Position numbers and translations under genes: made by a program | In this document: positions 1 through 64,000 of the stretch, in pieces | Position numbering within the stretch: the first letter of the stretch is position 1 | Layout: every line of letters begins with the position of its first letter | IMG/VR virus record: IMGVR_UViG_3300042868_005134 | Coordinates: 319,412-383,411 of that record | Reading direction: 5' to 3' (one strand) | Length of the DNA stretch: 64,000 nt | The notes under the pieces: model-generated | The model's database searches: none | Seen by the model: only the letters and a program-made list of their open reading frames with translations | Told to the model about the DNA's origin: nothing

Positions 1-3000
1 GGATAGCCTGATCACCATAACTGATACTGCCAACCGCAGTCGTTCCAGCTGACACAGCAGTACCACTATTTAAATAACTAAATTCAGTTGGACTAACATA
101 TGTCACTGACACTGATGTAGTTGTGTTGAATGAGGTATTAGCAAGTCCATCCACTGTGGTTATGGTAATATTCACACTTGTACCGCTAGTCAAGCCATGA
201 GGTGTAGTTGTGGTAATAGTTGCCGTACTTACCACACGCTCGACATATTGTACAGTTCGAGTTGTTAGTAAACTTTCGCCAGTGGGATAAGACAATTGAT
301 ATGAAAGTGTTCTGTAAACAGTTCCTTGTAAATCAGCATTTGTAAATTCCAATGCCGTGCTGGGTCGCACTGGTCTAACTCTTTCAACTCCAGTAAACCT
401 AAAGTTTTGTAGTCCACGTATTGTAACAATTTGATTATTGTCTAATGGAGCATTTAGTCCTGAACCACTAGCAGTGTTTAAATTTAATTTTACGACTGTT
501 CTAGCTTCTTTCGCGGTACCAGTTCCACTACCTATTCCTGTGGCAATAAATGTTACACCAATAGTGTTAGTTGCTGCGCCGCTGGCTGTAAAGTTTGGAC
601 TAGCGTCCAGCGTTAAAATAGTATATCGATAGCCGATAACAAATGAGCCGGGTGTAACGATTGCGCCACTCGGCCCAACACCTTCACCGTAGTCTGTGGT
701 TGTTTCTATATTGCTTATTTCGTAACGATCAATGTTGCCCAAGAATGTTCCTGTAATAGTACATAGTGTACCTGCACTTGGAGACTCTGCAGCCGTTGCC
801 ATGGCAACACCCTTAACTGTGGGCCACACACCAGCAGGACTTACACTGTATAATCCACCATCGGATACTGAAACACTAGTAACACCACCACCACCGTTGA
901 CAGTTTCAATTCTTAGTCTTGCTACAGTACCACCTGGATATAATGTACCTCCAACTATGGTAATAAAATCTCCTGCGGCGTACCCTGATCCAGCTGCTGC
1001 TATGGTAACGTTGTTAGGTAACGTAGTGGTATTGGCAATAAGGCTAGACTTTTTATTACTGTGATCCACTTCGAGTTCACTGACATTATAGATGGAAGGC
1101 TGAATAGTTAGTCCAGCGTAGGTATAAAAATCAATATAGACGCTTTCTTCATCTGCTAAATTCTTACTGGCAAACGAACCTTCGGAATATACCCTAGCAT
1201 TTTGTACCATGGTATCACCGAGTACAACTGGATCAGGTACTTCATTTGGATCCGAACCTGCAGCACGTAATCCGTATTCTCCGTTACAGCTAGAGCCGTT
1301 TAAACTTCGAATTTGTCCACCATTAAGCGCATAGTAACTGGTCCAGTTATAGTATGTGAATACGCTAACTGCTTCAGCAATTCCGTTATTGGTACAAACA
1401 AGTCCATAACCCAAGTCATTAACCTGTGTAAAGTCATTGGACAACATACTTCTATTACCAGCAGTTTCTATTATAATGCTAACAGGCACGGTGTAGGCTG
1501 GTGAATAAGGAGTGGCAATGTCAAGCAGTACTGTACAAGTGCCGGTGCTACGATTGTAGCTTTCAACAGCATTGATTTGATAACGAGCACCGTTAATATA
1601 AAAACTGTTAGGAACTTGAGGTGCTCTTACAATGAGTCCGTCCAACAATAGTTCTGTAACAGAATTCTTTCCAATAATTCTTGCTGGTAAGTTACCATTA
1701 AATCCGTCGATAAACATGCCGCCGCGGAATGCTTTTTTATTAACACTGCCACTTAGACTTGTTAAGGTTTGGAAATAAGGCGATTTAGTCTGTATTTGAC
1801 CTTCTGGATCAAGTACACACATGAATCCGCCGTGTCCTTGAGCAGTGATGTTTCTCAAAATTGTTCCGTCATTCAACATGAACACATCCATGTCTTTGTT
1901 CTGCTTTGGAGGATTATTAACACCCACAATGGTATTGATAATACCATTAACAAGATCTGCCACCTGTATGTTAGCACCAACTTCACTAGTGCCTCCACTG
2001 GTATTTTGTGTGATGGGAGTGACTATTCCGCCAACTGTTCCTGATATATTTCGTTTACCAACTGTGGCTCCACTGCCTGCCGGCACACTAGGAGTCGCAA
2101 TAGTAGTTTTTGGCAGTATCAATTGAACAAGTTCGTTGATGTAATTGATACCATCAAGCGTTTCTGTCAATTGAGTTGTTATGGCAATTAAAGCACTGGC
2201 GTTTCTTCTATAGGCCTGTGCTGCCGCAATGGTTCTAGTAGTTCCACCATTGGTGATATCGTATACCAATGCGTCAACAATGTAGCCAACATCGCGGGCA
2301 CACAATGTTTGATTGTAACTGGCGGCAAATGTCGTGCCATATTTGGCATTGATATACAGTACAGTCTCTACTTGTATAAAAGATTTGTTATTGTTTAACA
2401 AACTGGCAGCGTTGGTCCTACCTGAAGATTTTAAAATACTGTCATCAAAGATGCCACTAACACCACTAGGGTCTGTTAGGTAATGATATCCGAAGTTTGT
2501 GTTGGTAGGAGCAAGTCCAGAACTATTTAATCCTCGTACTGTGGCACCTAAAAGTGTGACACTTGGAGCATGACCAATTTCAAATTCGGTGGTGCTTATA
2601 ATTCTTGTCACGGTAGTTGCTGGAGAAAATGATCCTGTTCCAGCAGTAACATACATGTACATTCCAGTTTCTAATCCTGTTGTACTAGACACTGTAACTT
2701 TGTAATAGGCAGGACTTCCCACATACTCTGTATTTGCAGGAACAAAGCTACTGGCCGCACTGGCCGCAGAAGTATACGTTCTGGTCATAGCGTCGAAAGT
2801 ACTGTCTCTATAAAAATACATTGCTGCCCATGGGCTGGTACTTACACCTGGAGCTGGTCTGATAATTACACGTCGGAATTCGTCGCCTTTGATAGACACG
2901 TTGGTAGGCACACGAATAGGCATCTGTTCGTAGTAAATACCACTTTCTACTCTGACGGTAATTTGTAATTCAGGAACAGGCTGACCAAATTCTAGTGGTT

Positions 3001-4990
3001 CGTCATCTAAAAATTCTAATGCTGTGCCGTTGCCGCTTAGGCCGTATTGTACAATATTTGTAATACTGGCTACTAGTCTAGTTATCAATGTTCCGGCAGC
3101 TGCTTCTCCTGCTGTGCCTAGGGTGTTTTGTGTACTGGGCACAGCTCTAAAACCAAAACCGGTCGAAGTAGTTGCGACAGGAATAACAGTATTGGTGATA
3201 ATCTGCTGAGCAAGCAAGTTGATATAATTGATACCATCGATAGTTTCAGTTACTTGTCCTGCCGGTAACACTGAAACTGCACCATTAAAGTAAGCTCTTG
3301 CGGCACGTATGGTCCTGGTGTTTCCGCCATACCTAGTATCAAATACTAGCGCATCAACAATGATCCCAGTATCTCTGCTGCACTTTATTTCGTCAAATAT
3401 CAAACTAGGGTATTTGTCCTTGATGTATTCAACTACTTCGGCGGCAATAAATGCTCTATTATCTTCTAAATTTTGCGCGGCGTACTTGTAGTCTGATTGA
3501 AAATATGTAACATCATCTATGGTATGAAGCAACTCTACAAGATAAGAATCAGTAAGACTAACTGGAGCAGTATATGTGATAACACGACCTGTGGCACCAC
3601 TACGTATGCCTTTAACAATACTGCCTTCTCTCAAATCTCTGTTATTGGCGTCTTTACTCTGATCCACTCCGCCGCCATTAGTATAAACATTTAATGTTCT
3701 ACGCACACCTGTGCCTGTACTAAAACTATCTAAATAGGCAAAGTTTGTGTTGTTGCCGTATGTTATTTGTTGTCTATATGGACCAGGTTCTGTGAGTGAT
3801 TGATTTATTAAATCTTCAGCACGTTGACAGGCTCTATTTATGGTGGCAAACGCATAGGCAAATGCTCTACCTTGTTTTTCCAAAGGTACATTGTCCTGAT
3901 CATCTATGCCTGAATTGGCCACAAACAAATTGGATTGGCTGGCAAAACTGGAACTGTCCACGTAGAATTTTGTAGCTGCCTGTAAATCATCTGTTCCGTT
4001 GGGACTACCTTGTCCTGCAAATTCTCCAGGATGGTCGTGCAAATATAATGCGCCAGCCATGTGATCACCTTGTCTTCGCACAACTGATTTTCTAGGCAAT
4101 GCTTCATTGCTGACCCAGAAACCGTCTAGTTCATATCCGTCCTCATCTTCGGTCATGTACATGGCATCAGTTAGATATTCTGTACCTCTGTCAATTGCGG
4201 GAACGTTGGGATCGTTCACTATAATTCTAGCAATATCATCAATGGCGTTGTCTCTAGTCAAGTAAACGCCCATTCTATCTTTGGTAATGTATCTTAAATA
4301 ATATGTGTCACCGATAGTTAAACCTGTGGCAGGAGCACTTCCTGTAATACTGTATACATAGGCAATACCGTTGCTACCACTGTTAAATCCATGATCGGGG
4401 ATACTGGCATAACCATTTACCCATAAATCTATAATGATTGTATATTCGGAAGCATTCAAAGGTTCGTCACGAATACGAATTTGACTGCCAGTACCGGGTC
4501 CACCATTGGCTTGTAGGTACCGTTGGTCAGCATAACCTTTGTTGATAACAAGGTCGTCTGCGGTAAGCGATGTGCTGTGTAAAGCATTGAATAACACCGC
4601 AGTTTCGTCTGTAGGTTCGGCCAAATTTCCAATTGTAAAATTTTGTGCGTTTAAGTGCCCGCCTAGATTGGGTCTAATATCATTACCAACTTTACCACCA
4701 GTGCTGATAATACGTATTTGATTTTCATCAGTATGATCAACACTGATGCCTTCGCCGCCTACTAGTTCTTTAGCAACGAGACTGTCCCCTTCAGCATTGG
4801 AAACAATTACCTGATCGGCACCATATGTTTCAGGCGTGTCATCTAGATCTTTAAAGCTGATGGTATCACCAGCGCCAAAGATAGAAAATAATTGTACAAA
4901 GTTTTCATTAACTTTACGGAAAGATTCGCGAATACTATCGCCGGTGCCGTCATTACCTTGTACACCAATATCAACGTTTTGTCTTGCCAT
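1..4990 (-). CDS. Very large virion structural protein (tail fibre/baseplate-associated), runs off the left edge of the window
   Basis: ATG at 4990 reads MARQNVDIGVQGNDGTGDSIRESFRKVNENF, the NDGTGD motif of T4-like baseplate/fibre N-termini. Internal repeats CSRDTGIIVDAL and CARDVGYIVDAL; G/T/S-rich. Absent from the ORF track, consistent with no stop inside the window. Confidence 0.8.
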   Translation of the reverse strand, partial: MARQNVDIGVQGNDGTGDSIRESFRKVNENFVQLFSIFGAGDTISFKDLDDTPETYGADQVIVSNAEGDSLVAKELVGGEGISVDHTDENQIRIISTGGKVGNDIRPNLGGHLNAQNFTIGNLAEPTDETAVLFNALHSTSLTADDLVINKGYADQRYLQANGGPGTGSQIRIRDEPLNASEYTIIIDLWVNGYASIPDHGFNSGSNGIAYVYSITGSAPATGLTIGDTYYLRYITKDRMGVYLTRDNAIDDIARIIVNDPNVPAIDRGTEYLTDAMYMTEDEDGYELDGFWVSNEALPRKSVVRRQGDHMAGALYLHDHPGEFAGQGSPNGTDDLQAATKFYVDSSSFASQSNLFVANSGIDDQDNVPLEKQGRAFAYAFATINRACQRAEDLINQSLTEPGPYRQQITYGNNTNFAYLDSFSTGTGVRRTLNVYTNGGGVDQSKDANNRDLREGSIVKGIRSGATGRVITYTAPVSLTDSYLVELLHTIDDVTYFQSDYKYAAQNLEDNRAFIAAEVVEYIKDKYPSLIFDEIKCSRDTGIIVDALVFDTRYGGNTRTIRAARAYFNGAVSVLPAGQVTETIDGINYINLLAQQIITNTVIPVATTSTGFGFRAVPSTQNTLGTAGEAAAGTLITRLVASITNIVQYGLSGNGTALEFLDDEPLEFGQPVPELQITVRVESGIYYEQMPIRVPTNVSIKGDEFRRVIIRPAPGVSTSPWAAMYFYRDSTFDAMTRTYTSAASAASSFVPANTEYVGSPAYYKVTVSSTTGLETGMYMYVTAGTGSFSPATTVTRIISTTEFEIGHAPSVTLLGATVRGLNSSGLAPTNTNFGYHYLTDPSGVSGIFDDSILKSSGRTNAASLLNNNKSFIQVETVLYINAKYGTTFAASYNQTLCARDVGYIVDALVYDITNGGTTRTIAAAQAYRRNASALIAITTQLTETLDGINYINELVQLILPKTTIATPSVPAGSGATVGKRNISGTVGGIVTPITQNTSGGTSEVGANIQVADLVNGIINTIVGVNNPPKQNKDMDVFMLNDGTILRNITAQGHGGFMCVLDPEGQIQTKSPYFQTLTSLSGSVNKKAFRGGMFIDGFNGNLPARIIGKNSVTELLLDGLIVRAPQVPNSFYINGARYQINAVESYNRSTGTCTVLLDIATPYSPAYTVPVSIIIETAGNRSMLSNDFTQVNDLGYGLVCTNNGIAEAVSVFTYYNWTSYYALNGGQIRSLNGSSCNGEYGLRAAGSDPNEVPDPVVLGDTMVQNARVYSEGSFASKNLADEESVYIDFYTYAGLTIQPSIYNVSELEVDHSNKKSSLIANTTTLPNNVTIAAAGSGYAAGDFITIVGGTLYPGGTVARLRIETVNGGGGVTSVSVSDGGLYSVSPAGVWPTVKGVAMATAAESPSAGTLCTITGTFLGNIDRYEISNIETTTDYGEGVGPSGAIVTPGSFVIGYRYTILTLDASPNFTASGAATNTIGVTFIATGIGSGTGTAKEARTVVKLNLNTASGSGLNAPLDNNQIVTIRGLQNFRFTGVERVRPVRPSTALEFTNADLQGTVYRTLSYQLSYPTGESLLTTRTVQYVERVVSTATITTTTPHGLTSGTSVNITITTVDGLANTSFNTTTSVSVTYVSPTEFSYLNSGTAVSAGTTAVGSISYGDQAI

Positions 4991-4991
4991 T

Positions 4992-5345
4992 TTATTCCCC
5001 TACGTGATCGTAGAACTCATCTGCTACTGAAAAACTGCTTCCGCAACCGCATGTTGTTTGTGCGTTGGGATTTTTGATAGAAAACGTAGCGCCCATAAGA
5101 TCTTCTTTATAATCTATTTCAGCATCGTTTAAGTATGTCATACTCATGCTGTCCACAAGCAAAGAAACGCCTGATTTTTCAATACTGAAATCGTCATCGT
5201 TTTGTGCTTCGTCAAAGGTAAACCCATAGCTCATGCCGCTACAGCCCCCGCCTTGTACAAAAACACGCAATTTTAAGTTAGGATTGCTTTCTTCGGCTAT
5301 TAAGTCTTTGATTTTTTCTACGCAAGAATCTGATAGTGTTAACAT
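4992..5345 (-). CDS. erpA: A-type iron-sulfur cluster carrier ErpA/IscA
   Basis: [17 protein letters not shown] and C-terminal [14 protein letters not shown] motifs. Confidence 0.93.
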
Positions 5346-5403
5346 GTTTTTCCCTTTATAGAATATTTATCGTATATTTTTATAACCTTAATGTAAATAG
5401 TGT

Positions 5404-5691
5404 ATGTACTTGAGTAAAGAATACCGAACAATAACCTATACCAGAACCAGTAAGTTAGGGCATGAGCATGAGTATACCCGCACTCGAACTCTATTAATGT
5501 TTAGGTGTGACAATTGCGGCGAACTGTTCACTAGACTCAAAGAGAAGATGAGTCCGGCAAGATTAAGCAATAATTATTTTCATTGTTGCGAGCACTGCGA
5601 TGTCAAACGATTCGCACAAAAGAAAGGCGCAGAGCGTAGGACTATATGGGATAAGCCAGCAAGTAGCCTTGATGATATTAGCAAGATATAA
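5404..5691 (+). CDS. Hypothetical Cys-rich (zinc-binding) protein
   Basis: CDNC and CEHC pairs; TAAATA motif just upstream. Confidence 0.6.
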   Translation: MYLSKEYRTITYTRTSKLGHEHEYTRTRTLLMFRCDNCGELFTRLKEKMSPARLSNNYFHCCEHCDVKRFAQKKGAERRTIWDKPASSLDDISKI

Positions 5692-5716
5692 ATAAATCAT
5701 TAAGGAGGAACACAGA

Positions 5717-6061
5717 ATGTTCAACACAATTAAAGAGTTTATTTTTGGAAAACCAGCACCAGTGGCTGATGTAGTTGCACCCGGTGGTGCACCATACAAA
5801 ATCGATCCTGTTGTATCAGGTGAAGATAGAACTGGAGTTGCTAAGGAAACTCCAAGTCATATACAAAATGAACAACGTCAGCACACCGCAACAGTAGCAG
5901 AACACGTAGTTATTCCGGCCGGTACAGAAGCTTCAATTGCAGCACCTGTTAAGCAGCCACGTACTCCTAAAGCAGTTATAGAAAAGACAGTCGTAAAAAA
6001 AGCGGCCCCTGTTAAGAAGGCCGCCGCCATTAAAGCTGCCCCTAAGTCAAAGAAGGTCTAA
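5717..6061 (+). CDS. Hypothetical protein with Lys/Ala/Pro-rich histone-like tail
   Basis: AGGAGG RBS; C-terminus KKAAPVKKAAAIKAAPKSKKV. Confidence 0.65.
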   Translation: MFNTIKEFIFGKPAPVADVVAPGGAPYKIDPVVSGEDRTGVAKETPSHIQNEQRQHTATVAEHVVIPAGTEASIAAPVKQPRTPKAVIEKTVVKKAAPVKKAAAIKAAPKSKKV

Positions 6062-7084
6062 TTCTTTAGCCCTGTTAGCTAGTGTAAAACTAGCTAAGTT
6101 TTTGCCCTTAGATTCGCACATAATATCATGTGTGTCTAAAAAGCTCAAAGCCCAATCATTAACACTACTATTCCAGTAGAAGTTAGAGTGGGCTCTGAGC
6201 TTTTGTCTTTTATAACCAGATTCAATTAACTGTTTAAAGTCGGGCATAGTTTTGTCACAGTGATCAACAAGGCAATCTTCCCTACTCACGCTATAATGAA
6301 TAACAGGCCGGACACCGCGCCAGCTGTCAATTATGCGTAATACTCTATCATCGGAGGGTTGAATGTAACCTCCAGTATTGATCCAGTTATGGTGTATATC
6401 AAGCACAAGGGCGCAGTGATTGACAAGTTCGAGACTGCTATCAACTCCCCAGGACATTTCGTCGTTTTCAATTGTGATAACGTTTCTTGCTTCGGGGGTA
6501 AGTCGTCCGAGTACATCTTTAATGCCTTGGGGACCTTTTCGACCCGAAATGTGTACGTTGACTTTAAAGTCCTGGAACGACTTACCGTATCCCATCCACC
6601 GGGCCATATCCACATGATATTCAAACTCCTCTATACTTCTATTTACAATATCTGGAGTATCACTAGCAAGCACAGTAAACTGACCAGGGTGCATAGACAG
6701 GCGAACACCCATCTTGCGAGACAGATCTCCCACGATTCGAAATTCTCTTTCGCAATAGGCTCTAACGTCGCTAGTCCGCCAAAACCAAGCCCAATCACAC
6801 TGAGTGTACACAGGCAGGATATCGCTGCTGAGTCGTACCATTCTAAGATTTTCATCAAGTGTTCCTACACGTTCAACAAGTTTGCGGATACTTTCGATGT
6901 TACCTTTCATGAGGTCCCACAGCTTTTCTACTGCCACATCCTTGTGCTGTCTATTTAACCAAGAAACTGTAGTGCTACCTGTGTTAAAGATTTTACAGTC
7001 ATCCTTGGGTTTAATGCCGTTAACTTGCTCGGGACGATCAATCCATTTACAAGCAAAACCAATACGCTTAATCATATTAACCAA
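6047..7084 (-). CDS. uvsE: UV damage endonuclease UvsE/UvdE
   Basis: RIGFAC, RLSSD, RLSMHPGQF, TIENDE, LVLDIHH, HYS, RAHS and MCESK motifs. Confidence 0.92.
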   Translation of the reverse strand: MVNMIKRIGFACKWIDRPEQVNGIKPKDDCKIFNTGSTTVSWLNRQHKDVAVEKLWDLMKGNIESIRKLVERVGTLDENLRMVRLSSDILPVYTQCDWAWFWRTSDVRAYCEREFRIVGDLSRKMGVRLSMHPGQFTVLASDTPDIVNRSIEEFEYHVDMARWMGYGKSFQDFKVNVHISGRKGPQGIKDVLGRLTPEARNVITIENDEMSWGVDSSLELVNHCALVLDIHHNWINTGGYIQPSDDRVLRIIDSWRGVRPVIHYSVSREDCLVDHCDKTMPDFKQLIESGYKRQKLRAHSNFYWNSSVNDWALSFLDTHDIMCESKGKNLASFTLANRAKELDLL

Positions 7085-7144
7085 TCAAAAAAATAGACAT
7101 AGTGTATTGTAACATCTATGTCTATTAAAAGCAATCACATTGGA

Positions 7145-7699
7145 TTATTCAAACAAGTTTTCATTCCATTCTCTATGACCTTCTCGGAAAGCCATATTGC
7201 TTTGTGTCTCACGCACTTCAACACGATAACACCACAGCCGCTTGCTTTCGCCTTCACCCCACATCTCAGGAATGTAAACTCCGTTAACGTATTTGTAAAG
7301 CATATCGCTAAGACCTTCACAGCCTAGTTTTGGAAGAACAACAATTTTAGCCATGTTACGTTCTTGTAGCAGTTTGAATGTAGCCATTTCTGGATCATCT
7401 TGCGCCACAATAAGTGTATGATCAAATTGGTCTTCTAGGATCTTTTTAAGTTCTTTTAAACCACCATAGTCTGCCGCCCAATTACGAACGTCGAGATCAT
7501 TAGTTCCAAAATAAAACTTCATACTAAACGAGTAACCGTGAATTAAATTACAGTGACTGTCAGATCGCCATTGGCGATAAGCGCAAGGGAATGAGTCGTG
7601 ATACTCTTTTGTGCTTGTGTACTTATACAACACCGGTTTAGTGTTTTCTAAGTTGTCTTCTAAGTGACGAATTAAGTCACTGGTTGATGATATTGCCAT
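7145..7699 (-). CDS. queD: 6-pyruvoyl/6-carboxy-tetrahydropterin synthase (QueD family)
   Basis: HCNLIHGYS, FDHT, E-x-L and VRET motifs of the T-fold PTPS/QueD family. Confidence 0.82.
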   Translation of the reverse strand: MAISSTSDLIRHLEDNLENTKPVLYKYTSTKEYHDSFPCAYRQWRSDSHCNLIHGYSFSMKFYFGTNDLDVRNWAADYGGLKELKKILEDQFDHTLIVAQDDPEMATFKLLQERNMAKIVVLPKLGCEGLSDMLYKYVNGVYIPEMWGEGESKRLWCYRVEVRETQSNMAFREGHREWNENLFE

Positions 7700-7702
7700 T
7701 AT

Positions 7703-7770
7703 ATTCTCCTATGTTAAATTATAGCATAGGCGGCAGAGTTTGTAAAGCGGGAGTGACGCCAAGACCGCTA
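7703..7770 (-). promoter_or_regulatory. Candidate cis-regulatory RNA (pseudoknot plus SD-sequestering hairpin) in the queD 5' UTR
   Basis: AGCGG/CCGCU stem; loop GGCG can pair with downstream CGCC; adjacent CCUAUG/CAUAGG hairpin covers the SD AGGAGA. Confidence 0.45.
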
Positions 7771-7779
7771 GACTAATAT

Positions 7780-8346
7780 TTATTGTTTGCGTTCCCACAC
7801 CCAATATAATCGTTCATTTCGCTGATTTTCAAATTCCACAACAGGTTGCGTATATAGTTCTAAACCATATAATTTACCTGCTTCTATTATATCAGCTAAG
7901 TTCCATATATAAAATATGTCAGCTATGCCTTGCTTTCGACTGGCCAAGCTGGCTAGTGTCCTACATCGCATAAACAATCGTCCGTTAACCTTAAGCCATT
8001 TACTAATGATACTTAATTGATTAAATGTATGAACTTTGTTGCCAAAATGTAAACTACCTAACGCAACTATTGCATCCGCAGATTCTGGCTCAAAATGAAC
8101 AGTTTCTATATCTGCTTGTAAGTCAGCGGTAGGATAAGGTAGTCGATCAAACCCTATAAGATTTTTAACATGCGGTTTTAACTGATTGAAACCGCATCCA
8201 ACATCGATCACTAACAACGGACTCATCGAATTTAACTCTTTAGCAAGGGTAAATAGCGTTCGACGATGATCTGGATTCGTAGGACTACCCGGCGGATTAT
8301 TGATATCCGGCAGATAAGTCTTATCAATCTTATCTTGCAATGACAT
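7780..8346 (-). CDS. Class I SAM-dependent methyltransferase-like protein
   Basis: VIDVGCG motif I and ALGSLHFG; paralog of 10737 and 50817. Confidence 0.75.
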   Translation of the reverse strand: MSLQDKIDKTYLPDINNPPGSPTNPDHRRTLFTLAKELNSMSPLLVIDVGCGFNQLKPHVKNLIGFDRLPYPTADLQADIETVHFEPESADAIVALGSLHFGNKVHTFNQLSIISKWLKVNGRLFMRCRTLASLASRKQGIADIFYIWNLADIIEAGKLYGLELYTQPVVEFENQRNERLYWVWERKQ

Positions 8347-9524
8347 TAACCTACCTTAAGCAACATAGTTTCTTCGTTAAGACGACCATTCATCATGGTG
8401 TCTGTAGCATTGATTTCATCCAAGAACTTTCGAAGCGCAATCTTACCAGCTGCCTTAAACTCTTTGAGTTTTTCTTCCGGCTTTCGCAGTGTCTTACAAA
8501 TGCTCTTGATTTGATCAAAGCCTGTGATTGTGGTTCCTTTAACACCGAGAGTATTAAATTCTGAGGCAACATACTTGCCCAATTTACGGCTCTTGGTATT
8601 ATAGACCCACAATTCGCCTGCGCCGATAATGTCCACAGGGTTAACACTAACCAACTTTAAGGGTTCGTTAGTTTTCATGTACTTGAGCTTGGCAACGACC
8701 TTGCTGGTGTCTGTTGGCTTTTTGGCACGAGGCTTTTTGTTCACCTTGGCTTCTTGCATCAACATAGTACAGGCAGTTTGTACTTCAGTCAAAAACTGAA
8801 TAAAGTTTTTAATCTGTTTGCGGCTACGATGCTTGTAGCCTTCTTTCAATTGTTCGTCGGCATTACCGCTGGCAAGTTCTTCAAGCTCTGCTAAGTCACG
8901 GGCATAAAAGTCTTTAATGATACGGGCATGTGCTGCCTTGGCCTGCTGACTCTTCAACAAGTTTAGAACCTTAAATGCTTTTGGATCAAATGCGTCAGGA
9001 TCAGTTTGAAAGCTTTCGTAGGCGTTTTCAATTTCTTCAGTCATTTTATATGCGGCATCTCGCACCCGTTCCTGAATCGAAGGAACATATACATTAGTCT
9101 TGACTGCTTGCGCCGCAACCGCATCTTCGTCGATATCGTTCTTGCCTTCGTCGATAACTTTGGCAATTTCTTTACCTAACCAAGTGGCAGTATCGCGGCC
9201 ATTGTTGAAGTCCGGTCGTGTGCTTTGCATACCACGAAGTAGGCAAGAGGCAATTGAACCCACTGTCAATGAGCAACGATTGTCTTTGGTTTTCTTAAAA
9301 CTAGCAATGGTCTTTTTGTCGTAGCCGTTTTTACCCATCCAGTCAATAACTTTGCCTTTGAGTTCTTTACTGCTAGACTCCATACGGTAGTAGGCCATAG
9401 AGCTGTGAAAATAGCGAAGAAATTGATTTTCGTCCCACGCCTCACAACCAACCCAACTAGGACTGTAATCGCGTTTGGCTTTTTCGCGGATTGCGATAGA
9501 TGCTTTTTTAAGGTTAGTTGCCAT
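8346..9524 (-). CDS. Hypothetical phage protein (392 aa)
   Basis: Long ORF downstream of a sigma70-type promoter; no recognisable family. Confidence 0.7.
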   Translation of the reverse strand: MATNLKKASIAIREKAKRDYSPSWVGCEAWDENQFLRYFHSSMAYYRMESSSKELKGKVIDWMGKNGYDKKTIASFKKTKDNRCSLTVGSIASCLLRGMQSTRPDFNNGRDTATWLGKEIAKVIDEGKNDIDEDAVAAQAVKTNVYVPSIQERVRDAAYKMTEEIENAYESFQTDPDAFDPKAFKVLNLLKSQQAKAAHARIIKDFYARDLAELEELASGNADEQLKEGYKHRSRKQIKNFIQFLTEVQTACTMLMQEAKVNKKPRAKKPTDTSKVVAKLKYMKTNEPLKLVSVNPVDIIGAGELWVYNTKSRKLGKYVASEFNTLGVKGTTITGFDQIKSICKTLRKPEEKLKEFKAAGKIALRKFLDEINATDTMMNGRLNEETMLLKVG

Positions 9525-9554
9525 ACTTGCTCCAATGTGTTAAACAATATGTAT

Positions 9555-9583
9555 ATTATACAGTCAATTTATCTAGAAGTCAA
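9555..9583 (-). promoter_or_regulatory. Sigma70-type promoter
   Basis: TTGACT-17 nt-TATAAT. Confidence 0.75.
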
Positions 9584-9643
9584 GGCTTTTTTAGCCAAAA
9601 GAAAACCCGCCTGTTTAGCTATGCCAAAGTGAGGTGGGCCAAA

Positions 9644-9889
9644 TTATTTCTTTTTAGCGTCTGCTGGAGGTGCCTCTTTTGGTTTTTCAACTTTGGGCAT
9701 TTCTTTTGAAGGCTTTTTACATTCAGTTTTGTCAGCATTGGCTTTGTCCTTACAATCAATCTTTGCTGATTTTGGAACTCTAGCTTCTACTGTTTTATTA
9801 CCAACTTTGATGTCTTTGGTTTCTTCTTTGGCTTGAACCGGACTGGCAAGAACTAATGCCAAACCCATAACAAAAATAATATTCTTCAT
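9644..9889 (-). CDS. Small secreted Lys-rich protein
   Basis: Signal peptide MKNIIFVMGLALVLASPVQA; AGGAG RBS. Confidence 0.65.
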   Translation of the reverse strand: MKNIIFVMGLALVLASPVQAKEETKDIKVGNKTVEARVPKSAKIDCKDKANADKTECKKPSKEMPKVEKPKEAPPADAKKK

Positions 9890-9910
9890 GTTTATCTCCT
9901 ACGTAACTAT

Positions 9911-10201
9911 TTATCGTTGATAGCAGGTACGTTCACGAAGGATAGTACCATCTTGTTGTTGGACTTCTCTCCAAGAACTACACACCGTTTGTTGTTGTAA
10001 AATAATGGGTTGTTGTTCTATTACAACAGGTTGAGGAGTTGGTCGTGTTAGCACATAAGTAACTACACCTCCAATAATAGCAGGTGCCATCCAATTGTTG
10101 GCACTGCCATGCCAGTGATGATGTCTTAGGCCGTGTCCATGATGCTGTGCCATGGCAGGAACAGAAATCATCAACATTAAAGCTAACATAAATTTTTTCA
10201 T
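9911..10201 (-). CDS. Small secreted/membrane His-rich protein
   Basis: Signal peptide, His-rich stretch and one hydrophobic segment; AGGAG RBS. Confidence 0.6.
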   Translation of the reverse strand: MKKFMLALMLMISVPAMAQHHGHGLRHHHWHGSANNWMAPAIIGGVVTYVLTRPTPQPVVIEQQPIILQQQTVCSSWREVQQQDGTILRERTCYQR

Positions 10202-10421
10202 ACCGAACTCCTAAACTAATATTTATTCTAGAAGTTTGGGGTGTTACCCCCAAACTTCGTAGTACTTCTTCATTGCTAACTGTCTAGCTAGCCATAATCT
10301 AAACTTTACATGATCTGATAGTTCATCATCTTGAACTAACTTACCAAACTCTGCACTTCGTCGATTACGACCAAAAGTGACCTCATCGTCTATTATGAGG
10401 TCACTGTGTTCTAGATCAAAA

Positions 10422-10643
10422 TTACTTTGCTGGAACAGCAGGCTTTGCGTCTGCTTTAGATGCGTCTTTCTTAGCAGGCTCACTTTTTGCAGGCTTCTTT
10501 TCGTCCTTCTTAACTTCTTTCTTTGCTTCTACTTTAGCTGGAGCACTTACGGCAGCGGCAGGAGCAGCCGGCGCCTTAGCTGGCTCAGCGGCGAATACAG
10601 TTGCGGCAAACATTGTTGCGATTAGAGTTGCGATCAATTTCAT
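10422..10643 (-). CDS. Secreted Ala/Lys/Pro-rich protein (Asr-like composition)
   Basis: Signal peptide MKLIATLIATMFAATVFA followed by a low-complexity AKP tail. Confidence 0.6.
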   Translation of the reverse strand: MKLIATLIATMFAATVFAAEPAKAPAAPAAAVSAPAKVEAKKEVKKDEKKPAKSEPAKKDASKADAKPAVPAK

Positions 10644-10736
10644 TATAAAGTTTCCTTTTTGTTTAATATACAGAAAACTATCTGTATACATATATAACGC
10701 CTTAGCCTAACAAACAGTTGACACAGATTAATAAAA

Positions 10737-11276
10737 TTATTTTAAATTCCATTCTGCATATAATCTTCGAGGAGTATCAAAACAACATTCAATTAATACA
10801 GCATTAAATTTATCTGCTAATCGAACATGCTCATTGATAGTCCATGGATAAAAATTAATATTTTTACATTCTTCGTTGGCATGATCGTGAAGGCCTGGGT
10901 TACAACGCCAATAGATCCGTGCGTTAGGTTTTAATAAAGATATCACTTTGGCAATTTGCCGTTCGATATCATTGACTGTTCCAAAATTAATACTACCTAG
11001 GCAGAAAGCAACATCAAATCTATCGTCTGTTTGGAACTCTTCGATTGTACATTTAAAGTCGGCTTGATCAAACGCAGGGTCTACTCCTACAATATGTGGT
11101 ATAAGATTTTTAAACGGATTTGTGCCACACCCCACGTCAATTACACGTTCACCTGGTTTAATTTTATCAGCTAACGATAGTCCTGTTTTATCATATTTGT
11201 CTAAACGACTGTCTGTTTTATACCAAATTGTGCTAAAATAATTATTAAGATATTCTTGATTAACTTTTATGTCCAT
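10737..11276 (-). CDS. Class I SAM-dependent methyltransferase-like protein
   Basis: VIDVGCG, CLGSINFG and WRCNPG. Confidence 0.75.
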   Translation of the reverse strand: MDIKVNQEYLNNYFSTIWYKTDSRLDKYDKTGLSLADKIKPGERVIDVGCGTNPFKNLIPHIVGVDPAFDQADFKCTIEEFQTDDRFDVAFCLGSINFGTVNDIERQIAKVISLLKPNARIYWRCNPGLHDHANEECKNINFYPWTINEHVRLADKFNAVLIECCFDTPRRLYAEWNLK

Positions 11277-12103
11277 AACGAGTCTCTTGCCTTAATAAGG
11301 CGAATCATCATGGCTTCGTCCTCTTTTTCGTAGTCAGCTTCAATCTTTTGTAGAAGCTTGTGAGTTTTATTACTTAGTTTTTCTAGTTCGGGAGTTTTCT
11401 TGCTGCCGAACAATTTACCACCATTCAGTTCTCGACTCCGTTCACAGTACTCAGTCCAACCACTTGCGTCATATGGATCGGGACGATTTGGATAGACAGT
11501 AGTCCACCATGTGTAAAGCTCTTTGATTTCTTTCGCACGTATGGCCTGTCCAGTTGGCTTGTTGTAGTCAGGATGATCTGGCCCACACCAATCGCTGTTG
11601 GTCAATGTCATTGCCCAATCTAAGTGATCAAGGCCTGCTTGTGGGCAACGCCAGACCCGCCAACGGAACCAACCACTAGCCCAAAATGGAGGATCGTATT
11701 TTGCGCGAGCTTCTTTATCACCCCAAGCAATGTGACTCCACGCTGATTCTATCTCAACAAAATCAACCAGCTCATTGAATAAGCAAGGCAAAAAGCGGTT
11801 CCCCACGTCCTGCCATTGACCAGGCTTAATATCCCGGGCATGAGCGGTAAGACTATGAGTGCGACTAACCCAACGGTTGTTAATGTAGTACTTGATATCA
11901 TAAATTTTCCTTATAGGCCATGTTACAAAATCTTGGATATGCCCGAGTGCTTCTTCCGCCAACCAATAGCGGAAGTTATGTTTCATTTGGGCCGCAGTTG
12001 TCCATTCGTCCCATTCCTCGCTAGTCCCGGCGCCGAGTTTTTTAGTGCCGCGAATCCAGTCTGCGAACGGAGTACAACTCCAGTAACGTGTGTGTTGTGC
12101 CAT
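11267..12103 (-). CDS. Hypothetical Trp-rich phage protein
   Basis: 278-aa ORF abutting its neighbours. Confidence 0.7.
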   Translation of the reverse strand: MAQHTRYWSCTPFADWIRGTKKLGAGTSEEWDEWTTAAQMKHNFRYWLAEEALGHIQDFVTWPIRKIYDIKYYINNRWVSRTHSLTAHARDIKPGQWQDVGNRFLPCLFNELVDFVEIESAWSHIAWGDKEARAKYDPPFWASGWFRWRVWRCPQAGLDHLDWAMTLTNSDWCGPDHPDYNKPTGQAIRAKEIKELYTWWTTVYPNRPDPYDASGWTEYCERSRELNGGKLFGSKKTPELEKLSNKTHKLLQKIEADYEKEDEAMMIRLIKARDSLWT

Positions 12104-12778
12104 TTAGTCCTTCTTTACGCCAAACAGTTGTAATAGATTGATGAATAGATTGATGAAATCCATATAGAGTGTTAGAGCTCCGATTACTTCTTCACGACCT
12201 GTGTTGTCATAACTAACCAATTCACGAATACGTTGTGTATCATAGGCAGTCAATCCCAAGAAGATAATAATTGCCAAAGCACTAATAACCATTTGCATCA
12301 CTGTACTGCCAATAAAGATATTAATGATGCTGGCAATGATAATGGCAATTAAACCAATAATCATAAATTGTCCAACTCCAGATAGATCTCGTTTGGTAAA
12401 GTAGCCATACCCACTCATAACGCCAAAAAGTACACCAGCACCCATAAAGGCACTTACAATACTACCCATAGTATAAATGGCAAAAATTGTGGCAAAACTC
12501 AGACCCATCAAGGCCGCAAAGCCGTGTAAAAATAGCTGTAGCCCACTCTTGCTAAGTCGTTCACTAGCAAATGTAAAGGCAAAAATTGCTACCAGTGGGG
12601 CAAAGATTACAATCCATTTCAATACGCCTGTAAAGAAAAATGCCAGTAGTTCAGGACTGGATCCTACAAAGTAACTAACAATCATGCTAGTTATAACAGC
12701 CAAGCTCATGTGACCGTAGACACGTCCCATTGCTGAATTAATCTCGCTTGCTGAGCGGTACATTGATGTTGTGTACAT
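12104..12778 (-). CDS. Bax inhibitor-1/YccA family membrane protein
   Basis: About 7 TM segments; TKRDLS, AYDTQRI and ALTLYMDFINLF motifs. Confidence 0.9.
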   Translation of the reverse strand: MYTTSMYRSASEINSAMGRVYGHMSLAVITSMIVSYFVGSSPELLAFFFTGVLKWIVIFAPLVAIFAFTFASERLSKSGLQLFLHGFAALMGLSFATIFAIYTMGSIVSAFMGAGVLFGVMSGYGYFTKRDLSGVGQFMIIGLIAIIIASIINIFIGSTVMQMVISALAIIIFLGLTAYDTQRIRELVSYDNTGREEVIGALTLYMDFINLFINLLQLFGVKKD

Positions 12779-12807
12779 AAGTTTCTCCTTGTGTGTACTA
12801 TATTTAA

Positions 12808-13032
12808 TTATCTTAGTGCGTCCATGGTAAGTTCTTTACCATGGACATGTGCTACAGGTTTAAGCCATCCATACTCAATACATTCAGCAAGAACTTTTGC
12901 GTAATTTGTAGGACACTTTTCACTGATTTCAAATCCTGCTCTAGGGCATATCATTAGACCGTCCTGAAGCATAAACTTAGGGTCACCCTGACGTATGGTT
13001 CGAATATTAGTTGTTCTAGCACTTATCTTCAC
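12808..13032 (-). CDS. Hypothetical protein
   Basis: 74-aa ORF overlapping the ligase stop codon. Confidence 0.5.
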   Translation of the reverse strand: MKISARTTNIRTIRQGDPKFMLQDGLMICPRAGFEISEKCPTNYAKVLAECIEYGWLKPVAHVHGKELTMDALR

Positions 13033-14351
13033 AGTTTCTCTCCTACTTCAAATCCTCTGAACCGTAGGAACCGTGGAAATCGCAAACTGTATGTTCCGTC
13101 TTGGTTTTGTGTGACTGCGTCTGCTCGCACTTCCACGATCTGACCAAGTAAGGAATCACGTGAACTCCAATAACTATCACGATCACTATCACTAAAACCA
13201 CTGCCAACATTGACTTGAATAGTTTTTCCGTCATCGACTCCCTGGCATACAATCGCTCCAAGTCGTCCAATATTTTTTCCTGTGCCTTCTTCAACATCGA
13301 TTACCTCTAAACTTACTTCGATAAACGGCTTCAGCTTGAGCCATGCTACACTGCGTTTACACTTATATCCAGCATCAGCATCTTTAAGCATGATGCCTTC
13401 GTAGCCGCCCTTGATAGCCAATGCGTTAATCTCTTTGTAACGCTTTTGTCCTGCTTCAGTATCCAAGTCCACAGTTTCCTGTGCCACAACTGTTATGTTG
13501 GGAATTTTATCTTCCCAAGTTCCATGCCAAACTTTGAGCAACATACTGCGTTCTGATTGTGTGCGGCCACACACGCCTGTTTCAAAATCTTCAAGCGGAA
13601 TAATGTCAAACAAGTTAAGCACCGCATCGTTGGCTTGAGCACTGCTCTTGCGATGAATCTGTTTCATCAAGTCTTGAAACGAGCCACTCATAATCTCACC
13701 GTCAAAAACAGTAGGCTGACTGATGCCACCTTCTGCCGCTACAGCTTCAAACTGTGCCTTAACGTGCGGAAAGTTTACAAGTTCCTTGCCATTACGACTA
13801 AACTGATCCACGCGACCATCGGGATACACAATAGTGATGACACGCACTCCGTCTAACTTAACTTCGATAATTTTTTTGCCTGTAACTTTTGCTTCGTGAT
13901 TAGCACTATCGTGAGCAAGCTGACAGCTAAACACAGGAACAGCATATTGCGGGTACTGTTTTTCTACAACTTTGTTAACTGTGTTTTCACTAAATCCGGC
14001 TCGCATGTCTTTAATAAGAATTCTGCGATACCATCCGTTCCATTCGGCCTTAGTGGCCGTCTTCATCATGTTCGCAACAGTGTCACGAGCAAGGTTGCCT
14101 GTGAATGAGCGATTGACAAAGCCAGTAATAATGAGACTAAAACTATCCCAATCCAAGCCAACACCATCTTCATCTTTTTTCTCCGGAATTTGTTTAAGCC
14201 CAAATGTAATCATGGAATCGTAGCAAAGGCGCAAACCTTCAAAAAATTCTTGATTACCTGCTTCCGCTTGAGCTTGAATAATAGCTTCTTTATTCAAACG
14301 GCTAGGATGGTCCTCCAAAGAGGAAATAACGCTGTAACATGGGTCTGACAT
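13029..14351 (-). CDS. ATP-dependent DNA ligase
   Basis: EVKLDGVR (motif I), FDGEI, EGIMLK, WLKLKP and SLRFPRF. Confidence 0.95.
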   Translation of the reverse strand: MSDPCYSVISSLEDHPSRLNKEAIIQAQAEAGNQEFFEGLRLCYDSMITFGLKQIPEKKDEDGVGLDWDSFSLIITGFVNRSFTGNLARDTVANMMKTATKAEWNGWYRRILIKDMRAGFSENTVNKVVEKQYPQYAVPVFSCQLAHDSANHEAKVTGKKIIEVKLDGVRVITIVYPDGRVDQFSRNGKELVNFPHVKAQFEAVAAEGGISQPTVFDGEIMSGSFQDLMKQIHRKSSAQANDAVLNLFDIIPLEDFETGVCGRTQSERSMLLKVWHGTWEDKIPNITVVAQETVDLDTEAGQKRYKEINALAIKGGYEGIMLKDADAGYKCKRSVAWLKLKPFIEVSLEVIDVEEGTGKNIGRLGAIVCQGVDDGKTIQVNVGSGFSDSDRDSYWSSRDSLLGQIVEVRADAVTQNQDGTYSLRFPRFLRFRGFEVGEKL

Positions 14352-14381
14352 TTGGGCTCCTATATCTTTTACAATACAAGT

Positions 14382-14410
14382 ATTATAGCATCGAACGGTC
14401 AGTAGGTCAA
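14382..14410 (-). promoter_or_regulatory. Sigma70-type promoter upstream of the ligase
   Basis: TTGACC-17 nt-TATAAT. Confidence 0.7.
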
Positions 14411-15130
14411 GTGATTTGTTGTTCGAAATGGTTTACCAATTTGGGCGTAGGGCAAGTTTCGAATTATTTTCTTTTTCATGGAGCGTATGACAGGATGGTT
14501 ATGATTCCAATCAAACGTCTTTAAATACTTATGATAGCTGGATTTTTTGGCACGTTTTGCCAAATTGCTGTCTAAATATCGTTTGGCTGCGTCAAAATCG
14601 TCGCCAAATTTATCGTACAATTCACAGGCAATGTTAAAACTAAATGCGCCCATTTCGTCTTTGTGCCCGTAATACTCTTGCTCTTTGCGATCTCTCGCAT
14701 AATAGGCTGTGCTTTCGTAACCTGGAATATCTTTAAATGTTCTAGTACGATATTGCCTCACGTGTATTATTTCGTGTAGCATGGTATCCGCAAACAATTT
14801 ACACATTCTATCCCATCTGCTGTCCGATAGTTTGATGGTAGCATTGGTATCTTTATAACTAAACGTTATTTCAACATGCCGACGATTTTCAACATCATTA
14901 TCAGAATAATATGCGCCGCCAATATAGACCAGCCCTTTTTCGTGAGTGAGATCCCGTTTCAAGGTAACTTTAATGGGTAAGTGCCATTTGATATGCGCTG
15001 CCAATAACTTTTGTAAGTCTTTGATGGCGATACGGCGCCCCACAACAGAGGGCTTCAATTCGTATAGCATAGTATACAAATTGGTTCTGTCCAATACTGA
15101 CCAGTTAAATGGTTTCCTATTCATTGCCAT
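14399..15130 (-). CDS. HExxH zincin-like protein
   Basis: HEIIH followed by downstream YY...DEMGA; paralog of 21215; TATAAATA upstream. Confidence 0.6.
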   Translation of the reverse strand: MAMNRKPFNWSVLDRTNLYTMLYELKPSVVGRRIAIKDLQKLLAAHIKWHLPIKVTLKRDLTHEKGLVYIGGAYYSDNDVENRRHVEITFSYKDTNATIKLSDSRWDRMCKLFADTMLHEIIHVRQYRTRTFKDIPGYESTAYYARDRKEQEYYGHKDEMGAFSFNIACELYDKFGDDFDAAKRYLDSNLAKRAKKSSYHKYLKTFDWNHNHPVIRSMKKKIIRNLPYAQIGKPFRTTNHLTY

Positions 15131-15181
15131 TCCCCTATAACATATTTATATTATACAGGGAATACCAATTAACTGCGTAGT

Positions 15182-15772
15182 TTACGGACGTTTTGTTATG
15201 ATTTCGTCAATCAATCCATAATCCAGTGCTTCTTGTGCGCTCATAAACTTGTCACGTTCCATATCAGCACTAAATTGAGCAAAGGTTTTACCTTTACTAT
15301 TGTGGGCAACATAGATTCCGGTTAGCTCTTTTTTCATTTTCAAAATCTCTTCCACTTGAATCTGCATATCTGTAGCTTGTCCACGGGCGCCGCCACTGGG
15401 CTGATGAATCATGTGTCTAGCAAACGGCAACATCTTACGCTTGCCTTTCGCACCCGCTGTGGCTAGCAAACTGCCCATACTACAGGCCTGCCCCATAACC
15501 ACAGTACAAACATCGGGTTTGATAAACTGCATTGTGTCGTAGATGGCCAAGCCCGCCGTAACTACACCCCCAGGGCTGTTGATAAAGAATGTGATATCTT
15601 CATTACCTTGGCTTTCCAAAAACAGCAACTGAGCCACTAGTAAACTGGCACTATGCTCATTCACGTCCGTGTCTAGCATCACAATACGATCTTTAAGTAG
15701 TCGACTATAAATGTCGTAACTGCGTTCTCCTCGAGCTTCTTGCTCGATTACCATAGGCACTAAATTAGGCAT
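15182..15772 (-). CDS. clpP: ATP-dependent Clp protease proteolytic subunit
   Basis: [26 protein letters not shown] (catalytic Ser), MIHQPSGG and YGLIDEI. Confidence 0.97.
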
Positions 15773-15780
15773 TTGTTTCC

Positions 15781-16581
15781 TTATTTTCCGTTAGTTTGTA
15801 CAGTGGGAGTTACAACACCATTGATGACTAAAGTCTGGCCCTTGAAGTTGGCAATAGCATCTGGCAACTTACGCATGGCTTCTGCTTGGGCTTCCGCCAT
15901 CAGCAACGGAATTGCCATCGGGTTGGCCTGCATCGACTCGTTACGCTTACGTGCTGTAGCCACTTTGACTTCTTCAGTCTTGAATTCGTTCTTGGCCTTG
16001 ACCAATTCGTTAGCACTTGCCACAACTGAATCAGCTGGCACAATATTACGAATCAATACTTGACTAATACTGATACTACCGTCCAATTTTTCTTCGGCAA
16101 GATTGCGAACAATTTCTTCCTTAATAAAAGTTTCCATGTCGCTACGAGCATCTGCCATGTCCAATGCTTCGTACTTTCGTGCCGCCTTGTAGATAGCGTT
16201 ACGAGCATTTTGTACAATGTAGTTGTACATTACAAATGTATCACCTTTGAACTCGGCGTGGAAGCTCTTGTTCTTAGTTGAATACAATTCAGAGACTTGC
16301 TGGGGGTTAATGTTGTAGACAACCACTGCATCAAAGTCTTTCATGGTCGAGTTGTCTTTGGCAACAGGTGTCATGTCGTTAAGAGTTACATTCACATCCT
16401 TGATAGGAAATGTAAGTACTTCTCCAATGATGGATTGGTTGAAAGAACCAGGAAGCAGTTCACCACTTTGAACTTGTTTGTCGAATCCAACTCGAACACC
16501 GACTTCACCAGTTTCAATACGAGTACAACCTGTTGCCAGCACAGCCGCGGCAAGAACGGAAAGAGTCAAAATACGTTTCAT
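15781..16581 (-). CDS. SPFH/band-7 (prohibitin-like) lipoprotein
   Basis: Lipobox LATGC then RIETGEVGV; SPFH core and C-terminal coiled coil. Start refined to MKRILTL. Confidence 0.8.
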
Positions 16582-16677
16582 TTTAAATAATACCTTGTGA
16601 AAAAAGAAAAAAGCAAACAGCAAAACCCAAAGCAAAATACAAAGGGCGAAGATAACGATCATTGATCATATAAATCC

Positions 16678-16854
16678 TTAAAATAAAATAACAATTATAG
16701 CCATCACTAGAACAGCTAGTAATGCGACAATTATACTATACGCAATGGACTTTGTCAAGGTCCAACGTTCCTTACCTTCCATCTTTCTCCAGGCAGTAAT
16801 GCCAAAGTGAATGATAACAGCAAGGATGGCAAATGCTAACCAAAGTCTAATCAT
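16678..16854 (-). CDS. Small two-TM membrane protein
   Basis: Two hydrophobic segments; start refined to MIRLWLAF. Confidence 0.55.
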   Translation of the reverse strand: MIRLWLAFAILAVIIHFGITAWRKMEGKERWTLTKSIAYSIIVALLAVLVMAIIVILF

Positions 16855-16855
16855 T

Positions 16856-17536
16856 TTATTCCTTTGTAAAATTAAATTGGAATAGAGTGTAATAGTACAT
16901 ATTATCAATTCTATTTGGTTTGTAGTAGGTTGTAAATTTACAAAGTTTACCAGGCTCAATCATGGTGTTAAACATTTCTAAAAACGGATTGTCGTCTAAC
17001 ACTTCAATGTTAAACAGGTGGGTACTATCGGTAAACCAAAATCTAACTAATTTTCTCTTTTGTTGTCTACTAAGTGTACTTTTCAAATAGGTTAATTCTA
17101 AATTTTGTTTAGCAGAATTATTACCGTGAACTAAGCCTGTGGTAGTGTTATATTGTTTTTTAAATTCGTCGTAGATCATATCTTCGTTATAGAACCATGG
17201 TAATTTATAATATATACCAGAATCCTTTTCCATACACTCGCGAATTCGTCCTTCTAACAAAACACAAACTCTTCGCCTATAATCACTCATGTGATTGCTA
17301 TTTTTCAACGACTGCCAAAGAAACTTTCGCGTGTAATACTTACGAACAGCTTCCGAATATGTACGGGTGTCGTCTGTAATATTATCCAGTACTTCTTGAC
17401 TTTCCAGTTGGCGATACTTGCCGGGTTCTTTTTTACCAAGCTCGTATAATGAACAAGCAAGCACTAAGGGATCTTCGGTGTACTTGGTTGCGCTTTCCTG
17501 ATAGCTTGTAGTGATCCAATCTTGAATAGCGTTCAT
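16856..17536 (-). CDS. Hypothetical protein
   Basis: ATGA overlap with the upstream ORF; start refined to MNAIQDW. Confidence 0.6.
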   Translation of the reverse strand: MNAIQDWITTSYQESATKYTEDPLVLACSLYELGKKEPGKYRQLESQEVLDNITDDTRTYSEAVRKYYTRKFLWQSLKNSNHMSDYRRRVCVLLEGRIRECMEKDSGIYYKLPWFYNEDMIYDEFKKQYNTTTGLVHGNNSAKQNLELTYLKSTLSRQQKRKLVRFWFTDSTHLFNIEVLDDNPFLEMFNTMIEPGKLCKFTTYYKPNRIDNMYYYTLFQFNFTKE

Positions 17537-17958
17537 TGGTATGTGTCGTCTAAGTTTACGTTGGTTAATCCTGCTACAGTTTGGAACTTTTCCCAAGCCT
17601 TCTTGGCTGTAGGATTCTTAGCAAGTTCTTCGCTGGGCAATACAGTCTCTAGCCAAAACTCCGGACGACGTCGAGGATGAGCACCAAATTGCCGAGGCTG
17701 ATGCATTTTGCCATCTGTGTAAAGCATGGTGCTCACACTGCGAAATTTGTCCTCATCGTCTTTGCTGTTGAAATCGTAGTGACCCCATTCAGTATTACTC
17801 ATACCTCCTAGGCAGTAGCCTGACCAAATACCACTCCATTGGACATCGTCTCGTGGGTCGAAATTTGTACGAGTAATCAACACTAGTACATCTTCCATGT
17901 CTACACGGCCTTCTACAATGTCCAAAATGCAACGACTATAGCTTAATCCGATTTTCAT
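17533..17958 (-). CDS. Hypothetical protein
   Basis: 141-aa ORF in an operon-like string. Confidence 0.65.
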   Translation of the reverse strand: MKIGLSYSRCILDIVEGRVDMEDVLVLITRTNFDPRDDVQWSGIWSGYCLGGMSNTEWGHYDFNSKDDEDKFRSVSTMLYTDGKMHQPRQFGAHPRRRPEFWLETVLPSEELAKNPTAKKAWEKFQTVAGLTNVNLDDTYQ

Positions 17959-17960
17959 TT

Positions 17961-18188
17961 TTATCTACCTTGTCTGTATGTGCTAACTGTTGGACCGTCT
18001 GTGCTAAAGTTAAGACCGGCCACACCGCCTTCGTAAAACTTACCATTCCATTGTAACTGAACTTTGACCTTCTTGTCAACACTCACTGACAAGTACTGTC
18101 GATCTTTAAAGTCCAAAACGTCAGCTACCATTTTGCGACCGTTTGATTCGCAAAGGATTTCGCAAGTGTCTTCAATATATTGTCTCAT
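17961..18188 (-). CDS. Hypothetical protein
   Basis: 75-aa ORF with ATGA overlap. Confidence 0.55.
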   Translation of the reverse strand: MRQYIEDTCEILCESNGRKMVADVLDFKDRQYLSVSVDKKVKVQLQWNGKFYEGGVAGLNFSTDGPTVSTYRQGR

Positions 18189-18490
18189 AGTGTTAACCTT
18201 ATTTGTTTAATACTATCCCATCTAAAACTTTTCCATGCCCGTGATTCAAGATCGTAAACTGGCATGATATCTTCGCTAACTTTACGTTCTTTCTTGGCAA
18301 CAGGAAAGTCAATAGGGTTGTCTGTGTTTGTCTCATGTAACACTTGGGGAACAAGTGATGTATTAGTTGTACATTCCATCACTCGTTCCGAGCCGTCTTT
18401 CTTGGTGAAAATAACAGTTACAGGACCATAGTTGAGATGACTTCTCAACCACTTCTTGAATAATTTCAAGTCTTGTTCACTTAAGGTCAT
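18185..18490 (-). CDS. WYL-like SH3-fold protein (DUF2693-like)
   Basis: FTKKDGSERVM...YDLESRAWKSFR pattern. Confidence 0.7.
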   Translation of the reverse strand: MTLSEQDLKLFKKWLRSHLNYGPVTVIFTKKDGSERVMECTTNTSLVPQVLHETNTDNPIDFPVAKKERKVSEDIMPVYDLESRAWKSFRWDSIKQIRLTL

Positions 18491-18635
18491 CTTGATGTAA
18501 CTCTAGTTTGCGTTTAAGTTCGGCATTTTCTGCCTGTAGCTTTTCAATATGAGTTGACAGTTCCATCAACATCTCATACATGTTTTTGGCAGTCACTCTT
18601 GTTAAGTCAACAATGTTAATTTTTTCTTCAATCAT
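18477..18635 (-). CDS. Small coiled-coil protein
   Basis: MIEEK... with heptad repeat; RBS GGAG. Confidence 0.5.
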   Translation of the reverse strand: MIEEKINIVDLTRVTAKNMYEMLMELSTHIEKLQAENAELKRKLELHQDDLK

Positions 18636-18636
18636 T

Positions 18637-19491
18637 TCAAATCTCCAATACAATGTCAGGATTCCAGCCAGTGTCTTCGCTGTATCCGTCGCCTTCATAA
18701 CCACGAGGGTTACATACAACTCTAGTCTCACCAATTACATAATCAAACGGATAATGGGTGTGACCATGTGTCCACAGTTTGACCTGTGGGTGATCCATGA
18801 TAAACTCGCTCAAGTCACTATGATAGCCACCGTTCATCAAGTACTGCGACTTGTAAGACTCATGTACACTTTGATAGCTGGGACTGTGATGCCCAACTAC
18901 CACGCACTTTTTATCTTTGTTATCTGCCAACACCGATTTAAAGTATCCAAGTGTACGAGCATGACGATCCGCAACATCTCTAGCACTCATTGAAGCATAG
19001 TTACGCTTGTCGTTTTTAATGATACGGAAGTCGTTCATCATACCTTCAATAGCATGCATGGTCAAAGGATCACCTTTATTCATGTCAGTCCACAACGTGC
19101 CGCCCACGAATGTTACATCGTCAATTACCTTGGTATCTTGTTCCAACATATAGATGTTGGGATACTTAGCAATTTCTTCACGCATGTGATCGATGCTAGC
19201 AAAGAATTTACCGTGGTAAAATTCATGGTTGCCCATAACGTAGATCACATGCGGAAACTGGAACGAACAACGCTTCAAAAAATCACGGAAGCGAGCAACA
19301 CGTTGCATTTTTCGGCTAAGGTCTGCCAAGGCACCATTACTGTAAGGATTAAAGTCTGCGGCATGATGGTCGTGGAGATCCTGAGCAACCATGATATCGC
19401 CTCCGAGAATCAAGACATCGCAGCCTTGATCATTTTTAATATTGATATCGGAAAACTCTAAATGGAGATCCGATACTAGTTTAATTTTCAT
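18637..19491 (-). CDS. Calcineurin-like metallophosphoesterase
   Basis: SDLHLE, GDI, GNHE, HH and HGHTH motifs. Confidence 0.9.
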   Translation of the reverse strand: MKIKLVSDLHLEFSDINIKNDQGCDVLILGGDIMVAQDLHDHHAADFNPYSNGALADLSRKMQRVARFRDFLKRCSFQFPHVIYVMGNHEFYHGKFFASIDHMREEIAKYPNIYMLEQDTKVIDDVTFVGGTLWTDMNKGDPLTMHAIEGMMNDFRIIKNDKRNYASMSARDVADRHARTLGYFKSVLADNKDKKCVVVGHHSPSYQSVHESYKSQYLMNGGYHSDLSEFIMDHPQVKLWTHGHTHYPFDYVIGETRVVCNPRGYEGDGYSEDTGWNPDIVLEI

Positions 19492-19694
19492 AATCTTTCG
19501 CTTAATAATATTCTACATAAGTCAGCATCTTTTGTTGACTTAAATGTAAACGTCATAAAATCTTCGCTAGGCGTGTATACAAATCTGTGTCCTGGCAAGC
19601 CAAACACTTCAAGTACAAGAGCACAAGTGTCGTTCCACCAAGTCACACCTTGCATGTGCCAATCTACAATTACTTCATGATCGCTGGGCGTCAT
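19488..19694 (-). CDS. Hypothetical protein
   Basis: Short ORF with ATGA overlap; start uncertain. Confidence 0.45.
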   Translation of the reverse strand: MTPSDHEVIVDWHMQGVTWWNDTCALVLEVFGLPGHRFVYTPSEDFMTFTFKSTKDADLCRILLSERL

Positions 19695-20268
19695 ATTCTG
19701 CCATATCTTTGGCACGTTTAACTTCACGTGCTTGTTCACAAGGTTCGCAAATAGTACGAATCCACCCAGGTCCATGTGTTTCAGCTGGTGCGCTACATTC
19801 TTCACAGGTAACGCCACTCATGCTTTCTGCCATACGTACCATACCACTAATCTCATCATCACCACCTGTGTAATAAAATCTCAGTGTACCAAACTTTTCT
19901 TTAACTTGATCCAATGTCACTTGCGGAATGCTTTCTGGAATCTGTCTAAAATCTCCAGCAATAATTTCTGCCAATCTTTCATCTTTGTATGCTTGATTGG
20001 TAATAGAACTATTTTGTTCAAAAAATAATTTACAATCACCAGCCTTGGCTTGTGCGGCCATTTCATTATATTCCATAGCCCACTTACGCTGTTTCTCTTT
20101 CCAATCAATGTGATGTTGGATATTACCCATAAGTTGATCCAGTATATTGAACCAACCATCACCACATTCGAATCCCCAACACATACAAGTTTCCTGCATG
20201 TTCTTGTTGCGGTTCACCATCATCTTTGGATATTTCTTACAAAGCAGTTCGTCTAGTTCTTGTTTCAT
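19675..20268 (-). CDS. Conserved-type phage hypothetical protein
   Basis: CGDGW...QVKEKFGTLRFY...TCEEC pattern, a motif set commonly seen in large phages. Confidence 0.7.
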   Translation of the reverse strand: MKQELDELLCKKYPKMMVNRNKNMQETCMCWGFECGDGWFNILDQLMGNIQHHIDWKEKQRKWAMEYNEMAAQAKAGDCKLFFEQNSSITNQAYKDERLAEIIAGDFRQIPESIPQVTLDQVKEKFGTLRFYYTGGDDEISGMVRMAESMSGVTCEECSAPAETHGPGWIRTICEPCEQAREVKRAKDMAEYDAQRS

Positions 20269-20492
20269 TATTCTTTTCCAAAGTGTTTGATAACCAAATT
20301 CAATGCTTCTATAGTTCGTATGTTACCACTTACGTCTTCAGGGTGTAGCCAGTATCCGTCTGGGTTAGAATCCGTCCTGGGATTCTTTTTCCATTGCGCC
20401 AATTCTTTTTTAAGGTAGGCACGATAATCTTGTAGATTAAGCACCGTAATACGGTCTGCCGCTTCACCATCCAATTCAATTTTTCTACTCAT
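20268..20492 (-). CDS. Hypothetical protein
   Basis: 74-aa ORF with overlapping start/stop codons. Confidence 0.55.
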   Translation of the reverse strand: MSRKIELDGEAADRITVLNLQDYRAYLKKELAQWKKNPRTDSNPDGYWLHPEDVSGNIRTIEALNLVIKHFGKE

Positions 20493-21211
20493 TGTGCTGC
20501 CTTTACATAGTTAAGACGTGTTTCAATTTTCTTAGTGTGCCAATTTTCGCCGATTGTTTTTACTTTGGCCTTGACAACAACGCAAGGTCCAGTTTTCAAT
20601 TCTACTTTGCTGAACCAGCTGACTATCCTGTTGTTAATTATAGCACAGATGTTCCAAGCGTCAAAGTTTTCCGAGCGTCTTGCTGAAACAATTTCGCAAT
20701 CCAAATCGGTAAACACATCTCCTGGCATACCCAACGGCTCATTGTCTGCCGACTTGAGACTGCGTGTTTGGTTAAGTCTTTGTTTATCTCTTTCCATGAC
20801 GCTGGGCAAACAGGCAATAAACCCAAATTTATTCCGAGCAACAGTTTCTGAACTCAAAATAGAGTTAACTTCTGTTTGAAACTCATTGTCACCTGCTACA
20901 GCACCAAACATATAACGTCGAAAGAATTTTCGAATTTCTTCTGCTTGTTCTCTATCTGCTTGTATAACATTCAAGGGCTCGGGCCTAGTCTGTTCATCGT
21001 AGGCTTTTTCTAGTCCTAGTGTAAACAACATTAGATACTTGTTTGCTTCTTTTCGGTATAATGGTTTCATTTCCGAATCGTAAACGAATTCGGTTTGCTT
21101 AATATAGGCATTGTTAATGCGCTGTGCCGCGCAGGCCAAATCTAACACTTGTTCCAAAGTAAACTCAGGGTGTGACATTTCAAACTTTCCGTTATCGTTT
21201 GCGAGTATCAT
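20489..21211 (-). CDS. Hypothetical protein
   Basis: 240-aa ORF; true start may be MSHPEF. Confidence 0.6.
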   Translation of the reverse strand: MILANDNGKFEMSHPEFTLEQVLDLACAAQRINNAYIKQTEFVYDSEMKPLYRKEANKYLMLFTLGLEKAYDEQTRPEPLNVIQADREQAEEIRKFFRRYMFGAVAGDNEFQTEVNSILSSETVARNKFGFIACLPSVMERDKQRLNQTRSLKSADNEPLGMPGDVFTDLDCEIVSARRSENFDAWNICAIINNRIVSWFSKVELKTGPCVVVKAKVKTIGENWHTKKIETRLNYVKAAQ

Positions 21212-21214
21212 ATT

Positions 21215-21877
21215 TTACACGAATATATGTCGTTTGTCAAGCACTTCTAAATTTTTATAGACCTTTTTGGCTAATCGATTGAGTAATGGATTGTTGCGAA
21301 AATGCGACACGTAGGCTTGTAAATTGGTACTAACGTAAACCGGACCAAATCGCATTTTGGCTAATACCGTTAATCTACTCATGTATCGCTTGGCCCGTTC
21401 AGCAGTCATAACTCTTAGCAAATCTACAGCTATACTAACCGCATAGGCATCTAGCTCGTCAGGATCTGCTAGATATTTGTCATAAGGAGATTCAGCATGA
21501 TCGCTGAAATTTTCATATTTACGATGTTTACTTTGCTGTTGATGACGTAGCTCGTGTACCGTAGCATCATATATTTCTACTAGAAGTTCTGTAGTTTGAC
21601 TGTCTTTAAACTTTAGTAAGTCATCAAAGTTGTGATGAATAATAACTTCGATTGGCGTTTCATTATTGAAATCGCTGTCAGCATCGTAGTATGCTAACAC
21701 GTAAAAATTAGATGGTTCTAATTTCTTATCTTTTTTGGTTTTTAGATCTATATCTAAATCCTGTTCCTTGAATTCTTTTCTTACACTGCCCACTAGTTTC
21801 TTAAAACTAATTGAGTCACAGTTAATGTCTCGAACATTTTTACATACTGTATTCACACGCCCGAGCAAAGAATTCAT
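21215..21877 (-). CDS. HExxH zincin-like protein
   Basis: HELRH...YLADPDELDAYA. Confidence 0.6.
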   Translation of the reverse strand: MNSLLGRVNTVCKNVRDINCDSISFKKLVGSVRKEFKEQDLDIDLKTKKDKKLEPSNFYVLAYYDADSDFNNETPIEVIIHHNFDDLLKFKDSQTTELLVEIYDATVHELRHQQQSKHRKYENFSDHAESPYDKYLADPDELDAYAVSIAVDLLRVMTAERAKRYMSRLTVLAKMRFGPVYVSTNLQAYVSHFRNNPLLNRLAKKVYKNLEVLDKRHIFV

Positions 21878-21878
21878 C

Positions 21879-22100
21879 TTACATCCTATAAGTTATTCTA
21901 CCCTTGGTTAAATCATAAGGGCTCATTTCTATCTTAACCTTGTCTCCAAGTATAATTTTAATTTTATGTTGCTTGAGTCGTCCACCTATGTAGCACAAAA
22001 CTATCTGTCCTACATTGTCAACCTTAACTCTAAAAGTGGTATTTGGCAATACTTCATCTACTACACCAGTGAGCTCTATTAACTCTGATTTTTTACTCAT
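21879..22100 (-). CDS. infA: Translation initiation factor IF-1
   Basis: [18 protein letters not shown]...[21 protein letters not shown]. Confidence 0.95.
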
Positions 22101-22260
22101 GTTTTGTCACAACTATTGCTCCGTTTTCCAGTTTGATGTCGAGTGTATCACCAGTCTTCCATCCTGTTTGTTCAATAATTTCCGGAGGAAATTTTAATAA
22201 CACATTGTCGGGATCTCCTGGAATGTCTTCAAATATATCTTCTACGTTAAATGTTGGCAT
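22093..22260 (-). CDS. AbrB/MazE-like small protein (55 aa, not in ORF track)
   Basis: [10 protein letters not shown]...[33 protein letters not shown], a swapped-hairpin pattern. Confidence 0.55.
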
Positions 22261-22326
22261 ATTGGTCCTGAAATTTCTTACTAGTATTTACATTAATTAA
22301 ATACAGTATACACTTTTTATCAACCA

Positions 22327-23076
22327 ATGTCAAACGCAATAATGCCAATCGATTACGAAAACATTTTAACAAATGGGATTACCATTTGTAGTTCAGGAAC
22401 AAGCGGTCGACCATCTGCTTATTTTCAAACTCCAAAAAAACTCAAATGTGCCAATGACGTAGCAATCAATGTCCAACAATTAACCAAAGATAGTAGAGTA
22501 TACACTTGCTGTAGTTTGGAACATGCAGGTGGCCTTCTTGCTCAAACATTGCCAGCATTGAGTATAGGGGCAACAGTCGATGTAGTAAAGTTCAGTGCTT
22601 ATGATTTTGTACGCGATGTTAACAAATATACGCATACTCATATAACACCGTTACATGCTAAAGCAATAATGCTTACTAAAGGATTCGATACCTTAGACCT
22701 ACATGGCGTATGGGTTACATGTGGCGCAGATCCGGTTACGTGGAATATCATCGAAGCATTTGTACAGCGCGGTGCGACATTCATGACTAATTGGGGAATG
22801 AGCGAAGTGGGTCCTATAGCTATTAATACTATTTTCGACAGTATGGAGAAAATTAATAAGTATAAAACACTCGCGCCCACTAATGCCACTATTATGGGTG
22901 ACCAATACTGGTGTAGCATAAATGTAGTTGACAACGAATTACGGGTCAAGGGTGACATTTGTATATTCGATAGTTGGTTTGAAACTAAGGATAAAGTGTG
23001 TATGATTAACGGCGTCATGTATTACATGGGCAGAACTAATAAGGAGGTAGACTTATGGTCTCCGAAGAAAGGTTAA
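22327..23076 (+). CDS. Truncated adenylate-forming (AMP-binding/acyl-CoA synthetase-like) enzyme
   Basis: SSGTSGRP P-loop, WGMSE, WFETKD and MGR motifs, in only 249 aa. Confidence 0.75.
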   Translation: MSNAIMPIDYENILTNGITICSSGTSGRPSAYFQTPKKLKCANDVAINVQQLTKDSRVYTCCSLEHAGGLLAQTLPALSIGATVDVVKFSAYDFVRDVNKYTHTHITPLHAKAIMLTKGFDTLDLHGVWVTCGADPVTWNIIEAFVQRGATFMTNWGMSEVGPIAINTIFDSMEKINKYKTLAPTNATIMGDQYWCSINVVDNELRVKGDICIFDSWFETKDKVCMINGVMYYMGRTNKEVDLWSPKKG

Positions 23077-23645
23077 AAACAGTCCAATACTCTCCAGAGC
23101 ATTTGGAATCATTAAAAATATTTTGCGAAAAGTGTAGGCTTGAGGGCAATTTAAATAATAGCTCATTAAAAGCTATGCGATTAGAATGGGCATTAGAAAC
23201 CGGGGGACAGTTTTTCTTGACTTATTTAGACGATGAACTTATCAGTGTCAGCGGCTGTCATCCATTGCCAGCGGCAGGCCCTGGAATATTTAGAGTCTTA
23301 TTTAGAGGTATAGAACTTGCCGAGTACCGCAATGTATTCGATATTGTTAGTAAGTCCCATATGTCATCTATTCCATTTTATTACCATTTACCATTACAGC
23401 GTGAGTGGGCTAAACAACAGGGTGCTGAAACATTAGTTATTACTACTAATAAACAAAATCCTGACGGTATTGTTTCAATGGATCAAAGTCATAGGGTATT
23501 TCAATTACTAGAAAAACAAGGCATGGTAACTTGCTTAACAGAAAGTATTATGCTTTTTGATACTGAGCAATCTATATGGGGTATAAATTTAGATTATTAC
23601 GATACTGCCCGTGAAGGATTCCGAGAAAGAAATGGATTACGCTAA
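23055..23645 (+). CDS. GNAT-like acyltransferase (tentative)
   Basis: Beta-strand pattern LISVSGCH...FRVLFRG; adjacent to the AMP ligase. Confidence 0.4.
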   Translation: MVSEERLKTVQYSPEHLESLKIFCEKCRLEGNLNNSSLKAMRLEWALETGGQFFLTYLDDELISVSGCHPLPAAGPGIFRVLFRGIELAEYRNVFDIVSKSHMSSIPFYYHLPLQREWAKQQGAETLVITTNKQNPDGIVSMDQSHRVFQLLEKQGMVTCLTESIMLFDTEQSIWGINLDYYDTAREGFRERNGLR

Positions 23646-24441
23646 CAGTGATAAATTAATTTTTATTTTAGCAAGCCCCGGTGGCAGCGGCCACCGCCTT
23701 GGCAGAATAGTGTCCTGTTTTGACAATGTCTATTGGTATAATAATAAGACTCACAACGGAATCACTCCCTGGGATGTTTTTCATACTAACTTAGTAAAGG
23801 GAAAAACAATCAGTCCTCATCATTTTGATAGACGTACTACTAAGAACATGATCCCATTAATGGGAGAACGAATTGAAAAGTTTTGGGCTGACGAATTTGT
23901 ACATATTTTATACGAAACACGTTGGCCAGACGCAATGGCAGCGGCAGGTGCAGATGAAATTCTCAACGAGGGTAAACATTTAGTCTGGGTATTACATGAT
24001 ATAGGCGATTATCTGCTGACTCATTTCCCTAATGCTAAGATTATTAATCTAATAGATCAAAATGTTGAATACATAGTTGACAGGTACATTAACACAACAG
24101 CACTATTTCCAATTAACATAGAAAACAAAAGTTTAAAACCTATCGCAGGTAAGGAAAGCAAGTTTGCATTATCGTTAGCCAAGTTGCTGGATATAAATCC
24201 AATCCCGACACATCGCGATTATTGGGCATGGTCGACACACGGAGACACGGTGTATTCTTCCGTGTATGATTCCGAGTATTACGATTATGTGGCAACAATT
24301 TTGACCACACAACACATTGAGCGTATAAAGAAAAATCCCAAGTACATTAATGTAACTTGGGATAATCTAGATTTAGAACTTATAAAATCTTTTATAGGCG
24401 CAACATCGATAGATCTTAATTATAAAAATCTTATGAAATAA
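23632..24441 (+). CDS. P-loop sulfotransferase-like protein (tentative)
   Basis: N-terminal IFILASPGGSGH. Confidence 0.4.
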   Translation: MDYANSDKLIFILASPGGSGHRLGRIVSCFDNVYWYNNKTHNGITPWDVFHTNLVKGKTISPHHFDRRTTKNMIPLMGERIEKFWADEFVHILYETRWPDAMAAAGADEILNEGKHLVWVLHDIGDYLLTHFPNAKIINLIDQNVEYIVDRYINTTALFPINIENKSLKPIAGKESKFALSLAKLLDINPIPTHRDYWAWSTHGDTVYSSVYDSEYYDYVATILTTQHIERIKKNPKYINVTWDNLDLELIKSFIGATSIDLNYKNLMK

Positions 24442-25033
24442 TTTCCCAACACATTGCTTCTATATTACTAGTTAGAGGAGCATTCCCTCCGTTAAATAAT
24501 TCTGCGTTAAATGGTTGCCAGTCGTGTACAATATGAAGGTTATTTATAGCGTTAGCTTGATTTGTAAGTTTGCCCATTCTAATTTCTACAAATTTCAATG
24601 CTTGTTCTATAGTAGTTATTGAATCGCCGTATTCTTCAATAATTCTATGGTTACCGGCTTGGGAACAGTTATTAGACATATCGATTAAACATTCAGCAGT
24701 TACTCTTGTATCGGTTGGTCTAAAAAACCATAATCGAGATCCTATCGCCGCTTTTTCCATCACCGTTTTAGTTGTATTTTTAAATCCAAAGAATCCTAAA
24801 TTACATACTGTTTTATTGTCGACTATATTAAACATTTTGGACAATACAGTATCTAGTGTATCTGCTCTGTTTAATGGTTCTCTCATTAAGGGGCCCGTGA
24901 TCATCTGTATATTAGTAAGAGCAAGTTCTTGTTGTAACTTGTTATTATTTGGTAACGCAATGGAAGGTCCTCCTACCATATCATCAACTAACTTATGTGT
25001 CCCTTCTATACCTACAAATATATTAATTTTCAT
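24431..25033 (-). CDS. Hypothetical protein
   Basis: 200-aa ORF convergent with the + strand trio. Confidence 0.55.
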   Translation of the reverse strand: MKINIFVGIEGTHKLVDDMVGGPSIALPNNNKLQQELALTNIQMITGPLMREPLNRADTLDTVLSKMFNIVDNKTVCNLGFFGFKNTTKTVMEKAAIGSRLWFFRPTDTRVTAECLIDMSNNCSQAGNHRIIEEYGDSITTIEQALKFVEIRMGKLTNQANAINNLHIVHDWQPFNAELFNGGNAPLTSNIEAMCWEIIS

Positions 25034-25895
25034 GTTTTTCCTTTATTATACGATTATAATGCTCTAACTTTTCGATACCGAACTCATCTACAATCTTTTG
25101 TTCAACTGCGGACCATTCATATTGTCTTTGAAATTGATAAGCACATTTAATAAGTGAATGATCAAACTCTTCTGCGCTGTTAAATTTAGTGGAAATATTT
25201 TTATTATAAATTCCAATAGCCGATACAGAAGCTTTAGAATGGAATTCATCTGCTTGCTTAACTATATCGTAAATTAAGTCATAGTCTGCCTGAGTTAATT
25301 TATCAAAATATTCAATCTCATCAGTAAACGCTAAATCTTTTATTAATGAATCGTAGTTTTCATGAAATTTAAATTTTATCAAGTGACGTCTTGCGAAATC
25401 TGTGATGGTCTTATTATTCTCTTGAATAACGTCGTACATATATTCATCATTTTGATACCATTGATACGATGGAAATGTTATATCGAACCCACCATTATAC
25501 ATCCACCATTTGTAAGAGGCGGCGTCACCGTTATAAAACAACATAATACTAGCATCTGGAAAATTAGATACTAACCAATCTAGATTTTTATTATGGCAGA
25601 ACCAATGCGATTTGATTATCTTTACACCAGTGTCCCAATTTGAGAATGGCTTTTTAATTTCTGCCAAGAACTCTTCTTTAGTTAGCTTTGATAAGTCTTC
25701 AAAGTTTTCGCCGATTTCGTTGTACGGTCCAAAGTATGCACCAAAGTGATGTACTGCCCTAGTAAAGTTTTGTTTTTTTACATTGGCGGCGTCGGAGTTA
25801 TTTATTGCGGGGTGAAGTGATAATAAAGATAACACTCTAGTCCATCTGGATCCAGGTGCCCCTGCCGCAAAAATTAAATCGTGTCCGTTACTCAT
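25023..25895 (-). CDS. P-loop sulfotransferase/kinase-like protein
   Basis: IFAAGAPGSRW, HFGAYF, IKSH and WW..GG; paralog of 50140. Confidence 0.55.
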   Translation of the reverse strand: MSNGHDLIFAAGAPGSRWTRVLSLLSLHPAINNSDAANVKKQNFTRAVHHFGAYFGPYNEIGENFEDLSKLTKEEFLAEIKKPFSNWDTGVKIIKSHWFCHNKNLDWLVSNFPDASIMLFYNGDAASYKWWMYNGGFDITFPSYQWYQNDEYMYDVIQENNKTITDFARRHLIKFKFHENYDSLIKDLAFTDEIEYFDKLTQADYDLIYDIVKQADEFHSKASVSAIGIYNKNISTKFNSAEEFDHSLIKCAYQFQRQYEWSAVEQKIVDEFGIEKLEHYNRIIKEKHEN

Positions 25896-25896
25896 A

Positions 25897-26565
25897 TTAT
25901 ACTTCAAATGTATGTTTATTTTTGGCAGCAGATAAAAATTCAATTGTTTTTGTTGTCAGTGTGCCCGTTGTTAGTAAACTAACTCGCGGAGTCAATCCTG
26001 CGTTAGCGGAAGAGTGCGGAACATTATGCCAGTCAAATGTATGAATGTCACCTGCTTTCCAACCTTGATATGTAAAGTTTCCGTACTGACTGAAATGTCC
26101 TTGATCCCAATCTGTTAATTGTATCATGATTCTCATAATTTTACTAGGATCTTCAGGATTAAACTTTTCTAATTTATCTAGGTGTTTATTGAATACTTGC
26201 CCTGGCATTTGAACATGTATTCTGTCCATCCTATTAGCCAATCCAATAACGTCACACATCTTTTTAAATATGTCAGGTAGCTTGTAATCGAAATTGCTAA
26301 TAATCAGTTCAGGATTAGCGCCTGCTACTTCTAAGTCATATTCTTCAGAAGCAAGTTCTTCTTCGGGGCGAGACGGCTTGTTAGGATCCCCGCGTGTTCT
26401 CCAAGATACTGGTTTAGATGTTTCTTTGACAACTTCTAACTCTTTACTCCAGTCTCCTGCAAATTTTCCTAACTCAATTATACAGTCCCACTTAGGGTCT
26501 ATTACTGTGGTATCGAAATGATATTGTGATTTAACTTTTAATTTTTCCCAGTTACTATTATTCAT
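25897..26565 (-). CDS. Cupin/2OG-Fe(II) oxygenase-like protein
   Basis: HLD...PHSSAN...PR facial-triad pattern; paralog of 49384. Confidence 0.65.
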   Translation of the reverse strand: MNNSNWEKLKVKSQYHFDTTVIDPKWDCIIELGKFAGDWSKELEVVKETSKPVSWRTRGDPNKPSRPEEELASEEYDLEVAGANPELIISNFDYKLPDIFKKMCDVIGLANRMDRIHVQMPGQVFNKHLDKLEKFNPEDPSKIMRIMIQLTDWDQGHFSQYGNFTYQGWKAGDIHTFDWHNVPHSSANAGLTPRVSLLTTGTLTTKTIEFLSAAKNKHTFEV

Positions 26566-27181
26566 CTTTATTTTCCCATATTGCGTATTGTTCGTATTTC
26601 TTAAGACTACGTGCTATTAAATTTTCATGTTTGACCGGATCAACCCATCCATGACAAAATAATATATATCGATCCTTTGGTATCCCTGTATTAGTATGTA
26701 ATGTTGTTGTGTGTCCTAACACATAGCAGTCGGTGTCCTCTGGCATAGTTGGACGAAGTATATCGTCTTTGACTCTTACTTCTAATTCGCCAGAACGCGA
26801 TCCTTGTATCACAATCCTATATCCGCAAGGTTCGAATTGTTGATTGTGTGTGTATAATTCTGGATTACGATCTGGTGATCTAAAATCAATATGCCACGTA
26901 GATTCTTTAATAACATTATGCATTTTGATAGTTACCAGTTTTGTAAACGGAAGATACAAGTCCACATATTCTTTTAATTTTTGCTGACTATATGTTAGGT
27001 CGTTGCGCCAAGTCGCGTCTTTATAATTATGATAATCTTCATTTGAGTCACACACTGTCAACCGCTGAGCAGCGAATGCCAACGCCGATGGCGGGATAAA
27101 TTCACATTTAAAATCTTGGACTATTTCTTTACAATATTCAAACTTAGGAATATCTATAGGTAGCCAGTGTAGTCTTTTCAA
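26558..27181 (-). CDS. Cupin/2OG-Fe(II) oxygenase-like protein (tentative)
   Basis: WHID...LH...R pattern. Confidence 0.45.
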   Translation of the reverse strand: MKRLHWLPIDIPKFEYCKEIVQDFKCEFIPPSALAFAAQRLTVCDSNEDYHNYKDATWRNDLTYSQQKLKEYVDLYLPFTKLVTIKMHNVIKESTWHIDFRSPDRNPELYTHNQQFEPCGYRIVIQGSRSGELEVRVKDDILRPTMPEDTDCYVLGHTTTLHTNTGIPKDRYILFCHGWVDPVKHENLIARSLKKYEQYAIWENKDE

Positions 27182-27798
27182 AATTTATATCCTATTAACA
27201 TGAATCGTTTATATTGATCTAAGTCTAATGTACCTGCGTATAAAATATCCAGCGGATACTTTGTTTTCATTTCTTCTACATTGTCGCATAAATTAGCGTG
27301 ATCTTCCGCTGGCATATTTGTACTGTGTAATATAACTAACGAACCAGTTCCTATACCGTCGAACCACGTATTATTTATAATATGCTCAGAACTAGGGTTA
27401 ATTATCAACTCGTAATCGTTAAGATTTATGTCATTGACATCTGCGGTAACATGTTTAAATTGTTTATTAAATCTATTTAAATGTTTAGCAAACACTGTTA
27501 ATCTACCATCAGGATCTACTTCTGTTATATTGGTGAATCCTAACTTCCATAAGCAGAAAGAAGTAAATCCAAACCAGGATCCTATAACTAATACGGGTAC
27601 AGTTTTGTCTAGGCAATAATTTTTTAACTCATCTAGCAACCACGTTTTCCCCTGCATTTGTTTTATTCTAAATGCGTCTCGCATTTCTGTTAACGATGTT
27701 GAAGAAAATGCGTCTGGGTTATAAAGAGAATTCATAACTTCGGGAATATACGAAGCAACTAACGAGTAGTCTAAATCTGATCCTTTTAAATTATTCAT
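27178..27798 (-). CDS. SAM-dependent methyltransferase-like protein
   Basis: VLVIGSWFG, EVD, INPSSEH and RFMLIG. Confidence 0.65.
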   Translation of the reverse strand: MNNLKGSDLDYSLVASYIPEVMNSLYNPDAFSSTSLTEMRDAFRIKQMQGKTWLLDELKNYCLDKTVPVLVIGSWFGFTSFCLWKLGFTNITEVDPDGRLTVFAKHLNRFNKQFKHVTADVNDINLNDYELIINPSSEHIINNTWFDGIGTGSLVILHSTNMPAEDHANLCDNVEEMKTKYPLDILYAGTLDLDQYKRFMLIGYKF

Positions 27799-28483
27799 GT
27801 TGTCTAGAATTAAAATGAGTAATTAGCCATTTATAATCATTTATTTTATACAATAAATCTAAATCGTCATTACACAAGTTTACATACTGTTCTGCATCAA
27901 GGTAACCTCTATAGCACCATATCGCATTGTTTGTGCCGTTATCTAAATGTTGGTATGATTTCCATATGTCTAAATATTTTTCAACGTTTACTGCTAATGG
28001 ACGATCTCTAAAGATCTTAGATAATAACTTAACGCAATGCCTAAAAGAAGTTTTCCAAGCATCGTATGGTATAGTGTTATATCTAGTAATTGATAAAACT
28101 TTATCCGGACTAATTTTTGCAGCAGTTGCAGCAACAGAAAAATCTCCCTGGCTCATGTCAGTATTAACAAAACAATCTTTTCGCCATAGTTTAACTCCGC
28201 CATTTTTTACACGTATATCGAGTACCGGATCCAGAGCGTAGAACCATAATAAATCTCTCGCAGGATCTGGCTCCCAATCTAAGGTTTCAGTTAGCCAGTT
28301 ATCTCCGTCAATAGTCCAGAAATGTTCAGTCGTTGATAACGCATTACATGCCATATGTGCTTTATCAATTCCCAAGATACCATGTATTCTTTTTGCGGCT
28401 GGATGAAGTTCAAGTACACGTAACCAATTTTCTTCTTGATTGGCTTCATTAAATGTAATATGAAAAATATCAAACGTAGTCAT
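27791..28483 (-). CDS. Glycosyltransferase-like (GT-A, DxD) protein
   Basis: AH..C...FWTIDGDN and NGGVKLW. Confidence 0.5.
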   Translation of the reverse strand: MTTFDIFHITFNEANQEENWLRVLELHPAAKRIHGILGIDKAHMACNALSTTEHFWTIDGDNWLTETLDWEPDPARDLLWFYALDPVLDIRVKNGGVKLWRKDCFVNTDMSQGDFSVAATAAKISPDKVLSITRYNTIPYDAWKTSFRHCVKLLSKIFRDRPLAVNVEKYLDIWKSYQHLDNGTNNAIWCYRGYLDAEQYVNLCNDDLDLLYKINDYKWLITHFNSRQHE

Positions 28484-29067
28484 TCATCGTCCTTTAAGTC
28501 AGCAACCAACCAACCGATTTTAAATAAGTCATCGGTTATCTCGTCAGTAACTACACTTTCAGGAACATAGGCAGCAACTTTCTTACGAATTATTTCTTGT
28601 TCTATAGTTAGTTCTTGTCCGTCATCTTGATCATCTAGGTACCCGTCATTGCGTATACCGCTACAGTACCAATCAATATAATCACCTTCTTCTCTCATAT
28701 CGGCAATTATGCCACCGGCATGTCTCCAACTACAACTCCATCGTTCGTCTTTCAAAATAGGCCACATCTCGCGTTTAGTGAATTCATTATTACACATGGC
28801 AGCATATAGATGTTGGGCATATACTTGATCTCCTCGAACTTTTTCTAACATCCATTCACAAGTTCTTAAATCGTACTCCATATTATGTTTTTGCCATGCT
28901 GGATTATCTTCCTGTTCCTCGGCTTGCTCTGTCCAGCTATTGTAAAATTTAATCATGCTTACTACATCTGGATCTTGGAGACTTGTGCCTTTTTGTTCTA
29001 TTCGAGCAATATAATTATTACGTTGAAAAGTGAATCGCTCACTGCTTTTAGATATTTTTTTTGACAT
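28480..29067 (-). CDS. Hypothetical phage protein
   Basis: YAAMCNN...SWRHAGGIIA...DYIDWYCSG. Confidence 0.65.
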   Translation of the reverse strand: MSKKISKSSERFTFQRNNYIARIEQKGTSLQDPDVVSMIKFYNSWTEQAEEQEDNPAWQKHNMEYDLRTCEWMLEKVRGDQVYAQHLYAAMCNNEFTKREMWPILKDERWSCSWRHAGGIIADMREEGDYIDWYCSGIRNDGYLDDQDDGQELTIEQEIIRKKVAAYVPESVVTDEITDDLFKIGWLVADLKDDE

Positions 29068-29072
29068 ATACT

Positions 29073-29101
29073 ATTATATAGCATACATAAATTTTAGTCA
29101 A
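29073..29101 (-). promoter_or_regulatory. Sigma70-type promoter (probably yields a leaderless mRNA)
   Basis: TTGACT-17-TATAAT; ATG begins 6 nt after the -10 element. Confidence 0.7.
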
Positions 29102-29128
29102 AAAAATAGGCACCAAAGTGCCTATTTT
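29101..29128 (-). terminator. Intrinsic terminator
   Basis: AATAGGCAC/GTGCCTATT hairpin followed by a U-tract. Confidence 0.75.
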
Positions 29129-29130
29129 AA

Positions 29131-29847
29131 TTATTGTTCTAGGAAAGATACTACTGCTCGCCTGGCTTCTGCTGAAGATACAGTTCCGTGTCCTTGTCCG
29201 TTTAATAGAACTAATTTACCATTTGTCCTGTCACCCCACTGTGAATCGCATTGAAAGCCTCCGTTAGCAAAATACGGATCGTTACCCCAAGATATAGCTA
29301 TGATTGGTGTATTAGCACTAGCCATCACACCTAAGCTACATACAAATCCAGACACAATGACGCCTTTAAATCCCATATCGGGAGTGCGTGTCGCGGCCAT
29401 AGCACCTTCGCTATGTCCCATTAAAAAAATACGTTTTTTGTCTGCCCATTTCATAGTTTGAAGTTGAGACATGGCATACGCTACTTCTGCTGGCCTAAGC
29501 CTGTTAACAGGTACTAATCTTAAATTGTTAATTCTCTCTGTGGTAGAGCAGTTAACAACTCGATTAGGTATTGCGAAAGAATCAGGTAACACTACAATAT
29601 ATCCATTATCTTTCAGCAAACGAGCCCACTGTGTTTCCTCTTGTGTAATGCCTGTACACCCGTGCATCAAGACAACAACAGGCAGTGGACTGGTTACTTC
29701 CACAGTACTAATTTGTTTGGTAAAGAAATTTCCAGGAACATGTACTTCGGCCTTTTCCCAGGATTTACTAATGTCGTAGGCTTCTAACGGCAATGCGTTA
29801 ACAGAACTAGCTAATAAGAATAACAATGTAGCAATAATTTTAGACAT
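29131..29847 (-). CDS. Secreted dienelactone-hydrolase-like alpha/beta hydrolase
   Basis: Signal peptide, MHGCTG, GHSEG nucleophile elbow and C-terminal His. Confidence 0.8.
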   Translation of the reverse strand: MSKIIATLLFLLASSVNALPLEAYDISKSWEKAEVHVPGNFFTKQISTVEVTSPLPVVVLMHGCTGITQEETQWARLLKDNGYIVVLPDSFAIPNRVVNCSTTERINNLRLVPVNRLRPAEVAYAMSQLQTMKWADKKRIFLMGHSEGAMAATRTPDMGFKGVIVSGFVCSLGVMASANTPIIAISWGNDPYFANGGFQCDSQWGDRTNGKLVLLNGQGHGTVSSAEARRAVVSFLEQ

Positions 29848-30301
29848 ACCAAATTTCCTTAAATCCTTCTTCTTCTGTTGGATCTTCCCAGCTAGCAATC
29901 ATGCTGGCAATAACATGATCCGGAATCTCTTTGCCAGGGCGGCCCATCAATCGTCGCATTAGTTCCGTATGCTCAGGTGTCTTAAACACCACGGCAATAT
30001 GCTCATAGTCTGTTAACATGTTAAACTTGCGAGCACGACTTTTAACGGTAGTGCTTGTTTGATCCCAAATGATGTCGCGATTCATTTCACGAGCCACAAC
30101 AACTTCTTTTGCCATAAGGTCTACGGCAGTGGGCATAAAGTCTACAAACACTTCACTGTAGGTGCGTCCTACTTCCTTTGCGTAGATTTCAACCCATTTG
30201 TCTGTACTAATATGGGCACAGGTTAACGCCCAGTCTTGTTCAGCTACCCAGGTAGATTTTCCGCTACCTGGGACTCCAATTAGTTGATAACACTTTGGCA
30301 T
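29840..30301 (-). CDS. P-loop kinase (AAA_33/polynucleotide kinase-like)
   Basis: GVPGSGKSTW, STD, WDQT and EEGF. Confidence 0.8.
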   Translation of the reverse strand: MPKCYQLIGVPGSGKSTWVAEQDWALTCAHISTDKWVEIYAKEVGRTYSEVFVDFMPTAVDLMAKEVVVAREMNRDIIWDQTSTTVKSRARKFNMLTDYEHIAVVFKTPEHTELMRRLMGRPGKEIPDHVIASMIASWEDPTEEEGFKEIWYV

Positions 30302-30309
30302 AATACTCC

Positions 30310-30912
30310 TTACATTGTTGGGCCGTTGCCGTTTTTAAAACCTACACTGCCACCTTCGGCTTCGATACGAGCAATAACATCTTCGAACAAGATAGGTTCA
30401 AAGTCAGTTTGCTCCACGCAAACACAATGATAACGAACATCGTTCTCATCGCTGTATAAAACTTCGCCAGTTCTAGCATCAACACCGCGAGCCTTCTTCA
30501 CACGGTTGGCGTGAGTGTGTCCGTGAATGTTAACTCCAAAACGACCCATGCTATCACTATGTAACGGGATATGGCTCAAGATCATTCCGTTCATAACATG
30601 ATATGCTCGTAATTCACGGAAGTAAGTCCTATACTCGTCATCACGGAAGATGTCGTGGTTACCGCGGATTAAGACCTTGTCACCGTTTAAGCGACCTAAT
30701 GTCTTTAATGCCTTACGGTTAATGACCGCATCACCTAAGTGATAAACTTTATCAGTTGGCTTAACTTTGGCGTTCCATTTAGCAACCATGGCTTCGTCCA
30801 TTTCCTCTGGACTGTCCCATGGCCTTAACTTGGTAACACCGTCGTTACGTGTGAAGCGACATACACCCATGTGACCAAAGTGTGTGTCGCTTACTAAAAA
30901 TACACTAGGCAT
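30310..30912 (-). CDS. Calcineurin-like phosphoesterase
   Basis: SDTHFGH, HLGD, GNHD, SHIP and HGHTH. Confidence 0.9.
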   Translation of the reverse strand: MPSVFLVSDTHFGHMGVCRFTRNDGVTKLRPWDSPEEMDEAMVAKWNAKVKPTDKVYHLGDAVINRKALKTLGRLNGDKVLIRGNHDIFRDDEYRTYFRELRAYHVMNGMILSHIPLHSDSMGRFGVNIHGHTHANRVKKARGVDARTGEVLYSDENDVRYHCVCVEQTDFEPILFEDVIARIEAEGGSVGFKNGNGPTM

Positions 30913-30927
30913 ATTGCCCTCCTTTCT

Positions 30928-31098
30928 TTAATAAATTTCTTTTACAATTTTAAATTCTGTTCCTGGATACTTTGCTTTGAATTCGTCAGTTTTAACATAG
31001 TCGTTAAACTCTTTTGCGTTAAAAAACACTCGATGAAAAACTGATTTGTGATCCAGAGTAGTTACTGTGAGGTAAACTGATTTTGCTTTGCCAGCCAT
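30928..31098 (-). CDS. Small hypothetical protein (56 aa, not in ORF track)
   Basis: MAGKAKSVYLTV... with AAGGA RBS; fills the intergenic gap. Confidence 0.55.
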   Translation of the reverse strand: MAGKAKSVYLTVTTLDHKSVFHRVFFNAKEFNDYVKTDEFKAKYPGTEFKIVKEIY

Positions 31099-31110
31099 TA
31101 AAGTGTCCTT

Positions 31111-31512
31111 TTATTCAATTGCTTTTCTAAAAACTATCTCTTGTCGGGCAAAAGCATCTTGTTCCCAAGGCTGATCCAGATATTTTGTTCGTTTAGTGTA
31201 GCGTTTGCCGCACCAATAATTTACACCATTCTTTACTTTAAGAATGCCTTTGGCAAATTGGCGTACATGGACCATCTCGTGTGCCAGCGTAACTCCGATA
31301 GACTTGATAGACATAGTGGGTTTAATAACTATTACATAGCTATCCAAAATGTCCACAGGAACAGTATAACCCATTCCTTCACAATCTTGTTCTAATCGAA
31401 TAACCAGCGACTTCCTAGTGTTGGTTAAGCCCAATTGCTCAACTATCGAAGGAAGAATAGCTTCGATAAACTTTTTCTTCGTTCGACTACGTGCTTCTAC
31501 AAGATAATCCAT
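31111..31512 (-). CDS. HExxH metallopeptidase-like protein
   Basis: TLAHEMVHVRQ...PWEQDA. Confidence 0.7.
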   Translation of the reverse strand: MDYLVEARSRTKKKFIEAILPSIVEQLGLTNTRKSLVIRLEQDCEGMGYTVPVDILDSYVIVIKPTMSIKSIGVTLAHEMVHVRQFAKGILKVKNGVNYWCGKRYTKRTKYLDQPWEQDAFARQEIVFRKAIE

Positions 31513-31537
31513 GCTCGCTCCTTGTTAGTGTAAATGT

Positions 31538-31566
31538 ATTATAACACAGAACTCGCGGTCAGTCAA
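31538..31566 (-). promoter_or_regulatory. Sigma70-type promoter
   Basis: TTGACT-17-TATAAT. Confidence 0.7.
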
Positions 31567-32026
31567 CCGATCTAAAAGTTCTCCAGTCGTCTAAATTAGG
31601 CTTTTCGTCCGAATCGTATGTCCAGCCGAGGGCTTTCATCATACGATGCTTGACCAAAAGATTTGGACTACGGAATCGACCCGTATCTTCAAAACCCAAC
31701 ATGACTCCAAGCTCACAAACCGCACCCGATCTGCAAACGCCGGCGTAGCAATGAACTACAACGTTCATACGGTTAGCCAAAGCGTGTTGTAGCAGTCGAA
31801 CAAGTTCAGCGGCCTGCTCATGACTACACCGCATGGCTTCGTCTAATGCAAAGTCCTTTTCTTCTATGTCTAAAAATTCAAAGTTATGTTGTTCTTTGAA
31901 CTTGTGTGCGGGTACGGGGCGCCAGCTGGCTGGATCAACAATGCTGATCAGCATACTGTTCTCTCCGGCTTCGTGATGGAACCTTGTGGGTATATCAGCA
32001 GCCGCTACGTTTTCAATCCATGGCAT
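31559..32026 (-). CDS. Cys-based (PTP/dual-specificity) phosphatase
   Basis: VHCYAGVCRS CX5R motif. Confidence 0.85.
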   Translation of the reverse strand: MPWIENVAAADIPTRFHHEAGENSMLISIVDPASWRPVPAHKFKEQHNFEFLDIEEKDFALDEAMRCSHEQAAELVRLLQHALANRMNVVVHCYAGVCRSGAVCELGVMLGFEDTGRFRSPNLLVKHRMMKALGWTYDSDEKPNLDDWRTFRSVD

Positions 32027-32035
32027 ATATGCCTC

Positions 32036-32242
32036 CTAAGTTTCTATGTCGATGTGTCGACCTTTGTCTAAATCTAGACGAAGATTCCTTGCCACTCGTT
32101 CTGCTATTATTTGATCAAGTCTGCGCTGTTCAATCTGCTTGCTGTAATCTTGTTCTCGTTGTTTTTCCAATCGAGACTGATCCAGACGATACTGTTCTTG
32201 ATTATATTTTATAACACTTTGTTCTGCTCTTGATATTTCCAT
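32036..32242 (-). CDS. Hypothetical protein
   Basis: 68-aa charged ORF. Confidence 0.5.
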   Translation of the reverse strand: MEISRAEQSVIKYNQEQYRLDQSRLEKQREQDYSKQIEQRRLDQIIAERVARNLRLDLDKGRHIDIET

Positions 32243-32469
32243 TACACTCGTTCCTTTTTAACACGGCCGATGCGACTCGCCTTGTTCCAATCATAAACAA
32301 CACCATCTGGGCATAGTCCGTTTTTAACGCTGTCAACACCAAACATGCCCACAATTTCAAAATCTGGACCTGTGATAGAGACAAACTCATTCATTGCCTT
32401 GGCAGTGCTCATTGCTTCATCCAATGTTGTTACATCGAATGTTACTACCGATCCTTTTACCTTATACAT
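32242..32469 (-). CDS. Hypothetical protein
   Basis: 75-aa ORF starting MYKVKGS. Confidence 0.5.
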   Translation of the reverse strand: MYKVKGSVVTFDVTTLDEAMSTAKAMNEFVSITGPDFEIVGMFGVDSVKNGLCPDGVVYDWNKASRIGRVKKERV

Positions 32470-32872
32470 TTTTTGTTCTATCTTCAAAATTTTCATCATT
32501 ACATAACGGATCAAATATCAACATCATTGCGCCTTCCAAATATGTGCGATCAACTGCTTTTGAGCATTCAAAATATTCGATAGTCCATGATACAGGATCC
32601 CACCATTGTTCTTCTCGGGTCGCTTTCCAACCCTTACCGTGGCTAGTGCCTTCTTTCAGAATGGCATACGCCTTATTGTGGTGATGTTCAAAACGAGCAC
32701 GGATGCCTGAACCACCACCGCCTTGTCCTACATAAATGCAAGTATCACCTTGCCAAATGCTGTACAGTCCATTACTTTTTGGTAACGATTTAAACTCGTT
32801 AAAAGAATGGGTTTGGATAGCTGGGCTAATGCCGCAACGCTGAAAGTCGGGTTGTAGTTTTGCTAATTTCAT
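32462..32872 (-). CDS. GIY-YIG nuclease-like protein
   Basis: GLYSI...IYVGQ...IRARFEHH...E...N; start refined to MKLAKLQ. Confidence 0.7.
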   Translation of the reverse strand: MKLAKLQPDFQRCGISPAIQTHSFNEFKSLPKSNGLYSIWQGDTCIYVGQGGGGSGIRARFEHHHNKAYAILKEGTSHGKGWKATREEQWWDPVSWTIEYFECSKAVDRTYLEGAMMLIFDPLCNDENFEDRTKNV

Positions 32873-32878
32873 ATCATT

Positions 32879-32907
32879 ATTATAACAGCATCTGACTATC
32901 TTGTCAA
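32879..32907 (-). promoter_or_regulatory. Consensus sigma70 promoter with extended -10
   Basis: TTGACA-17-TATAAT preceded by TG; ATG at about +1. Confidence 0.85.
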
Positions 32908-32917
32908 TAGCCAAATG

Positions 32918-32935
32918 TGTTGTATATTTACAACA
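32918..32935. promoter_or_regulatory. Palindromic operator-like site TGTTGTA-N4-TACAACA
   Basis: Perfect inverted repeat 10 nt upstream of a -35; copies at 45884 and 46064. Confidence 0.55.
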
Positions 32936-33046
32936 TTTATGACCCATTTAAATGCCCTACAAGCGTCGATAACGGTTCTAAGCAGGTCAACATTGCCCTA
33001 GCTGTTTTAAACTCAGTGTAGGGCTGTATTTTGGGTAACAACAGCC

Positions 33047-33073
33047 AAAAAAATAGCACCCGAAGGTGCTATT
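33047..33073 (-). terminator. Intrinsic terminator
   Basis: AATAGCACC-TTCG-GGTGCTATT followed by a U-tract. Confidence 0.85.
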
Positions 33074-33090
33074 CAAAACTAAGTTTTTGC

Positions 33091-34191
33091 TTAAAAAGCA
33101 TCGTAGTAGTGGAAGTTCTTTTCTTTCACTTTGGTAAGTGTAAGAGCATGACCATCCTTGTTCATGAAGATAAACATGCCACTTTGTGGATCAATCTTTT
33201 GGATTTCAGCTGGCGTAAAACTAGCTTCTTCCCAGTTCCAATCTGCATCTTCCTTGTCGTCGTCTTTGTCAGTCCAGGGTAGGCCTGCGTTAGACACTTT
33301 GAACGACAAGTGGATCTTGCTTTGGAGTGGATTACCTTTCCATTCGCGAGACTCCAGATGCTTTTGTTCAACAGGAATACCTTTGAAGCTCAGTTGAGTT
33401 GAATACTTGTTGCCGTCATCAAATTCTGGTTTGGCATTCAACATCTTCAATGCTTCTTCAGGAGATTCATTGTAGCGATTCATTTCTTCAACTAATGCTT
33501 TCAGCATGTCAAAGTTGAACTGGTTAAACAACATGGCAATTGAGCAAATCTTAGCAATGTGTTCCTTGGCATTCAAGTTGTCCTCACAGTACTCGATGAT
33601 AAAGTCCTGTGTCAAGCCTGTGTAGTCCAGCATGTAGTAGATACGACCTGGACGATTACGCATGTGGCTATCCACACGCCACTTGTCGTTACAGGTAATC
33701 ACAAACATTTTCTTGCTGGGGAATACACCGTCCAACAAAGTCAGCATGGCTTCTTGCTCTTGTGCGTCGTAGACTTTTTCAAACTCGTCAAACAACACAA
33801 CACATGGTTGCTCGATAGCCTGAATCAAGGCATTGAACTTATCACCGGTCCACGCATTGTTAATAACAATGGTAGGATGGCCTTGATTGGCTGCATGAAT
33901 TGACAAGGCTTTTGCCAGCAAACTTTTGCCGCTACCTTTCTCACCAGTAAGCATTACGCCAGTGCTGGCACTACGATCCATGAATGTATTAAAAATACGA
34001 TTTGTATTTTTGTCTAAGTCGCCGTACCGCTTGCCTTTGATCTCAAACGAATCAATTTGTTCAAGATACAACTCACCACTCATTGGATTTTCTTTAATGG
34101 TAAAATTAGCCGCTGGTAGTGCCTCGTGTAGGTCCATGGCTTCTTTTGATGTTACACGAAACGAGATTCCTGATTTTAAAAAATATGACAT
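33091..34191 (-). CDS. AAA+ ATPase
   Basis: GEKGSGKS Walker A, VLFDEFEK Walker B and NRPGR arginine finger. Confidence 0.9.
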   Translation of the reverse strand: MSYFLKSGISFRVTSKEAMDLHEALPAANFTIKENPMSGELYLEQIDSFEIKGKRYGDLDKNTNRIFNTFMDRSASTGVMLTGEKGSGKSLLAKALSIHAANQGHPTIVINNAWTGDKFNALIQAIEQPCVVLFDEFEKVYDAQEQEAMLTLLDGVFPSKKMFVITCNDKWRVDSHMRNRPGRIYYMLDYTGLTQDFIIEYCEDNLNAKEHIAKICSIAMLFNQFNFDMLKALVEEMNRYNESPEEALKMLNAKPEFDDGNKYSTQLSFKGIPVEQKHLESREWKGNPLQSKIHLSFKVSNAGLPWTDKDDDKEDADWNWEEASFTPAEIQKIDPQSGMFIFMNKDGHALTLTKVKEKNFHYYDAF

Positions 34192-34282
34192 GTTAGTCTT
34201 TTGATGTAGTGTAGTACAATTACTATAGGTTAATTATAACATCTAAAATGTTTCTAGTTGCCTACTTTGACAGAATTAATAT

Positions 34283-34311
34283 AAAAAAAATAGCACCCGA
34301 AGGTGCTATTT
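34283..34311 (-). terminator. Intrinsic terminator, identical to the one at 33047
   Basis: AATAGCACC-TTCG-GGTGCTATT followed by a U-tract. Confidence 0.85.
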
Positions 34312-34324
34312 AAAAACAATGTTT

Positions 34325-35740
34325 TTACAGCTTGTAACGATCACTCATTACAGTCTTAAGCATGATGCCTTCTGGAGTGAACTGATCCAAGTCAGCGGCT
34401 AGCAAGCTAGTCATTATACTTGGGCTGAATCCACTTACCAATGCGGCACCACTCTTGTCAGCCTTAACAGGCACGTTGTCTGAACTGTTTAGGTTCCAGA
34501 AAACAACTTGTGGCATGCTGTAGCCTGCGGCTTCGAACTTGCGTTCGATCATTTCCATTGCGCTGTCGTCGTGCTTGGCGCATTGGTCAAACTGCATGTC
34601 ACTCAAGATCAGCAACATGGCTGGCATGTCGCTGGCTGGTACTGAACCCTTAACCGCTACGTCTAGAATCTTGTTCATAGCCGCGTTTAGGTTAGTGCTC
34701 ATGTCCCAATCACTCTTGCTCATTTGAGCAACCTTGTCAACAATGTTACCCTTTAGAGTAACAAGTTCTGGCTTGCTAGAGAAAGTCAAGAAAGTGTCCT
34801 TGAACACACCCTTGTTCTTGTCTGCTAGGTACAGGCCCAAGCTGATTGAAACATCCATACAAGTCACATTAGTGTTCTTTCCTGCTGGGCAAGACATAGA
34901 ACCGCTAACGTCTACGATTGGCATGATGCTGGCATCTCCCACATAGTTTGGCAAAGCATCCCACTGTGCCACGATGTGGTCAGTGGCTGTCTTGTCCAAA
35001 ATTGCACGGTTGTAGCTTCCGATAACACCCTTCAACACGTCATGTGGGAAGATTGCGCTGGCGTTAACCTTGACAGTCTTGTCACCACTTACCAACTTGG
35101 CCACATACTCAGCGAATGCTGGTGTGTGACGGCTGAATGCCTTCTTGTAGTTGCGTGAAGCAACACTTGGCACGTGACTGAAGTTGATGTTGTCCCAGTC
35201 GTTGGCACACATTTGTGTTTCCACAACTGTGGTCATTCCCACTAAACTCTTACGATACTGCTTTGGAGTCATTCCAAAGAATGCTCGTACTTCAGCCGCA
35301 ATCTTGCCCTTACGAGGAGTCCACTTTGCGGCCAGACCGTTACGGGCACGTAGGGCATCGCCCAACATGGTATAAGCGGCTGACTTCAAGTCAGGGTTAG
35401 TGAAGACAAAGATGTCATCCCAACGGCCAACTTCAGGGATCTTGCGTAGCAAAGCCAAAGCGGCGTCTGGGTCACGCTTTTCTAGATGTACTAGAATGTC
35501 GCGGAACAATTGACGTTCACCTGCACCACCACGGACATCACGTGCCCATTGTGCGATGCGTAGTGCTACGTCACTGTTTTCTACATAAGCGGCAGTGAAG
35601 TCGCCTACAATGTTCTTACCACGGCTTGCGCCGATCTTGTAGAACAGGTCCACAGTGGCCTTGGCTGTGCTCTTACGTGCCTTCATGCCATTGGCAGTAC
35701 GGGCTTCTTGGTTTGCTATTGCTGTTACAAATGCGTTCAT
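34325..35740 (-). CDS. TROVE/Ro60-like protein with C-terminal vWA domain (DUF2828-like)
   Basis: ARDVRGGAGER, GRWDD and AAKWTPR in the helical region; MIDAS DVSGSM, T, SDMQFD; VFWNL and LVSGFS. Confidence 0.8.
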   Translation of the reverse strand: MNAFVTAIANQEARTANGMKARKSTAKATVDLFYKIGASRGKNIVGDFTAAYVENSDVALRIAQWARDVRGGAGERQLFRDILVHLEKRDPDAALALLRKIPEVGRWDDIFVFTNPDLKSAAYTMLGDALRARNGLAAKWTPRKGKIAAEVRAFFGMTPKQYRKSLVGMTTVVETQMCANDWDNINFSHVPSVASRNYKKAFSRHTPAFAEYVAKLVSGDKTVKVNASAIFPHDVLKGVIGSYNRAILDKTATDHIVAQWDALPNYVGDASIMPIVDVSGSMSCPAGKNTNVTCMDVSISLGLYLADKNKGVFKDTFLTFSSKPELVTLKGNIVDKVAQMSKSDWDMSTNLNAAMNKILDVAVKGSVPASDMPAMLLILSDMQFDQCAKHDDSAMEMIERKFEAAGYSMPQVVFWNLNSSDNVPVKADKSGAALVSGFSPSIMTSLLAADLDQFTPEGIMLKTVMSDRYKL

Positions 35741-35752
35741 TTTATTACCTCA

Positions 35753-35807
35753 CAGAATGTGTTTTTTTTCGATATGCGTGAAAATTTAAAGTTGCTGTTA
35801 ACATTCT
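35753..35807 (-). ncRNA. ACAGCAA-stem element 1, in the 5' UTR of the Ro60-like gene
   Basis: AGAATGT-TA-ACAGCAA...ACATTCTG immediately before the SD GAGG. Confidence 0.6.
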
Positions 35808-35817
35808 AAAACTTTAA

Positions 35818-36058
35818 CAGGATGATCGTGCCAATTTGTTTAGTATTCTGGTCTGACCAATTACGGCACTCAGACCCTATCAACATTCATGTTGACTATT
35901 CACACTCGGCTTTCTGTAGTGAACACATAGTATGTCTTTCCATACTGTCGTCTATTCCATCTGCGTACATGGTATTTCACATGTATAAACTTTTCAGTCC
36001 ACCCTTACGGGGCACATTCTATAGCATTAAGCGTTAGTTTAAATTGCTGTAGTCATCC
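35818..36058 (-). ncRNA. ACAGCAA-stem element 2 (Y RNA-like, about 240 nt)
   Basis: GGATGACTACAGCAA...TCATCCTG closing several hairpins. Confidence 0.65.
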
Positions 36059-36066
36059 AAATATAA

Positions 36067-36236
36067 CAGGATCGTTTTCTACTTTTTGTTTTTATCGAGG
36101 AGACTTATCGAAACTCCTCTATCTTCACTGTCCTTGCTTGCGCATTGTCTTTAACCTTCAAAGCCCCGAAAGGCTCCAGCTAATAACAGGGTAAGTGAAG
36201 CAATCCATAGTAATATGTAGTTGCTGTACCGATCCT
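36067..36236 (-). ncRNA. ACAGCAA-stem element 3 (Y RNA-like, about 170 nt)
   Basis: AGGATCGGTACAGCAA...CGATCCTG. Confidence 0.65.
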
Positions 36237-36273
36237 AAAACTGTCCACAAGCATTATTGCTTGCTATGTGACT

Positions 36274-36302
36274 ATTATAACAGTATTGCGCTGTCTTGTC
36301 AC
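36274..36302 (-). promoter_or_regulatory. Sigma70-type promoter for elements 3-2-1 and the Ro60-like gene
   Basis: GTGACA-17-TATAAT. Confidence 0.65.
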
Positions 36303-36333
36303 TACATTTTGGCTAAACTGCTAAAATATAAAT

Positions 36334-36410
36334 TGGTCGGAGTACAAGGATTCGAACCTTGGACCCCCTGGTCCCAAACCAGGTGCGCTACCAGACTGCG
36401 CTACACTCCG
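36334..36410 (-). tRNA. tRNA-Pro(TGG)
   Basis: Cloverleaf, TTCGAAT T-loop, encoded CCA. Confidence 0.95.
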
Positions 36411-36412
36411 AA

Positions 36413-36565
36413 TTAACTTGCTACAATATGCGGTATATATGGAACTGCTCTTGGACCACCATACAGTTGCTCGAAAAGTTTTTTAGCCTCTTGCGGTGTA
36501 TCCGCATAGATACGTTTCTTTTCTTCACCTTGAGGTGTTCTTACAGTTGCTTCATACATTGGCAT
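36413..36565 (-). CDS. Small hypothetical protein (50 aa)
   Basis: MPMYEATVRTPQG... with AAGGA RBS, between tRNAs. Confidence 0.55.
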   Translation of the reverse strand: MPMYEATVRTPQGEEKKRIYADTPQEAKKLFEQLYGGPRAVPYIPHIVAS

Positions 36566-36579
36566 ATTGTATCCTTAAA

Positions 36580-36655
36580 TGGTACCTGGTGTCAGACTCG
36601 AACTGACATCGTTCTCCGTGTAAAGGAGATGCATAACCTCTCTGCGCAACCAGGC
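36580..36655 (-). tRNA. tRNA-Val(TAC)
   Basis: Cloverleaf, CCA. Confidence 0.9.
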
Positions 36656-36664
36656 ATTAAATTT

Positions 36665-36738
36665 TGGAGCGGGATGGGAGAATCGAACTCCCGACATTAG
36701 ATTGGAAATCTAAGGTAATGCCATTTTACGAATCCCGC
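36665..36738 (-). tRNA. tRNA-Gly(TCC)
   Basis: Cloverleaf, U73, CCA. Confidence 0.93.
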
Positions 36739-36744
36739 ACACTT

Positions 36745-36866
36745 TATAGGTGCTCTCTGTGGCGCTTGAATCCACGGCAGCCCTTCTCTTCATGGCCGGT
36801 CCTTGCTTTGGTCGACGTTGGCAAGTTTCTCGGTGTTCCATTGTAGCTACTCAGAAAGCACGTATA
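36745..36866 (-). ncRNA. Unassigned structured RNA candidate
   Basis: Terminal stem TATACGTGCTTTCTG/CAGAGAGCACCTATA enclosing GC-rich hairpins. Confidence 0.45.
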
Positions 36867-36868
36867 AA

Positions 36869-37072
36869 GTGTCCGGCTACTCACACCACATGAGCCCCGG
36901 ACTGAGCAGTTACTCTGTCCATAACATTTTCTTCTTCTGGAAAGGCTGTTAATCCTCACCCTAGGCAGTTTCCAGTATCCCTTAAATGGGGACTGTGAGG
37001 TCAGGTCCTAGTGTACCCTCTGGTCTATCGTTACAGAGACGCTATTTCGTTACGTAGAAATAGTAAGACGGG
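36869..37072 (-). ncRNA. Unassigned multi-hairpin RNA candidate
   Basis: Hairpins CTATTTC/GAAATAG, CTCTG/CAGAG, CCTCAC/GTGAGG and GTCCGG/CCGGAC; no credible ORF. Confidence 0.45.
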
Positions 37073-37079
37073 TTTTTAA

Positions 37080-37196
37080 CAGGATAGGCTTTGCCTTATT
37101 TTTTATTTAAAACTTGACAAAGCGAACAAGTTCGTCCGGGTCGCCCCAGACCTTTGATACGGTTATTCACCGTTAGTGGTTTGCTGTCTCTATCCT
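37080..37196 (-). ncRNA. ACAGCAA-stem element 4
   Basis: AGGATAGAGACAGCAA...CTATCCTG. Confidence 0.65.
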
Positions 37197-37201
37197 AAAA
37201 C

Positions 37202-37276
37202 TGGTGCCCAATGTCTGATTCGAACAGACGACCTACCGCTTACAAGGCGGTTGCTCTACCCCTGAGCCAATCGGGC
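37202..37276 (-). tRNA. tRNA-Thr(TGT)
   Basis: Cloverleaf, CCA. Confidence 0.93.
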
Positions 37277-37282
37277 TATATG

Positions 37283-37465
37283 TTACTTATTTGTTGCTGT
37301 CTGTATATTATAATTGATTTGACTTTGTTTGTCAAGTCTTTCAAATTCTTCATCTTCAAGTTTGGCTTCTTCTAGACGCCTAGGATCAGGCTTTCGAAAA
37401 ATAGTATCATAATTCGAACCAAATGCTTTCAAATCTGTTGGACGTTGTTTACTGCCCTTACTCAT
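37283..37465 (-). CDS. Small hypothetical protein
   Basis: MSKGSKQRP...NYDTIF; AGGAG RBS. Confidence 0.55.
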   Translation of the reverse strand: MSKGSKQRPTDLKAFGSNYDTIFRKPDPRRLEEAKLEDEEFERLDKQSQINYNIQTATNK

Positions 37466-37484
37466 AATAAACTCCTACTATTCT

Positions 37485-37560
37485 TGGTGGAGGTGACAAG
37501 GATCGAACTTGCTACATCCTGCTTGCAAAGCAGGCGCTCTCCCAAATGAGCTACACCCCC
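37485..37560 (-). tRNA. tRNA-Ala(TGC)
   Basis: Cloverleaf, G3:U70, CCA. Confidence 0.95.
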
Positions 37561-37566
37561 AAATAT

Positions 37567-37642
37567 TGGCTCCACAGCCTGGGCTCGAACCAGGGACCAA
37601 TTGATTAACAGTCAACTACTCTACCAACTGAGCTACTGCGGA
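37567..37642 (-). tRNA. tRNA-Asn(GTT)
   Basis: Cloverleaf, CCA. Confidence 0.95.
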
Positions 37643-37649
37643 ATAATTC

Positions 37650-37871
37650 TTAAACTTGAGTACTTGCTGTACCCGTATCATTTGTTTGGTAATTTGCGGC
37701 ACCCTGTGGACGCTTGTTATCTCGCGGTTCACGTTTTGGAACAATGGCAGCGGCTAATTCTGCTTGGATCATTGCTCTCTTAAATTCGTTACGCTCATGT
37801 GCGTCAACGATAGTACACATGAATCTTTTTGACTGCTTACTGAGCTTGAATGTCTTGTTTGGTTTTAACAT
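37650..37871 (-). CDS. Small basic hypothetical protein
   Basis: MLKPNKTFKLSK... with AAGGT RBS; the longer track ORF overlaps tRNA-Ser. Confidence 0.55.
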   Translation of the reverse strand: MLKPNKTFKLSKQSKRFMCTIVDAHERNEFKRAMIQAELAAAIVPKREPRDNKRPQGAANYQTNDTGTASTQV

Positions 37872-37891
37872 AATTACCTTTTTAAAAAACT

Positions 37892-37981
37892 TGGCGGAAC
37901 GACTGAGACTCGAACTCAGAACCCGGATTACGCCGAGCGACAGATTAGCAATCTGCTCTAATACCATTATAGGACCGTTCC
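37892..37981 (-). tRNA. tRNA-Ser(GCT)
   Basis: Long variable arm, G73, CCA. Confidence 0.92.
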
Positions 37982-37991
37982 ATATATACTA

Positions 37992-38100
37992 TGTAGCTGG
38001 GAGGCTTCGAACCTCCATGGAATCCTGGATTATATCCTGACCCGTCCCCTGACCTATGCTATGAGCATAGCGGGAGCTTTGCCTATTTGCTTACAGCTAC
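37992..38100 (-). ncRNA. tRNA-like RNA with expanded anticodon domain (CAT loop) and no encoded CCA
   Basis: GTAGCTG/CAGCTAC acceptor, D-arm, GGAGG-TTCGAAG-CCTCC T-arm; CCCG/CGGG stem bearing a CTATG-CTCATAG-CATAG hairpin. Confidence 0.6.
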
Positions 38101-38106
38101 ACAGTA

Positions 38107-38135
38107 ATTATACAATCTAGCTGTGAGTATGTCAA
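38107..38135 (-). promoter_or_regulatory. Consensus sigma70 promoter
   Basis: TTGACA-17-TATAAT. Confidence 0.85.
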
Positions 38136-38141
38136 GTGTTT

Positions 38142-38216
38142 TGGCGGGTCTTGAGAGGATCGAACTCCCACCCTCGGTTTCGAAGACCGAGATGATATCC
38201 ATTTCACCAAAGACCC
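38142..38216 (-). tRNA. tRNA-Arg(TCG)
   Basis: Cloverleaf, A20, CCA. Confidence 0.9.
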
Positions 38217-38220
38217 TAAC

Positions 38221-38295
38221 TGGCCTCGCCACCCGGAATCGAACCAGGATCTACTCTTTAGGAGAGAGTGGTTCTATCCATTGAACTATGGCGAG
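38221..38295 (-). tRNA. tRNA-Arg(CCT)
   Basis: Cloverleaf, CCA. Confidence 0.9.
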
Positions 38296-38303
38296 ATATA
38301 AAT

Positions 38304-38395
38304 TGGTACCAGCGGAGGGAATCGAACCCTCTCAAGAACGCTAATCTGGCGCTAAAAGGCTTATAAGACCTCTCTGACTTCCAAGTCTCGCTGGC
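38304..38395 (-). tRNA. Atypical tRNA with TAT anticodon (Ile), long variable arm and 4-nt D-loop
   Basis: GAGGT-CTTATAA-GCCTT anticodon arm; GACT-TGGA-AGTC D-arm; 92 nt; CCA. Confidence 0.75.
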
Positions 38396-38404
38396 ATAAA
38401 AATG

Positions 38405-38626
38405 AATTTGTTAAAGATGTTCCACCACATTATAGGAACCATTCACCCGAATTAACAAGCTCGAGCGGGATTCGGTAAGTTACTTGGAATACTTGTCCAG
38501 CTTGCAACCGATCTGCCCGCGGACACTACGTGCCCGGGTGGGAGTCGAACCCATTACCTTCTACTATATCAGTCCTTCGAAGAAACCTAGATAGCGTGAC
38601 TTTCTCTTGCTAACACTCTAACAAAA
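38405..38626 (-). ncRNA. Unassigned structured RNA of about 220 nt containing a T-arm-like hairpin
   Basis: Terminal stem TTTGTTAGAG/CTTTAACAAA; internal TGGG-TTCGACT-CCCA; several GC hairpins. Confidence 0.5.
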
Positions 38627-38628
38627 CT

Positions 38629-38702
38629 TGGAGCGGGATAGGAGAATCGAACTCCTGACTAAACCTTGGCAAGGTTTCGTTTGACCATTAAACTAATCCC
38701 GC
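38629..38702 (-). tRNA. tRNA-Gly(GCC)
   Basis: Cloverleaf, CCA. Confidence 0.93.
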
Positions 38703-38709
38703 ATTATAT

Positions 38710-38786
38710 TGGTGCCCAGGGCGAGACTCGAACTCGCAAAATTTGGCTTCTAAGACCAACACGTATACCAATTCCATCACCTGGGC
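38710..38786 (-). tRNA. tRNA-Leu(TAG), short variable loop
   Basis: 77 nt, A73, CCA. Confidence 0.85.
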
Positions 38787-38792
38787 TTAATT

Positions 38793-38866
38793 TGGATGCG
38801 GGTGACAGATTCGAACTGCCGATGCACCTGGCTTATGAGACCGGTGTGGTAACCACCCTACCCGCG
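38793..38866 (-). tRNA. Atypical tRNA-Met(CAT) with C1xA72 mismatch and reduced D-arm
   Basis: CGCGGGT/ACCCGCA acceptor, CTCATAA loop, bulged anticodon stem, CCA. Confidence 0.7.
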
Positions 38867-38876
38867 TAACTATTTA

Positions 38877-39107
38877 TTATCTGACTCTTCGCAGATAATC
38901 TGAATTGATTTTTCCACTCTGTATTTCTAACAGAGCTGTAACCGGAGCATTCAATTGCTCAGGACTTTCACTTAATCTGTGTTGCCTTGCCAATTCTCTT
39001 GCTCGAATTGCGGCAACAATAACAAGGTCGAATCTGTTGCCTATGTTGCTAACACAGATATCGGTATTGATATCTGTTCCCCGACTTGCTATATTATTAC
39101 GTTTCAT
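38877..39107 (-). CDS. rpoZ: RNA polymerase omega subunit-like protein
   Basis: NRFDLVIVAAIRARELA...PVTALLEI..GKI. Confidence 0.85.
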   Translation of the reverse strand: MKRNNIASRGTDINTDICVSNIGNRFDLVIVAAIRARELARQHRLSESPEQLNAPVTALLEIQSGKINSDYLRRVR

Positions 39108-39127
39108 AAGTTTCCTATTAAAAAAAT

Positions 39128-39201
39128 TGGCGTACCCACTAGGACTCGAACCTAGACTGACGGTTTTGGAGACCGCGATGCTGCCATTACACTATGGATA
39201 C
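39128..39201 (-). tRNA. tRNA-Trp(CCA)
   Basis: Cloverleaf, CCA. Confidence 0.92.
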
Positions 39202-39207
39202 ATATTG

Positions 39208-39353
39208 AATTTGTCTATCGTCACACAATGTCCAAGTCGTGCGCTGAACCCTACTGCTATTACGTTCGGGCTTGCTACGGGCTTCGAGTACATACACAAG
39301 TGTCTTGGGCGACTCGCGTATCACATAAGGGTAACCGTACACACATAAACAAA
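39208..39353 (-). ncRNA. Unassigned structured spacer RNA candidate
   Basis: Terminal stem TTTGTTTAT/ATAGACAAA with a GC-rich interior, between tRNA-Asp and tRNA-Trp. Confidence 0.35.
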
Positions 39354-39355
39354 AC

Positions 39356-39432
39356 TGGCGCCCCGCAGGGGACTTGAACCCCTGACCCTCGGCGTGACAG
39401 GCCGATACTCTAACCAACTGAGCTAGCGGAGC
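39356..39432 (-). tRNA. tRNA-Asp(GTC)
   Basis: Cloverleaf, G73, CCA. Confidence 0.95.
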
Positions 39433-39439
39433 AGAAACT

Positions 39440-39517
39440 TGGAGCAACGAGAGGGATTTGAACCCCCGGTTTTACGGATTTGCAATCCGTTGCATTGGGC
39501 CACTCTGCCATCGTTGC
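39440..39517 (-). tRNA. tRNA-Cys(GCA)
   Basis: Cloverleaf, U73, CCA. Confidence 0.92.
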
Positions 39518-39523
39518 ATAAAT

Positions 39524-39608
39524 TGGTGGAGATTACTGGGATCGAACCAGTCGTGCCCGAAGGCGGCGGATTTACAGTCCACTGCATCACCATTGATGCT
39601 TCATCTCC
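39524..39608 (-). tRNA. tRNA-Tyr(GTA)
   Basis: Long variable arm, CTGTAAA loop, CCA. Confidence 0.93.
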
Positions 39609-39679
39609 ATATAGAAACACACTAACACCGCTGGCAAAGTAATTATATTACTTGATACGATACCTAATGTATTTCTATA

Positions 39680-39755
39680 TGGCGTCCCTACGGGGATTCG
39701 AACCCCGGTACTCACCGTGAAAGGGTGATGTCCTAGGCCTCTAGACGATAGGGAC
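39680..39755 (-). tRNA. tRNA-Glu(TTC)
   Basis: Cloverleaf, CCA. Confidence 0.95.
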
Positions 39756-39808
39756 AAAATTCACAATTGATTTTTTAAAGAACAGTGTTAATTTCTTAAC
39801 ATGTACTT

Positions 39809-39837
39809 ATTATAGCGTCTTCTGAGGTTGCTGTCAA
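39809..39837 (-). promoter_or_regulatory. Consensus sigma70 promoter driving the downstream tRNA block
   Basis: TTGACA-17-TATAAT. Confidence 0.88.
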
Positions 39838-39849
39838 CTACTTTTTGAA

Positions 39850-41268
39850 TTATTTTAAATTATATTCTAAATAATTCTTAAAAAATTCTTTATTTTTTTC
39901 AGCAAGTAACTTATAGTCTAGGTCTTGTTTGTTTGTATTCATTATTTCAGAAAACTCAAAACCCGCACTCGCATGTTCTCCCAAACGCCAAGACGTTGGC
40001 TTACCAATATGGTCCATTATAGAATTTAGTGACTTAGAAAATTCTGTTACTGTTTTTGCGTCCCAGTAATCGTTTTCCCAAAACTCTGTCTGTAATGGTT
40101 TCATAAATCTGTAACCGTACTGGCTATAGTTCTCATCAAACTTACTTTTGTAGGCCGAAGCTGGATCTCTAGATATCCCTAATGGATTAAATCTCCAATC
40201 ATACATTTCATTGTCCAAACACCACTGATGAGTAGCGTATAAATCTTCTCTAGTTTCACCAGTTAGCCCAGCAATAAAACTCAATTCAAATGTTATTTCG
40301 TCTTTCCATGTTTGCTTTAATGTTTGTAAAAATTCTTTTCCGTGTACGCCATTCCAACCTTTACCTACAATTTTACAAGCATCCTTATGAAAACTTTCAA
40401 TTCCAAAGTATGCGCTTTTGAGTCCTGAGTCTTTTAATTGCTGTATTGAACCTGGTCGAGATCCTATCAAATCTAATCGATTGTAGCCAATCCATTCTAA
40501 CTTAAATGGTAAATTTTGTACTATTTCAGTTATAGCTTCCATTTTTTCCTGACTCTCGTTAACTGTATCATCAATGAAAAAATATCTAGTTGTACCAAAC
40601 GTTTCGTAATTGTACATAAGTTCTTCCTTAACCAAGGAATAATCTCTTAGATAAGTATTTTTCTTTTTACCTAGATTAGGATATCTGCAAAATGAACAAG
40701 AAAACTGACAGCCCCGACCTAATTCAATTGGCAACACTTCGTACGATTGAACAAAGTCATCTTTCACAAAAGCAGGACTAAGTGTTTTAATATCAAAAGG
40801 TGTCCGCGTTAACGATACATTAGATTCCTGATCTAGAAATTTTAATAAATCATTCTCAGCATTTCCGTGCAGCTTAATCCAATCTAAATAGCAATTTTTT
40901 GCGTATGAATTAGAGCCTCCTAAAATCCATTTTAACTGAGGGAACTTATTTTCAAGTAGTGGCCTCGAGTTTAAAATCCATTCGGGTTCGCTCACTACCA
41001 TAGATAGTCTGCCAGTCGTTGTTGCTTTGCGTAATGCCCCGTCGTGCCAAAATGTAGAACTTACACCTATGCCTATAGTTGTAGAGTCTACAAATTTCGA
41101 AGTTACTTCAACTAATTCATTAGTAGTAAATTTCTGACAAAAGTCTATTACTTTAACAGTATAGCCATGTCTCCTTAACCATGCGGCTAATTGATACGGA
41201 CCCAGTGGTCTCGTATGTCCCGATTTATCTGGTAGATAAATCGAATTCCAAATTATAAAATGTGCCAT
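39850..41268 (-). CDS. Radical SAM protein with B12-binding-like N-terminal domain
   Basis: RPLGPYQLAAWLR N-terminus; ELGRGCQFSCSFC (CxxxCxxC), FIDDT, GIES and FIAGL.GET. Confidence 0.88.
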   Translation of the reverse strand: MAHFIIWNSIYLPDKSGHTRPLGPYQLAAWLRRHGYTVKVIDFCQKFTTNELVEVTSKFVDSTTIGIGVSSTFWHDGALRKATTTGRLSMVVSEPEWILNSRPLLENKFPQLKWILGGSNSYAKNCYLDWIKLHGNAENDLLKFLDQESNVSLTRTPFDIKTLSPAFVKDDFVQSYEVLPIELGRGCQFSCSFCRYPNLGKKKNTYLRDYSLVKEELMYNYETFGTTRYFFIDDTVNESQEKMEAITEIVQNLPFKLEWIGYNRLDLIGSRPGSIQQLKDSGLKSAYFGIESFHKDACKIVGKGWNGVHGKEFLQTLKQTWKDEITFELSFIAGLTGETREDLYATHQWCLDNEMYDWRFNPLGISRDPASAYKSKFDENYSQYGYRFMKPLQTEFWENDYWDAKTVTEFSKSLNSIMDHIGKPTSWRLGEHASAGFEFSEIMNTNKQDLDYKLLAEKNKEFFKNYLEYNLK

Positions 41269-41301
41269 GAGATATTTATTGTACTATCGATCTCATGAAA
41301 A

Positions 41302-41967
41302 TTAACTAATATGTAGGACAGGAATAGTTACTTTCGGTTTTGCTGGATATTTTAAATCTGGTTTTGTATGATGAATCCGTCTGTTTCTATTAATATCTTT
41401 ATAACCAACTCCTAAAATTATCATAGGCTGTCCCTGGATATTTAACACTGTCTGAAGACCGGCTATATCAAAGCATCCGCAATAACCTGTTGAGTATCCT
41501 AATTGATGTGCTAATAGATTCAAGTATCCACTAGCTATACCTATGGACATGTGAATGTCGATTAACATACGTTTCTTTGCCGTATCCGACACTAAGCCTG
41601 CTGGATGTCTAAACTCTTCAAAGTACGTATTCAAATACGGCCTGTCTGAATTAGCTGTAAGTATATCTGCTAGTGTTAACTGTTCGAATACTACTAACAT
41701 GTTTGCCAATGTTTGTGAATTATTTTCTATGCTCATTGAGGGTGGAAAATCGAAACCACTTGTATTGTTGTAAACTTGTTCTATTACAGTCCGATTAGTA
41801 ATAAAATGGCATCGATAAAATGCAGCATTTTGTTTACTGGGGCATTGGGTTACTGCTTCAACTAATAAGTCGATATCTTCTTGCGGAATTGATCGTGTTA
41901 AATCCCAATTTCGTTGGCAATGTTGACTTTTTTGAATAGTAATTTTTACTGCTGATTTATCGATCAT
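41302..41967 (-). CDS. Nitroreductase-family protein
   Basis: QRNWD...IP.E...CPSKQN...LGYSTG.CGC...LGVG. Confidence 0.75.
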   Translation of the reverse strand: MIDKSAVKITIQKSQHCQRNWDLTRSIPQEDIDLLVEAVTQCPSKQNAAFYRCHFITNRTVIEQVYNNTSGFDFPPSMSIENNSQTLANMLVVFEQLTLADILTANSDRPYLNTYFEEFRHPAGLVSDTAKKRMLIDIHMSIGIASGYLNLLAHQLGYSTGYCGCFDIAGLQTVLNIQGQPMIILGVGYKDINRNRRIHHTKPDLKYPAKPKVTIPVLHIS

Positions 41968-42000
41968 AATTTCTCTTTAGTTAAAAAATTATTTATCGTT

Positions 42001-42074
42001 TGGTGCTCCTAGGAAGGATCGAACTTCCAATTACACTATACCAAAGTGTCGGTATTCCATTTACCTATAAGAGC
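42001..42074 (-). tRNA. tRNA-Thr(GGT)
   Basis: Cloverleaf, CCA. Confidence 0.9.
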
Positions 42075-42076
42075 GT

Positions 42077-42151
42077 TGGTACCGCTTAGTGGAATCGAAC
42101 CACTATTCACACTTTAGAAGAATGTTGTCCTATCCATTGAACGAAAGCGGT
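42077..42151 (-). tRNA. tRNA-Arg(TCT)
   Basis: Cloverleaf, CCA. Confidence 0.9.
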
Positions 42152-42158
42152 AAAATTT

Positions 42159-42234
42159 TGGCAGGGGAGATGAGATTCGAACTCATGATGACGATTTCAA
42201 AGACCGTTGCCTTAGGCCACTAGGCGACACCCCA
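42159..42234 (-). tRNA. tRNA-Gln(TTG)
   Basis: Cloverleaf with two acceptor mismatches, CCA. Confidence 0.85.
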
Positions 42235-42244
42235 ACAAATAAAA

Positions 42245-42363
42245 CAGGATACGTTTTTTACGAAGGGCATGGAGCCCTTTGCTCAACCGCTGAGCGAATC
42301 TGCCATAAGGCAAATGTTGGAATCGAACCAACGTGTCATAAATGACTTTGCTGTGCGTATCCT
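42245..42363 (-). ncRNA. ACAGCAA-stem element 5: YrlA-like RNA carrying a circularly permuted tRNA cloverleaf
   Basis: AGGATACGCACAGCAA...CGTATCCTG enclosing, in order, a T-arm, a loop-closed acceptor stem, a D-arm and an anticodon arm (CTCCATG). Confidence 0.8.
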
Positions 42364-42368
42364 TAACT

Positions 42369-42488
42369 TGGTGTCGTTGCTGGGATTCGAACCCAGATCT
42401 CTTCCTTTAGAGTGGAATTTTGATTGTGCTGACTGTATCCTTAACAGGATAACCTTTTATAAGCGTCCTACCATTAGACGACAACGAC
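42369..42488 (-). ncRNA. CCA-ending tRNA-like RNA with a permuted ACAGCAA-type stem in place of the anticodon arm (element 6)
   Basis: GTCGTTG/CAACGAC-ACCA acceptor, D and T arms; insert TATCCTG-TTA-AGGATACAGTCAGCA. Confidence 0.75.
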
Positions 42489-42493
42489 ATGAC

Positions 42494-42570
42494 TGGTACC
42501 CCTAGGCAGATTCGAACCGCCATCCAGCAGATTTTAAGTCTACCCGCACTACCAATTAGCGTACAGGGGC
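42494..42570 (-). tRNA. tRNA-Leu(TAA), short variable loop
   Basis: 77 nt, CCA. Confidence 0.85.
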
Positions 42571-42582
42571 ATAAATATTTTT

Positions 42583-42747
42583 GTGAAAACTTACGATCAC
42601 TTAACACCGCAAGGATTACAGTTTCACCTTTGTTTGTACCAAGGTGTGTGCTGTGTTATGGTACACGATATATACGACAACACCTACTTCGAATTACAAT
42701 ACTTCACTGACGTTAACAAAGCACTTCGCTTTGTCAACAATTTATAA
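42583..42747 (+). CDS. Possible small protein antisense to the tRNA array (54 aa)
   Basis: GTG-start ORF filling the gap between two tRNA-Leu genes, preceded by ATAAATA. Confidence 0.35.
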   Translation: MKTYDHLTPQGLQFHLCLYQGVCCVMVHDIYDNTYFELQYFTDVNKALRFVNNL

Positions 42748-42824
42748 TGGTACCCCTTGTCTGATTCGAACAGACAGCCAACTCCTTTTGAGAGAATCCG
42801 CACTACCAATTAGCGTAAAGGGGC
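42748..42824 (-). tRNA. tRNA-Leu(CAA), short variable loop
   Basis: 77 nt, CCA. Confidence 0.85.
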
Positions 42825-42827
42825 ATA

Positions 42828-42904
42828 TGGTACCTTCGGGCGGGTTCGAACCCCCAACCAACAGTTTCTAAAACTATCCGCACTCCCAATTAGCGTACGA
42901 AGGC
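42828..42904 (-). tRNA. tRNA-Leu(TAG), short variable loop
   Basis: 77 nt, CCA. Confidence 0.83.
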
Positions 42905-42915
42905 ATTTAAATTTT

Positions 42916-42990
42916 TGGTAGTCGATGCTGGGTTCGAACCAGCGACCTACACGATGTCAACGTGGTGCTCTACCACTGAGCTAATCGACT
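42916..42990 (-). tRNA. tRNA-Val(GAC)
   Basis: Cloverleaf, CCA. Confidence 0.93.
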
Positions 42991-42991
42991 A

Positions 42992-43066
42992 TGGTACCCT
43001 TGGACAGTTTCGAAATGTCGACCCTCGCCTTATCAAGACGATGCTCTTCCTCTGAGCTACAAGGGC
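42992..43066 (-). tRNA. tRNA-Ile(GAT)
   Basis: Cloverleaf, CCA. Confidence 0.88.
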
Positions 43067-43080
43067 ATAAACTACTTAGG

Positions 43081-43151
43081 GGTGACTATCGGGGCTCGAA
43101 CCCGAACTACCAGAGTCACAGTCTAGGTTGCTACCATTACAACATAGCCAC
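43081..43151 (-). tRNA. tRNA-His(GTG), no encoded CCA or G-1
   Basis: GTGGCTA/TAGTCAC-C73 and CTGTGAC loop; flanked by a 10-bp extension stem. Confidence 0.85.
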
Positions 43152-43163
43152 ACCTAAATAGTC

Positions 43164-43237
43164 TGGTCCTCTCGACAAGAATCGAACTTGTAATGGCCGG
43201 TTATCAGCCGACTGTTATACCATTTAACTACAAGAGG
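43164..43237 (-). tRNA. tRNA-Ile(GAT)
   Basis: Cloverleaf, CCA. Confidence 0.9.
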
Positions 43238-43245
43238 AATAAAAA

Positions 43246-43307
43246 CAGGATAGCATTTTTTGGCTTTTTTTACAGAAAAGATTTTTTTGATTTGCTGTTG
43301 CTATCCT
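43246..43307 (-). ncRNA. ACAGCAA-stem element 7 displaying a Tyr-type anticodon stem-loop
   Basis: AGGATAGCAACAGCAA...TGCTATCCTG with CTTTT-CTGTAAA-AAAAG. Confidence 0.7.
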
Positions 43308-43311
43308 AAAC

Positions 43312-43401
43312 TGGCAGTGAGTAAGGGATTCGAACCCTTGGGCCCCTAGCGGAGCCGACAGTTTAGCAAACTATTGGGTTAAGCCACTCCCCCAACTCAC
43401 T
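43312..43401 (-). tRNA. tRNA-Ser(GCT)
   Basis: Long variable arm, G73, CCA. Confidence 0.9.
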
Positions 43402-43406
43402 ATATA

Positions 43407-43562
43407 GGTTTTCCCGGCGACCAACTATCTTTCTTAAGGACTCGCTGGCTTGTCTCGTGTGAAAGAGTTTATACAGACCTTGTACAATTCTACTGGCGTG
43501 TCATGCTCAAGAAATAGGGCACTAGAATACAAGGGACTCATCTCAACGTCTAGCTGGGAAAC
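43407..43562 (-). ncRNA. Unassigned rod-like RNA with a possible pseudoknot
   Basis: TTTCCCAGC/GCCGGGAAA and CCTTGTA..TTCTA/TAGAA..TACAAGG stems; loop TTCTTGAG complementary to CTTAAGAA. Confidence 0.5.
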
Positions 43563-43563
43563 T

Positions 43564-43655
43564 TGGCGGAAGACGGAGGAGTCGAACCCCATCCCATTTC
43601 TGAGAACCCAGTTTTCAAGGCTGGTCGGCGCACCAACGCACCTGCATCATCTTCC
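43564..43655 (-). tRNA. tRNA-Ser(TGA) with 8/4 fold and Sec-like D-arm
   Basis: GGAAGATG/CGTCTTCC 8-bp acceptor, 4-bp T-stem, 6-bp D-stem with 4-nt loop, G73, CCA. Confidence 0.75.
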
Positions 43656-43661
43656 ATAACT

Positions 43662-43736
43662 TGGTGCTCCCTCACGGACTCGAACCGCAATAACCGGACT
43701 ACAAAACCGGTATAATAGCCTTTATATTAAAGGAGC
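43662..43736 (-). tRNA. tRNA-Thr(TGT)
   Basis: Cloverleaf, CCA. Confidence 0.85.
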
Positions 43737-43741
43737 AAATT

Positions 43742-43816
43742 TGGCGCCCACATATGGAATCGAACCACAATCCCCGGTTTCGTAAACCAGTATATTATCC
43801 ATTATACTATGCGGGC
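43742..43816 (-). tRNA. tRNA-Arg(ACG)
   Basis: Cloverleaf, CCA. Confidence 0.9.
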
Positions 43817-43821
43817 AAATT

Positions 43822-43896
43822 TGGTGGTAATAGTAGGATTTGAACCTACACCTTGCTCCGTATGAAGGAGGTGCACTACCGTTATGCTATATTACC
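43822..43896 (-). tRNA. tRNA with CAT anticodon (Met or Ile2)
   Basis: Cloverleaf, TTCATAC loop, CCA. Confidence 0.85.
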
Positions 43897-43991
43897 ATAT
43901 AGAAACACACTAGAGTTTTACGATAAACTACGCTCCTGAGTTTCTGCCCAAGAGCTCATAGGTCTGCCTATGTTTCTAATGTGTTTTTATA

Positions 43992-44066
43992 TGGTAGGGG
44001 CACAGGGAATCGAACCCTGATAGACCGGTTAAAAGCCGGATATTCTAGCCGTTGAATTATACCCCC
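43992..44066 (-). tRNA. tRNA-Lys(TTT)
   Basis: Cloverleaf, CTTTTAA loop, CCA. Confidence 0.9.
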
Positions 44067-44069
44067 ATA

Positions 44070-44145
44070 TGGTCCACAGCGTCAGATTCGAACTGACACC
44101 TCATCGGTTAAGAGCCGAGTACGCTACCGTTAACGCCAGCTGTGG
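44070..44145 (-). tRNA. tRNA-Lys(CTT)
   Basis: Cloverleaf, CCA. Confidence 0.9.
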
Positions 44146-44230
44146 ATGGATCGTAAATATTTTCTTTTACGTGCCATCCAGGACCATACGGGATCCGGGA
44201 TGACACTACAGTTTACCTGTACGTTTCATG

Positions 44231-44359
44231 TCATTCTCCTTTGTTGATATTTCTCTTTTGTGCTTGGCGTTCTGATTTCCAGAACACTCGTTTCCAATCT
44301 TTCAAATGCTTCCACCATTGTGGAGGCGCAGTTAGGTTACCTTTTTTGACATTTGCCAT
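44231..44359 (-). CDS. Small basic Trp-rich protein (42 aa)
   Basis: MANVKKGNLTAPPQWWKHLKDWKRVFWKSERQ...; AAGGA RBS. Confidence 0.55.
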   Translation of the reverse strand: MANVKKGNLTAPPQWWKHLKDWKRVFWKSERQAQKRNINKGE

Positions 44360-44377
44360 AGGATTTCCTTTATAAAA

Positions 44378-44433
44378 CAGGATGCTTATTTTTCAATTAA
44401 AAGTTGAATTTTTGAATTTGCTGTTCGCATCCT
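44378..44433 (-). ncRNA. ACAGCAA-stem element 8 displaying a Lys(UUU)-type anticodon stem-loop
   Basis: AGGATGCGAACAGCAA...GCATCCTG with TTCAA-CTTTTAA-TTGAA. Confidence 0.7.
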
Positions 44434-44437
44434 AAAA

Positions 44438-44513
44438 TGGTACACCCTGTTGGAATCGAACCAACTTCAACGGCTCTTCAGACCGCCGCTATGACCACAT
44501 CAGCTAAAGGTGC
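44438..44513 (-). tRNA. tRNA-Phe(GAA)
   Basis: Cloverleaf, CCA. Confidence 0.9.
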
Positions 44514-44521
44514 ATTATACT

Positions 44522-44597
44522 TGGTCTCCCTACCAGGATTCGAACCTGGACCACACGGCCCCAAACCGTGTACGCAACCTGATAACGCTTTAGAGAG
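44522..44597 (-). tRNA. tRNA-Pro(TGG)
   Basis: Cloverleaf, CCA. Confidence 0.88.
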
Positions 44598-44604
44598 ATA
44601 AAAT

Positions 44605-44679
44605 TGGTGGAGGCCGAGGGAATCGAACCCTTCTAGTCACGATGCTTGCAAGGCAACGCCGTAGCCCACTACTGCCCCC
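44605..44679 (-). tRNA. Atypical tRNA-Ala(TGC) with 4-nt D-loop
   Basis: G3:U70, GTAG-TGGG-CTAC D-arm, CTTGCAA loop, CCA. Confidence 0.75.
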
Positions 44680-44748
44680 AATTACAAAGCATACTATTCT
44701 AACTCGTCAAAAGAGTCTGCGTTATACGTCTTTAGTATACTTTGTAAT

Positions 44749-44826
44749 TGGCTGTCCGACTAGGGATCGAACCTAGCTCATTCTTCGTTAACAGCGAAGC
44801 GCCTACACCATGCTTGCTCTCGGACA
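44749..44826 (-). tRNA. tRNA-Asn(GTT)
   Basis: Cloverleaf, CCA. Confidence 0.88.
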
Positions 44827-44833
44827 ATAAAAT

Positions 44834-44909
44834 TGGCGCCATGGACGGGACTCGAACCCGCCTGGTACGGATAGACAATCCGCTGCCCTACCCCGAGGAC
44901 TACCATGGC
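44834..44909 (-). tRNA. tRNA-Asp(GTC)
   Basis: Cloverleaf, G73, CCA. Confidence 0.88.
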
Positions 44910-44913
44910 ATGT

Positions 44914-44988
44914 TGGTATCGCGTACGGGGATCGAACCCGCCTGAGTAAGTTGAAAGCCTACGGACCTCACCAGAAGTCAAACGCGAT
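44914..44988 (-). tRNA. tRNA-Glu(TTC)
   Basis: Cloverleaf, CCA. Confidence 0.85.
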
Positions 44989-44997
44989 GTAATAAAA

Positions 44998-45055
44998 CAG
45001 GATAGCATCTTTTTTCCATTAAAAGTGAAATTAGAATTTTTGCTGTTGCTATCCT
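44998..45055 (-). ncRNA. ACAGCAA-stem element 9 displaying a Lys(UUU)-type anticodon stem-loop
   Basis: AGGATAGCAACAGCAA...TGCTATCCTG with TTTCA-CTTTTAA-TGGAA. Confidence 0.7.
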
Positions 45056-45060
45056 AAAAT

Positions 45061-45148
45061 TGGTGGAGGCTGATGGAATCGAACCACTTGACAGCCACCC
45101 TGCTTAATATGTCTACCGGGTTACAGCCGGCAACAGGGAACAACCTCC
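45061..45148 (-). tRNA. D-armless tRNA-Tyr(GTA)-like RNA
   Basis: 8-bp acceptor, GCCGG-CTGTAAC-CCGGT arm, T-arm and CCA; D-arm replaced by TTCCCTGTT. Confidence 0.65.
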
Positions 45149-45406
45149 AATTTGTTAACACACTCACGACCGGTAATTACCAATCCATAAGCAAACTATG
45201 TTCACTTATAAAGAATGTGTATATTAAAAGCCACTAGCAGGAAGAACTATGTTCCACTAGCCTCCAAGGACTAGCCCAACACCAATTGCTTTTAATATGA
45301 CAGATTTTTCGCTCTAGAAGAAGAGTTTCATCCTTGCCACCGCCCGTTTGCCCATGTTTTAAGTGCGGGCCAGGACCTCGTTTCCTGTATGTTCACACTT
45401 TGCGGT

Positions 45407-45559
45407 CTACAACTGCCCTTGAGCAATCTCGCGCTTTCCAACAGCTTTGTGGTATAGTTTAGCTCTTGCTAACTTGTTCACAATCAATTGCTTGAACTGT
45501 TCTTTAGTTAACTCGTACTGCCTAGTCCACTCTGCTTCTTTAATCTTTTTTTCTATCAT
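45407..45559 (-). CDS. Small hypothetical protein (50 aa), first ORF after the attenuator
   Basis: MIEKKIKEAEWTRQYEL...AQGQL. Confidence 0.45.
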   Translation of the reverse strand: MIEKKIKEAEWTRQYELTKEQFKQLIVNKLARAKLYHKAVGKREIAQGQL

Positions 45560-45569
45560 TCTTCTTGCG

Positions 45570-45605
45570 AAAAACAAAAAACCCCAGGAGTGTTAATCCT
45601 AGGGT
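45570..45605 (-). terminator. Intrinsic terminator of the putative attenuator
   Basis: ACCCTAGGA/TCCTGGGGT hairpin followed by TTTTTGTTTTT; its 5' arm overlaps the antiterminator strand GGACCCT. Confidence 0.8.
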
Positions 45606-45630
45606 CCTTGGAGTGAGCGTGTAATTTGTG

Positions 45631-45777
45631 TTACACAATGTCCTCCCGGACCCTTGAAATCTCTGGTGTACGATCATATGATAGACTTCCGCCATTAATC
45701 GATAACCAAGCGCAGGCTATTACACCTGCCTGTTTGGGCATCGTATTAAACAGTTGATGTCTATTGGACAATTGCAT
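45631..45777 (-). CDS. Putative attenuator leader peptide (48 aa, all 20 amino acids; not in ORF track)
   Basis: MQLSNRHQLFNTMPKQAGVIACAWLSINGGSLSYDRTPEISRVREDIV; AAGAGA upstream; lies between promoter and terminator. Confidence 0.65.
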   Translation of the reverse strand: MQLSNRHQLFNTMPKQAGVIACAWLSINGGSLSYDRTPEISRVREDIV

Positions 45778-45834
45778 TTTGTTTCTCTTTAAAACCTTGT
45801 TTACTTAAACAGCACCATTGCTGTCTATGTGTTA

Positions 45835-46049
45835 ATTATAACGCCTTTCAGCGTCCCTGTCAACAACTTTTGGAATCTTTCTTTGTTGTATTTTTACAAC
45901 ACTCGCAGACTACATTGTTTGCTAACTTGTTTCTATTGTACTACTAATTAGTCTCTGTGTCAACAACTTTTTGTCTTTTTGGACAAATTGTTTTAACAGC
46001 GAATCTTTAACAGTCTTTCTATTGTATGTTTATTTAGTCTCTTTGTCAA
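45835..46049 (-). promoter_or_regulatory. Three tandem sigma70 promoters driving the leader and tRNA array
   Basis: TTGACA-17-TATAAT (45835-45863) and TTGACA-17-TACAAT (45935-45963, 46021-46049). Confidence 0.85.
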
Positions 46050-46118
46050 GAGCCATATGATAATGTGGCATTTTTACAACAAAATAAAAAAGCCACATCG
46101 TTATTTAAAATGAACAGT

Positions 46119-47144
46119 CTAGATTACATGTTTAGTTACCATAATTTCGTCAACTGTTAGACACTGTGATCGTCTACATATAGTTGGAATTGTGTTGAAA
46201 ACTATTTCATCGTTGAACACATTGCCAATCTTGCCATCGTTCTTACAAATGCCAAAGTGCATGTCGCCGTTGGCATCTATAGCAAGTTTTTTCATTCCTA
46301 CATTACAACTCCAGCCTTTGAACTTGTTTAAGTCTTTCATTATAATAGAGTATGCACTTGCCTGTGTAGTTTTAATTATGCCATCTTCTTCTACAGTTAA
46401 GTTTATCTTAAAATTTTTTCGATTGTTAGTGGGTGCTGCGTTTTTACGCTCATCCTCTATTGATTTAATAATAGCTTTTTCGTCTTCGGAAAAATAATCA
46501 AGAGTTAAATCAGACTTTTGTGTGTAATCTTCAAGGTGTCTACTTGTTTGGAATGGCAAATTAATGTGCTGGGTAGTAGTGTTTACTAATGGGAATATAA
46601 TAAGTTTGTTAATGCCAATCGAGTGCGGTTTTAACTTTTCTTCTAACACATTCACTCTATCGAACAGCGTAGGCACCAGCATGGCCCGTACTTCAACTTT
46701 GCCGCCATTTTCTTTTAGACGCACTGCAAGATTAACAAATTTTTCAATATCTGCGGTTTCTGGATGAAAACTAAGAAATATGTTAACAGATTTTAAAGCT
46801 TCGCTACAACGCTCGTACATCTTTGCGGGCATACTACCATTAGTAAAAATAAAAATCTTAAACTTGTGTTCTACTAATCGTTGTAAGAATAACTCAAAAT
46901 TTGGTATGAGAAAAGGTTCGCCGCCAGTTAGTACTACTAACACAGTTTTATCTTCCGGCACTGCTGCCTTTATCTTGTCCGATACTGCCATTAAGTCTTC
47001 GACTTTTGGCATTGTGTTAACATCTATAGTTCTGTGATTGTAAGGCTCGCAATAAGAACAGTCGTAATTACACATATCAAGTGGCTTCCAATGTACAATG
47101 TAATCAGTTAACCAATTGTCTTTTTCAATTCTTAGGAGATTCAT
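46119..47144 (-). CDS. Radical SAM protein with C-terminal Cys-rich (SPASM/twitch-like) region
   Basis: CNYDCSYC, TGGEP, TNGS, SFH and C...G...C...C..C. Confidence 0.88.
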   Translation of the reverse strand: MNLLRIEKDNWLTDYIVHWKPLDMCNYDCSYCEPYNHRTIDVNTMPKVEDLMAVSDKIKAAVPEDKTVLVVLTGGEPFLIPNFELFLQRLVEHKFKIFIFTNGSMPAKMYERCSEALKSVNIFLSFHPETADIEKFVNLAVRLKENGGKVEVRAMLVPTLFDRVNVLEEKLKPHSIGINKLIIFPLVNTTTQHINLPFQTSRHLEDYTQKSDLTLDYFSEDEKAIIKSIEDERKNAAPTNNRKNFKINLTVEEDGIIKTTQASAYSIIMKDLNKFKGWSCNVGMKKLAIDANGDMHFGICKNDGKIGNVFNDEIVFNTIPTICRRSQCLTVDEIMVTKHVI

Positions 47145-47160
47145 ATTTTGTAGCATAAAA

Positions 47161-47187
47161 AACAATGTGGCCGAAGCCACATTGTTT
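47161..47187 (-). terminator. Intrinsic terminator
   Basis: AACAATGTGGC-TTCG-GCCACATTGTT followed by a U-tract. Confidence 0.8.
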
Positions 47188-47203
47188 ATAAATCAATTTG
47201 TGT

Positions 47204-47797
47204 TTAGATTGATTCAATCCAATCTGGTATGTGATTTAAAACGTTCTTGTTAATTCCTAACAGTTCGTTAACTTCATTGGGCAGTACAGGAACTTCCATC
47301 ATTTCAGGATGCCACACTAAACCCCAGATTGGTTTAGTCTTATGTTTAAACCCTTCGATGTTGCCATCTAAGTCTACTGCAATTGCGTCATAATCAGTAC
47401 CTACAGTAACAATGTTAGAACCGTGGAAGCTATTAACTAACACATTATGTCCTTCCATTGTTACTACATGTTCTGTTCCTCTATGATTTTCAATATCATC
47501 ACACACTGCTCCAGATATCTCTGCTAGAAAAAATGCCCCATGACAAATACCAAGAATAGGAATATTGTGTTCTATAGCATAGTTATATAACTTTAACTCA
47601 GTGTACAAACGTGTCATACTAGAATTCCCGCCACTTAATATTAACATATCAAATTCGTAAATCTTACCAGTATCCACATTTGGTATGGGCATAACATCAT
47701 GTTTCTTCAAGAAGGTATGCCATACATGACTTAAACAATCATGTGTGAGACCGCTGTTTCCAACAATCTCTTCACGTTGACTAATTGCAATTTTCAA
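47204..47797 (-). CDS. Class I glutamine amidotransferase (peptidase C26/PuuD-like)
   Basis: LSGG, PILGICHG, VNSFH and WHPE. Confidence 0.88.
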   Translation of the reverse strand: MKIAISQREEIVGNSGLTHDCLSHVWHTFLKKHDVMPIPNVDTGKIYEFDMLILSGGNSSMTRLYTELKLYNYAIEHNIPILGICHGAFFLAEISGAVCDDIENHRGTEHVVTMEGHNVLVNSFHGSNIVTVGTDYDAIAVDLDGNIEGFKHKTKPIWGLVWHPEMMEVPVLPNEVNELLGINKNVLNHIPDWIESI

Positions 47798-47798
47798 C

Positions 47799-48578
47799 TT
47801 ATACCTGCTCTTGTGTTAACGGGCGAGTAGTTTTGCCATAAGCAGCTTCGATCATTTCACGAGTGCCTGGTAATTCCACTGTACCTTTACAGTTAACTTC
47901 GAACAAATCTAAACGCATCTGTTTTGCCAACTCAACTACGCGAGCTTGCTTTTCAGGTGTGTCACAGATTTGTAAAAGTTTACGACGTCCCATCTTGCTA
48001 TGAAATTTTTCATCACGAGCAATCTTAGCATAAGTGGTTGCAATGAAAGAATCTTCAACACAAGTTGCCATCATGGCCCAGTTACGTGCAGCACGGCCTT
48101 CGCCGATCAACTGATATAACGCCATGGCTAATTCGTCTGTGTCGCAATTATATTCTGTAAGAATCTTTGCGCCACGAATTGCTTTGTTATTTGCCATGTC
48201 AAACTCAACTGCTGCAGCAACATCGATAGGACCTTGATTTAGATATTCAACAACATCTTTAACCATACGGAAGTGATTGGCTTCGTCCAGGGCCTGCTTG
48301 CTCAACAACTGAAGTTCTTTTGGATCCATGTCGACTGGAGCATTAGCCACTTGGCCAGCAAGTTCAATCATGTTCATGCGTTCATTAACCATGCGGCCAG
48401 TGAAGTGCTTGACTAATTCTTCTCTTGTTCTGCCTTTGTAGTATGCTTCAACTTGACGCTCCGAAGCTGCAAACAATGTTTCATTTTCCGCTTCGATTTG
48501 ATCTACAAATGAAGTTACTTGCTTGCTGCCGACTTCTTCGGCTACCATTTTTTCTAATTCTGCTGTATCAAATTTCAT
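47799..48578 (-). CDS. Ferritin-like di-iron protein
   Basis: E...DEANH...E...DEKFH ligand set. Confidence 0.75.
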   Translation of the reverse strand: MKFDTAELEKMVAEEVGSKQVTSFVDQIEAENETLFAASERQVEAYYKGRTREELVKHFTGRMVNERMNMIELAGQVANAPVDMDPKELQLLSKQALDEANHFRMVKDVVEYLNQGPIDVAAAVEFDMANNKAIRGAKILTEYNCDTDELAMALYQLIGEGRAARNWAMMATCVEDSFIATTYAKIARDEKFHSKMGRRKLLQICDTPEKQARVVELAKQMRLDLFEVNCKGTVELPGTREMIEAAYGKTTRPLTQEQV

Positions 48579-48593
48579 AGTTAATTCTCCTGA

Positions 48594-49349
48594 TTAATAA
48601 ATTTCTGCCACTGCTGTGGTTTTATGTTCGCCGCGAGCATCTAATGCCCAGTCAGCGCCATAGAAATCTTCTACCATCTGACGGCTTTCTTCAATTCGCA
48701 TTGTGCCGTTACAGTTAACTTGGAACATATCTTTACGCATCTGATCAGCGATTGTACGTGCGTACTGTTGCTTTTCTTCTGTGTCAAGTAATTTCACTAA
48801 CTGTGTTTTACCTATTTTACTGTGGAAACGCTCATCAGCTGCGATCTTTGCGTATGTATTAGCAAGGAACGGATCTGTTAGGCAGTCTGCCATCATTTGC
48901 CAGTTACGGCTTGCTTGCCCTTCAACAATTGCTTGGTATAAAGCAAGAGCGATAGGATCGTTTTCGCAATTGTATTTCTTTAAAAGTTTAGCACCTTTAA
49001 CGAATGTGTCTTCTAGTTCACGTGTAACAGTTGATCCAATGTCGACTTTTTCTTCGCCGATATATTCAACTACATCACGTACCATACGGAAGTGATTGGC
49101 TTCGTCAAGAGCTTGTTTACATAGGCTCATGAGTTCTTTTGGGTCTGCGCTTGCGTCTGAATTTGCTACAGATTTCATAATTTCTGTTAAATTCATTCTT
49201 TCGTTAACCATTCTACGTGTAAAGTTTTTAACTAAATGCTCTTTAGCTGGCTTACTGTCGTAAAATGCTTTGATTTGTAATTCACTTGCTCTGTAAAGAA
49301 CTTCCGTATCTTCCCAGATTTGATCTACTACTTGTTCTGATGTTGTCAT
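48594..49349 (-). CDS. Ferritin-like di-iron protein (tandem paralog)
   Basis: RMVNERMN, KQALDEANHFRMV and DERFH. Confidence 0.75.
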   Translation of the reverse strand: MTTSEQVVDQIWEDTEVLYRASELQIKAFYDSKPAKEHLVKNFTRRMVNERMNLTEIMKSVANSDASADPKELMSLCKQALDEANHFRMVRDVVEYIGEEKVDIGSTVTRELEDTFVKGAKLLKKYNCENDPIALALYQAIVEGQASRNWQMMADCLTDPFLANTYAKIAADERFHSKIGKTQLVKLLDTEEKQQYARTIADQMRKDMFQVNCNGTMRIEESRQMVEDFYGADWALDARGEHKTTAVAEIY

Positions 49350-49383
49350 GGTTGACTCTCCTTGGTTGTCTATTGTATTTATT

Positions 49384-50103
49384 TCAAATTTTAATATTTG
49401 GAGTGTTTGACGCTTTCCATAAGAATTCGTCAGTTTCAGGAGTACGTAATCCTGTAATTAACAGCATTGCTCTTGGTGTAAATGCTGCGTTAGCGGAGTA
49501 GTGCGGTGTGTGTGCGTGACGTAGAGTGTTGAAATCGCCAGCTTTCCACCCTTGATGTATATAATTTCCGTATCCAATCAAGTGCCCAGGGACCCAATCT
49601 GTAAGCATAACCATTACACGCATTAGCTTAGTTTGATCCTGTGGCGCAAATCTAGTTCTTCTTTGGAAGAAATCAATATGATACGGAAATACTTGACCCG
49701 ACATTTGGATATGGCAGGTATATTGGAAAGGTTCTGGTTCAAATTTAAAAGCATTAACCATCTTCATGATAGTTGGGCCTAATTCTGCTGTTTTATTGAT
49801 AATCTCATATTTTTCATATGAAAAATCAGTCGACTCGTTAAAGAAATCTTTTTCTTGATTGTAATGTTCTATTACATTACCTTTTGGTGGGAAGTATTGT
49901 TGAGTTAGTGATTTCCCGTCAACTGTACTATGTGCCCTATTGGCCATAGTAGTTGGTTTAGATACAGCTATTGCATCTTGTAGTTCTTTTGCCCAATCAC
50001 CTTCAAACTTACCCAATCCGATTACTCCGTCAAATCTTGGATCAATTCTGGTTGGGTCAAAGTGATATGCACTGTGCGAAACACATTCTTCTAGTAAATT
50101 CAT
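49384..50103 (-). CDS. Cupin/2OG-Fe(II) oxygenase-like protein
   Basis: HID...PHYSAN...PR; paralog of 25897. Confidence 0.65.
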   Translation of the reverse strand: MNLLEECVSHSAYHFDPTRIDPRFDGVIGLGKFEGDWAKELQDAIAVSKPTTMANRAHSTVDGKSLTQQYFPPKGNVIEHYNQEKDFFNESTDFSYEKYEIINKTAELGPTIMKMVNAFKFEPEPFQYTCHIQMSGQVFPYHIDFFQRRTRFAPQDQTKLMRVMVMLTDWVPGHLIGYGNYIHQGWKAGDFNTLRHAHTPHYSANAAFTPRAMLLITGLRTPETDEFLWKASNTPNIKI

Positions 50104-50139
50104 AAAAACTCCATTATATATTAACTATATTTATCATAG

Positions 50140-50829
50140 TTACTTGACGTTCCAGGGATTTATTACGGCTACTGTTAAGGTTTCAGGAAGACCCTTGCTA
50201 ATTCCGTCCGTGTGCTCTAGTAGTATTCCGGAGCCGCGGTTTGCGTTTTCGAATCTAGGACACACAGTGGGGAAGTTTTCTTTAATCCATTCTAGTGTAA
50301 ATTGAGATGTTTCTAAATTATGCCGCTTGATAAAATCTTTACTGGCAACTAATTCTTTGTTTATTTCGTCCCATATAGCATTGTAGTCACCGTTGTACCA
50401 ATAGTAAGCATCGTACACAGTCTTATGTCCACCTGAAAATTCCCACCATACATAACACTTGTGAGGTTCTTGTAATACAATTACAATAGCATCATCTGGA
50501 AACATTTCTTTAATCTTGTCCAGATGGTACGCAAATAAATGAGATTTGTGTATTCTCACTAATTCCGTCACACCTTCTTGATTAACAAATACTGAGTCAA
50601 CAGTCTCAATGATATGTTCTTTAGTGTAGGTGTTGAAATTCAGAATCCACTCTCCAAATTCGTTACCTAGATTAAAGTAGGCACCGCGGTGTCCTCTGTG
50701 ACTGCGAGCAGGTGTTACGTCAGTATTATCACTTGTTGGAATTGCTGCTCTTAGCTGGCGGTCTACACCTGACCACATAGAACCCGGTGGTCCTGTTAAG
50801 AAAATTCTTTTTATTTTTACTTCTGCCAT
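50140..50829 (-). CDS. P-loop sulfotransferase/kinase-like protein
   Basis: IFLTGPPGSMW, HRGAYF and HKSH; paralog of 25023. Confidence 0.55.
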   Translation of the reverse strand: MAEVKIKRIFLTGPPGSMWSGVDRQLRAAIPTSDNTDVTPARSHRGHRGAYFNLGNEFGEWILNFNTYTKEHIIETVDSVFVNQEGVTELVRIHKSHLFAYHLDKIKEMFPDDAIVIVLQEPHKCYVWWEFSGGHKTVYDAYYWYNGDYNAIWDEINKELVASKDFIKRHNLETSQFTLEWIKENFPTVCPRFENANRGSGILLEHTDGISKGLPETLTVAVINPWNVK

Positions 50830-51311
50830 ACAAATACAAACCTTTTATTATCGTTTAATGTAATAGGCTTCACAAACAGTAGATTATGTTTGTTTGCCAA
50901 ATACTCTATCTCTTCTTTTTTCCAGTAATACGTGCCAGGTGCACCATCCCCCGGATTTACACGCATATATATTTTGCCGCCTGGCTTTAACCAAGACAGT
51001 GCTTTTTCAACTTGTCTCTCTATTAGTTTGAATGTGCCTAGATTAATAGAACCTAAAATTAATAATATGTCAAAGGATTCTGCTTCACATTCAAAATCCA
51101 TCATGTCAACAACATAATCGGCAGCATTATTATATTTGTCAATGCCTATAAGGTTTTTAATGCGACCTTTAAACTGATTAAATCCACAACCAATATCTAA
51201 CACCTTTGCGTCATCGGGAATTTCCGATACTATAACTGCGTCACTTTCAACATTTCTATCTTTCACAAAATTTTCAAAATAAGTTGATAGTGCTGAATCG
51301 TAATCAGTCAT
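50817..51311 (-). CDS. Class I SAM-dependent methyltransferase-like protein
   Basis: VLDIGCG, LGSINLG and LKPGGKIYMRVNPG. Confidence 0.78.
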   Translation of the reverse strand: MTDYDSALSTYFENFVKDRNVESDAVIVSEIPDDAKVLDIGCGFNQFKGRIKNLIGIDKYNNAADYVVDMMDFECEAESFDILLILGSINLGTFKLIERQVEKALSWLKPGGKIYMRVNPGDGAPGTYYWKKEEIEYLANKHNLLFVKPITLNDNKRFVFVWQK

Positions 51312-51999
51312 CTTTCTTCCTTAAGGTATAGCGATAGCTTTCGCCCACTTGTCCGTGAAATTTTACAACTTCTTTCATATGATCATCTAACCAGTGTGTT
51401 TCTACAGGCGTAATGTACTTAGCATTTGCGTTATCTTGTAAAATTAAATCTAATCTGTCCTTAGCCACATCGATAGGAAAGTCTAACAGTTGCGAGAGCT
51501 GTTCCAAGTATCGATGTTTATACAAATATAGAGTTTCAGTACTTACAAAAATTGGTTTATACTTATCTAAGAATTCATCGTAGGCATCTAAGAAAATTGG
51601 AGTTGTTATTTTCTTACGTACTCTGCTTTGTTGACACTCTAAAATATTTCTATCTCTAGCGATTACTCCTAACTTGACTTCAAATCCTGCTAATTCTGCT
51701 GCGCTAATAAATTCATCAAATTTAGGTGTTCGTAGAACTATAGTATCGTCAATCTCCGGACCACCTCTATTGATATAAGGGCATGAGATACTAGTGTAGT
51801 AGTAGTCATGTGGCCAATCTAATTTTTGAAATAAGCTCGGGTCTTCCCATACTTCGGCAAATGGTTCGTCACCGTGTCCTATCCAATAGTCTTTAGTCAG
51901 CTGATGCCATCCTTGTACAGTAGGAGTTTCGCTGAATATTTTTGCCCACATATGATTGCCCGAACCTTGCGGGCCTGTTAGAATTAAAAGTTTTTTCAT
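51304..51999 (-). CDS. P-loop sulfotransferase-like protein
   Basis: LLILTGPQGSGNH, RD and S.E.L. Confidence 0.5.
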   Translation of the reverse strand: MKKLLILTGPQGSGNHMWAKIFSETPTVQGWHQLTKDYWIGHGDEPFAEVWEDPSLFQKLDWPHDYYYTSISCPYINRGGPEIDDTIVLRTPKFDEFISAAELAGFEVKLGVIARDRNILECQQSRVRKKITTPIFLDAYDEFLDKYKPIFVSTETLYLYKHRYLEQLSQLLDFPIDVAKDRLDLILQDNANAKYITPVETHWLDDHMKEVVKFHGQVGESYRYTLRKKDD

Positions 52000-53063
52000 T
52001 TTGCTTTATATACAATTTCTGGCTTATACACTGCGTCCAAACCGATACCCTCTGTGGTAAATTTGTGTAGATTTTTTAAATTCTTTTCTGTTACCTGTTT
52101 ACGAATAACGTCATAAGCACGAGTCATATCTTTACCTACAAACCATTCGTAGTCGCCGCTGTCTTCTTCGATAGCTTTCATAGCAACCGGGTCATTTAAT
52201 ACTGCCACAATTGCTCCTCGTAGTTTGGTAGCATTGGGATTATCTTTGCCCATCCACAACGACTTTTGTAAAACGTCACGATAATTCTTTACTAACACAT
52301 AGCTGTCATAAAATTCACCTTTTGGTTGAACTTTCCACTTTGCTTTATATGCTTGTTCAAAAGTAGGAAGATTAAAATTTTTGTCATTTACAATCTTGCC
52401 TGTTTTTAAATCAAGTACTCCATGATTGAACCAATCTACAATTTTGCCCTCTTTGATAGCGGGCATTATAAACTTCTTGTGACTTACGAACGTTTCTCTG
52501 CTCATGTTTAATTCACCACGTAGCATTGCCAATCTAGCATCTGCCGGCTTCATTCCTTTTACAAAAGTAACTCGTTGATTGTAACAAGCGATGTACGCAT
52601 CTACTGTGGGTTTAGGGCCGCAAGCCATCATTACAATTGCCATCAAGTCGGGTCTACGACCTGAAGTACTTCCAAAGTTGATATGATCTTTGTATGGATC
52701 CATGCCTTTAGCATGACTCACTACAATATTTAAATTCACAAGAGCAATGGGTTCATACAAATCATAGTTGTAATCAACTTTATCTGTTAAGAAACTTTCA
52801 GCATTGCCGCCGTGTGCTACCATAATAACTTTAGGATCAGTTCTTAAGCTATTATGAAACTTATTAAATCCCGGAACGTCATTGGCGCCTGGAATGTGTT
52901 CAATGATAACAGGCTCGCCTAGAACTTTGGCAATGTGTGGTGCTACTACGTGTGCCCACACACTAGTGCCGCTGCCAGGCGTTTGTGGCACTATCATTCG
53001 ATAGTCTGCCATGGCTAATGTTGAGATTAAACTGGTTAAAAGAATTGACAGAAATCGTTTCAT
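51996..53063 (-). CDS. Tripartite tricarboxylate transporter substrate-binding protein (TctC/Bug-like)
   Basis: Signal peptide; MIVPQTPGSGT...VIIEHIPGA; adjacent to a tctA-like gene. Confidence 0.7.
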   Translation of the reverse strand: MKRFLSILLTSLISTLAMADYRMIVPQTPGSGTSVWAHVVAPHIAKVLGEPVIIEHIPGANDVPGFNKFHNSLRTDPKVIMVAHGGNAESFLTDKVDYNYDLYEPIALVNLNIVVSHAKGMDPYKDHINFGSTSGRRPDLMAIVMMACGPKPTVDAYIACYNQRVTFVKGMKPADARLAMLRGELNMSRETFVSHKKFIMPAIKEGKIVDWFNHGVLDLKTGKIVNDKNFNLPTFEQAYKAKWKVQPKGEFYDSYVLVKNYRDVLQKSLWMGKDNPNATKLRGAIVAVLNDPVAMKAIEEDSGDYEWFVGKDMTRAYDVIRKQVTEKNLKNLHKFTTEGIGLDAVYKPEIVYKAK

Positions 53064-53073
53064 TTGTGGTTCC

Positions 53074-54534
53074 TTAAATATATGAAATTTTTGTTTTGTT
53101 AAAAAATATGCCGTACACTATAACCGATAATGTTATTACAAATAAGGTAAAACTTATCGGTCGATAAAATACATGATCCCATGCGTACAATGTATTGTAT
53201 TGTAGTAGCATCTTTTCCAATTGATCACTGAGTGCAAAACCCACAATTAAGGCGGCACGGCTCAGTTTGAGATATTTAATTACTATGCCTAATATACAAC
53301 AAATTGCGAACATGAGGTAATCTTCCCAGTAGCCTGTATATTGTACACTACTCCATAACAACAAAGCTATAATAGGCCAGAAGTAATATTTAAAAGGCAT
53401 AGCCATAAATTTTATTGCGTATCGTATAAACAATATTGAAATAATAAACGTTAGTGTCATTGACAACATGTAACTATAAGTCAACATGTTGAAAAATTTA
53501 GCATCGGTTAATAACGTAGGAGTACCTAGTTCAAGTCCCACTAGTACAAACAAACTCATTAATACAACTTCAAACGGAGCTCCTGGAACTCCAAACAATA
53601 TAGTAGGCACATAGCTTGTTGCTTTTTGTGCGTTGTTTGCGCCTTCGCTACCCACGACTCCTTTGATATTACCTTCACCAAATGGAATTTTTTCATTCTT
53701 ATTTAGGGCAACTGTTTGACCGTATGCTAACCAATCTGCGATACTGCCGCCGATGCCCGGTATAACACCTACTATAGCACCAATAGCGCCGCCGCGTAAC
53801 CCGTCCCATTTATGTTGCCAACTATCAACGAACCCTTGCCAAATTTGTTGCCATGGCCGCTCAGAATTTGTTACAGGTGCTTCGTACTGTTTTTTGTATG
53901 CTTCAACTAATTCCGGAAATGCTAATATTCCAGCTAACACCGGAATTAGTTGTATACCGTTGGCTAAGTAATCCCAGCCGCCTGTTAGTCTAGAGCTTCC
54001 ACTAATTGGATCGATACCCACAAGTCCAGCAAATATGCCTACAACTAGGGCAATGATTCCCCTGAACCAATATTCACTGTTGATAAAACACACACAACTG
54101 AATGCCAATAATAAAAACATCAACATTTCAGGTATACCAAATTTTAATATCAACGTAGCGTATAATGGCAAAAATACAAATACCATGGCACCCCAAATAA
54201 ATCCGTTTACTGTGGAGGTAACAATACTGGCACTGAGAGCTCTGCCAGCTTCGCCACGTTTTGCCATAGGAAAACCATCTACCATGGTGGCGGCACTGCC
54301 GCCCGCACCTGGTATGTTTAATACTACACTGCTAAAGCTGTCTCCGATTGTGCTGGCCACAACAATAGCTGTGGAAAAAACTACCAGTGTGTAAGGATCT
54401 GCTCTGAACACATCTAAAAAACTAAAGATTGTAATTAATGCAGTAGCAGTACCTGCAACAGGCACAATACCAAAGAAAAAGCCATACAAGGTACCTGATA
54501 GTAACCAGGGCAAATATTGTACTACTAGATCCAT
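53074..54534 (-). CDS. tctA: Tripartite tricarboxylate transporter permease TctA
   Basis: LNIPG...DGFPMAKRGEAGRAL, PGIGG and EGANNA...LFGVPG; about 12 TM segments. Confidence 0.88.
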   Translation of the reverse strand: MDLVVQYLPWLLSGTLYGFFFGIVPVAGTATALITIFSFLDVFRADPYTLVVFSTAIVVASTIGDSFSSVVLNIPGAGGSAATMVDGFPMAKRGEAGRALSASIVTSTVNGFIWGAMVFVFLPLYATLILKFGIPEMLMFLLLAFSCVCFINSEYWFRGIIALVVGIFAGLVGIDPISGSSRLTGGWDYLANGIQLIPVLAGILAFPELVEAYKKQYEAPVTNSERPWQQIWQGFVDSWQHKWDGLRGGAIGAIVGVIPGIGGSIADWLAYGQTVALNKNEKIPFGEGNIKGVVGSEGANNAQKATSYVPTILFGVPGAPFEVVLMSLFVLVGLELGTPTLLTDAKFFNMLTYSYMLSMTLTFIISILFIRYAIKFMAMPFKYYFWPIIALLLWSSVQYTGYWEDYLMFAICCILGIVIKYLKLSRAALIVGFALSDQLEKMLLQYNTLYAWDHVFYRPISFTLFVITLSVIVYGIFFNKTKISYI

Positions 54535-54598
54535 TTATTTCTTTTTGTCCTGAAGTTCACGTTCCAACCGTGCCATGGCAGTATAATCGTCTTCGTAG

Positions 54599-55450
54599 TT
54601 AAATACCCATTTCTTTGCGAATCTTCGTAGCACTAATAGCATGTGTTGTATCATCAAAGGTCTCCTGTTCAATTTTGTAACCGACGTCTCGTCCGTAGGT
54701 AATATTTACAATATTAGGTACAACTTGAATCTCGTATTGTCCTTGATATATAGGATCGAGGTCTCTTTTAATTAATGATTTCACTTGGTTAACTGCAAAC
54801 GGATTGCTATTATTCCATCCTTGGCAATCTCGGATCTGAATTACCACTTGACCTGTTTTGGCAATGGCACGTTCAAACAAGGCGCGATGCCCGGCGTGCC
54901 AAGGTTGCCAACGTCCCAACATCTGTACAGTTTCTTTCTGCCAATCGAACCGTGATCTGCGCTTGTTATCTAGAATATGTGTGCCCACAAACTCTACCCA
55001 CTTTTCAGCATTCTGTTCAATAATTCTGAAATCGTATTGTTCAGGTGGAACAAAGGCTTTGTTAGTGTCTTCAAATCGGCCTTGTTCAATAGTGTCCATC
55101 CATATAGTCCAATCAGCTTTATAGTTGTTTCGCATTTCAACTAACGGTGCTACAAAATCACAAATAACAAAATCACCTGTACACTTAACAGCAAATTCGA
55201 ACATACGAATGCTTTGACGAATCCTTCCCTCTTTGCTAAAATCCCAATCGTTGAATTTTTTGCGTACATCGTCGGCGTTGAACCAATCTACTTTAGCTTC
55301 CCAATGTAGCGGAGCGTTTTCAAATTGAGCTAATCTTTCCAAGGGCATTTGCGATACTGTGCTGTTGTCTTCTAAGTATTTTTTTAATCGCTCAGCAAAG
55401 TAAGTTTTGCCAGATCCTGGTAATCCCATTATTAATATTCGTTGTGTCAT
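54599..55450 (-). CDS. Adenylylsulfate kinase-like domain fused to an HxGH nucleotidyltransferase-like domain
   Basis: MGLPGSGKT, NADDVR and FSKEGR; second domain GRWQPWHAGH...ISATKIR. Confidence 0.8.
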   Translation of the reverse strand: MTQRILIMGLPGSGKTYFAERLKKYLEDNSTVSQMPLERLAQFENAPLHWEAKVDWFNADDVRKKFNDWDFSKEGRIRQSIRMFEFAVKCTGDFVICDFVAPLVEMRNNYKADWTIWMDTIEQGRFEDTNKAFVPPEQYDFRIIEQNAEKWVEFVGTHILDNKRRSRFDWQKETVQMLGRWQPWHAGHRALFERAIAKTGQVVIQIRDCQGWNNSNPFAVNQVKSLIKRDLDPIYQGQYEIQVVPNIVNITYGRDVGYKIEQETFDDTTHAISATKIRKEMGI

Positions 55451-55509
55451 AAAAGTCCTTGTTAGATTACAAAAGCCCCAAAGAGCTTTTGTTATTTTTT
55501 TAATGTAAA

Positions 55510-56064
55510 TTAGAATTTACGTGAATAGAAAAGTGCAGTCGATGTACCAGCACCATCACCGCGTGTGTCGTCATAACGTACACCTACTGTGTCGTTCTTT
55601 GTTAGCGCATAGCTGACATTGTAACGGGTAGTGTTAGAAGTGTCGCCACGTCCATCTTCAAACGCTGTGCGATAGCGATGTCCAATACGAGCAACTAATC
55701 CCGTAATTGGTGTACGATAAGAAATACCAACTTCTTCACTGTGATAGCTGAATGCTTCTGTACCACTTGGAGCTTTCATGCCAACAGCCAATCGTCCGTA
55801 TGCGTCAATTGGGCCAACGACTGTTGTTTGAGCACTTAGACCAGCTTCTGCACGGGCTGTAACTTTTTGTGTTGTTTCAGCTTGTTGCCATTGTACGCCG
55901 CCATCAATTGACAATAATTTGTTAATTGGTGCTTTAACACTTAAACCAATTTGTTGAGAGTTAGTGCCAGTGTCTGGGTTAGTGCTTTGGCGATCGATAT
56001 TGATTGATTGTGCGAATGCGGAACCGGCGGTTACTAGTGATAAGATTGCAAAAATTTTCTTCAT
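55510..56064 (-). CDS. Outer-membrane beta-barrel protein
   Basis: Signal peptide, alternating beta-strands and C-terminal YSRKF. Confidence 0.7.
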   Translation of the reverse strand: MKKIFAILSLVTAGSAFAQSINIDRQSTNPDTGTNSQQIGLSVKAPINKLLSIDGGVQWQQAETTQKVTARAEAGLSAQTTVVGPIDAYGRLAVGMKAPSGTEAFSYHSEEVGISYRTPITGLVARIGHRYRTAFEDGRGDTSNTTRYNVSYALTKNDTVGVRYDDTRGDGAGTSTALFYSRKF

Positions 56065-56137
56065 GTTTTTATTTCCTTTAAAAATGTCTGTTTGACATAT
56101 AGCTAGTATATAGCAGATCTAGAAGTGCGGCCAAAGA

Positions 56138-56496
56138 AAATGGCGCCAAAGGCGCCATTTACTGGTTGTTTATTTTACAAGGTAAGTCCTACCCCGGAGT
56201 TGCAGTTTCTTAGGCTGCTAGTTCAAAACGCTCGTCGTTTAAGGCGACGTGTGTTTCAAAGTACTCGAATGTATTTGCGTTTGCATTTACGGATTTTGCT
56301 TGATTTAGAGTCATCGCCTACTCAGTTGCCGTCTCTATTATCTCACCCTGTCGAAACCATGGCAGGCCCATCATAAAAACACAATACCAAAGTAAATTTA
56401 CACGGAATACCAAAGTAAATTTATGCTTTTATGGTGGACCTGGCGGGAGTCGAACCCGCGTCCAGAATGCCTTCACTTTGAAGGAATTACAACTAT
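56138..56496 (-). ncRNA. ssrA: Permuted two-piece tmRNA
   Basis: Acceptor piece (GCGGGTTCGACTCCCGCCAGGTCCACCA, ending 56432) precedes the coding piece (GGGCCTG...GGTTTCGAC, from 56369). G3:U70 pair; tag ANANTFEYFETHVALNDERFELAA at 56284-56210; terminator at 56138-56160. Confidence 0.9.
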
Positions 56497-56502
56497 ACGC
56501 TT

Positions 56503-56531
56503 ATTATAGCGCATTGTATTTAGTGTGTCAA
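56503..56531 (-). promoter_or_regulatory. Consensus sigma70 promoter of the tmRNA
   Basis: TTGACA-17-TATAAT. Confidence 0.85.
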
Positions 56532-56576
56532 TTAGTTTGGCAAACAATAAATACAACGAAAGAGCCGGGAGCGAAT

Positions 56577-56852
56577 ATGGACTTTTTAAAATTAGTAGCA
56601 GAACTAGGATTTCCCATTGCGGGAGCCATGGCCGCAGGCTATTTTGTGTTCTTAACACTAAAATTTATTCTTGCTGGTGTTACTAGCAGTGTAAATGGTA
56701 TGGGCGGTATTATTAAAGGCCTGGACAGTCGAGTTGACACTATGACTAACCAACTACAGCGTATCGACGTTAAAGTAAGCCATGCTTTAGGTCTACAGCC
56801 CGATTACGATAGAATCAGTCGTGCTGAACAAGCAGATCAAAGGAAAGACTAA
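56577..56852 (+). CDS. Small membrane protein (GFPI motif, YvrJ/BhlA-like)
   Basis: ELGFPIAGAMAAGYFVF TM segment plus coiled coil; start refined to MDFLKL. Confidence 0.6.
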   Translation: MDFLKLVAELGFPIAGAMAAGYFVFLTLKFILAGVTSSVNGMGGIIKGLDSRVDTMTNQLQRIDVKVSHALGLQPDYDRISRAEQADQRKD

Positions 56853-57031
56853 TGAAATATGCAGACTACGACTGGGATTTGTATAAAGACAGAATTGTAC
56901 TTGATCGAGAACTCGATATTGATAAATTGGAGTGGCGAGCAGGTGATCATTTTGAAATCAAGAACACGAATGGCAGGGTGGAATTAGTCAAAGTTGACCC
57001 TGTGGTAAAATTTGTAAAAGGATACAAGTGA
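56852..57031 (+). CDS. Small hypothetical protein (59 aa)
   Basis: MKYADYDWDL...LEWRAGD; overlaps both neighbours. Confidence 0.55.
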   Translation: MKYADYDWDLYKDRIVLDRELDIDKLEWRAGDHFEIKNTNGRVELVKVDPVVKFVKGYK

Positions 57032-57396
57032 TGGATCCGGTAGAATTAGTAAACAAATATGGCTTTCCTATTGTGGCCGCAGGTGGCATGGGATATTTCA
57101 TTTACTATGTATGGACATGGGTAACCACAGAAATCAAACCTGTTATAGGACAAGCCAATGGAACTCTTATTGCTCTTATTGATCGTATTCGTATGCTTGA
57201 TAACGATCTTATTCGGTTAAATCAAAAAGTTGAAACTGTGATGGAATTGCGAGGCAAAACTATCGAACGTGAGCGCATCGAAGCTGAAAAAGACATCAAT
57301 CAAACTAAACGTAAAGACGATGACGATGCTGTTGCTCCAATAGGGCCTAAACGTAAGGCCACTAAAGAAGAAATTAAAGGCGCTAGCGGCGACTAA
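57028..57396 (+). CDS. Small membrane protein (GFPI motif), paralog of 56577
   Basis: KYGFPIVAAGGMGYFIY TM segment plus coiled coil. Confidence 0.6.
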   Translation: MMDPVELVNKYGFPIVAAGGMGYFIYYVWTWVTTEIKPVIGQANGTLIALIDRIRMLDNDLIRLNQKVETVMELRGKTIERERIEAEKDINQTKRKDDDDAVAPIGPKRKATKEEIKGASGD

Positions 57397-59460
57397 TTAC
57401 TTCGAAGTAGCACGGTAAGTACCGTCCCAGTCTGCTGGAAGATCTCTGGAGCGCATTTCAGCAATACGTTCAATCCACAGTTCGTAGTAGTGATCCATAT
57501 TACCATAGAACTCGCCAGCAAGTTCTTGACACAGTTCAATGGCCTTGTCCCAGTTCTGTTCTCGATAGTATTGTAGCATTAGTTCGTGATGCTCTCTAGC
57601 ACTATGCCATTCGTCTGACACATTCTCATCTGGATTGTAGAACACTGTAAAAATATTAACACCTATGTTCTTGCCTTTAACAGCAATACAATCTAAGGGA
57701 ATAGTAAAGTACGCATCGCCTACTCTACTCTGTGTGGCTTCACTAATGATAATTAGCACACCGTAGTTCTTGGTCTGCCCTTCCAATCGAGCAGTTAAAC
57801 TAACACTGTCACCTAGTACATCATAGCCAAAGCGATCCTTACTACCAATGTTGCCAATCAGAGTAGATCCTGTGTTGATACCTATTCCACATCCTACTTT
57901 TGGCTTGCCTTCTTTCTCTAATTCAATGTTAAACAACTCAACAGCATGTAACATTTCTAAGCCTGTACGTACACCTGCCAGTACATGATCAGGATCTTGC
58001 GCCTCTTGAATAGGAGCACCATGAACATGTAAACTGGCGTCACCGATGAACTTGATCAAACAACCGTTGTTGCGTAGTATAGGTTCAGCAATGGCAGTCA
58101 TGTAACGATTCATAGTATGTGTAAATGCCACAACGTCATCTCCGTAGGTCTCACCTAAGCCAGTGAAGTTACGCATGTCACTCATCATGACAGTAAGTTC
58201 TTTCTTCTCTCCACCTAGTTTAATAAAGCTAGGATCTTTTTGTAAGCGTTCAACAATGACAGGGTTTACGTAACTTCCAAATTGTTTCTTGATCTGACTC
58301 TTTTGTAAGAACTCGCTTACAAACTTGACACCATAGGCATGTAGGGCGACCAAAGTTGTGCCAACTGCAAAGGCAGTAGCATCGAATAAGAATAGAAAAT
58401 TACTGTAAGCATAGATGCTGCCAGCAACACCACCACCGACCAATACAATGACTGCTGCCAATCCAACATATGTCCACCTTGTTAAAAATAATAATAGAAT
58501 ACCTACTAAAGCAATAGCTAGTATTTCTAAATCGTCTGCGTATCCAGGGCGCTGTATATTTGTCTGCGTAATCATAGTACCTATTACACTGGCTTGAGCA
58601 TCATGTGGCCACACTTCGCCACGGGCTGTCGCCACAGGATTGGCAAGGCCAGCTGCACTTACACCCACAATAACAATGGCACCATCGAAACTCTTTGGCA
58701 AAGCAACCAAGCTGTGTTCCGTAGGCTTCTTGCTCCAGTCAACCCAAATGCGGCCTAACTCATCCGTGTTTATTCTTCCAAATTTTGGCACACGTAGAGC
58801 TTCAACGCCTTGCTCGCCTATCTTAACTTGTACTCTAGGATCTTTGGCGGCCACACGTAATGTTTCCAATGCTAGTGCAGGATGTAAATTTCCTTGGCTA
58901 GCAATCACTAAAGGCATACGGCGCATCACGCCATCTACTTCGGGAAATGTGTTAACTATGCCCACGCCAGCAGCCACTTCTTCGAGTGCGGGAACATTAC
59001 TAATCAATCCAGGATACTCGACTACTAGGCCTTCGGGATCTTTTCCAACCACTTGAACAGGACTGCCAAATGATTTATTCTTTTGTGCGGTATGACCAAG
59101 TGTAGGTAATACCACTGGCAGACCTAGCATGGTTCTTGCTAAGGTCTGATCCTGTTTAAATCGGTCTGCTTCAGGCATCAAAATATTAAACACCACTAGG
59201 CCGGCATCATGGGCATACAAATCTTTTATGATGGTTGCGTAAATATCTCTAGGAAATGGAAACTGACCATACTTGTCCAAACTGGCTTCGTCAATGTTTA
59301 CTGTGTGTACTGGGATGTCGACAGCTGGTTGGTTAACAATCAGCTGATCAAAATAACGTAACCTTACACTTTCTACAAATACAGGATCTGCTATTCTTAT
59401 ACTTAATATAAGTACCAATGTTAGTAGAGCAGTCCACGGTGATAATAATATTTTTTTCAT
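57397..59460 (-). CDS. CHASE2-domain class III adenylate/guanylate cyclase
   Basis: NIDEASLDKYGQFPFPR and DGVMRR (CHASE2); TM bundle; SDMRNFT, KFIGDA, GIGINTG and GDSVSLTARLE. Confidence 0.92.
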   Translation of the reverse strand: MKKILLSPWTALLTLVLILSIRIADPVFVESVRLRYFDQLIVNQPAVDIPVHTVNIDEASLDKYGQFPFPRDIYATIIKDLYAHDAGLVVFNILMPEADRFKQDQTLARTMLGLPVVLPTLGHTAQKNKSFGSPVQVVGKDPEGLVVEYPGLISNVPALEEVAAGVGIVNTFPEVDGVMRRMPLVIASQGNLHPALALETLRVAAKDPRVQVKIGEQGVEALRVPKFGRINTDELGRIWVDWSKKPTEHSLVALPKSFDGAIVIVGVSAAGLANPVATARGEVWPHDAQASVIGTMITQTNIQRPGYADDLEILAIALVGILLLFLTRWTYVGLAAVIVLVGGGVAGSIYAYSNFLFLFDATAFAVGTTLVALHAYGVKFVSEFLQKSQIKKQFGSYVNPVIVERLQKDPSFIKLGGEKKELTVMMSDMRNFTGLGETYGDDVVAFTHTMNRYMTAIAEPILRNNGCLIKFIGDASLHVHGAPIQEAQDPDHVLAGVRTGLEMLHAVELFNIELEKEGKPKVGCGIGINTGSTLIGNIGSKDRFGYDVLGDSVSLTARLEGQTKNYGVLIIISEATQSRVGDAYFTIPLDCIAVKGKNIGVNIFTVFYNPDENVSDEWHSAREHHELMLQYYREQNWDKAIELCQELAGEFYGNMDHYYELWIERIAEMRSRDLPADWDGTYRATSK

Positions 59461-59468
59461 ATTAATAT

Positions 59469-61304
59469 TTATGGTCCGCCACCTTGTGTAACGCTAACAC
59501 TACATCCACTTAGTGTAGCACATTGTTGTGTAATGTTGATATTTTGGGCAGTAGAACCTTGTTGTATTAGATTAACTGTGCTAGAGCCGCCTGCATTAGT
59601 TAGGTTAATAGTAGCTTTGTGGCTACCCGCATCCTTTTGACTGGCAGTAACATTGTGTCCTGTGCCTGTTAAACTTAGGTCAAGGAAACTGCCACTGCCC
59701 TGCTGTGTAATATCAAACACATTGGTACTTCCGTTAACTATACCAAAGAATGTTTTCTCACCATTGCCCATTTGCTTTAGTGTGCCCTGATTGTTATTGC
59801 CTGTAACGTCAACATAGGCAAAGTGTCCGCTGGATATGCCGCCATCATTGCTTTGTTTTAGACTTAGAGTGTTGGTGCTGCCATTTATGTTTAAGCCCAT
59901 ATAGTGGCCGCCGCTTTCTTGGCCATCTTGCAGGCCTGTAGAAGGATTACGTGCTTGCCATAAGGTAATGTTATTTGTGTTGCCCGTAACACTGAATTCA
60001 AACAAGTTCTTACCCAGGGTATCACCTTGTTTAATATTGATATTATTATTGTCACCATCTAATACAGCATAAGTGTTTCCACCAATGCCTGCAATCTTAT
60101 TATAGTTGCCAGTCTGTTCAACGGTTACAGAGTTACCACTGCTGCCAATCTTTTGATCAAGGTGTAGACTATTGCCTAGCACAATGTTTGATACACGGCT
60201 CTTTGCTGAATTCTTTTGTGCGGTCTGTGCTAAACTAATATCACTAGTCGCTGGCCAGCTAGGAGCACAGTCAGCACAGACACTGCCTGCTTGTCCAGGG
60301 TTACTAGGTGTCCCGCCTGTGCCTGTATCTGTGCTAGTTACACCGTCACTTAAATCATAGTAGTAAGTAACTTCTGAAATCTGAACACTATTTCCGCTAT
60401 TGTTTTTAACACTGGGAAATAACATAAAGTAGTAGACATAGGCATTAGTATTAGTAACTGCTATTTCTCCGCTAACAGCATATCTACCATCGCTTAACGA
60501 TAGCGGACCTTCTTTAATCAGAGTCCATGTAACGCCGTCATTTGATCCATATAGTTTGTAGCTAGCAGGATCACGTTCTGGAGAATCGTTAGCAGTAGTT
60601 AATGTAAACTTTTGAACTACACGGCCTTGAGTTAGTTTAACAGTAACACCTGCGTTCTGCTTGTCAAAGTTTAGATATTTTGTACCCACATTACCGTCAA
60701 ATGCATTGACTGCTGTTTCGTTACTAGGGCTATTATAGCTAGTAGGATAGATGTTGCTGATTAGTACTGGACTAGTAGTTGTTCGAATAGGTTGCCAATT
60801 TGTAGTAGGAGCTGCTGGTTGTGCAGTTTGTCCGGCTGCTAGAGGAGTAGAACTGGCAAATGTATAGTTGTTTAGATCACTGCTAGTGACACTAGTATCC
60901 ATGTTAGTAAAACTAGCACTGGATCCGTAACTATATCCTGCCCCTGTTGTAATAACATTACCGAGCCAACCAGAACCTAGATAAAAAATAGCACCATTGC
61001 CTAGTGCTGTGATGTCTCCGTAATCGTGAACAACTTGTGCCAGTGTACCGTTGCTGTTCATCAACTTCAATCCATGTTTACCAGGATTAGTAGTGCTGTC
61101 AAAGAACTGAAAGTATTGTCCACTGGTTGCTGTTACTGTTTGAAAGTTTTTATTATAAGGTGCAATAAAGTTACTGGCATTTAATGTAGTTCCACTCCAG
61201 TTGTACTGAACGTCGAATATTTGATTGATGCCGAACTTGCCGTCAGTAATGGCAGCAAATGCATTTGAGCATACTAACAATAAGGCTAATAATATCTTTT
61301 TCAT
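59469..61304 (-). CDS. Secreted protein with discoidin (F5/8C)-like domain and C-terminal curlin-like repeats
   Basis: NAFDGNVGTKY...TANDSPERDP..YKLYGSNDG; repeated N-x5-Q-x-G-x2-N units. Confidence 0.75.
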   Translation of the reverse strand: MKKILLALLLVCSNAFAAITDGKFGINQIFDVQYNWSGTTLNASNFIAPYNKNFQTVTATSGQYFQFFDSTTNPGKHGLKLMNSNGTLAQVVHDYGDITALGNGAIFYLGSGWLGNVITTGAGYSYGSSASFTNMDTSVTSSDLNNYTFASSTPLAAGQTAQPAAPTTNWQPIRTTTSPVLISNIYPTSYNSPSNETAVNAFDGNVGTKYLNFDKQNAGVTVKLTQGRVVQKFTLTTANDSPERDPASYKLYGSNDGVTWTLIKEGPLSLSDGRYAVSGEIAVTNTNAYVYYFMLFPSVKNNSGNSVQISEVTYYYDLSDGVTSTDTGTGGTPSNPGQAGSVCADCAPSWPATSDISLAQTAQKNSAKSRVSNIVLGNSLHLDQKIGSSGNSVTVEQTGNYNKIAGIGGNTYAVLDGDNNNINIKQGDTLGKNLFEFSVTGNTNNITLWQARNPSTGLQDGQESGGHYMGLNINGSTNTLSLKQSNDGGISSGHFAYVDVTGNNNQGTLKQMGNGEKTFFGIVNGSTNVFDITQQGSGSFLDLSLTGTGHNVTASQKDAGSHKATINLTNAGGSSTVNLIQQGSTAQNINITQQCATLSGCSVSVTQGGGP

Positions 61305-62473
61305 CTGAAATTCTGATTGATAACAATCTGCCCCACTGCTTTACCACTGCTGAAATTCCAACTATTGGTCTGCATATCCTGTGTGACCACTACCAACACC
61401 TGTGTATTGATAGGCATGACTACATTAGCGTAATTTCTACTGTTAGGACTTAGACTCTCATATTGCCAACCAATCTGTTGTGTTTCGCTTTTGTCTTTCC
61501 ATAACTTTTTAACATAAGGATTTTCTGTTTCACTAGCTGCGGCAACATCATTGGCCAGCGCATCTTTATTTTCGGGTGTATCTAGACCAACTTTAGTTCT
61601 ATTCTCAGGATCTTCGTCGCCCTCATTGGCACTGCGTCCTTGCTTTGAAGCGCGAGCACCGCCGCCTTCTTTGTTAGCAGCTTGTTGTCGTTCTTCTTTA
61701 GCATCGTCCTTATCGTCTTTTTCGTCTTTCTTGTCTTTGTTATCACTCTTTTTAGCATCTCCGGTAGCCACTGCGGCAGCACGAGCGGCAGCAATTACAT
61801 TCATACCAGTAGTTGTTCTTGGTGGATTAACCATTAAGTTGTTGCCAATAGCCATACCGTTAAGGGCCACAATGACCGCAGGACTAGGCATTCCATTTAG
61901 AGTTTCAACTAGGGTAGCTTGATAAGGACGATTTAGTTGAACAATACCCGCTGGTGTTTCTACATCAATAGCACCACTACCACAGGTCAAGCCTTTTAGG
62001 TTTACATTTTGTTCTATTTCACAAGTGGGCATCAACATGATCATACTAGCACCTGTTTCGCTAACAGCCATCACAAAGTCAGTGCCACGAACAGCAATGG
62101 CCGCAGTAGGAGTGTTGATTTTTACATTCTTTGGGTCTTTGGCAATGCTGCCTGACACATAGCGCACAGTGCCTGCGGCTGCTTTAAGGCCTAACTTGCC
62201 AGCACCGCTTTTAGGATCATACACAAAGTCATCTATGATTAAACTACTTGACTCTGTGACTGTGACATTGGTTGCATCCTTAAACACAATCTTGACTTTA
62301 CCATTTTTAGTTTCAATCTTGTCGTTGGTTTCTATTAGGGTGCCTTTGGCAATTTGAATAGTATCCTTACCACGCTTAATGATGGCTGTGCCAGATGCCT
62401 CAGTAACAGAACCAATTTCTGCCCAAGCTGAACTAGCTACTAATAAGCCAATAATAAGAGAGGCAACTCTCAT
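61301..62473 (-). CDS. FecR-domain secreted protein
   Basis: Signal peptide; INTPTAAIAVRGTDF. Confidence 0.8.
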   Translation of the reverse strand: MRVASLIIGLLVASSAWAEIGSVTEASGTAIIKRGKDTIQIAKGTLIETNDKIETKNGKVKIVFKDATNVTVTESSSLIIDDFVYDPKSGAGKLGLKAAAGTVRYVSGSIAKDPKNVKINTPTAAIAVRGTDFVMAVSETGASMIMLMPTCEIEQNVNLKGLTCGSGAIDVETPAGIVQLNRPYQATLVETLNGMPSPAVIVALNGMAIGNNLMVNPPRTTTGMNVIAAARAAAVATGDAKKSDNKDKKDEKDDKDDAKEERQQAANKEGGGARASKQGRSANEGDEDPENRTKVGLDTPENKDALANDVAAASETENPYVKKLWKDKSETQQIGWQYESLSPNSRNYANVVMPINTQVLVVVTQDMQTNSWNFSSGKAVGQIVINQNFR

Positions 62474-62482
62474 GTCGCCTCC

Positions 62483-63271
62483 TTAGTTTTTCTGCGTTAT
62501 ATTGAACATGCCACTGTTAGACACACTCTTGATATTGATTACATTGTCAATAGTACCAGTTTGACTCATAGTAAAAGTATTGCTGTTACCTGTAAGGTCT
62601 ACCCAGATACTAGATCCGGCAGCGCCTGTCGATCGTTGGTTGATGTCAAACGTATTAGTATCACCTACTACTTTGATAGTTTGGCTGTGCTTGTCACCGA
62701 TTGCGTCAATACGGAAAAGATTGCTGTTACCAGTTACATCAACTGCACTTTTTAGATCAGAACCTGTACCACGAAACTGTAGGTCGTTGTTGTCGCCAGT
62801 GAATTTCCAATTTAGGTCAGCAGCATTACAACCTGTTAGTGCTGTACCACCTGTGGATGCTGTGCCATATCCGCAGGCTGCGTCGACCTTGTTGCCGTCG
62901 CCAATTTGTTGGATAGTGATATTAACACCTTTACCTGAGCCTGTTGTATCATTAACTGCTTCTAGACTGATGTCATTGTTCACACCGATCTGACGAGTAA
63001 CGATTGTTTGGTCGATACCGCGTAGGTATACAGGACGGCCGCCACTTCCGGCAGCATTACCAGTACCATCTTGTGTCATGTTGACATTAGGATTGTCACC
63101 GCTTTGATCGATGAAGATTCTGTTAGTTGTAGCAATGGCTAATGCGGCCACTGCGTTAGGGCTAACTGTGACCATGTTTGGAATCACGGGCGCACTAGGA
63201 GCCGTTACAGCAGTTTGTGCAAAAGATGGTAGTGCTGCTGCCAATACAATTGCTAATAATGTTTTTTTCAT
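62483..63271 (-). CDS. Curlin-repeat (CsgA/CsgB-like) protein
   Basis: Signal peptide; repeats DQSGDNPN, QIGVNND, QIGDGNK and MSQTG. Confidence 0.7.
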   Translation of the reverse strand: MKKTLLAIVLAAALPSFAQTAVTAPSAPVIPNMVTVSPNAVAALAIATTNRIFIDQSGDNPNVNMTQDGTGNAAGSGGRPVYLRGIDQTIVTRQIGVNNDISLEAVNDTTGSGKGVNITIQQIGDGNKVDAACGYGTASTGGTALTGCNAADLNWKFTGDNNDLQFRGTGSDLKSAVDVTGNSNLFRIDAIGDKHSQTIKVVGDTNTFDINQRSTGAAGSSIWVDLTGNSNTFTMSQTGTIDNVINIKSVSNSGMFNITQKN

Positions 63272-63307
63272 TTTTATTTTCTCCCGGTTTCTTTAACCGA
63301 TTTTACT

Positions 63308-64000
63308 TTATTTTTTATTTGCTCCATCATCTTTTCCGCTATTGGACTGTGATGGTGTGGGTGCGGCCTTGGTTGTGTCTTTGGCCGCGGCTTGTGGTTG
63401 AACCAACTCATTAGATTTCTCCTTGAATTTCCACAAGCCGCTGCGTTCGCCCTTGTTAATCAACTCGATAACTGCTGTTTCAATAGCTGAACGAAGAGCG
63501 TAGTTACCCGGTTCGTTGAATGTCTGGCTTGAGTCAAACTCAAACGCTTGTGTAGCCTGGTTGAAAAATTTCAACGCAGTGGCGCCATCGGCGGTACTGA
63601 GCAGGTTCTTTTCCACGGTAACCGTGGTCAACACTTCTCCAGTCTGTACACTTACTAGTCGTAAGCTAATAACTACTACATCTTGTGTATAAGCAGTCTG
63701 TGCTCCGATCCCAAATATCCTAGCACCTGTGCCGCCTGTTAGGGTATTTGAATTATAGTCAATAATGCCGCCTTCTAAAATAACACCTGCCATCTGTAGT
63801 GGAGGTAGCATTTTGGCATTGGCACCGTCATAGATCTCACGAGTCTGTTTGATCATCTGGCGCTCTTTCAACAAGTTGTCTAGGCCAACACGTTCAACTA
63901 CAGTAAACCATTGACGATTGCCAACTTCTTGTAGACTCTTCATTAGGTATGCTTCGGCACCTTGTGTAACTGCGGTACTGAACAAACTCAATGTCGAACT
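63308..64000 (-). CDS. csgG: Curli secretion channel CsgG, 5' end outside the window
   Basis: FSTAVTQGA, WFTVVERVGLDNLLKERQMI, ILEGGIIDY, LRLVSVQTGEVL and NEP...G.W. Confidence 0.9.
   Translation of the reverse strand, partial: SSTLSLFSTAVTQGAEAYLMKSLQEVGNRQWFTVVERVGLDNLLKERQMIKQTREIYDGANAKMLPPLQMAGVILEGGIIDYNSNTLTGGTGARIFGIGAQTAYTQDVVVISLRLVSVQTGEVLTTVTVEKNLLSTADGATALKFFNQATQAFEFDSSQTFNEPGNYALRSAIETAVIELINKGERSGLWKFKEKSNELVQPQAAAKDTTKAAPTPSQSNSGKDDGANKK

What the first reader, a model, noticed from the sequence alone, without database searches (positions are those of the whole stretch)
42369..42488. CCA-ending tRNA with the Ro-type handle grafted, in permuted order, into the anticodon position
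Seen: a perfect acceptor (GTCGTTG/CAACGAC-A-CCA) with D- and T-arms. The anticodon arm is replaced by about 65 nt containing the 3' half of the family stem (TATCCTG), a 3-nt link, then the 5' half (AGGATACAGTCAGCA), plus a hairpin TTCC-ACTCTAAA-GGAA whose loop includes CT-CTA-AA (amber-anticodon-like, imperfect geometry). It is the topological mirror of the neighbouring element at 42245. Inference: a potentially chargeable tRNA-Y RNA chimera, or an evolutionary intermediate between tRNA and YrlA.
Basis: partly seen in the sequence, partly recalled or inferred. Interest (0 to 1): 0.76.

Follow-up and report, generated by a model that had tools for sequence, protein, structure and literature searches.

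The report
tRNA carrying a Ro-protein handle
This jumbo-phage gene encodes a complete, CCA-ending tRNA-shaped RNA with an extra arm inserted in its anticodon stem: the same hairpin that marks the phage's Y-RNA-like RNAs next to a Ro60-like protein gene. It belongs to a widespread family that genome annotators have dismissed as "pseudo-tRNAs", and it is the unpermuted counterpart of bacterial YrlA RNAs.

Summary
The anticodon arm is not replaced. The RNA is a full cloverleaf with a 45-nt cassette (42417-42461) inserted between positions 28 and 29. The cassette is an A-rich linker, a closed handle hairpin, CAGCA and an AU-rich linker.

Comparative evidence is strong:
- About 50 distinct homologues in IMG/VR, with 97.8-98.6% of cells paired and 19-23 of 27 pairs showing double changes.
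- The split anticodon stem pairs in 100% of sequences.
- Deleting the cassette in silico makes ARAGORN, 51 as tRNAs; 0/51 are called with it in place.

The handle matches that of about 190 open, Y-RNA-like elements in the same tRNA arrays. The nearby DUF2828/DUF7788 protein has the Ro60 fold (Z 21.6). It is present in all 9 chimera-bearing records that are at least 50% complete.

Positions 34-36 are unconstrained, 11 of 50 loops have 8 nt (the window's included), and no member has a regular CUA loop. The RNA is therefore probably not a decoder, and the amber-suppressor idea lacks support.

Members also occur in cultured phages (KVP40 "tRNA-Pseudo-3/4", Synechococcus phage BUCT-ZZ01). Most likely role: a Ro-like-protein adaptor or decoy built on a tRNA body. 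No binding, charging or RNA-end data exist.

The parts
42369..42488 (-). The whole 120-nt tRNA-handle RNA. RNA nucleotide n corresponds to window position 42488-(n-1).
   Evidence: Covariance model R1 scores 124.8 bits, and this is the only copy in the 383-kb genome.
42482..42488 (-). Acceptor stem 5' strand, GUCGUUG. It pairs with 42373-42379.
   Evidence: All 7 pairs are 100% paired and all show double changes across the family.
42465..42479 (-). D arm GUCU-AAUGGUA-GGAC, preceded by U8 at 42481.
   Evidence: The stem covaries. U8 and A14 are invariant and GG is present in the loop.
42462..42463 (-). tRNA positions 27-28 (CU): the first two base pairs of the anticodon stem, pairing with AG at 42401-42402.
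   Evidence: Helix 3 is 100% paired, with pair types CG/UA/AU and UA/GC/CG/UG.
42417..42461 (-). The 45-nt insert between tRNA positions 28 and 29: A-rich linker, handle hairpin, CAGUCAGCA, AU-rich linker.
   Evidence: Deleting it in silico makes ARAGORN, 51 members as 74-77-nt tRNAs; 0/51 are called with it in place.
42436..42451 (-). Closed handle hairpin UAUCCU-GUUA-AGGAUA. The 3' half of the family stem comes first and the 5' half second.
   Evidence: Invariant among close relatives. In cultured-phage copies the stem covaries: AUCCU/AGGAU, AUUCU/AGAAU, AUACU/AGUAU. The loop is always G-N-N-A.
42427..42435 (-). Single-stranded CAGUCAGCA. The CAGCA motif lies exactly 5 nt after AGGAU.
   Evidence: The AGGAU-N5-CAGCA spacing holds in 49/50 chimeras and in all open elements. 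A distant locus with a different stem keeps the motif as GGACAGCAA.
42401..42416 (-). Remainder of the anticodon arm: UCC (positions 29-31), the 8-nt loop ACUCUAAA (42406-42413), and GGA-AG (positions 39-43).
   Evidence: Across the family the loop is A/C32, U33, NNN, A37, A38. It has 7 nt in 39 members and 8 nt in 11.
42380..42400 (-). Variable loop AGAU (42397-42400) and T arm CUGGG-UUCGAAU-CCCAG (42380-42396).
   Evidence: The T stem covaries and the T loop is canonical.
42369..42379 (-). Acceptor 3' strand CAACGAC, discriminator A, and encoded CCA.
   Evidence: CCA is encoded in 45/50 members, and in 37/38 canonical tRNAs of the array.
42246..42363 (-). Neighbouring YrlA-type open-handle RNA, starting 5 nt after the CCA. 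Module order: handle 5' half, CAGCAA, small hairpin, T arm, closed 7-bp 'acceptor', UC, D arm, hairpin, A-rich tract, handle 3' half.
   Evidence: Folding gives -45.2 kcal/mol with z -5.5. It parses as a permuted tRNA, as do 19 other elements.
34325..35740 (-). Gene for a 471-aa Ro60-fold protein (Pfam DUF2828 + DUF7788; PHROG 850 'RNA-binding protein').
   Evidence: The AlphaFold2 model has pLDDT 91. Foldseek's top six hits are all Ro60/Rsr/TROVE. VIA-align gives Z 21.6 to 1yvp, against at most 9.8 for vWA-only hits. The MIDAS-type D277-x-S279-x-S281 is invariant.
35753..36236 (-). Three tandem open-handle RNAs directly upstream of the Ro-like gene: about 36236-36067, 36059-35818 and 35807-35753. 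The last has an AGAAU/AUUCU stem.
   Evidence: Sequence of the 35741-36333 gap. They lie on the same strand as the gene and end 12 nt before its start codon.
43247..43307 (-). Short open-handle RNA.
44379..44433 (-). Short open-handle RNA whose cargo is a 5-bp hairpin with loop CUUUUAA, the same loop as in the phage's tRNA-Lys(UUU).
44999..45055 (-). Short open-handle RNA whose cargo is a hairpin with loop CUUUUAA.
37081..37196 (-). 116-nt open-handle RNA with a different cargo.

Best explanation
The locus encodes a stable, tRNA-shaped non-coding RNA that serves as a carrier for a protein-binding handle. It is effectively a non-permuted YrlA-type Y RNA.

Shown:
- It folds as a complete cloverleaf: 7-bp acceptor, D arm, 5-bp anticodon stem with loop, 4-nt variable loop, T arm, N73 and CCA.
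- A 45-nt cassette is inserted between positions 28 and 29.
- The cassette carries the same handle (helix AUCCU/AGGAU, a fixed 5-nt spacer, single-stranded CAGCA, and an A-rich tract on the other strand) that defines a large family of Y-RNA-like elements in the same tRNA arrays.
- A Ro60-fold protein is encoded on the same strand, directly behind three such elements.
- The chimera never occurs without that gene in near-complete genomes.

Inferred:
- The RNA is transcribed as part of the tRNA array and trimmed like a tRNA, by RNase P at the 5' end, leaving the encoded CCA at the 3' end.
- The Ro-like protein docks on the handle, as Ro60 docks on the Y RNA stem.
- The tRNA body engages a tRNA-recognising factor, so the RNA tethers or gates the Ro-like protein towards tRNA metabolism.

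Its anticodon triplet is free to drift, so it most likely does not decode. Its sister RNAs present only an anticodon stem-loop, or only the tRNA elbow, on the same handle. The system therefore looks like a kit that displays tRNA parts on one protein.
For: Structure:
- 97.8% of cells paired on a MAFFT alignment of 30 sequences, with 19/27 pairs showing double changes and a covariation score of 0.564 against 0.157 for shuffles (0/500).
- 98.6% paired and 23/27 pairs with double changes once cultured-phage copies are added.
- The split anticodon stem is 100% paired in both alignments.
- With the insert deleted, ARAGORN as tRNAs; with it present, 0/51.
- Ordinary tRNAs match the model end to end at no more than 53 bits; family members score 67-138 bits.

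Handle identity: the AGGAU-N5-CAGCA spacing holds in 49/50 chimeras and in 193 open elements.

Protein: Ro60 fold with Z 21.6, and Thermus phage Ro60 at Z 15-17.

Linkage:
- All 9 chimera-bearing records at least 50% complete carry the gene, at protein identities of 47-93%.
- Three handle RNAs abut the gene's start codon.
- A locus whose protein is 42% identical has four handle RNAs upstream, with changed stems but the CAGCAA motif retained.
- In BUCT-ZZ01 two chimeras lie directly after the gene.

Not a decoder:
- Entropy of 1.4-1.8 bits at positions 34-36, against 0-0.3 bits at positions 33, 37 and 38.
- 11/50 loops have 8 nt.
- In all 12 loci with at least 29 tRNAs, a canonical tRNA has the same anticodon.

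Presence in RNA libraries with the insert intact, and no joint across it.

Precedent: YrlA is a tRNA mimic bound by Rsr, and M. smegmatis YrlA is cut by RNase P and gains CCA (PMC4201824; bioRxiv 10.1101/312249).
Against: - No binding, processing or expression experiment exists. The RNA-library evidence comes from assembled contigs that may derive from DNA.
- The handle does not match the canonical Rsr motif GNCGAAN0-1G; it has ACAGCAA instead.
- The protein is not a Pfam TROVE member.
- The chimera is dispensable. A 96%-complete relative with the gene lacks it, and strains lacking the 1-kb block that holds it are common.
- The effector that would read the tRNA body is unknown.
- U33, A37 and A38 are strongly retained, and 7-nt loops are the majority. 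That could mean the loop is read by something.
Confidence: 0.55

Rival explanations
1. Decoy or sponge for tRNA-targeting host defences. The handle RNAs would display anticodon stem-loops or whole tRNA bodies to soak up or mislead anticodon nucleases, and the Ro-like protein would stabilise or organise them. This overlaps with the best explanation but makes the nuclease the target.
For: - Half of the short open-handle RNAs (32/64, against 0.7 expected) carry a 5-bp hairpin with a 7-nt loop. The commonest loop, CUUUUAA, is identical to the loop of the phage's own tRNA-Lys(UUU).
- The chimera triplet changes quickly between near-identical bodies, for example GUC versus UCU.
- tRNA-Lys and other tRNAs are known targets of PARIS, PrrC-type and retron effectors, and phage tRNAs are known countermeasures (PMC11464382, PMC10264068, PMC11555353).
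- A distant relative's Ro-like gene sits near two T4-type RNA ligase genes.
Against: - The triplets are as variable as the plain linkers, which fits drift as well as an arms race.
- The anticodon stem UCC/GGA does not copy that of the matching canonical tRNAs.
- No nuclease partner is known for the freshwater hosts, and nothing has been tested.
Confidence: 0.15
2. Intron-like insert. The 45-nt cassette is cut out and the halves are ligated, producing an ordinary 75-nt tRNA. The handle is then the recognition element for the processing machinery.
For: - Removing the insert leaves a textbook cloverleaf in 45/51 members.
- The nucleotides at the two insert boundaries can slide, for example U on both sides in the window copy.
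- The YrlA literature raised the possibility of processing towards canonical tRNAs (bioRxiv 10.1101/312249).
Against: - No joint skipping the insert appears in four metatranscriptomes, while insert-containing contigs are present.
- The insert is the most conserved part of the RNA, and the same handle exists on about 190 RNAs that are not inside tRNAs.
- 22% of the products would have 8-nt loops, and the products would duplicate canonical tRNAs.
- The same body carries different anticodons, which conflicts with synthetase identity rules.
- The genome has no RtcB or Rnl2-type ligase. The Rnl1 search was uninformative.
- I saw no bulge-helix-bulge complementarity around the junctions (by inspection), and 45 nt is too short for a group I intron.
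Confidence: 0.08
3. A working, chargeable tRNA that decodes with the insert in place, for example a specialised elongator, a frameshift or amber suppressor, or a mis-sense tRNA.
For: - Intact acceptor, N73 and CCA, and the tRNA core markers.
- The window loop can be read as U-CUA-AA with one extra base.
- TAG ends only 1 of 45 long open frames in the window.
- One subgroup has GGGGCCU/GGGCUCC + A73, that is G3:U70, the AlaRS identity element also used by tmRNA, combined with non-Ala triplets.
Against: - No CUA occurs in any regular loop, and the nearest relative with the same body has GUC.
- The triplet is unconstrained and redundant with canonical tRNAs.
- A bulky insert, possibly protein-bound, on the anticodon stem should hinder entry to the ribosome (inference from known ribosome-tRNA contacts).
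- Standard-code ORFs, including the Ro-like gene, align end to end with homologues.
Confidence: 0.07
4. The handle is not a Ro-like-protein site. It would be an RNA-processing, termination or DNA-recombination signal of the tRNA array, and its presence inside a tRNA would be a by-product of array shuffling.
For: - Both breakpoints of a 1-kb presence/absence block, seen in all four runs, lie at the 3' halves of handle elements.
- Open handles end in AUCCUG followed by a U run.
- The chimera is patchily distributed.
Against: - RNA-level compensatory changes occur in the handle stem, and the single-stranded CAGCA keeps a fixed spacing across proteins only 42-48% identical.
- The closed form has no free ends and no U tail, yet keeps the motif.
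- Co-occurrence and same-strand adjacency with the Ro-fold gene.
- The terminator scan does not call the handles.
Confidence: 0.1
5. A decayed pseudo-tRNA with no function, as GenBank labels its relatives.
For: - tRNA finders reject it.
- RefSeq calls the KVP40 and Ahp1 copies tRNA-Pseudo.
- The window copy has an aberrant 8-nt loop.
Against: - The fold is conserved through compensatory substitutions across about 50 lineages, and across phage families whose Ro-like proteins have diverged to 42% identity.
- The insert is invariant where the stems vary.
Confidence: 0.02

Closest known systems
YrlA-type bacterial Y RNAs (Salmonella Typhimurium YrlA, PDB 6cu1; M. smegmatis YrlA)
   Same: - A Ro-protein-binding module joined to a domain with tRNA-like D and T arms, an acceptor stem and the tRNA tertiary-core nucleotides.
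- Encoded on the same strand as the Ro gene.
- M. smegmatis YrlA even gains an open acceptor end with CCA after RNase P cleavage (PMC4201824; bioRxiv 10.1101/312249).
- The neighbour at 42246-42363 has the YrlA module order.
   Different: - YrlA is circularly permuted relative to tRNA: its ends lie in the Ro stem, its acceptor is closed, it has no encoded CCA and it has no anticodon loop.
- Here the ends lie in the acceptor with encoded CCA, the Ro-type stem is closed by a G-N-N-A loop, and a full anticodon stem-loop is retained beside it.
- The motif is ACAGCAA, not GNCGAAN0-1G.
- The partner protein is DUF2828-type, not Pfam TROVE.
- No Rfam family matches.
Phage Ro60 homologues with Y-like RNAs (mycobacteriophages, CcrColossus, Bacillus phage G; Thermus phage phiLo Ro60 with Yrl1/Yrl2, PDB 9kop/9l5y)
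   Same: - A phage-encoded Ro60-fold protein (HEAT ring + vWA) with small RNAs encoded next to it (PMC12135203, PMC4201824).
- The model of the window's protein aligns to phiLo Ro60 at Z 15-17.
   Different: - Those RNAs are ordinary stem-bulge-stem Y RNAs with a CGAA motif.
- None is described as a complete tRNA carrying the handle.
- Here the RNAs sit inside a tRNA array of about 40 genes.
Circularly permuted tRNA genes (Cyanidioschyzon merolae and others) and the 'dimeric tRNA' model for the origin of YrlA
   Same: tRNA and YrlA-type architectures are related by circular permutation (discussed in bioRxiv 10.1101/312249). The window holds both topologies 5 nt apart, and also a permuted two-piece tmRNA.
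   Different: - Permuted tRNA genes are processed back into normal tRNAs.
- Here both topologies carry the protein handle, and nothing suggests interconversion at the RNA level.
tRNA mimics with a free CCA end (tmRNA tRNA-like domain, plant-virus tRNA-like structures)
   Same: tRNA-shaped RNAs with an aminoacylatable-looking end and an additional functional domain. One subgroup of the family has G3:U70 + A73, as tmRNA does.
   Different: Those mimics lack a standard cloverleaf with all four arms. Here the cloverleaf is complete and the extra domain is a small protein handle.
tRNA introns and long variable arms (archaeal non-canonical introns; class II tRNAs)
   Same: Extra nucleotides within the tRNA body that leave the L-shape intact. 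ARAGORN accepts the RNA once the insert is removed.
   Different: - The position (28/29, in the 5' strand of the anticodon stem) is not a known bacterial or phage intron site.
- No bulge-helix-bulge motif or ribozyme features are evident.
- The insert is more conserved than the exons.
- No spliced form was seen.
'tRNA-Pseudo' / tRNA-OTHER annotations in T4-like phages (KVP40 tRNA-Pseudo-3/4/5; Aeromonas phage Ahp1)
   Same: These are the same RNA family. R1 scores 56-84 bits on the KVP40 copies and 67 bits on Ahp1. T4-like genome papers list such 'pseudogenes' only as counts (PMC1524935).
   Different: They were never interpreted. The conserved insert, its identity with the Y-like handle, and the link to the Ro-related 'RNA-binding protein' gene downstream of the array are not annotated.

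Membership tests
tRNA (Rfam RF00005 / functional tRNA) | Cloverleaf: 7-bp acceptor, D arm, 5-bp anticodon stem, variable loop, T arm, N73-CCA | tested here: met
   All helices are supported by covariation, including the split anticodon stem. CCA is encoded.
tRNA (Rfam RF00005 / functional tRNA) | Recognised by tRNA detectors at family thresholds | tested here: not met
   ARAGORN and Rfam give no call at 42369-42488, even at E up to 5. After in-silico removal of the insert ARAGORN, 51 members as tRNAs, the window copy only as 'tRNA-???'.
tRNA (Rfam RF00005 / functional tRNA) | 7-nt anticodon loop with a constrained anticodon matched to identity elements | tested here: not met
   The window loop has 8 nt. 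Across the family, positions 34-36 have 1.4-1.8 bits of entropy, the same bodies carry different triplets, and 11/50 loops have 8 nt.
tRNA (Rfam RF00005 / functional tRNA) | Aminoacylation and decoding on the ribosome | not testable with these tools
   This needs acid gels, in-vitro charging and ribosome association assays.
Y RNA / YrlA | Ro-binding stem formed by pairing of the RNA's own 5' and 3' ends | tested here: not met
   In the chimera the stem is a closed internal hairpin and the RNA ends lie in the acceptor stem. The feature is met by the neighbour and by about 190 open elements.
Y RNA / YrlA | GNCGAAN0-1G (or GGUCCGA-like) motif on the 5' strand (PMC4201824) | tested here: not met
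   The motif here is A-CAGCA-A, 5 nt after AGGAU. It occupies an analogous position but has a different sequence.
Y RNA / YrlA | tRNA-like domain with conserved D/T arms and tertiary-core nucleotides | tested here: met
   U8, A14, GG in the D loop, UUCGA(A/U)U, and a covarying Levitt pair.
Y RNA / YrlA | Encoded near (within 4 kb in PMC4201824) and on the same strand as a Ro60 orthologue | tested here: inconclusive
   The strand is the same. The chimera lies 6.6 kb from the gene, but three open-handle RNAs abut the gene. In BUCT-ZZ01 the chimeras lie less than 300 nt from it. Co-occurrence is 9/9 in near-complete records.
Y RNA / YrlA | Physically bound by the Ro protein | not testable with these tools
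   This needs RIP, EMSA or cryo-EM.
Ro60 / Rsr (TROVE) proteins, for the partner gene 34325-35740 | HEAT-repeat ring plus C-terminal vWA domain | tested here: met
   Foldseek's top six hits are all Ro60/Rsr/TROVE. VIA-align gives Z 21.6 over 413 residues to 1yvp, against at most 9.8 for vWA-only hits.
Ro60 / Rsr (TROVE) proteins, for the partner gene 34325-35740 | Match to Pfam TROVE (PF05731) | tested here: not met
   Pfam gives DUF2828 + DUF7788 only. There is no TROVE match anywhere in the genome, and phmmer finds no PDB match by sequence.
Ro60 / Rsr (TROVE) proteins, for the partner gene 34325-35740 | MIDAS-type DxSxS motif in the vWA domain | tested here: met
   D277, S279 and S281 are invariant in 69 diverse homologues.
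tRNA intron (archaeal BHB type or group I) | Bulge-helix-bulge at the junctions, or a group I ribozyme core; a spliced product | tested here: not met
   The flanks are A-rich and AU-rich without complementarity (by inspection). At 45 nt the insert is too short for a group I intron. No joint was seen in RNA-library contigs. The genome has no RtcB or Rnl2-type ligase.

The most novel reading that the evidence does not exclude
The handle RNAs form a modular, phage-encoded 'tRNA display' system. One Ro60-like protein would be loaded with interchangeable tRNA parts: an anticodon stem-loop alone, the elbow alone (YrlA-type), or a whole CCA-ending tRNA (this finding). The fast-changing anticodon-like triplets would programme which host factor, tRNA or codon the particle engages. 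That could work either as decoys for tRNA-cleaving defences or as a guide that brings the Ro-like protein to particular tRNAs or ribosomes. On the evolutionary side, the whole-tRNA form would be the ancestral state, and permuted YrlA RNAs would arise from it by tandem duplication.
Probability: 0.15. Interest if true: 0.9.

Novelty: new variant of a known kind. Interest (0 to 1): 0.78.

Why it matters
- **A missing topology.** Y RNAs of the YrlA type have been described as 'circularly permuted tRNAs' lacking a CCA end and an anticodon loop, and their origin from tRNA and their effector are open questions. This family has normal tRNA connectivity, CCA and an anticodon loop, with the Ro-type handle as an add-on arm. 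It sits next to permuted relatives in the same arrays, so the origin question can now be tested by phylogeny.
- **Experimental systems.** Members occur in cultured phages (KVP40, Synechococcus phage BUCT-ZZ01 on S. elongatus PCC 7942, Aeromonas phage Ahp1). That opens direct tests of Ro-RNA function.
- **Re-labelling.** A recurrent class of phage 'pseudo-tRNAs' turns out to be conserved structured RNAs. The very large DUF2828/DUF7788 family (693 cultured phage records and thousands of metagenomic clusters) is tied to the Ro60 fold and to tRNA arrays.
- **Possible anti-defence role.** If the decoy or adaptor idea holds, this adds a new RNA-based layer to the conflict over tRNAs between phages and bacteria.

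Tried and rejected
- **Rfam.** Searches at gathering and permissive thresholds found no family for the chimera or its neighbour.
- **Megablast of the region against cultured phages.** No match.
- **phmmer of the protein against PDB sequences.** No match. The fold search was needed instead.
- **Literature search on DUF2828.** Only incidental plant and tardigrade mentions.
- **Amber suppressor.** Rejected: there is no CUA in any regular loop, and the window loop is an 8-nt outlier.
- **Gap-filling tRNA.** Rejected: canonical tRNAs with the same anticodon are present in every well-sampled array.
- **Recent derivation from a particular canonical tRNA.** Not supported: the best identities are only 0.65-0.72, spread over Val, Asn, Glu, Thr and Arg tRNAs.
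- **Recent derivation of the neighbouring YrlA-type RNA from this chimera.** Not supported: their D and T arms differ.
- **My first regex surveys of open handles.** One was too strict and one was mistyped. One search corrected them.
- **Covariation of positions 27-28 in the permuted elements.** Inconclusive because the automatic parsing was poor.
- **Look-ups of distant protein relatives.** They mostly returned short contigs. Only L163 was clearly informative. L164/L165 (T4-like) show no upstream handle.
- **Rnl1 family search.** Uninformative because its controls did not ring.
- **Promoter and terminator scan.** At shuffle level, so it gives no transcription-unit boundaries.
- **Two papers could not be read.** The KVP40 genome paper and the Sim/Wolin 2020 review are not held.
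Full report
**Setting.** The window is the last 64 kb of a 383,411-bp IMG/VR viral record judged complete, so this is a jumbo phage. Lake and freshwater metatranscriptomes hold closely related sequence. The minus strand between 36.3 and 44.9 kb carries 38 ARAGORN tRNA genes, 37 of them with encoded CCA. A permuted two-piece tmRNA lies at 56.1-56.5 kb. The finding lies in this array, 5 nt after tRNA-Leu(UAA) and 5 nt before a second unusual RNA.

**Checking the observation.** Read on the minus strand, 42488 to 42369 gives a 120-nt RNA. It has a perfect 7-bp acceptor stem, discriminator A and CCA. It has a D arm (GUCU/GGAC, loop AAUGGUA) and a T arm (CUGGG/CCCAG, loop UUCGAAU). Between them lie UAUCCU-GUUA-AGGAUA, then CAGUCAGCA, then UUCC-ACUCUAAA-GGAA. 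ARAGORN and Rfam do not call the element, even at E up to 5. Folding the single sequence is only mildly better than shuffles (z -2.5), so the case rests on comparison.

**A handle family.** The motif AGGAU-N5-CAGCA, with a complementary ...AUCCUG further downstream, recurs on the minus strand throughout the array. These 'open' elements pair their own 5' and 3' ends, and the stem positions next to AGGAU covary between copies. Three of them stand in tandem directly upstream of the gene at 34325-35740. The last ends 12 nt before the start codon and has an AGAAU/AUUCU stem. In the finding the two halves come in the opposite order (3' half, four-base loop, 5' half), which makes a closed hairpin inside the tRNA.

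**The family of the finding.** I scanned IMG/VR for the closed junction (ATCCTG-NN-AAGGAT-N5-CAGCA). The scan gave 79 stretches, and about 50 distinct sequences share the whole architecture.
- A MAFFT alignment of 30 sequences shows 97.8% of cells paired. Of 27 pairs, 19 change on both sides. The covariation score is 0.564 against 0.157 in shuffles (0 of 500 reach it) and at most 0.124 when partners are slid.
- A covariance model separates the family (67-138 bits) from ordinary tRNAs (at most 53 bits). The ordinary tRNAs match the model end to end with the insert skipped.
- The genome has exactly one copy.

**Re-parsing the structure.** The two bases that follow the D stem and position 26 (CU, CG, UU or AC) covary perfectly with the two bases that follow the small hairpin (AG, CG, AA or GU). 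This helix is paired in 30/30 and 31/31 sequences, with three and four pair types at its two positions. Together with the UCC/GGA pairs it forms a normal 5-bp anticodon stem. That stem is followed by a 4-5-nt variable loop of the usual kind (AGAU, AGGU) and then the T arm.

The RNA is therefore a complete cloverleaf into which 36-54 nt (45 nt here, 42417-42461) are inserted between positions 28 and 29. When that segment is removed in silico, ARAGORN of 51 members as 74-77-nt tRNAs. With the insert present it calls none. The tRNA core markers are all kept:
- U8 and A14 in 50/50;
- GG in the D loop;
- a canonical T loop;
- the Levitt pair A15:U48 switching to G15:C48;
- CCA in 45/50.

**The anticodon-like loop.** In the 39 members with 7-nt loops, position 32 is A or C, U33 is present in 37, A37 in 38 and A38 in 39. 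Positions 34-36 are close to random (1.4-1.8 bits), with 14 different triplets. Eleven members, the window's among them, have 8-nt loops.
- Nearly identical bodies carry different triplets. Examples are GUC versus UCU, and the window's ACUCUAAA versus AUGUCAA in L127.
- No member has CUA in a regular loop.
- In all twelve loci with at least 29 tRNAs, a canonical tRNA with the same anticodon is present.
- The acceptor stem and discriminator vary freely (A 33, G 13, C 3, U 1).

These facts argue against a decoding role and against the amber-suppressor idea. They leave open whether the loop is read by something else. One subgroup has GGGGCCU/GGGCUCC + A, that is G3:U70 with A73, the AlaRS identity element, combined with non-Ala triplets. 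That keeps anticodon-independent charging conceivable.

**The partner protein.** The 471-aa product of 34325-35740 matches Pfam DUF2828 + DUF7788 and PHROG 850 'RNA-binding protein', not TROVE. The genome has no TROVE match.
- An AlphaFold2 model built on 69 diverse homologues is confident (pLDDT 91, pTM 0.90).
- Foldseek's six best PDB matches are all Ro60/Rsr/TROVE over the full length.
- VIA-align gives Z 21.6 to the Xenopus Ro-RNA complex 1yvp (413 residues aligned), 20.2 to human Ro60, 15-17 to Thermus phage phiLo Ro60 and 13.6 to Deinococcus Rsr. The next class, isolated vWA domains, stays at or below 9.8.
- The MIDAS-type DxSxS is invariant.

The family is very large: 6,211 representatives at 50% clustering and 693 cultured phage records, one of them annotated 'putative Ro sixty-related protein'.

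**Linking RNA and protein.**
- All nine chimera-bearing viral records estimated at least 50% complete encode the protein, at 47-93% identity. The 22 records without it are all estimated under 40% complete, most of them small fragments.
- Open handles occur only on the protein's strand in 80 protein-anchored loci (27 against 0).
- A metagenomic contig whose protein is only 42% identical has two tRNAs and four tandem handle RNAs directly upstream of the gene. Their stems are different (AGAUUAC/GUAAUCU, AAACUAC/GUAGUUU), but the single-stranded GGACAGCAA/AGACAGCAA is kept. One of them is a YrlA-type element whose D arm and linker are almost the same sequence as in chimeras such as L095.
- In KVP40 and Aeromonas phage Ahp1 the gene follows the tRNA array on the same strand.
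- In Synechococcus phage BUCT-ZZ01 two chimeras lie immediately after the gene.

The converse does not hold. A 96%-complete relative with a 91%-identical protein has no chimera.

**Cultured phages and earlier annotation.** The model finds family members in three cultured phages:
- KVP40, at 84, 81, 79.5 and 56 bits;
- BUCT-ZZ01, at 101 and 75 bits;
- Ahp1, at 67 bits.

RefSeq labels the KVP40 copies tRNA-Pseudo-3 and -4 ('tRNA-OTHER') and the Ahp1 copy 'tRNA-Pseudo'. T4-like genome papers only count such 'pseudogenes' (PMC1524935).

These deeper relatives supply compensatory changes in the handle stem itself: AUCCU/AGGAU, AUUCU/AGAAU, AUACU/AGUAU and AAUCA/UGAUU. The N5-C(A/U/G)GCA spacing is kept. 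With them, 23 of 27 pairs show double changes and 98.6% of cells pair. That alignment is fitted to the model, but the MAFFT-only result agrees. KVP40 tRNA-Pseudo-5 shows a second design, in which the handle sits at the tip of the anticodon stem in place of the loop.

**Modularity of the open elements.**
- Twenty open elements parse strictly as handle 5' half, CAGCAA, small hairpin, T arm, closed 7-8-bp acceptor, U-N, D arm, A-rich tract, handle 3' half. That is the YrlA order and the circular permutation of the finding. The window's neighbour at 42246-42363 is one of them (z -5.5).
- Of 64 short elements (up to 70 nt), 32 carry a 5-bp hairpin with a 7-nt Y-U-NNN-R-A loop, against 0.7 expected from shuffles. 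The commonest loop is CUUUUAA, identical to the loop of the phage's own tRNA-Lys(UUU).
- In at least eight lineages the chimera is followed 5-6 nt after CCA by an open element.

The same handle is thus attached to an anticodon stem-loop, to a tRNA elbow, or to a whole tRNA.

**Expression and processing.** Only assembled contigs of metatranscriptomes were available. In the best run they cover the chimera with the insert intact (bin depths 24, 56 and 102). They include the GUUA-to-GUCA loop variant and the AUGUCAA loop of relatives. No joint removes the insert. This is weak evidence, because RNA libraries can contain DNA and contigs hide rare forms.

All four runs show a joint from 42238 to 43242. 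Strains lacking the 1-kb block that holds the chimera therefore exist, and both breakpoints sit at the 3' halves of handle elements. The genome lacks RtcB, an Rnl2-type ligase and a CCA-adding enzyme.

**Interpretation.** The best-supported reading is a non-permuted YrlA-type RNA: a tRNA body, processed and stabilised like a tRNA, carrying a docking site for the phage's Ro60-like protein. By analogy with Y RNAs, which tether Ro60 to effectors and gate its cavity (PMC4201824; bioRxiv 10.1101/312249; PMC12135203), it would couple that protein to a tRNA-recognising factor.

The steps from 'handle' to 'bound by the protein', and from 'tRNA body' to 'effector', are inferred. A decoy role against tRNA-cleaving defences is an attractive variant. 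It fits the anticodon-loop cargoes and the known conflicts over tRNA-Lys and other tRNAs (PMC11464382, PMC10264068, PMC11555353). The other rivals are less likely, for the reasons listed with each: an intron, a working suppressor tRNA, a processing or recombination signal, and a dead pseudogene.

[quoted passage not shown] I found no description of the following in the searchable literature or in Rfam:
- a complete tRNA cloverleaf with encoded CCA and a retained anticodon loop, carrying the handle as an insert at 28/29;
- its modular relatives;
- the link of 'pseudo-tRNAs' and tRNA arrays to the DUF2828-type Ro-fold protein.

I rate this a new variant of a known kind. It bears directly on the proposed tRNA origin of Y RNAs, because both topologies with the same handle coexist in one array.

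Noticed in passing
window 56135-56545 (-): A circularly permuted (two-piece) tmRNA gene in a phage genome. Rfam tmRNA_permuted scores 140 bits and beta_tmRNA 134 bits; ARAGORN calls a permuted tmRNA with a 24-residue tag. The phage therefore carries permuted tRNA-like genes of two unrelated kinds.
   Followed up: no
window 42238 / 43242: All four metatranscriptome runs contain a form that joins 42238 to 43242 and so lacks 1,003 bp: the YrlA-type RNA, the chimera and seven tRNAs. Both breakpoints lie at the 3' half (..AUCCUGUUUU) of a handle element. This suggests that handle repeats mediate block shuffling in the tRNA array.
   Followed up: partly
window 44379-44433 and 44999-45055 (-); many loci: Short open-handle RNAs whose only cargo is a 5-bp hairpin with loop CUUUUAA, identical to the anticodon loop of the phage's tRNA-Lys(UUU) at 43992-44066. 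32 of 64 short elements have such anticodon-stem-loop-like hairpins, against 0.7 expected.
   Followed up: partly
L175:2602-2714 (-) = KVP40 NC_005083 181101-181213, 'tRNA-Pseudo-5': A different design in a cultured phage. The tRNA body has a 5-bp anticodon stem (CCGGC/GCCGG), and its loop is replaced by the handle (AGUCUG-AU-AAGAUU-N5-CUGCA). Model R1 does not detect it.
   Followed up: partly
window 33091-34191 (-): An AAA+ ATPase gene (PHROG 2376) lies immediately downstream of the Ro-like, vWA-containing gene. AAA+/vWA pairs of the MoxR type are known chaperone pairs in jumbo phages (PMC7824862). I did not test whether this adjacency is conserved.
   Followed up: no
window 39850-41967 (-): A radical SAM gene (472 aa) and a nitroreductase-family gene (221 aa) are embedded in the middle of the tRNA array. 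They may be RNA-modification enzymes. Neither has a PHROG match.
   Followed up: no
window 43402-43661, 38396-38628, 37982-38141, 44910-45130 (-): Further gaps in the array contain T-arm-like GGTTCGA motifs and acceptor-like ends that ARAGORN does not call. One example is an RNA of about 95 nt with GGAAGAU...GUCUUCC-G-CCA at the 5' end of the 43402-43661 gap. These may be more unconventional tRNA-like RNAs.
   Followed up: no
window 42571-42747 (-): A 177-nt non-tRNA spacer between two tRNA-Leu genes folds into several hairpins (-46.9 kcal/mol). It has no handle and no Rfam match, and its nature is unknown.
   Followed up: no
whole window: TAG ends only 1 of 45 open frames of at least 200 codons (TAA 33, TGA 11). 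This may simply reflect base composition. I saw no sign of recoding in the genes examined.
   Followed up: no
L166:8979-12551: In a distant relative (protein about 41% identical), the Ro-like gene lies 2-5 kb upstream of a T4 Rnl1-type RNA ligase gene and a second RNA ligase gene. This is an RNA-repair neighbourhood that the window's phage lacks.
   Followed up: no

What the first reader, a model, noticed from the sequence alone, without database searches (positions are those of the whole stretch)
43246..45055. Minimal ACAGCAA RNAs display exact anticodon stem-loops of tRNA-Lys(UUU) and tRNA-Tyr(GUA): candidate decoys for anticodon nucleases
Seen: each of the three shortest elements holds one 5-bp hairpin with a canonical 7-nt loop, flanked by A-rich linkers. 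They are CTTTT-CTGTAAA-AAAAG (43264-43280), TTCAA-CTTTTAA-TTGAA (44392-44408) and TTTCA-CTTTTAA-TGGAA (45014-45030). The loops are identical to those of this phage's own tRNA-Tyr (39524) and tRNA-Lys (43992). Established: tRNA-Lys(UUU) is the target of PrrC and of PARIS AriB; tRNA-Tyr is targeted by retron Ec78 PtuAB and colicin E5. Inference: these are protein-scaffolded anticodon mimics that titrate or report on defence nucleases or modification enzymes.
Basis: partly seen in the sequence, partly recalled or inferred. Interest (0 to 1): 0.85.

Follow-up and report, generated by a model that had tools for sequence, protein, structure and literature searches.

The report
Phage Ro-partner RNAs displaying anticodon arms
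Three ~55-nt RNAs inside a phage tRNA gene array are the smallest members of a large, apparently undescribed family of Y-RNA-like tRNA mimics linked to a Ro60-fold protein; each shows only a tRNA anticodon arm, which may bait host enzymes that attack tRNA anticodons.

Summary
The three elements share one frame. It is a 10-bp terminal stem, an invariant single-stranded ACAGCAA, an A-rich linker, a 5-bp hairpin with a 7-nt loop, a second A-rich linker and a UGUU tail. Their loops (CUGUAAA, CUUUUAA, CUUUUAA) are identical to those of this phage's tRNA-Tyr and tRNA-Lys(UUU).

Across 280 related phage loci, 99 of 184 distinct minimal elements carry a hairpin whose loop equals a real phage tRNA anticodon loop; shuffles give 2.7. 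The hairpin covaries. One stem hosts several different anticodon loops, and loop flanks follow tRNA identity. Larger members are circularly permuted tRNA mimics that keep a full anticodon arm, which canonical YrlA lacks.

The adjacent gene (DUF2828+DUF7788) folds like Ro60. Homologues with ACAGCA elements occur in KVP40 and in Felix-O1-like phages. The anticodon choice is not explained by base composition: Lys UUU dominates, followed by Tyr, Thr UGU, Ser UGA and Arg UCU.

The identity as a Ro-type RNP cofactor displaying an anticodon arm is well supported. The decoy or bait function against anticodon nucleases is plausible but untested, at about one in three.

The parts
43248..43306 (-). Minimal element E1 (59 nt core). 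It has the terminal stem GGAUAGCA/UGCUAUCC, ACAGCAA and an anticodon-arm mimic with the Tyr loop CUGUAAA. It lies 5 nt after the CCA end of tRNA-Ser, and its 10-nt UGUUUUUAUU tail abuts tRNA-Ile.
43264..43280 (-). E1 anticodon-stem-loop mimic CUUUU-CUGUAAA-AAAAG. In orthologues the loop is replaced by CUUGAAA (Ser UGA) and others on the same stem.
44380..44432 (-). Minimal element E2 (53 nt). It lies 5 nt after the CCA end of tRNA-Phe and is followed by a 42-codon ORF.
44392..44408 (-). E2 anticodon-stem-loop mimic UUCAA-CUUUUAA-UUGAA (Lys UUU loop).
45000..45054 (-). Minimal element E3 (55 nt), lying between a tRNA-Tyr-like gene and a tRNA-Glu-like gene that ARAGORN does not call.
45014..45030 (-). 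E3 anticodon-stem-loop mimic UUUCA-CUUUUAA-UGGAA (Lys UUU loop). Its stem differs from E2 by a compensatory change.
42247..42362 (-). 116-nt family member built as a permuted tRNA mimic: T arm (GUUGG-UUCGAUU-CCAAC), closed acceptor-like hairpin, D-arm-like hairpin, then a 7-nt-loop arm (CUCCAUG). Orthologues carry CUCCAAG or CUCAAAA at that arm.
37082..37195 (-). 114-nt member with the same terminal frame and a structured insert that is not tRNA-like.
36069..36235 (-). 167-nt member, conserved about 320 nt upstream of the Ro-like gene in relatives.
35820..36058 (-). 239-nt member, ending about 80 nt before the Ro-like start codon in most relatives.
35754..35807 (-). Degenerate minimal element (AGAAUGU...ACAUUCU with ACAGCAA) in the 5' UTR of the Ro-like gene, just before its ribosome-binding site. 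It is a possible autoregulatory site.
   Evidence: same arrangement in KVP40
34325..35740 (-). Ro60-fold protein (Pfam DUF2828 + DUF7788, i.e. a helical-repeat ring plus a vWA domain with an invariant DxSxS MIDAS motif).
33091..34191 (-). AAA+ ATPase directly downstream of the Ro-like gene. It is a possible partner; Pfam records no AAA domain on the neighbouring genes of the divergent loci.
45835..45863 (-). Perfect sigma-70 consensus promoter (12/12) that would drive the tRNA and element array holding E3, E2 and E1.

Best explanation
E1-E3 are small non-coding RNAs. They are co-transcribed with the phage tRNA array and probably released by the tRNA-processing enzymes. They belong to a large phage family of Y-RNA-like RNAs.

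The constant part is a 10-bp terminal stem, a single-stranded ACAGCA(A/C) and a UGUU tail. It is probably the handle bound by the neighbouring Ro60-fold protein. The variable part is a tRNA mimic. Full-size members are circularly permuted tRNAs with a closed acceptor end, so they cannot be charged. The minimal members keep only the anticodon stem-loop.

The RNP therefore displays an anticodon arm of a defined identity (here Tyr GUA and twice Lys UUU) that cannot decode. I propose that it acts as an anticodon-specific bait for host factors that recognise anticodon loops. The most probable such factors are tRNA-cleaving defence nucleases, which it would sequester, or whose attack it would report.

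Shown: the RNA family, its structure, the anticodon-loop identity, the linkage to the Ro-fold gene, and the non-random, fast-changing anticodon repertoire. Inferred: binding by the protein, processing, and the bait function.

My sub-probabilities are about 0.9 for a Ro-type cofactor family, about 0.85 for a selected anticodon-arm mimic, and about 0.3-0.35 for a nuclease bait or decoy.
For: (1) Frequency. 89 of 184 distinct minimal elements have a CU-NNN-AA loop on a >=4-bp stem; shuffles give 1.8. 99 of 184 have a loop identical to a real phage tRNA anticodon loop. Dinucleotide shuffles give 2.7 and loop-letter shuffles give 4.2.

(2) Loop flanks track tRNA identity: UUGGUAU for Thr GGU, UUUGGGA for Pro, UUGUGGA for His, UUUUGGU for Gln. 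A is almost absent at position 34 although the inserts are 45% A.

(3) Covariation on an unfitted MAFFT alignment scores 0.381. Shuffled columns give 0.124 (0 of 500 reach the observed value) and slid controls give at most 0.12. Four of the five hairpin pairs show double changes.

(4) One stem hosts many loops. CUUUU/AAAAG carries Tyr, Ser UGA, Ser CGA, Thr GGU and Pro loops. UUUGA/UCAAA carries Lys UUU, Lys CUU, Thr UGU and Arg UCU loops. Close relatives differ mostly at positions 34 and 35.

(5) There is a size series: permuted tRNA (110-115 nt), then anticodon arm plus T arm (87-96 nt), then anticodon arm only (50-60 nt).

(6) The neighbouring protein has a Ro60 fold. The model has pLDDT 91, and the top 11 PDB hits are all Ro60/TROVE with TM-scores up to 0.65. 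102 of 114 loci have an element within 1.2 kb upstream on the same strand.

(7) Loci fetched by protein alone, at 36-44% identity, carry ACAGCA elements. These include a minimal one with the Ser UGA loop and permuted mimics with Met CAU and Thr GGU loops.

(8) Lys, Thr UGU, Asn, Tyr and Arg UCU make up 26 of 38 distinct stem-loop types; composition predicts 4.5. AT-rich Ile and Leu loops, predicted to be commonest, are absent.

(9) These anticodons are known nuclease targets: PARIS AriB cuts Lys UUU, Thr UGU and Asn GUU (PMC12409363); P2 OLD prefers tRNA-Thr UGU (PMC13648713); retron Ec78 is countered by phage tRNA-Tyr (10.1101/2023.03.15.532788).

(10) RNA end-healing candidates lie 4-5 kb away, and a divergent relative has Rnl1 and Rnl2 ligases near the gene.

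(11) A Felix-O1-type Ro60-like protein was found to counter a defence system (PMC11482910).
Against: No expression, processing, binding or cleavage data exist for these RNAs.

The hairpins are barely stable alone, and unconstrained folds do not return the exact hairpin for any of the three.

About 40% of minimal elements have other loops, such as AUUGGA, ACGUUAA or a GCUAA...UAGCG subfamily. In Shigella phage Sf17 the three minimal elements are not anticodon-like.

The one experimental anti-defence result concerns Ppl, a DNA-end exonuclease (PMC12904381).

An unmodified substrate mimic is a weak inhibitor of a nuclease that turns over. AriB also needs D-loop contacts, which a bare anticodon arm lacks (PMC12409363).

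The set of 'known targets' was chosen after seeing the data. The host is unknown.
Confidence: 0.4

Rival explanations
1. Tether or adaptor, as in the Ro-Y RNA-PNPase machine. The tRNA-like part recruits a tRNA-handling enzyme to the Ro-like ring for tRNA quality control or repair during infection. Candidates are modification enzymes acting at position 37 or 34, RNA ligase or kinase, or an exonuclease. No host defence protein is involved.
For: Y RNAs are known tethers, and YrlA is a substrate of tRNA modification enzymes (PMC4201824; 10.1101/312249). A phage Ro60 with its Y-like RNAs binds host PNPase (PMC12135203). About 90% of the mimic loops have U36-A37 or A36-A37, the contexts of the t6A and i6A modifications; that link rests on my own knowledge. 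End-healing and ligase genes are nearby.
Against: U or A at position 36 is what the AT-rich composition predicts anyway. General tRNA enzymes would not require a varied, fast-changing set of specific anticodons, nor the strong Lys UUU excess.
Confidence: 0.25
2. Gate or titrator only. The RNAs regulate the Ro-like protein through the constant handle, by blocking its RNA-binding surface or by feedback on its own mRNA. The anticodon arm is an inherited tRNA remnant that serves merely as a spacer.
For: A handle-only element sits in the 5' UTR of the Ro-like gene here, and in KVP40 it encloses the ribosome-binding site and start codon. Sf17 minimal elements and about 40% of those in this clade lack anticodon-like loops. 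Gating by Y RNAs is established for Ro60.
Against: A remnant would decay. Instead the 7-nt format, U33, the absence of A34, tRNA-specific flanks and stem pairing are all maintained, while whole loops are exchanged for other valid anticodon loops.
Confidence: 0.15
3. Processing or termination punctuation of the tRNA operon, with no function for the released RNA.
For: The elements sit 3-5 nt after tRNA CCA ends and about 10 nt before the next tRNA, and they end in a U-run.
Against: None is called terminator-like. Members also lie next to the Ro-like gene outside tRNA arrays. This reading does not explain anticodon-loop identity or the permuted tRNA forms.
Confidence: 0.05
4. Chance hairpins in AT-rich spacers.
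For: The sequence is of low complexity and the stems are weak.
Against: 99 observed against 2.7 expected. Covariation is present. 120 chance matches to the same search pattern in cellular genomes give 0 anticodon-like loops.
Confidence: 0.01

Closest known systems
Bacterial and phage YrlA-type Y RNAs with Ro60/Rsr
   Same: The RNAs are encoded beside a Ro-fold gene on the same strand. Their 5' and 3' ends pair into a stem next to a conserved single-stranded motif. The variable part mimics tRNA as a circularly permuted form with a closed acceptor stem, a T arm and a D arm (PMC4201824; 10.1101/312249).
   Different: The conserved motif is ACAGCA(A/C), not GNCGAAN0-1G/CGAA, and there is no Rfam hit. 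The permutation leaves a complete anticodon stem-loop, which YrlA lacks. The minimal members keep only that arm. The RNAs are embedded in tRNA arrays. The protein is of the DUF2828/DUF7788 type and gets no Pfam TROVE hit.
Phage tRNAs that rescue infection from anticodon nucleases (T5 tRNA-Lys/Thr/Asn against PARIS; tRNA-Tyr against retron Ec78)
   Same: The same anticodon identities are prominent, and they are encoded in the same kind of phage tRNA array (PMC12409363; 10.1101/2023.03.15.532788).
   Different: Those are functional, nuclease-resistant tRNAs that replace the cleaved host tRNA. These RNAs have no acceptor end and cannot decode, so any protection would have to come from binding, not replacement.
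RNA mimics used as anti-defence (pseudo-ToxI antitoxin RNA, RNA anti-CRISPRs made of solitary repeats); comparison from my own knowledge
   Same: A phage-encoded RNA copies the natural RNA partner or substrate of a host defence protein.
   Different: Here the mimicry is of a tRNA anticodon arm on a Ro-type protein handle, and no target protein has been identified.
Bas63 gp130 (Ro60-like protein of a Felix-O1-type coliphage)
   Same: It is a Ro60-like protein encoded next to a tRNA array, and Felix-O1-type phages carry homologues of this protein at about 36% identity. It was found experimentally to counter a defence system, and the authors guessed that some 'tRNA genes' are Y RNAs (PMC11482910). 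The related phage Sf17 carries ACAGCAA elements in its tRNA-array gaps.
   Different: The RNAs were not identified in that work. I did not align gp130 itself. The countered system, Ppl, acts on DNA ends (PMC12904381). The Sf17 minimal elements are not anticodon-like.

Membership tests
Y RNA / YrlA | Encoded close to a Ro60 orthologue on the same strand | tested here: met
   102 of 114 loci have an element within 1.2 kb upstream on the same strand. The same holds in loci fetched by protein only. E1-E3 themselves lie 7.5-9.3 kb upstream, in the same array.
Y RNA / YrlA | Terminal stem carrying the conserved Ro-binding motif GNCGAAN0-1G (CGAA) | tested here: not met
   The motif here is ACAGCA(A/C). 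No Rfam family is matched at gathering score, or meaningfully at E <= 10.
Y RNA / YrlA | tRNA-like domain with T arm, closed acceptor stem and D arm, and no anticodon loop | tested here: not met
   Long members have T, acceptor and D arms but also a complete anticodon arm. E1-E3 have only the anticodon arm.
Y RNA / YrlA | Bound by the Ro protein | not testable with these tools
   This needs co-purification or a gel shift.
Ro60 / TROVE proteins (for the partner gene) | Ring of helical repeats plus a vWA domain with a MIDAS motif | tested here: met
   The model has pLDDT 91. The top 11 PDB matches are all Ro60/TROVE/Rsr, with E from 3e-8 to 8e-6. D277, S279 and S281 are invariant.
Ro60 / TROVE proteins (for the partner gene) | Sequence membership in Pfam TROVE | tested here: not met
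   Pfam gives DUF2828 and DUF7788 only. There is no sequence hit to PDB chains.
tRNA | Cloverleaf with a free acceptor end | tested here: not met
   E1-E3 are called neither by ARAGORN nor by the Rfam tRNA model.
tRNA anticodon stem-loop (as a mimic) | 5-bp stem, 7-nt loop, pyrimidine at 32, U33, purine at 37, and a loop identical to a real tRNA loop | tested here: met
.
Intrinsic terminator | GC-rich hairpin with a short loop followed by a U-run | tested here: not met
   The scan calls none of the elements.
Anti-defence RNA decoy | Binds or is cut by a defence protein and relieves defence | not testable with these tools
   Support is indirect only (PMC11482910).

The most novel reading that the evidence does not exclude
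Phages carry a swappable set of anticodon-specific RNA baits, mounted on a Ro-type protein, that neutralise or sense host anticodon nucleases such as the PARIS/OLD, PrrC or PtuAB types. The triplet in each bait would record which tRNA the local hosts attack.
Probability: 0.3. Interest if true: 0.92.

Novelty: new variant of a known kind. Interest (0 to 1): 0.8.

Why it matters
The result gives a cofactor RNA family to a very large Ro-like protein family. That family has more than 6,000 clusters at 50% identity and homologues in 706 cultured phages, including KVP40 and Felix-O1-type coliphages.

It also shows a tRNA mimic reduced to the anticodon arm, with an anticodon repertoire that differs between close relatives. 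If the bait idea holds, this would be a new, RNA-based and anticodon-specific counter-defence. It would also explain why Ro-like genes sit beside phage tRNA arrays. Because relatives exist in laboratory phages, the idea can be tested directly.

Tried and rejected
- Rfam, at gathering score and at E <= 10, gave only weak chance-level hits to a Dictyostelium class I RNA model.
- DNA similarity to cultured phages found only shared tRNAs.
- A sequence search of the protein against PDB chains found nothing. The fold search was needed.
- A literature search for DUF2828 gave nothing relevant.
- NCBIfam and Pfam on about 50 neighbouring ORFs found no RtcB or RNA ligase in the window.
- The pattern scan of cellular genomes returned about the number of matches expected by chance. 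None has an anticodon-like loop, so I used it as a negative control. One 600-nt MAG contig (L321) looks like a real member.
- A relaxed motif-free stem search in the protein-derived loci was uninformative, because the pattern is its own reverse complement.
- I considered a pseudoknot between AACAG and CUGUU. I rejected it on geometry, because no linker is available to cross the 8-bp stem.
- I considered queuosine-insertion (TGT) substrates as the explanation. I rejected this as a general one, because most loops lack U-G-U at positions 33-35.
- I compared the 3' side of the mimic arms with the AriB site UAAUC|A. Some relatives match, but E2 and E3 do not, and the host is unknown, so this is inconclusive.
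Full report
**Setting**

The window is phage-like. The minus strand carries 38 tRNA genes called by ARAGORN between 36.3 and 44.9 kb, several more tRNA-like genes seen only by Rfam, and a tmRNA at 56.1 kb. Perfect sigma-70 consensus promoters on the minus strand would drive this array. No cultured phage is close at the DNA level.

**The observation**

On the minus strand the three elements share one frame:
- UUUA, then a terminal stem GGAU-NNNN.
- ACAGCAA.
- An A-rich linker.
- A 5-bp hairpin with a 7-nt loop.
- A second A-rich linker.
- NNNN-AUCC closing the terminal stem, then UGUUUU.

Their loops equal those of the phage's tRNA-Tyr and tRNA-Lys(UUU). Each element starts 5-6 nt after the CCA end of a tRNA. 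E1 and E3 end about 10 nt before the next tRNA or tRNA-like gene, and E2 is followed by a short ORF. The tRNA-processing enzymes would therefore release them. This is an inference.

**The family**

The window holds at least eight elements with this frame, from 53 to 239 nt. I collected related DNA in three steps:
- 80 related loci through the neighbouring protein.
- 200 more through the frame alone, using a pattern that does not constrain the insert.
- 120 pattern matches in cellular genomes. This is about the number expected by chance, and they served as a negative control.

**Is the hairpin an anticodon-arm mimic?**

I tested 184 distinct minimal elements of 70 nt or less.
- 89 have a stem of at least 4 bp closing a CU-NNN-AA loop. 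Dinucleotide shuffles give 1.8 +/- 1.4, with a maximum of 6.
- ARAGORN found 3,985 tRNAs in the same loci.
- 99 of the 184 elements have a loop identical to one of the 94 common anticodon loops of those tRNAs. Dinucleotide shuffles give 2.7 +/- 1.7. Shuffling only the loop letters of the real hairpins gives 4.2 +/- 2.1.
- In the cellular-genome control, 0 of 120 matches have such a loop.
- Loops that are not CU..AA follow the flanks of the matching tRNA: UUGGUAU for Thr GGU, UUUGGGA for Pro, UUGUGGA for His and UUUUGGU for Gln.
- A is nearly absent at position 34 (4 of 115), although the inserts are 45% A.
- On a MAFFT alignment that was not fitted to any structure, both helices covary. The score is 0.381, against 0.124 in shuffles (0 of 500 reach it) and at most 0.12 when partners are slid. 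Four of the five hairpin pairs show changes on both sides.
- One stem carries many different valid loops.
- Among close relatives the differences concentrate at positions 34 and 35. These pairs are not independent, so this is suggestive only.

**A series of reductions**

Constrained folds show three size classes.
- The 110-115-nt members are circularly permuted tRNA mimics. The usual order is handle, anticodon arm with a real anticodon loop, short variable stretch, T arm, 7-bp acceptor stem closed by a loop, D arm, handle.
- The 87-96-nt members keep the anticodon arm and the T arm.
- The 50-60-nt members keep the anticodon arm only.

The window's 116-nt member has the other order, with the 7-nt-loop arm after the D arm. 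Canonical YrlA is also a permuted tRNA mimic, but it lacks the anticodon loop (10.1101/312249). In this family the anticodon arm is the part retained throughout the tRNA-like members.

**The protein**

ORF 34325-35740 hits Pfam DUF2828 and DUF7788. A model built on 51 diverse sequences has pLDDT 91. Its 11 best PDB matches are all Ro60, TROVE or Rsr structures, over the full length. The vWA MIDAS residues are invariant.

Of 114 loci with the gene start and enough upstream DNA, 102 have an element within 1.2 kb upstream on the same strand.

Loci fetched by protein alone also carry ACAGCA(A/C) next to a terminal stem.
- L401 (42% identity) has four elements upstream of the gene. One is a permuted mimic with the Met CAU loop. 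One is a minimal element with the Ser UGA loop.
- Homologues exist in 706 cultured phages.
- KVP40 has two long elements in its tRNA region. A handle in the 5' UTR encloses the ribosome-binding site and start codon.
- Shigella phage Sf17 has four elements in gaps of its tRNA array. One is a permuted mimic with a Thr GGU loop. The three minimal ones are not anticodon-like.

**Function**

The anticodon repertoire is skewed. Lys UUU dominates, with 35 elements on at least 10 distinct stems. Tyr, Thr UGU, Ser UGA, Arg UCU and Lys CUU follow. Base composition predicts Ile UAU and Leu loops as the commonest, yet none is seen among minimal elements. Lys, Thr UGU, Asn, Tyr and Arg UCU together make 26 of 38 distinct types against 4.5 expected. 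I grouped that set after seeing the data.

Repertoires differ between related genomes.

Several of these tRNAs are known targets of defence nucleases:
- AriB cuts Lys UUU, Thr UGU and Asn GUU (PMC12409363).
- P2 OLD prefers tRNA-Thr UGU (PMC13648713).
- Retron Ec78 is countered by phage tRNA-Tyr (10.1101/2023.03.15.532788).

A kinase and phosphoesterase pair of the RNA end-healing type lies 4-5 kb away. One divergent relative has Rnl1 and Rnl2 ligases near the gene. A Felix-O1-type Ro60-like protein counters the Ppl system (PMC11482910), but Ppl is described as a DNA-end exonuclease (PMC12904381).

These facts fit an anti-defence bait. They do not prove it. Rivals remain open: an adaptor for tRNA-handling enzymes, or simple gating of the protein.

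**Weak points**
- The hairpins are marginally stable.
- About 40% of minimal elements have other loops.
- The host is unknown.
- There are no expression or binding data.

**Novelty**

Ro60-Y RNA pairs, YrlA tRNA mimicry and phage Ro60 proteins are known. The following are absent from Rfam 15 and from the papers I could search:
- the ACAGCA-handle RNA family;
- its embedding in tRNA arrays;
- the retained anticodon arm;
- the arm-only minimal forms;
- the variable anticodon repertoire.

I file it as a new variant of a known kind.

Noticed in passing
window 35754-35807 (-); L409 8966-9005: A handle-only ACAGCAA element sits in the 5' UTR of the Ro-like gene. In KVP40 the equivalent stem encloses the ribosome-binding site and start codon. 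This suggests feedback of the protein on its own mRNA.
   Followed up: partly
window 45818-45824 and 37294-37300 (-): ACAGCAA also occurs about 10 nt downstream of the -10 box of two perfect sigma-70 consensus promoters (45863-45835 and 37335-37307). It would therefore lie near the 5' end of those primary transcripts. At 39828 the motif overlaps a -35 box.
   Followed up: no
window 45064-45149, 44917-44989, 43568-43655, 39527-39608 (-): These are tRNA-like genes missed by ARAGORN: a second Tyr-like gene (loop CUGUAAC), a Glu UUC-like gene, a Ser UGA-like gene and the tRNA-Tyr. Rfam scores them weakly or as tRNA-Sec-like.
   Followed up: partly
window 44231-44359 (-): A 42-codon, very basic ORF with a ribosome-binding site starts 20 nt after element E2, inside the tRNA array.
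   Followed up: no
window 29840-30912 and 31559-32026 (-): An adjacent P-loop kinase (AAA_33) and a metallophosphoesterase, plus a dual-specificity phosphatase, are candidates for RNA end-healing. No RNA ligase was found in the window. A divergent relative (L403) has Rnl1 and Rnl2 ligases near its Ro-like gene.
   Followed up: partly
window 56119-56545 (-): A phage-encoded tmRNA matches both the permuted and the betaproteobacterial Rfam models. Its predicted tag peptide ends in ...ERFELAA.
   Followed up: no
window 7145-7699, 46119-47797 (-): A QueD-like PTPS, a radical SAM protein with weak QueE-like hits and a class-I amidotransferase hint at a 7-deazaguanine pathway.
   Followed up: no
window 12104-12778, 15182-15772, 53074-54534, 54599-55450, 57397-59460 (-): The window carries unusual cargo for a phage: a Bax1-I family membrane protein, ClpP, a TctA transporter subunit, a KTI12-like P-loop protein and a CHASE2-nucleotide cyclase.
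   Followed up: no
L166, L188, L117, L133 and others; L321: A subfamily of minimal elements has a conserved insert (GCUAA...GGUUGUCUAGCGACAAA) that is not anticodon-like. One copy sits on a 600-nt contig binned to a Cypionkella MAG.
   Followed up: no
L410 8704-8791; window 35754-35807; L401 1544-1599: Several minimal elements from distant clades share a loop of the type (A/G)CGCAUA or ACGCUAA, with C in place of U33. This may be a second conserved loop class.
   Followed up: no

Follow-up and report, generated by a model that had tools for sequence, protein, structure and literature searches.

When a tyrosine tRNA gene appears to have lost its entire D arm, is it a decaying remnant, or can the missing arm be replaced by something else in the molecule? 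This question is raised by a short element on the minus strand of a viral genome. The window analysed here is the 64,000-nucleotide stretch that forms the end of a 383,411-bp IMG/VR virus record (IMGVR_UViG_3300042868_005134), with about 40% G+C. The large terminase of this phage is closest to that of the Pseudomonas jumbo phage PA5oct group (55.6% amino-acid identity) and to that of Sinorhizobium phage Phosso (50.1%). The minus strand carries an array of about 40 tRNA genes between 36.3 and 45.15 kb, and the element, at 45061-45148, is the 5'-most tRNA-like gene of that array. The initial annotation had proposed that it is a D-armless tRNA-Tyr-like RNA in which a pseudoknot with the loop of the variable arm may replace the D arm, and had named covariation as the test.

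The element at 45061-45148

Reading the minus strand confirms every element that had been listed, namely an 8-bp acceptor, a 4-bp T stem, an anticodon arm with GUA, a discriminator A plus CCA, nine nucleotides (UUCCCUGUU) where the D arm should be, a GACA...UGUC variable stem, and CCCUGUU complementary to AGCAGGG in its loop. The parts, as corrected by the homologs described below, are as follows.

45141-45148 (minus): acceptor stem, 5' strand (RNA positions 1-8, GGAGGUUG)
45139-45140 (minus): two-nucleotide linker UU (RNA 9-10)
45133-45138 (minus): 5' strand of the crossing (pseudoknot) helix, CCCUGU (RNA 11-16), the inferred stand-in for the 5' strand of the D stem
45114-45132 (minus): anticodon arm, with a 6-bp stem (UGCCGG/CCGGUA) and the loop CUGUAAC; the anticodon GUA lies at 45122-45124
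45111-45113 (minus): variable stem, 5' strand GAC (RNA 36-38)
45104-45110 (minus): 5' segment of the variable loop, AUAUUAA (RNA 39-45), ending in the conserved AA that precedes the crossing helix
45098-45103 (minus): 3' strand of the crossing helix, GCAGGG (RNA 46-51), inside the variable loop
45095-45097 (minus): UGG (RNA 52-54), whose GG is a candidate stand-in for D-loop G18 G19
45090-45092 (minus): variable stem, 3' strand GUC (RNA 57-59)
45073-45087 (minus): T arm, with a 4-bp stem GUGG/CCAU and the loop UUCGAUU
45065-45072 (minus): acceptor stem, 3' strand CAGCCUCC
45061-45064 (minus): discriminator A73 and genome-encoded CCA
45149-45232 (minus): upstream cassette, with a -10-like motif (TTTTAATAT) and then a structured leader whose outer stem is ACACAUUC...GAGUGUGU and which ends 9 nt before the tRNA
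39527-39608 (minus): a canonical cloverleaf tRNA-Tyr(GUA) in the same array (Rfam tRNA, 36 bits), which is context and not part of the element

The standard tRNA finders that we tried miss the element: ARAGORN does not call it in standard, relaxed or mitochondrial modes (-mt and -mtx), the Rfam tRNA model (RF00005) gives no hit on it at or below threshold, and the Rfam tRNA-Sec model (RF01852) aligns it at 26.3 bits, below its threshold of 47. Moreover, on this single sequence the evidence for an unusual fold is weak, since the fold z-score is -1.57 and a 7-bp match between shuffled linker and shuffled loop arises in about 9% of trials (P about 0.09). Taken alone, the sequence proves nothing, and only comparative evidence shows the observation to be more than chance.

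Homologs and covariation

Megablast and blastn searches of the region against 50,697 phage records found nothing for the element itself, and a first pattern taken from its 3' end mostly returned tmRNA ends and an unrelated tRNA-Ala family. In contrast, five further pattern scans of IMG/VR widened the family step by step: acceptor, anticodon and T loop at a D-armless spacing gave 15 homologs; the anticodon arm alone gave 56 contigs; a pattern without the anticodon arm added copies with a compensated anticodon stem; an anticodon-free pattern gave 79 contigs and a second subfamily; and a looser 3'-half pattern added 13 divergent members. A blastn search with a subfamily-2 member then reached the cultured, temperate, 43-kb Rhizobium phage RHph_N3_2 (MN988526.1, positions 39882-39970), where the element is unannotated and is the only tRNA-like gene. 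A covariance model (R1), built without the pseudoknot, finds exactly one copy, at 66-111 bits, in each of 94 records, comprising the phage examined here, 92 IMG/VR contigs of 5-385 kb, and RHph_N3_2, with 67 distinct sequences among them. Ordinary tRNAs score at most 27 bits; PA5oct and Phosso, the nearest cultured relatives by terminase, lack the gene, and their best scores (26 and 25 bits, respectively) are ordinary tRNAs. A 19-mer of the anticodon arm, scanned over one genome from each of 185,579 prokaryote species, gave a single chance match in Morganella that is not a tRNA, and we therefore found no cellular copies in that scan.

Pairs were counted in the 94-sequence alignment for the acceptor (columns 1-8/80-87), the crossing helix (11-16/47-52), the anticodon stem (17-22/30-35), the variable stem (36-38/60-62) and the T stem (65-68/76-79). 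All five helices covary. Of all cells, 99.6% form standard pairs against 79.6% in shuffles, 19 of 27 pairs have changes on both sides, and the covariation score is 0.542 against 0.151 in shuffles, with none of 500 shuffles reaching any of the five observed measures. Sliding the partners by 1-3 columns drops pairing to 38-51% and the score to at most 0.096. The invariance of some positions (GGG, GG and GNC) was partly imposed by the search patterns, although the 56 contigs found by the anticodon arm alone all have these motifs; the covarying positions were never fixed.

Within the crossing helix the CCC/GGG core is invariant, and the next pairs are UA 30, CG 21, GU 13, GC 2 and AU 1 (columns 14-49) and AU 28, GC 23, CG 15 and GU 1 (columns 15-48), whereas columns 16-47 are UG in 64 sequences and CG, GC and UA once each, with all cells paired. 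The middle pair of the variable stem, which this helix crosses, is CG 31, GC 26, AU 4, UA 4 and UG 2. In a mutual-information scan that was blind to structure, the two variable pseudoknot pairs and this variable-stem pair ranked 1st, 3rd and 4th of all column pairs. Five of six anticodon-stem pairs covary, as do two pairs of the T stem (GC 49, AU 18; UA 38, AU 21), in which 97.4% of cells are paired. All eight acceptor pairs covary and are 100% paired; the 7th is UA 56, CG 10 and GC 1, and the 8th is GC 56, UA 7 and UG 4, which establishes an 8/4 split of the 12-bp acceptor/T branch, while the alternative 7/5 pairing would place an invariant A opposite C, A or G. Among unpaired positions, column 9 is U in 63 of 67 sequences and column 10 in 56 of 67, columns 45-46 are A in 67 and 66 of 67 while the rest of that loop segment is A/U-rich and variable, and both positions of the GG that follows the crossing helix are G in 67 of 67. 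Helix variants reassort among acceptor types, one acceptor sequence occurring with four pseudoknot types and two variable-stem types, so that the changes are many independent events rather than one inherited event.

These data support the pseudoknot proposed in the initial annotation, with two corrections. The crossing helix had been given as 7 bp but is 6 bp (CCCUGU/GCAGGG), since the seventh U pairs not with the loop (U17-A46) but with the A that follows the anticodon stem (U17-A35), a pair that covaries as UA 59, CG 5, GU 2 and AU 1. The variable stem had been given as four pairs, but only three (GAC/GUC) are conserved, and the fourth, A-U, forms in about half of the family. One may also consider an alternative in which there is no pseudoknot and the RNA forms only the nested fold, an extended anticodon hairpin made of the crossing helix stacked on the anticodon stem. 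This is indeed the ViennaRNA minimum-energy structure (-30 kcal/mol), and the variable stem is only 3 bp; however, the middle pair of that stem takes all four Watson-Crick types plus U-G with no unpaired cell in 67 sequences, making this alternative very unlikely. The scenario of a deletion pseudogene, which the failure of the tRNA finders and the weak single-sequence statistics might have suggested, is refuted by compensatory changes in all five helices, invariant loops, and conservation across 94 records at exactly one copy per genome. We are thus highly confident that the structure is real and selected.

Identity and genomic context

All 94 copies keep GUA in a 7-nt loop, including 79 contigs found with the anticodon left free. 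The discriminator A73 is kept in all copies, G1-C72 in 66 of 67 distinct sequences, and the T loop has the standard tRNA consensus. ACCA is present in 90 of the 94 copies; the exceptions, contigs that we denote L219, L220, L221 and L228, keep the discriminator A but encode no CCA. Three of these (L219:1427-1513, L221:3166-3252 and L228:889-975) form a divergent subgroup with C1-G72, the archaeal/eukaryotic tRNA-Tyr signature, which does not fit bacterial TyrRS rules. The gene sits in tRNA arrays, 5-12 nt from its neighbours. These are the features needed for RNase P processing, TyrRS recognition, EF-Tu binding and decoding, and the most likely reading is therefore that of a working tRNA-Tyr, probably cut out of the array transcript like its neighbours, charged by the host TyrRS (a search for PF00579 found no TyrRS in the phage genome) and used on the ribosome. 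Nevertheless, bacterial TyrRS uses the long variable arm, which is drastically changed here, so that charging is not assured, and most of these phages also keep a canonical tRNA-Tyr, so that the variant is not needed simply to supply tRNA-Tyr.

How might such an RNA keep the shape of a tRNA? The crossing helix runs straight into the anticodon stem with no unpaired base on its 5' strand, its UU-CCC...GGG letters seem to match the D region of E. coli tRNA-Tyr (U8 U9 C10-C12 / G23-G25), and an invariant GG follows it. From this we infer that the helix occupies the place of the D stem and that the GG replaces G18 G19, which dock on the T loop, so that an L shape is kept. Only 4-6 nt join the top of the crossing helix to the variable stem, and without a three-dimensional model the proposed contact between the GG and the T loop remains an inference.

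A canonical tRNA-Tyr co-occurs in the window and in at least 15 related loci, twice directly adjacent to the variant. These co-resident genes do not share the UU-CCC motif, so the variant is not a recent derivative of them. In RHph_N3_2, on the other hand, the variant is the sole tRNA-like gene, which fits a special-purpose tRNA better than codon supply. In that phage (locus L214 of our set, 1589-1651, plus strand; record about 39980-40042) it is followed after 9 nt by a hairpin that matches the Ro/Rsr-binding stem of Rfam YrlA (Y RNA-like) at 34.9 bits, below the threshold of 69 (E = 2.8e-6), and that lacks the model's 53-nt tRNA-like module; this may be a minimal Y-like RNA. No YrlA hit reaches threshold in 12 related loci or in the window.

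The upstream cassette is also shared. The leader in the window folds at -52.3 kcal/mol (z = -3.6), and about 30 related loci have at the same position a -10-like TG(C/T)TTTAATA motif followed by a leader hairpin ACACAC(A)UUC...GAGUGUGU with variable inserts that carry a CAUAG motif. Further upstream lie three tandem near-consensus sigma-70 promoter-like sites about 100 bp apart (12, 11 and 11 of 12 matches; 45835-46049, minus), followed by a terminator-like hairpin with 13 pairs (45577-45609, minus). Enzyme genes lie inside and just upstream of the array (39850-41967 and 46119-49349, both minus), namely two radical-SAM proteins, a nitroreductase-family protein, a class-I glutamine amidotransferase and weak ferritin-like hits, and these may be nucleoside or tRNA-modification genes. 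A phage-encoded permuted (two-piece) tmRNA of the betaproteobacterial type, whose tag ends in ...NDERFELAA, lies at 56119-56545 (minus) and is conserved in relatives (loci L132, L145 and L154). In L154, a 300-kb relative, a GOLLD RNA (Rfam, 192.6 bits; 9451-9914, plus) lies inside the tRNA array and encloses a tRNA. A block of cell-like genes at 53074-62473 (minus), encoding a TctA transporter, a CHASE2-adenylate/guanylate cyclase, a FecR-domain protein and an F5/8 type C protein, represents either auxiliary genes or a sign that the end of the record is not purely viral.

Possible roles and relation to known tRNAs

Why should a phage keep this RNA? The PtuAB nuclease of Septu and retron-Eco7 cuts E. 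coli tRNA-Tyr in the variable loop, whereas the tRNA-Tyr of the T5-like phage SP15 is not cut, and its variable loop is required for counter-defence (PMC12673091, PMC13096335, PMC11555353). The SP15-type tRNAs are normal cloverleaves with a longer variable loop; in the family described here the variable loop is base-paired and the core is rebuilt, which would be a plausible structural route to the same escape. We hold this explanation only tentatively, as nothing ties the hosts of these phages to a tRNA-Tyr nuclease, and our confidence in the account as a whole, a functional phage tRNA-Tyr of this architecture, is moderate.

An alternative explanation is that it is a working tRNA-Tyr without any link to defence, whose odd core is a tolerated or neutral variant that spread within one phage lineage and supplements tyrosine decoding. 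It does lie in ordinary tRNA arrays, phage 8/4 tRNAs are already known (PMC5389517), and these phages carry several other odd tRNAs. These include a tRNA-Ala(UGC) at 44605-44679 (minus) with G3:U70 and a tiny D arm (4-bp stem, 4-nt UGGG loop), which looks 8/4-like, has its anticodon at position 30, is found by Rfam only through tRNA-Sec at 24 bits, and recurs in many viral contigs, often right next to the D-armless tRNA-Tyr; a tRNA-Glu(UUC)-like gene at 44917-44989 (minus) with a 6-bp D stem and a 4-nt loop, a tRNA-Sec-style D arm, which ARAGORN misses, which scores 37.1 bits with Rfam tRNA-Sec, below threshold, and which is similar to an annotated tRNA-Glu of Rhodobacter phage RcXuper; and a 92-nt tRNA-Ile(UAU) at 38304-38395 (minus) with its anticodon at position 31 and a tRNA-Met at 38793-38866 (minus) with its anticodon at position 30, both reported by ARAGORN and recurring in relatives. 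The arrays of related phages also contain tRNAs with anticodon UUA that look like ochre suppressors (L217:1311-1383, minus, and L226:8492-8564, minus). However, most of these genomes already have a canonical tRNA-Tyr, sometimes right next to it, so keeping a second, radically different one under strong structural selection needs a reason. We consider this explanation doubtful, though it cannot be dismissed.

It is also conceivable, though unlikely, that the RNA is a tRNA-Tyr mimic not used in translation, acting as a decoy or sponge for a tRNA-Tyr-directed nuclease or another tRNA-binding factor. Over-expressed tRNA-Tyr, even cleavable tRNA-Tyr, neutralises PtuAB toxicity and partly protects host tRNA (PMC13096335, PMC12673091), and the Ro-binding-stem-like hairpin of RHph_N3_2 could point the same way. 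Nonetheless, one would not expect a pure decoy to need all of G1-C72, A73, CCA, the exact 7-nt anticodon loop, a 12-bp acceptor/T branch and a standard T loop.

The D-armless mitochondrial tRNAs (mammalian mt tRNA-Ser(AGY) and nematode mt tRNA-Ser) likewise have a short connector between the acceptor and anticodon stems (PMC7609411), but there the connector is unpaired and flexible, the T arm or elbow is degenerate and dedicated mitochondrial factors are needed, whereas here the connector forms a covarying 6-bp helix, the T loop is fully canonical, and the RNA is full-size (87-90 nt) and encoded by a bacterial virus. The (8/4) tRNAs, i.e. allo-tRNAs, phage tRNA-Ser and tRNA-His (Mukai et al. 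2017, PMC5389517) and bacterial tRNA-Sec, share the 8/4 branch, and members occur in phage tRNA clusters, but they keep a D arm, often with a long stem and a 4-nt loop, and have Ser, His or Sec identity; that paper does not report an 8/4 tRNA-Tyr. Canonical bacterial class II tRNA-Tyr shares the GUA anticodon, G1-C72, A73 and an extra arm between the anticodon and T arms, but has a 7/5 branch and a D loop, whereas here the GGG partner strand lies after the anticodon arm, inside the variable loop, rather than before it. Rfam 15 has no matching family, and we found no description of a tRNA with the D stem rebuilt from the variable loop, in phages or otherwise, either in the literature searched, which lacked most subscription journals so that prior description cannot be fully excluded, or in the 2020 review of non-canonical tRNAs. 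It is possible, although we put this forward only as a tentative reading, that the family would be the first class of D-hairpin-less tRNA outside organelles and the first natural elongator tRNA whose core is held by a pseudoknot, charged by an unmodified bacterial TyrRS, working on bacterial ribosomes, and selected because burying the variable loop makes tRNA-Tyr uncuttable by PtuAB nucleases of the Septu/retron type.

The shape of tRNA is among the most conserved features in biology, and loss of the D arm has been regarded as a peculiarity of animal mitochondria. This family shows an alternative, evolutionarily stable way to build the tRNA core, most likely inside the standard bacterial translation system. 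It also exposes a blind spot in tRNA annotation, since 94 genes were missed, one of them in a deposited genome of a cultured phage, and it offers a compact, possibly orthogonal tRNA scaffold for genetic-code engineering. If the link to defence holds, it adds a structural route, beyond sequence changes, to the tRNA arms race between phages and bacteria.
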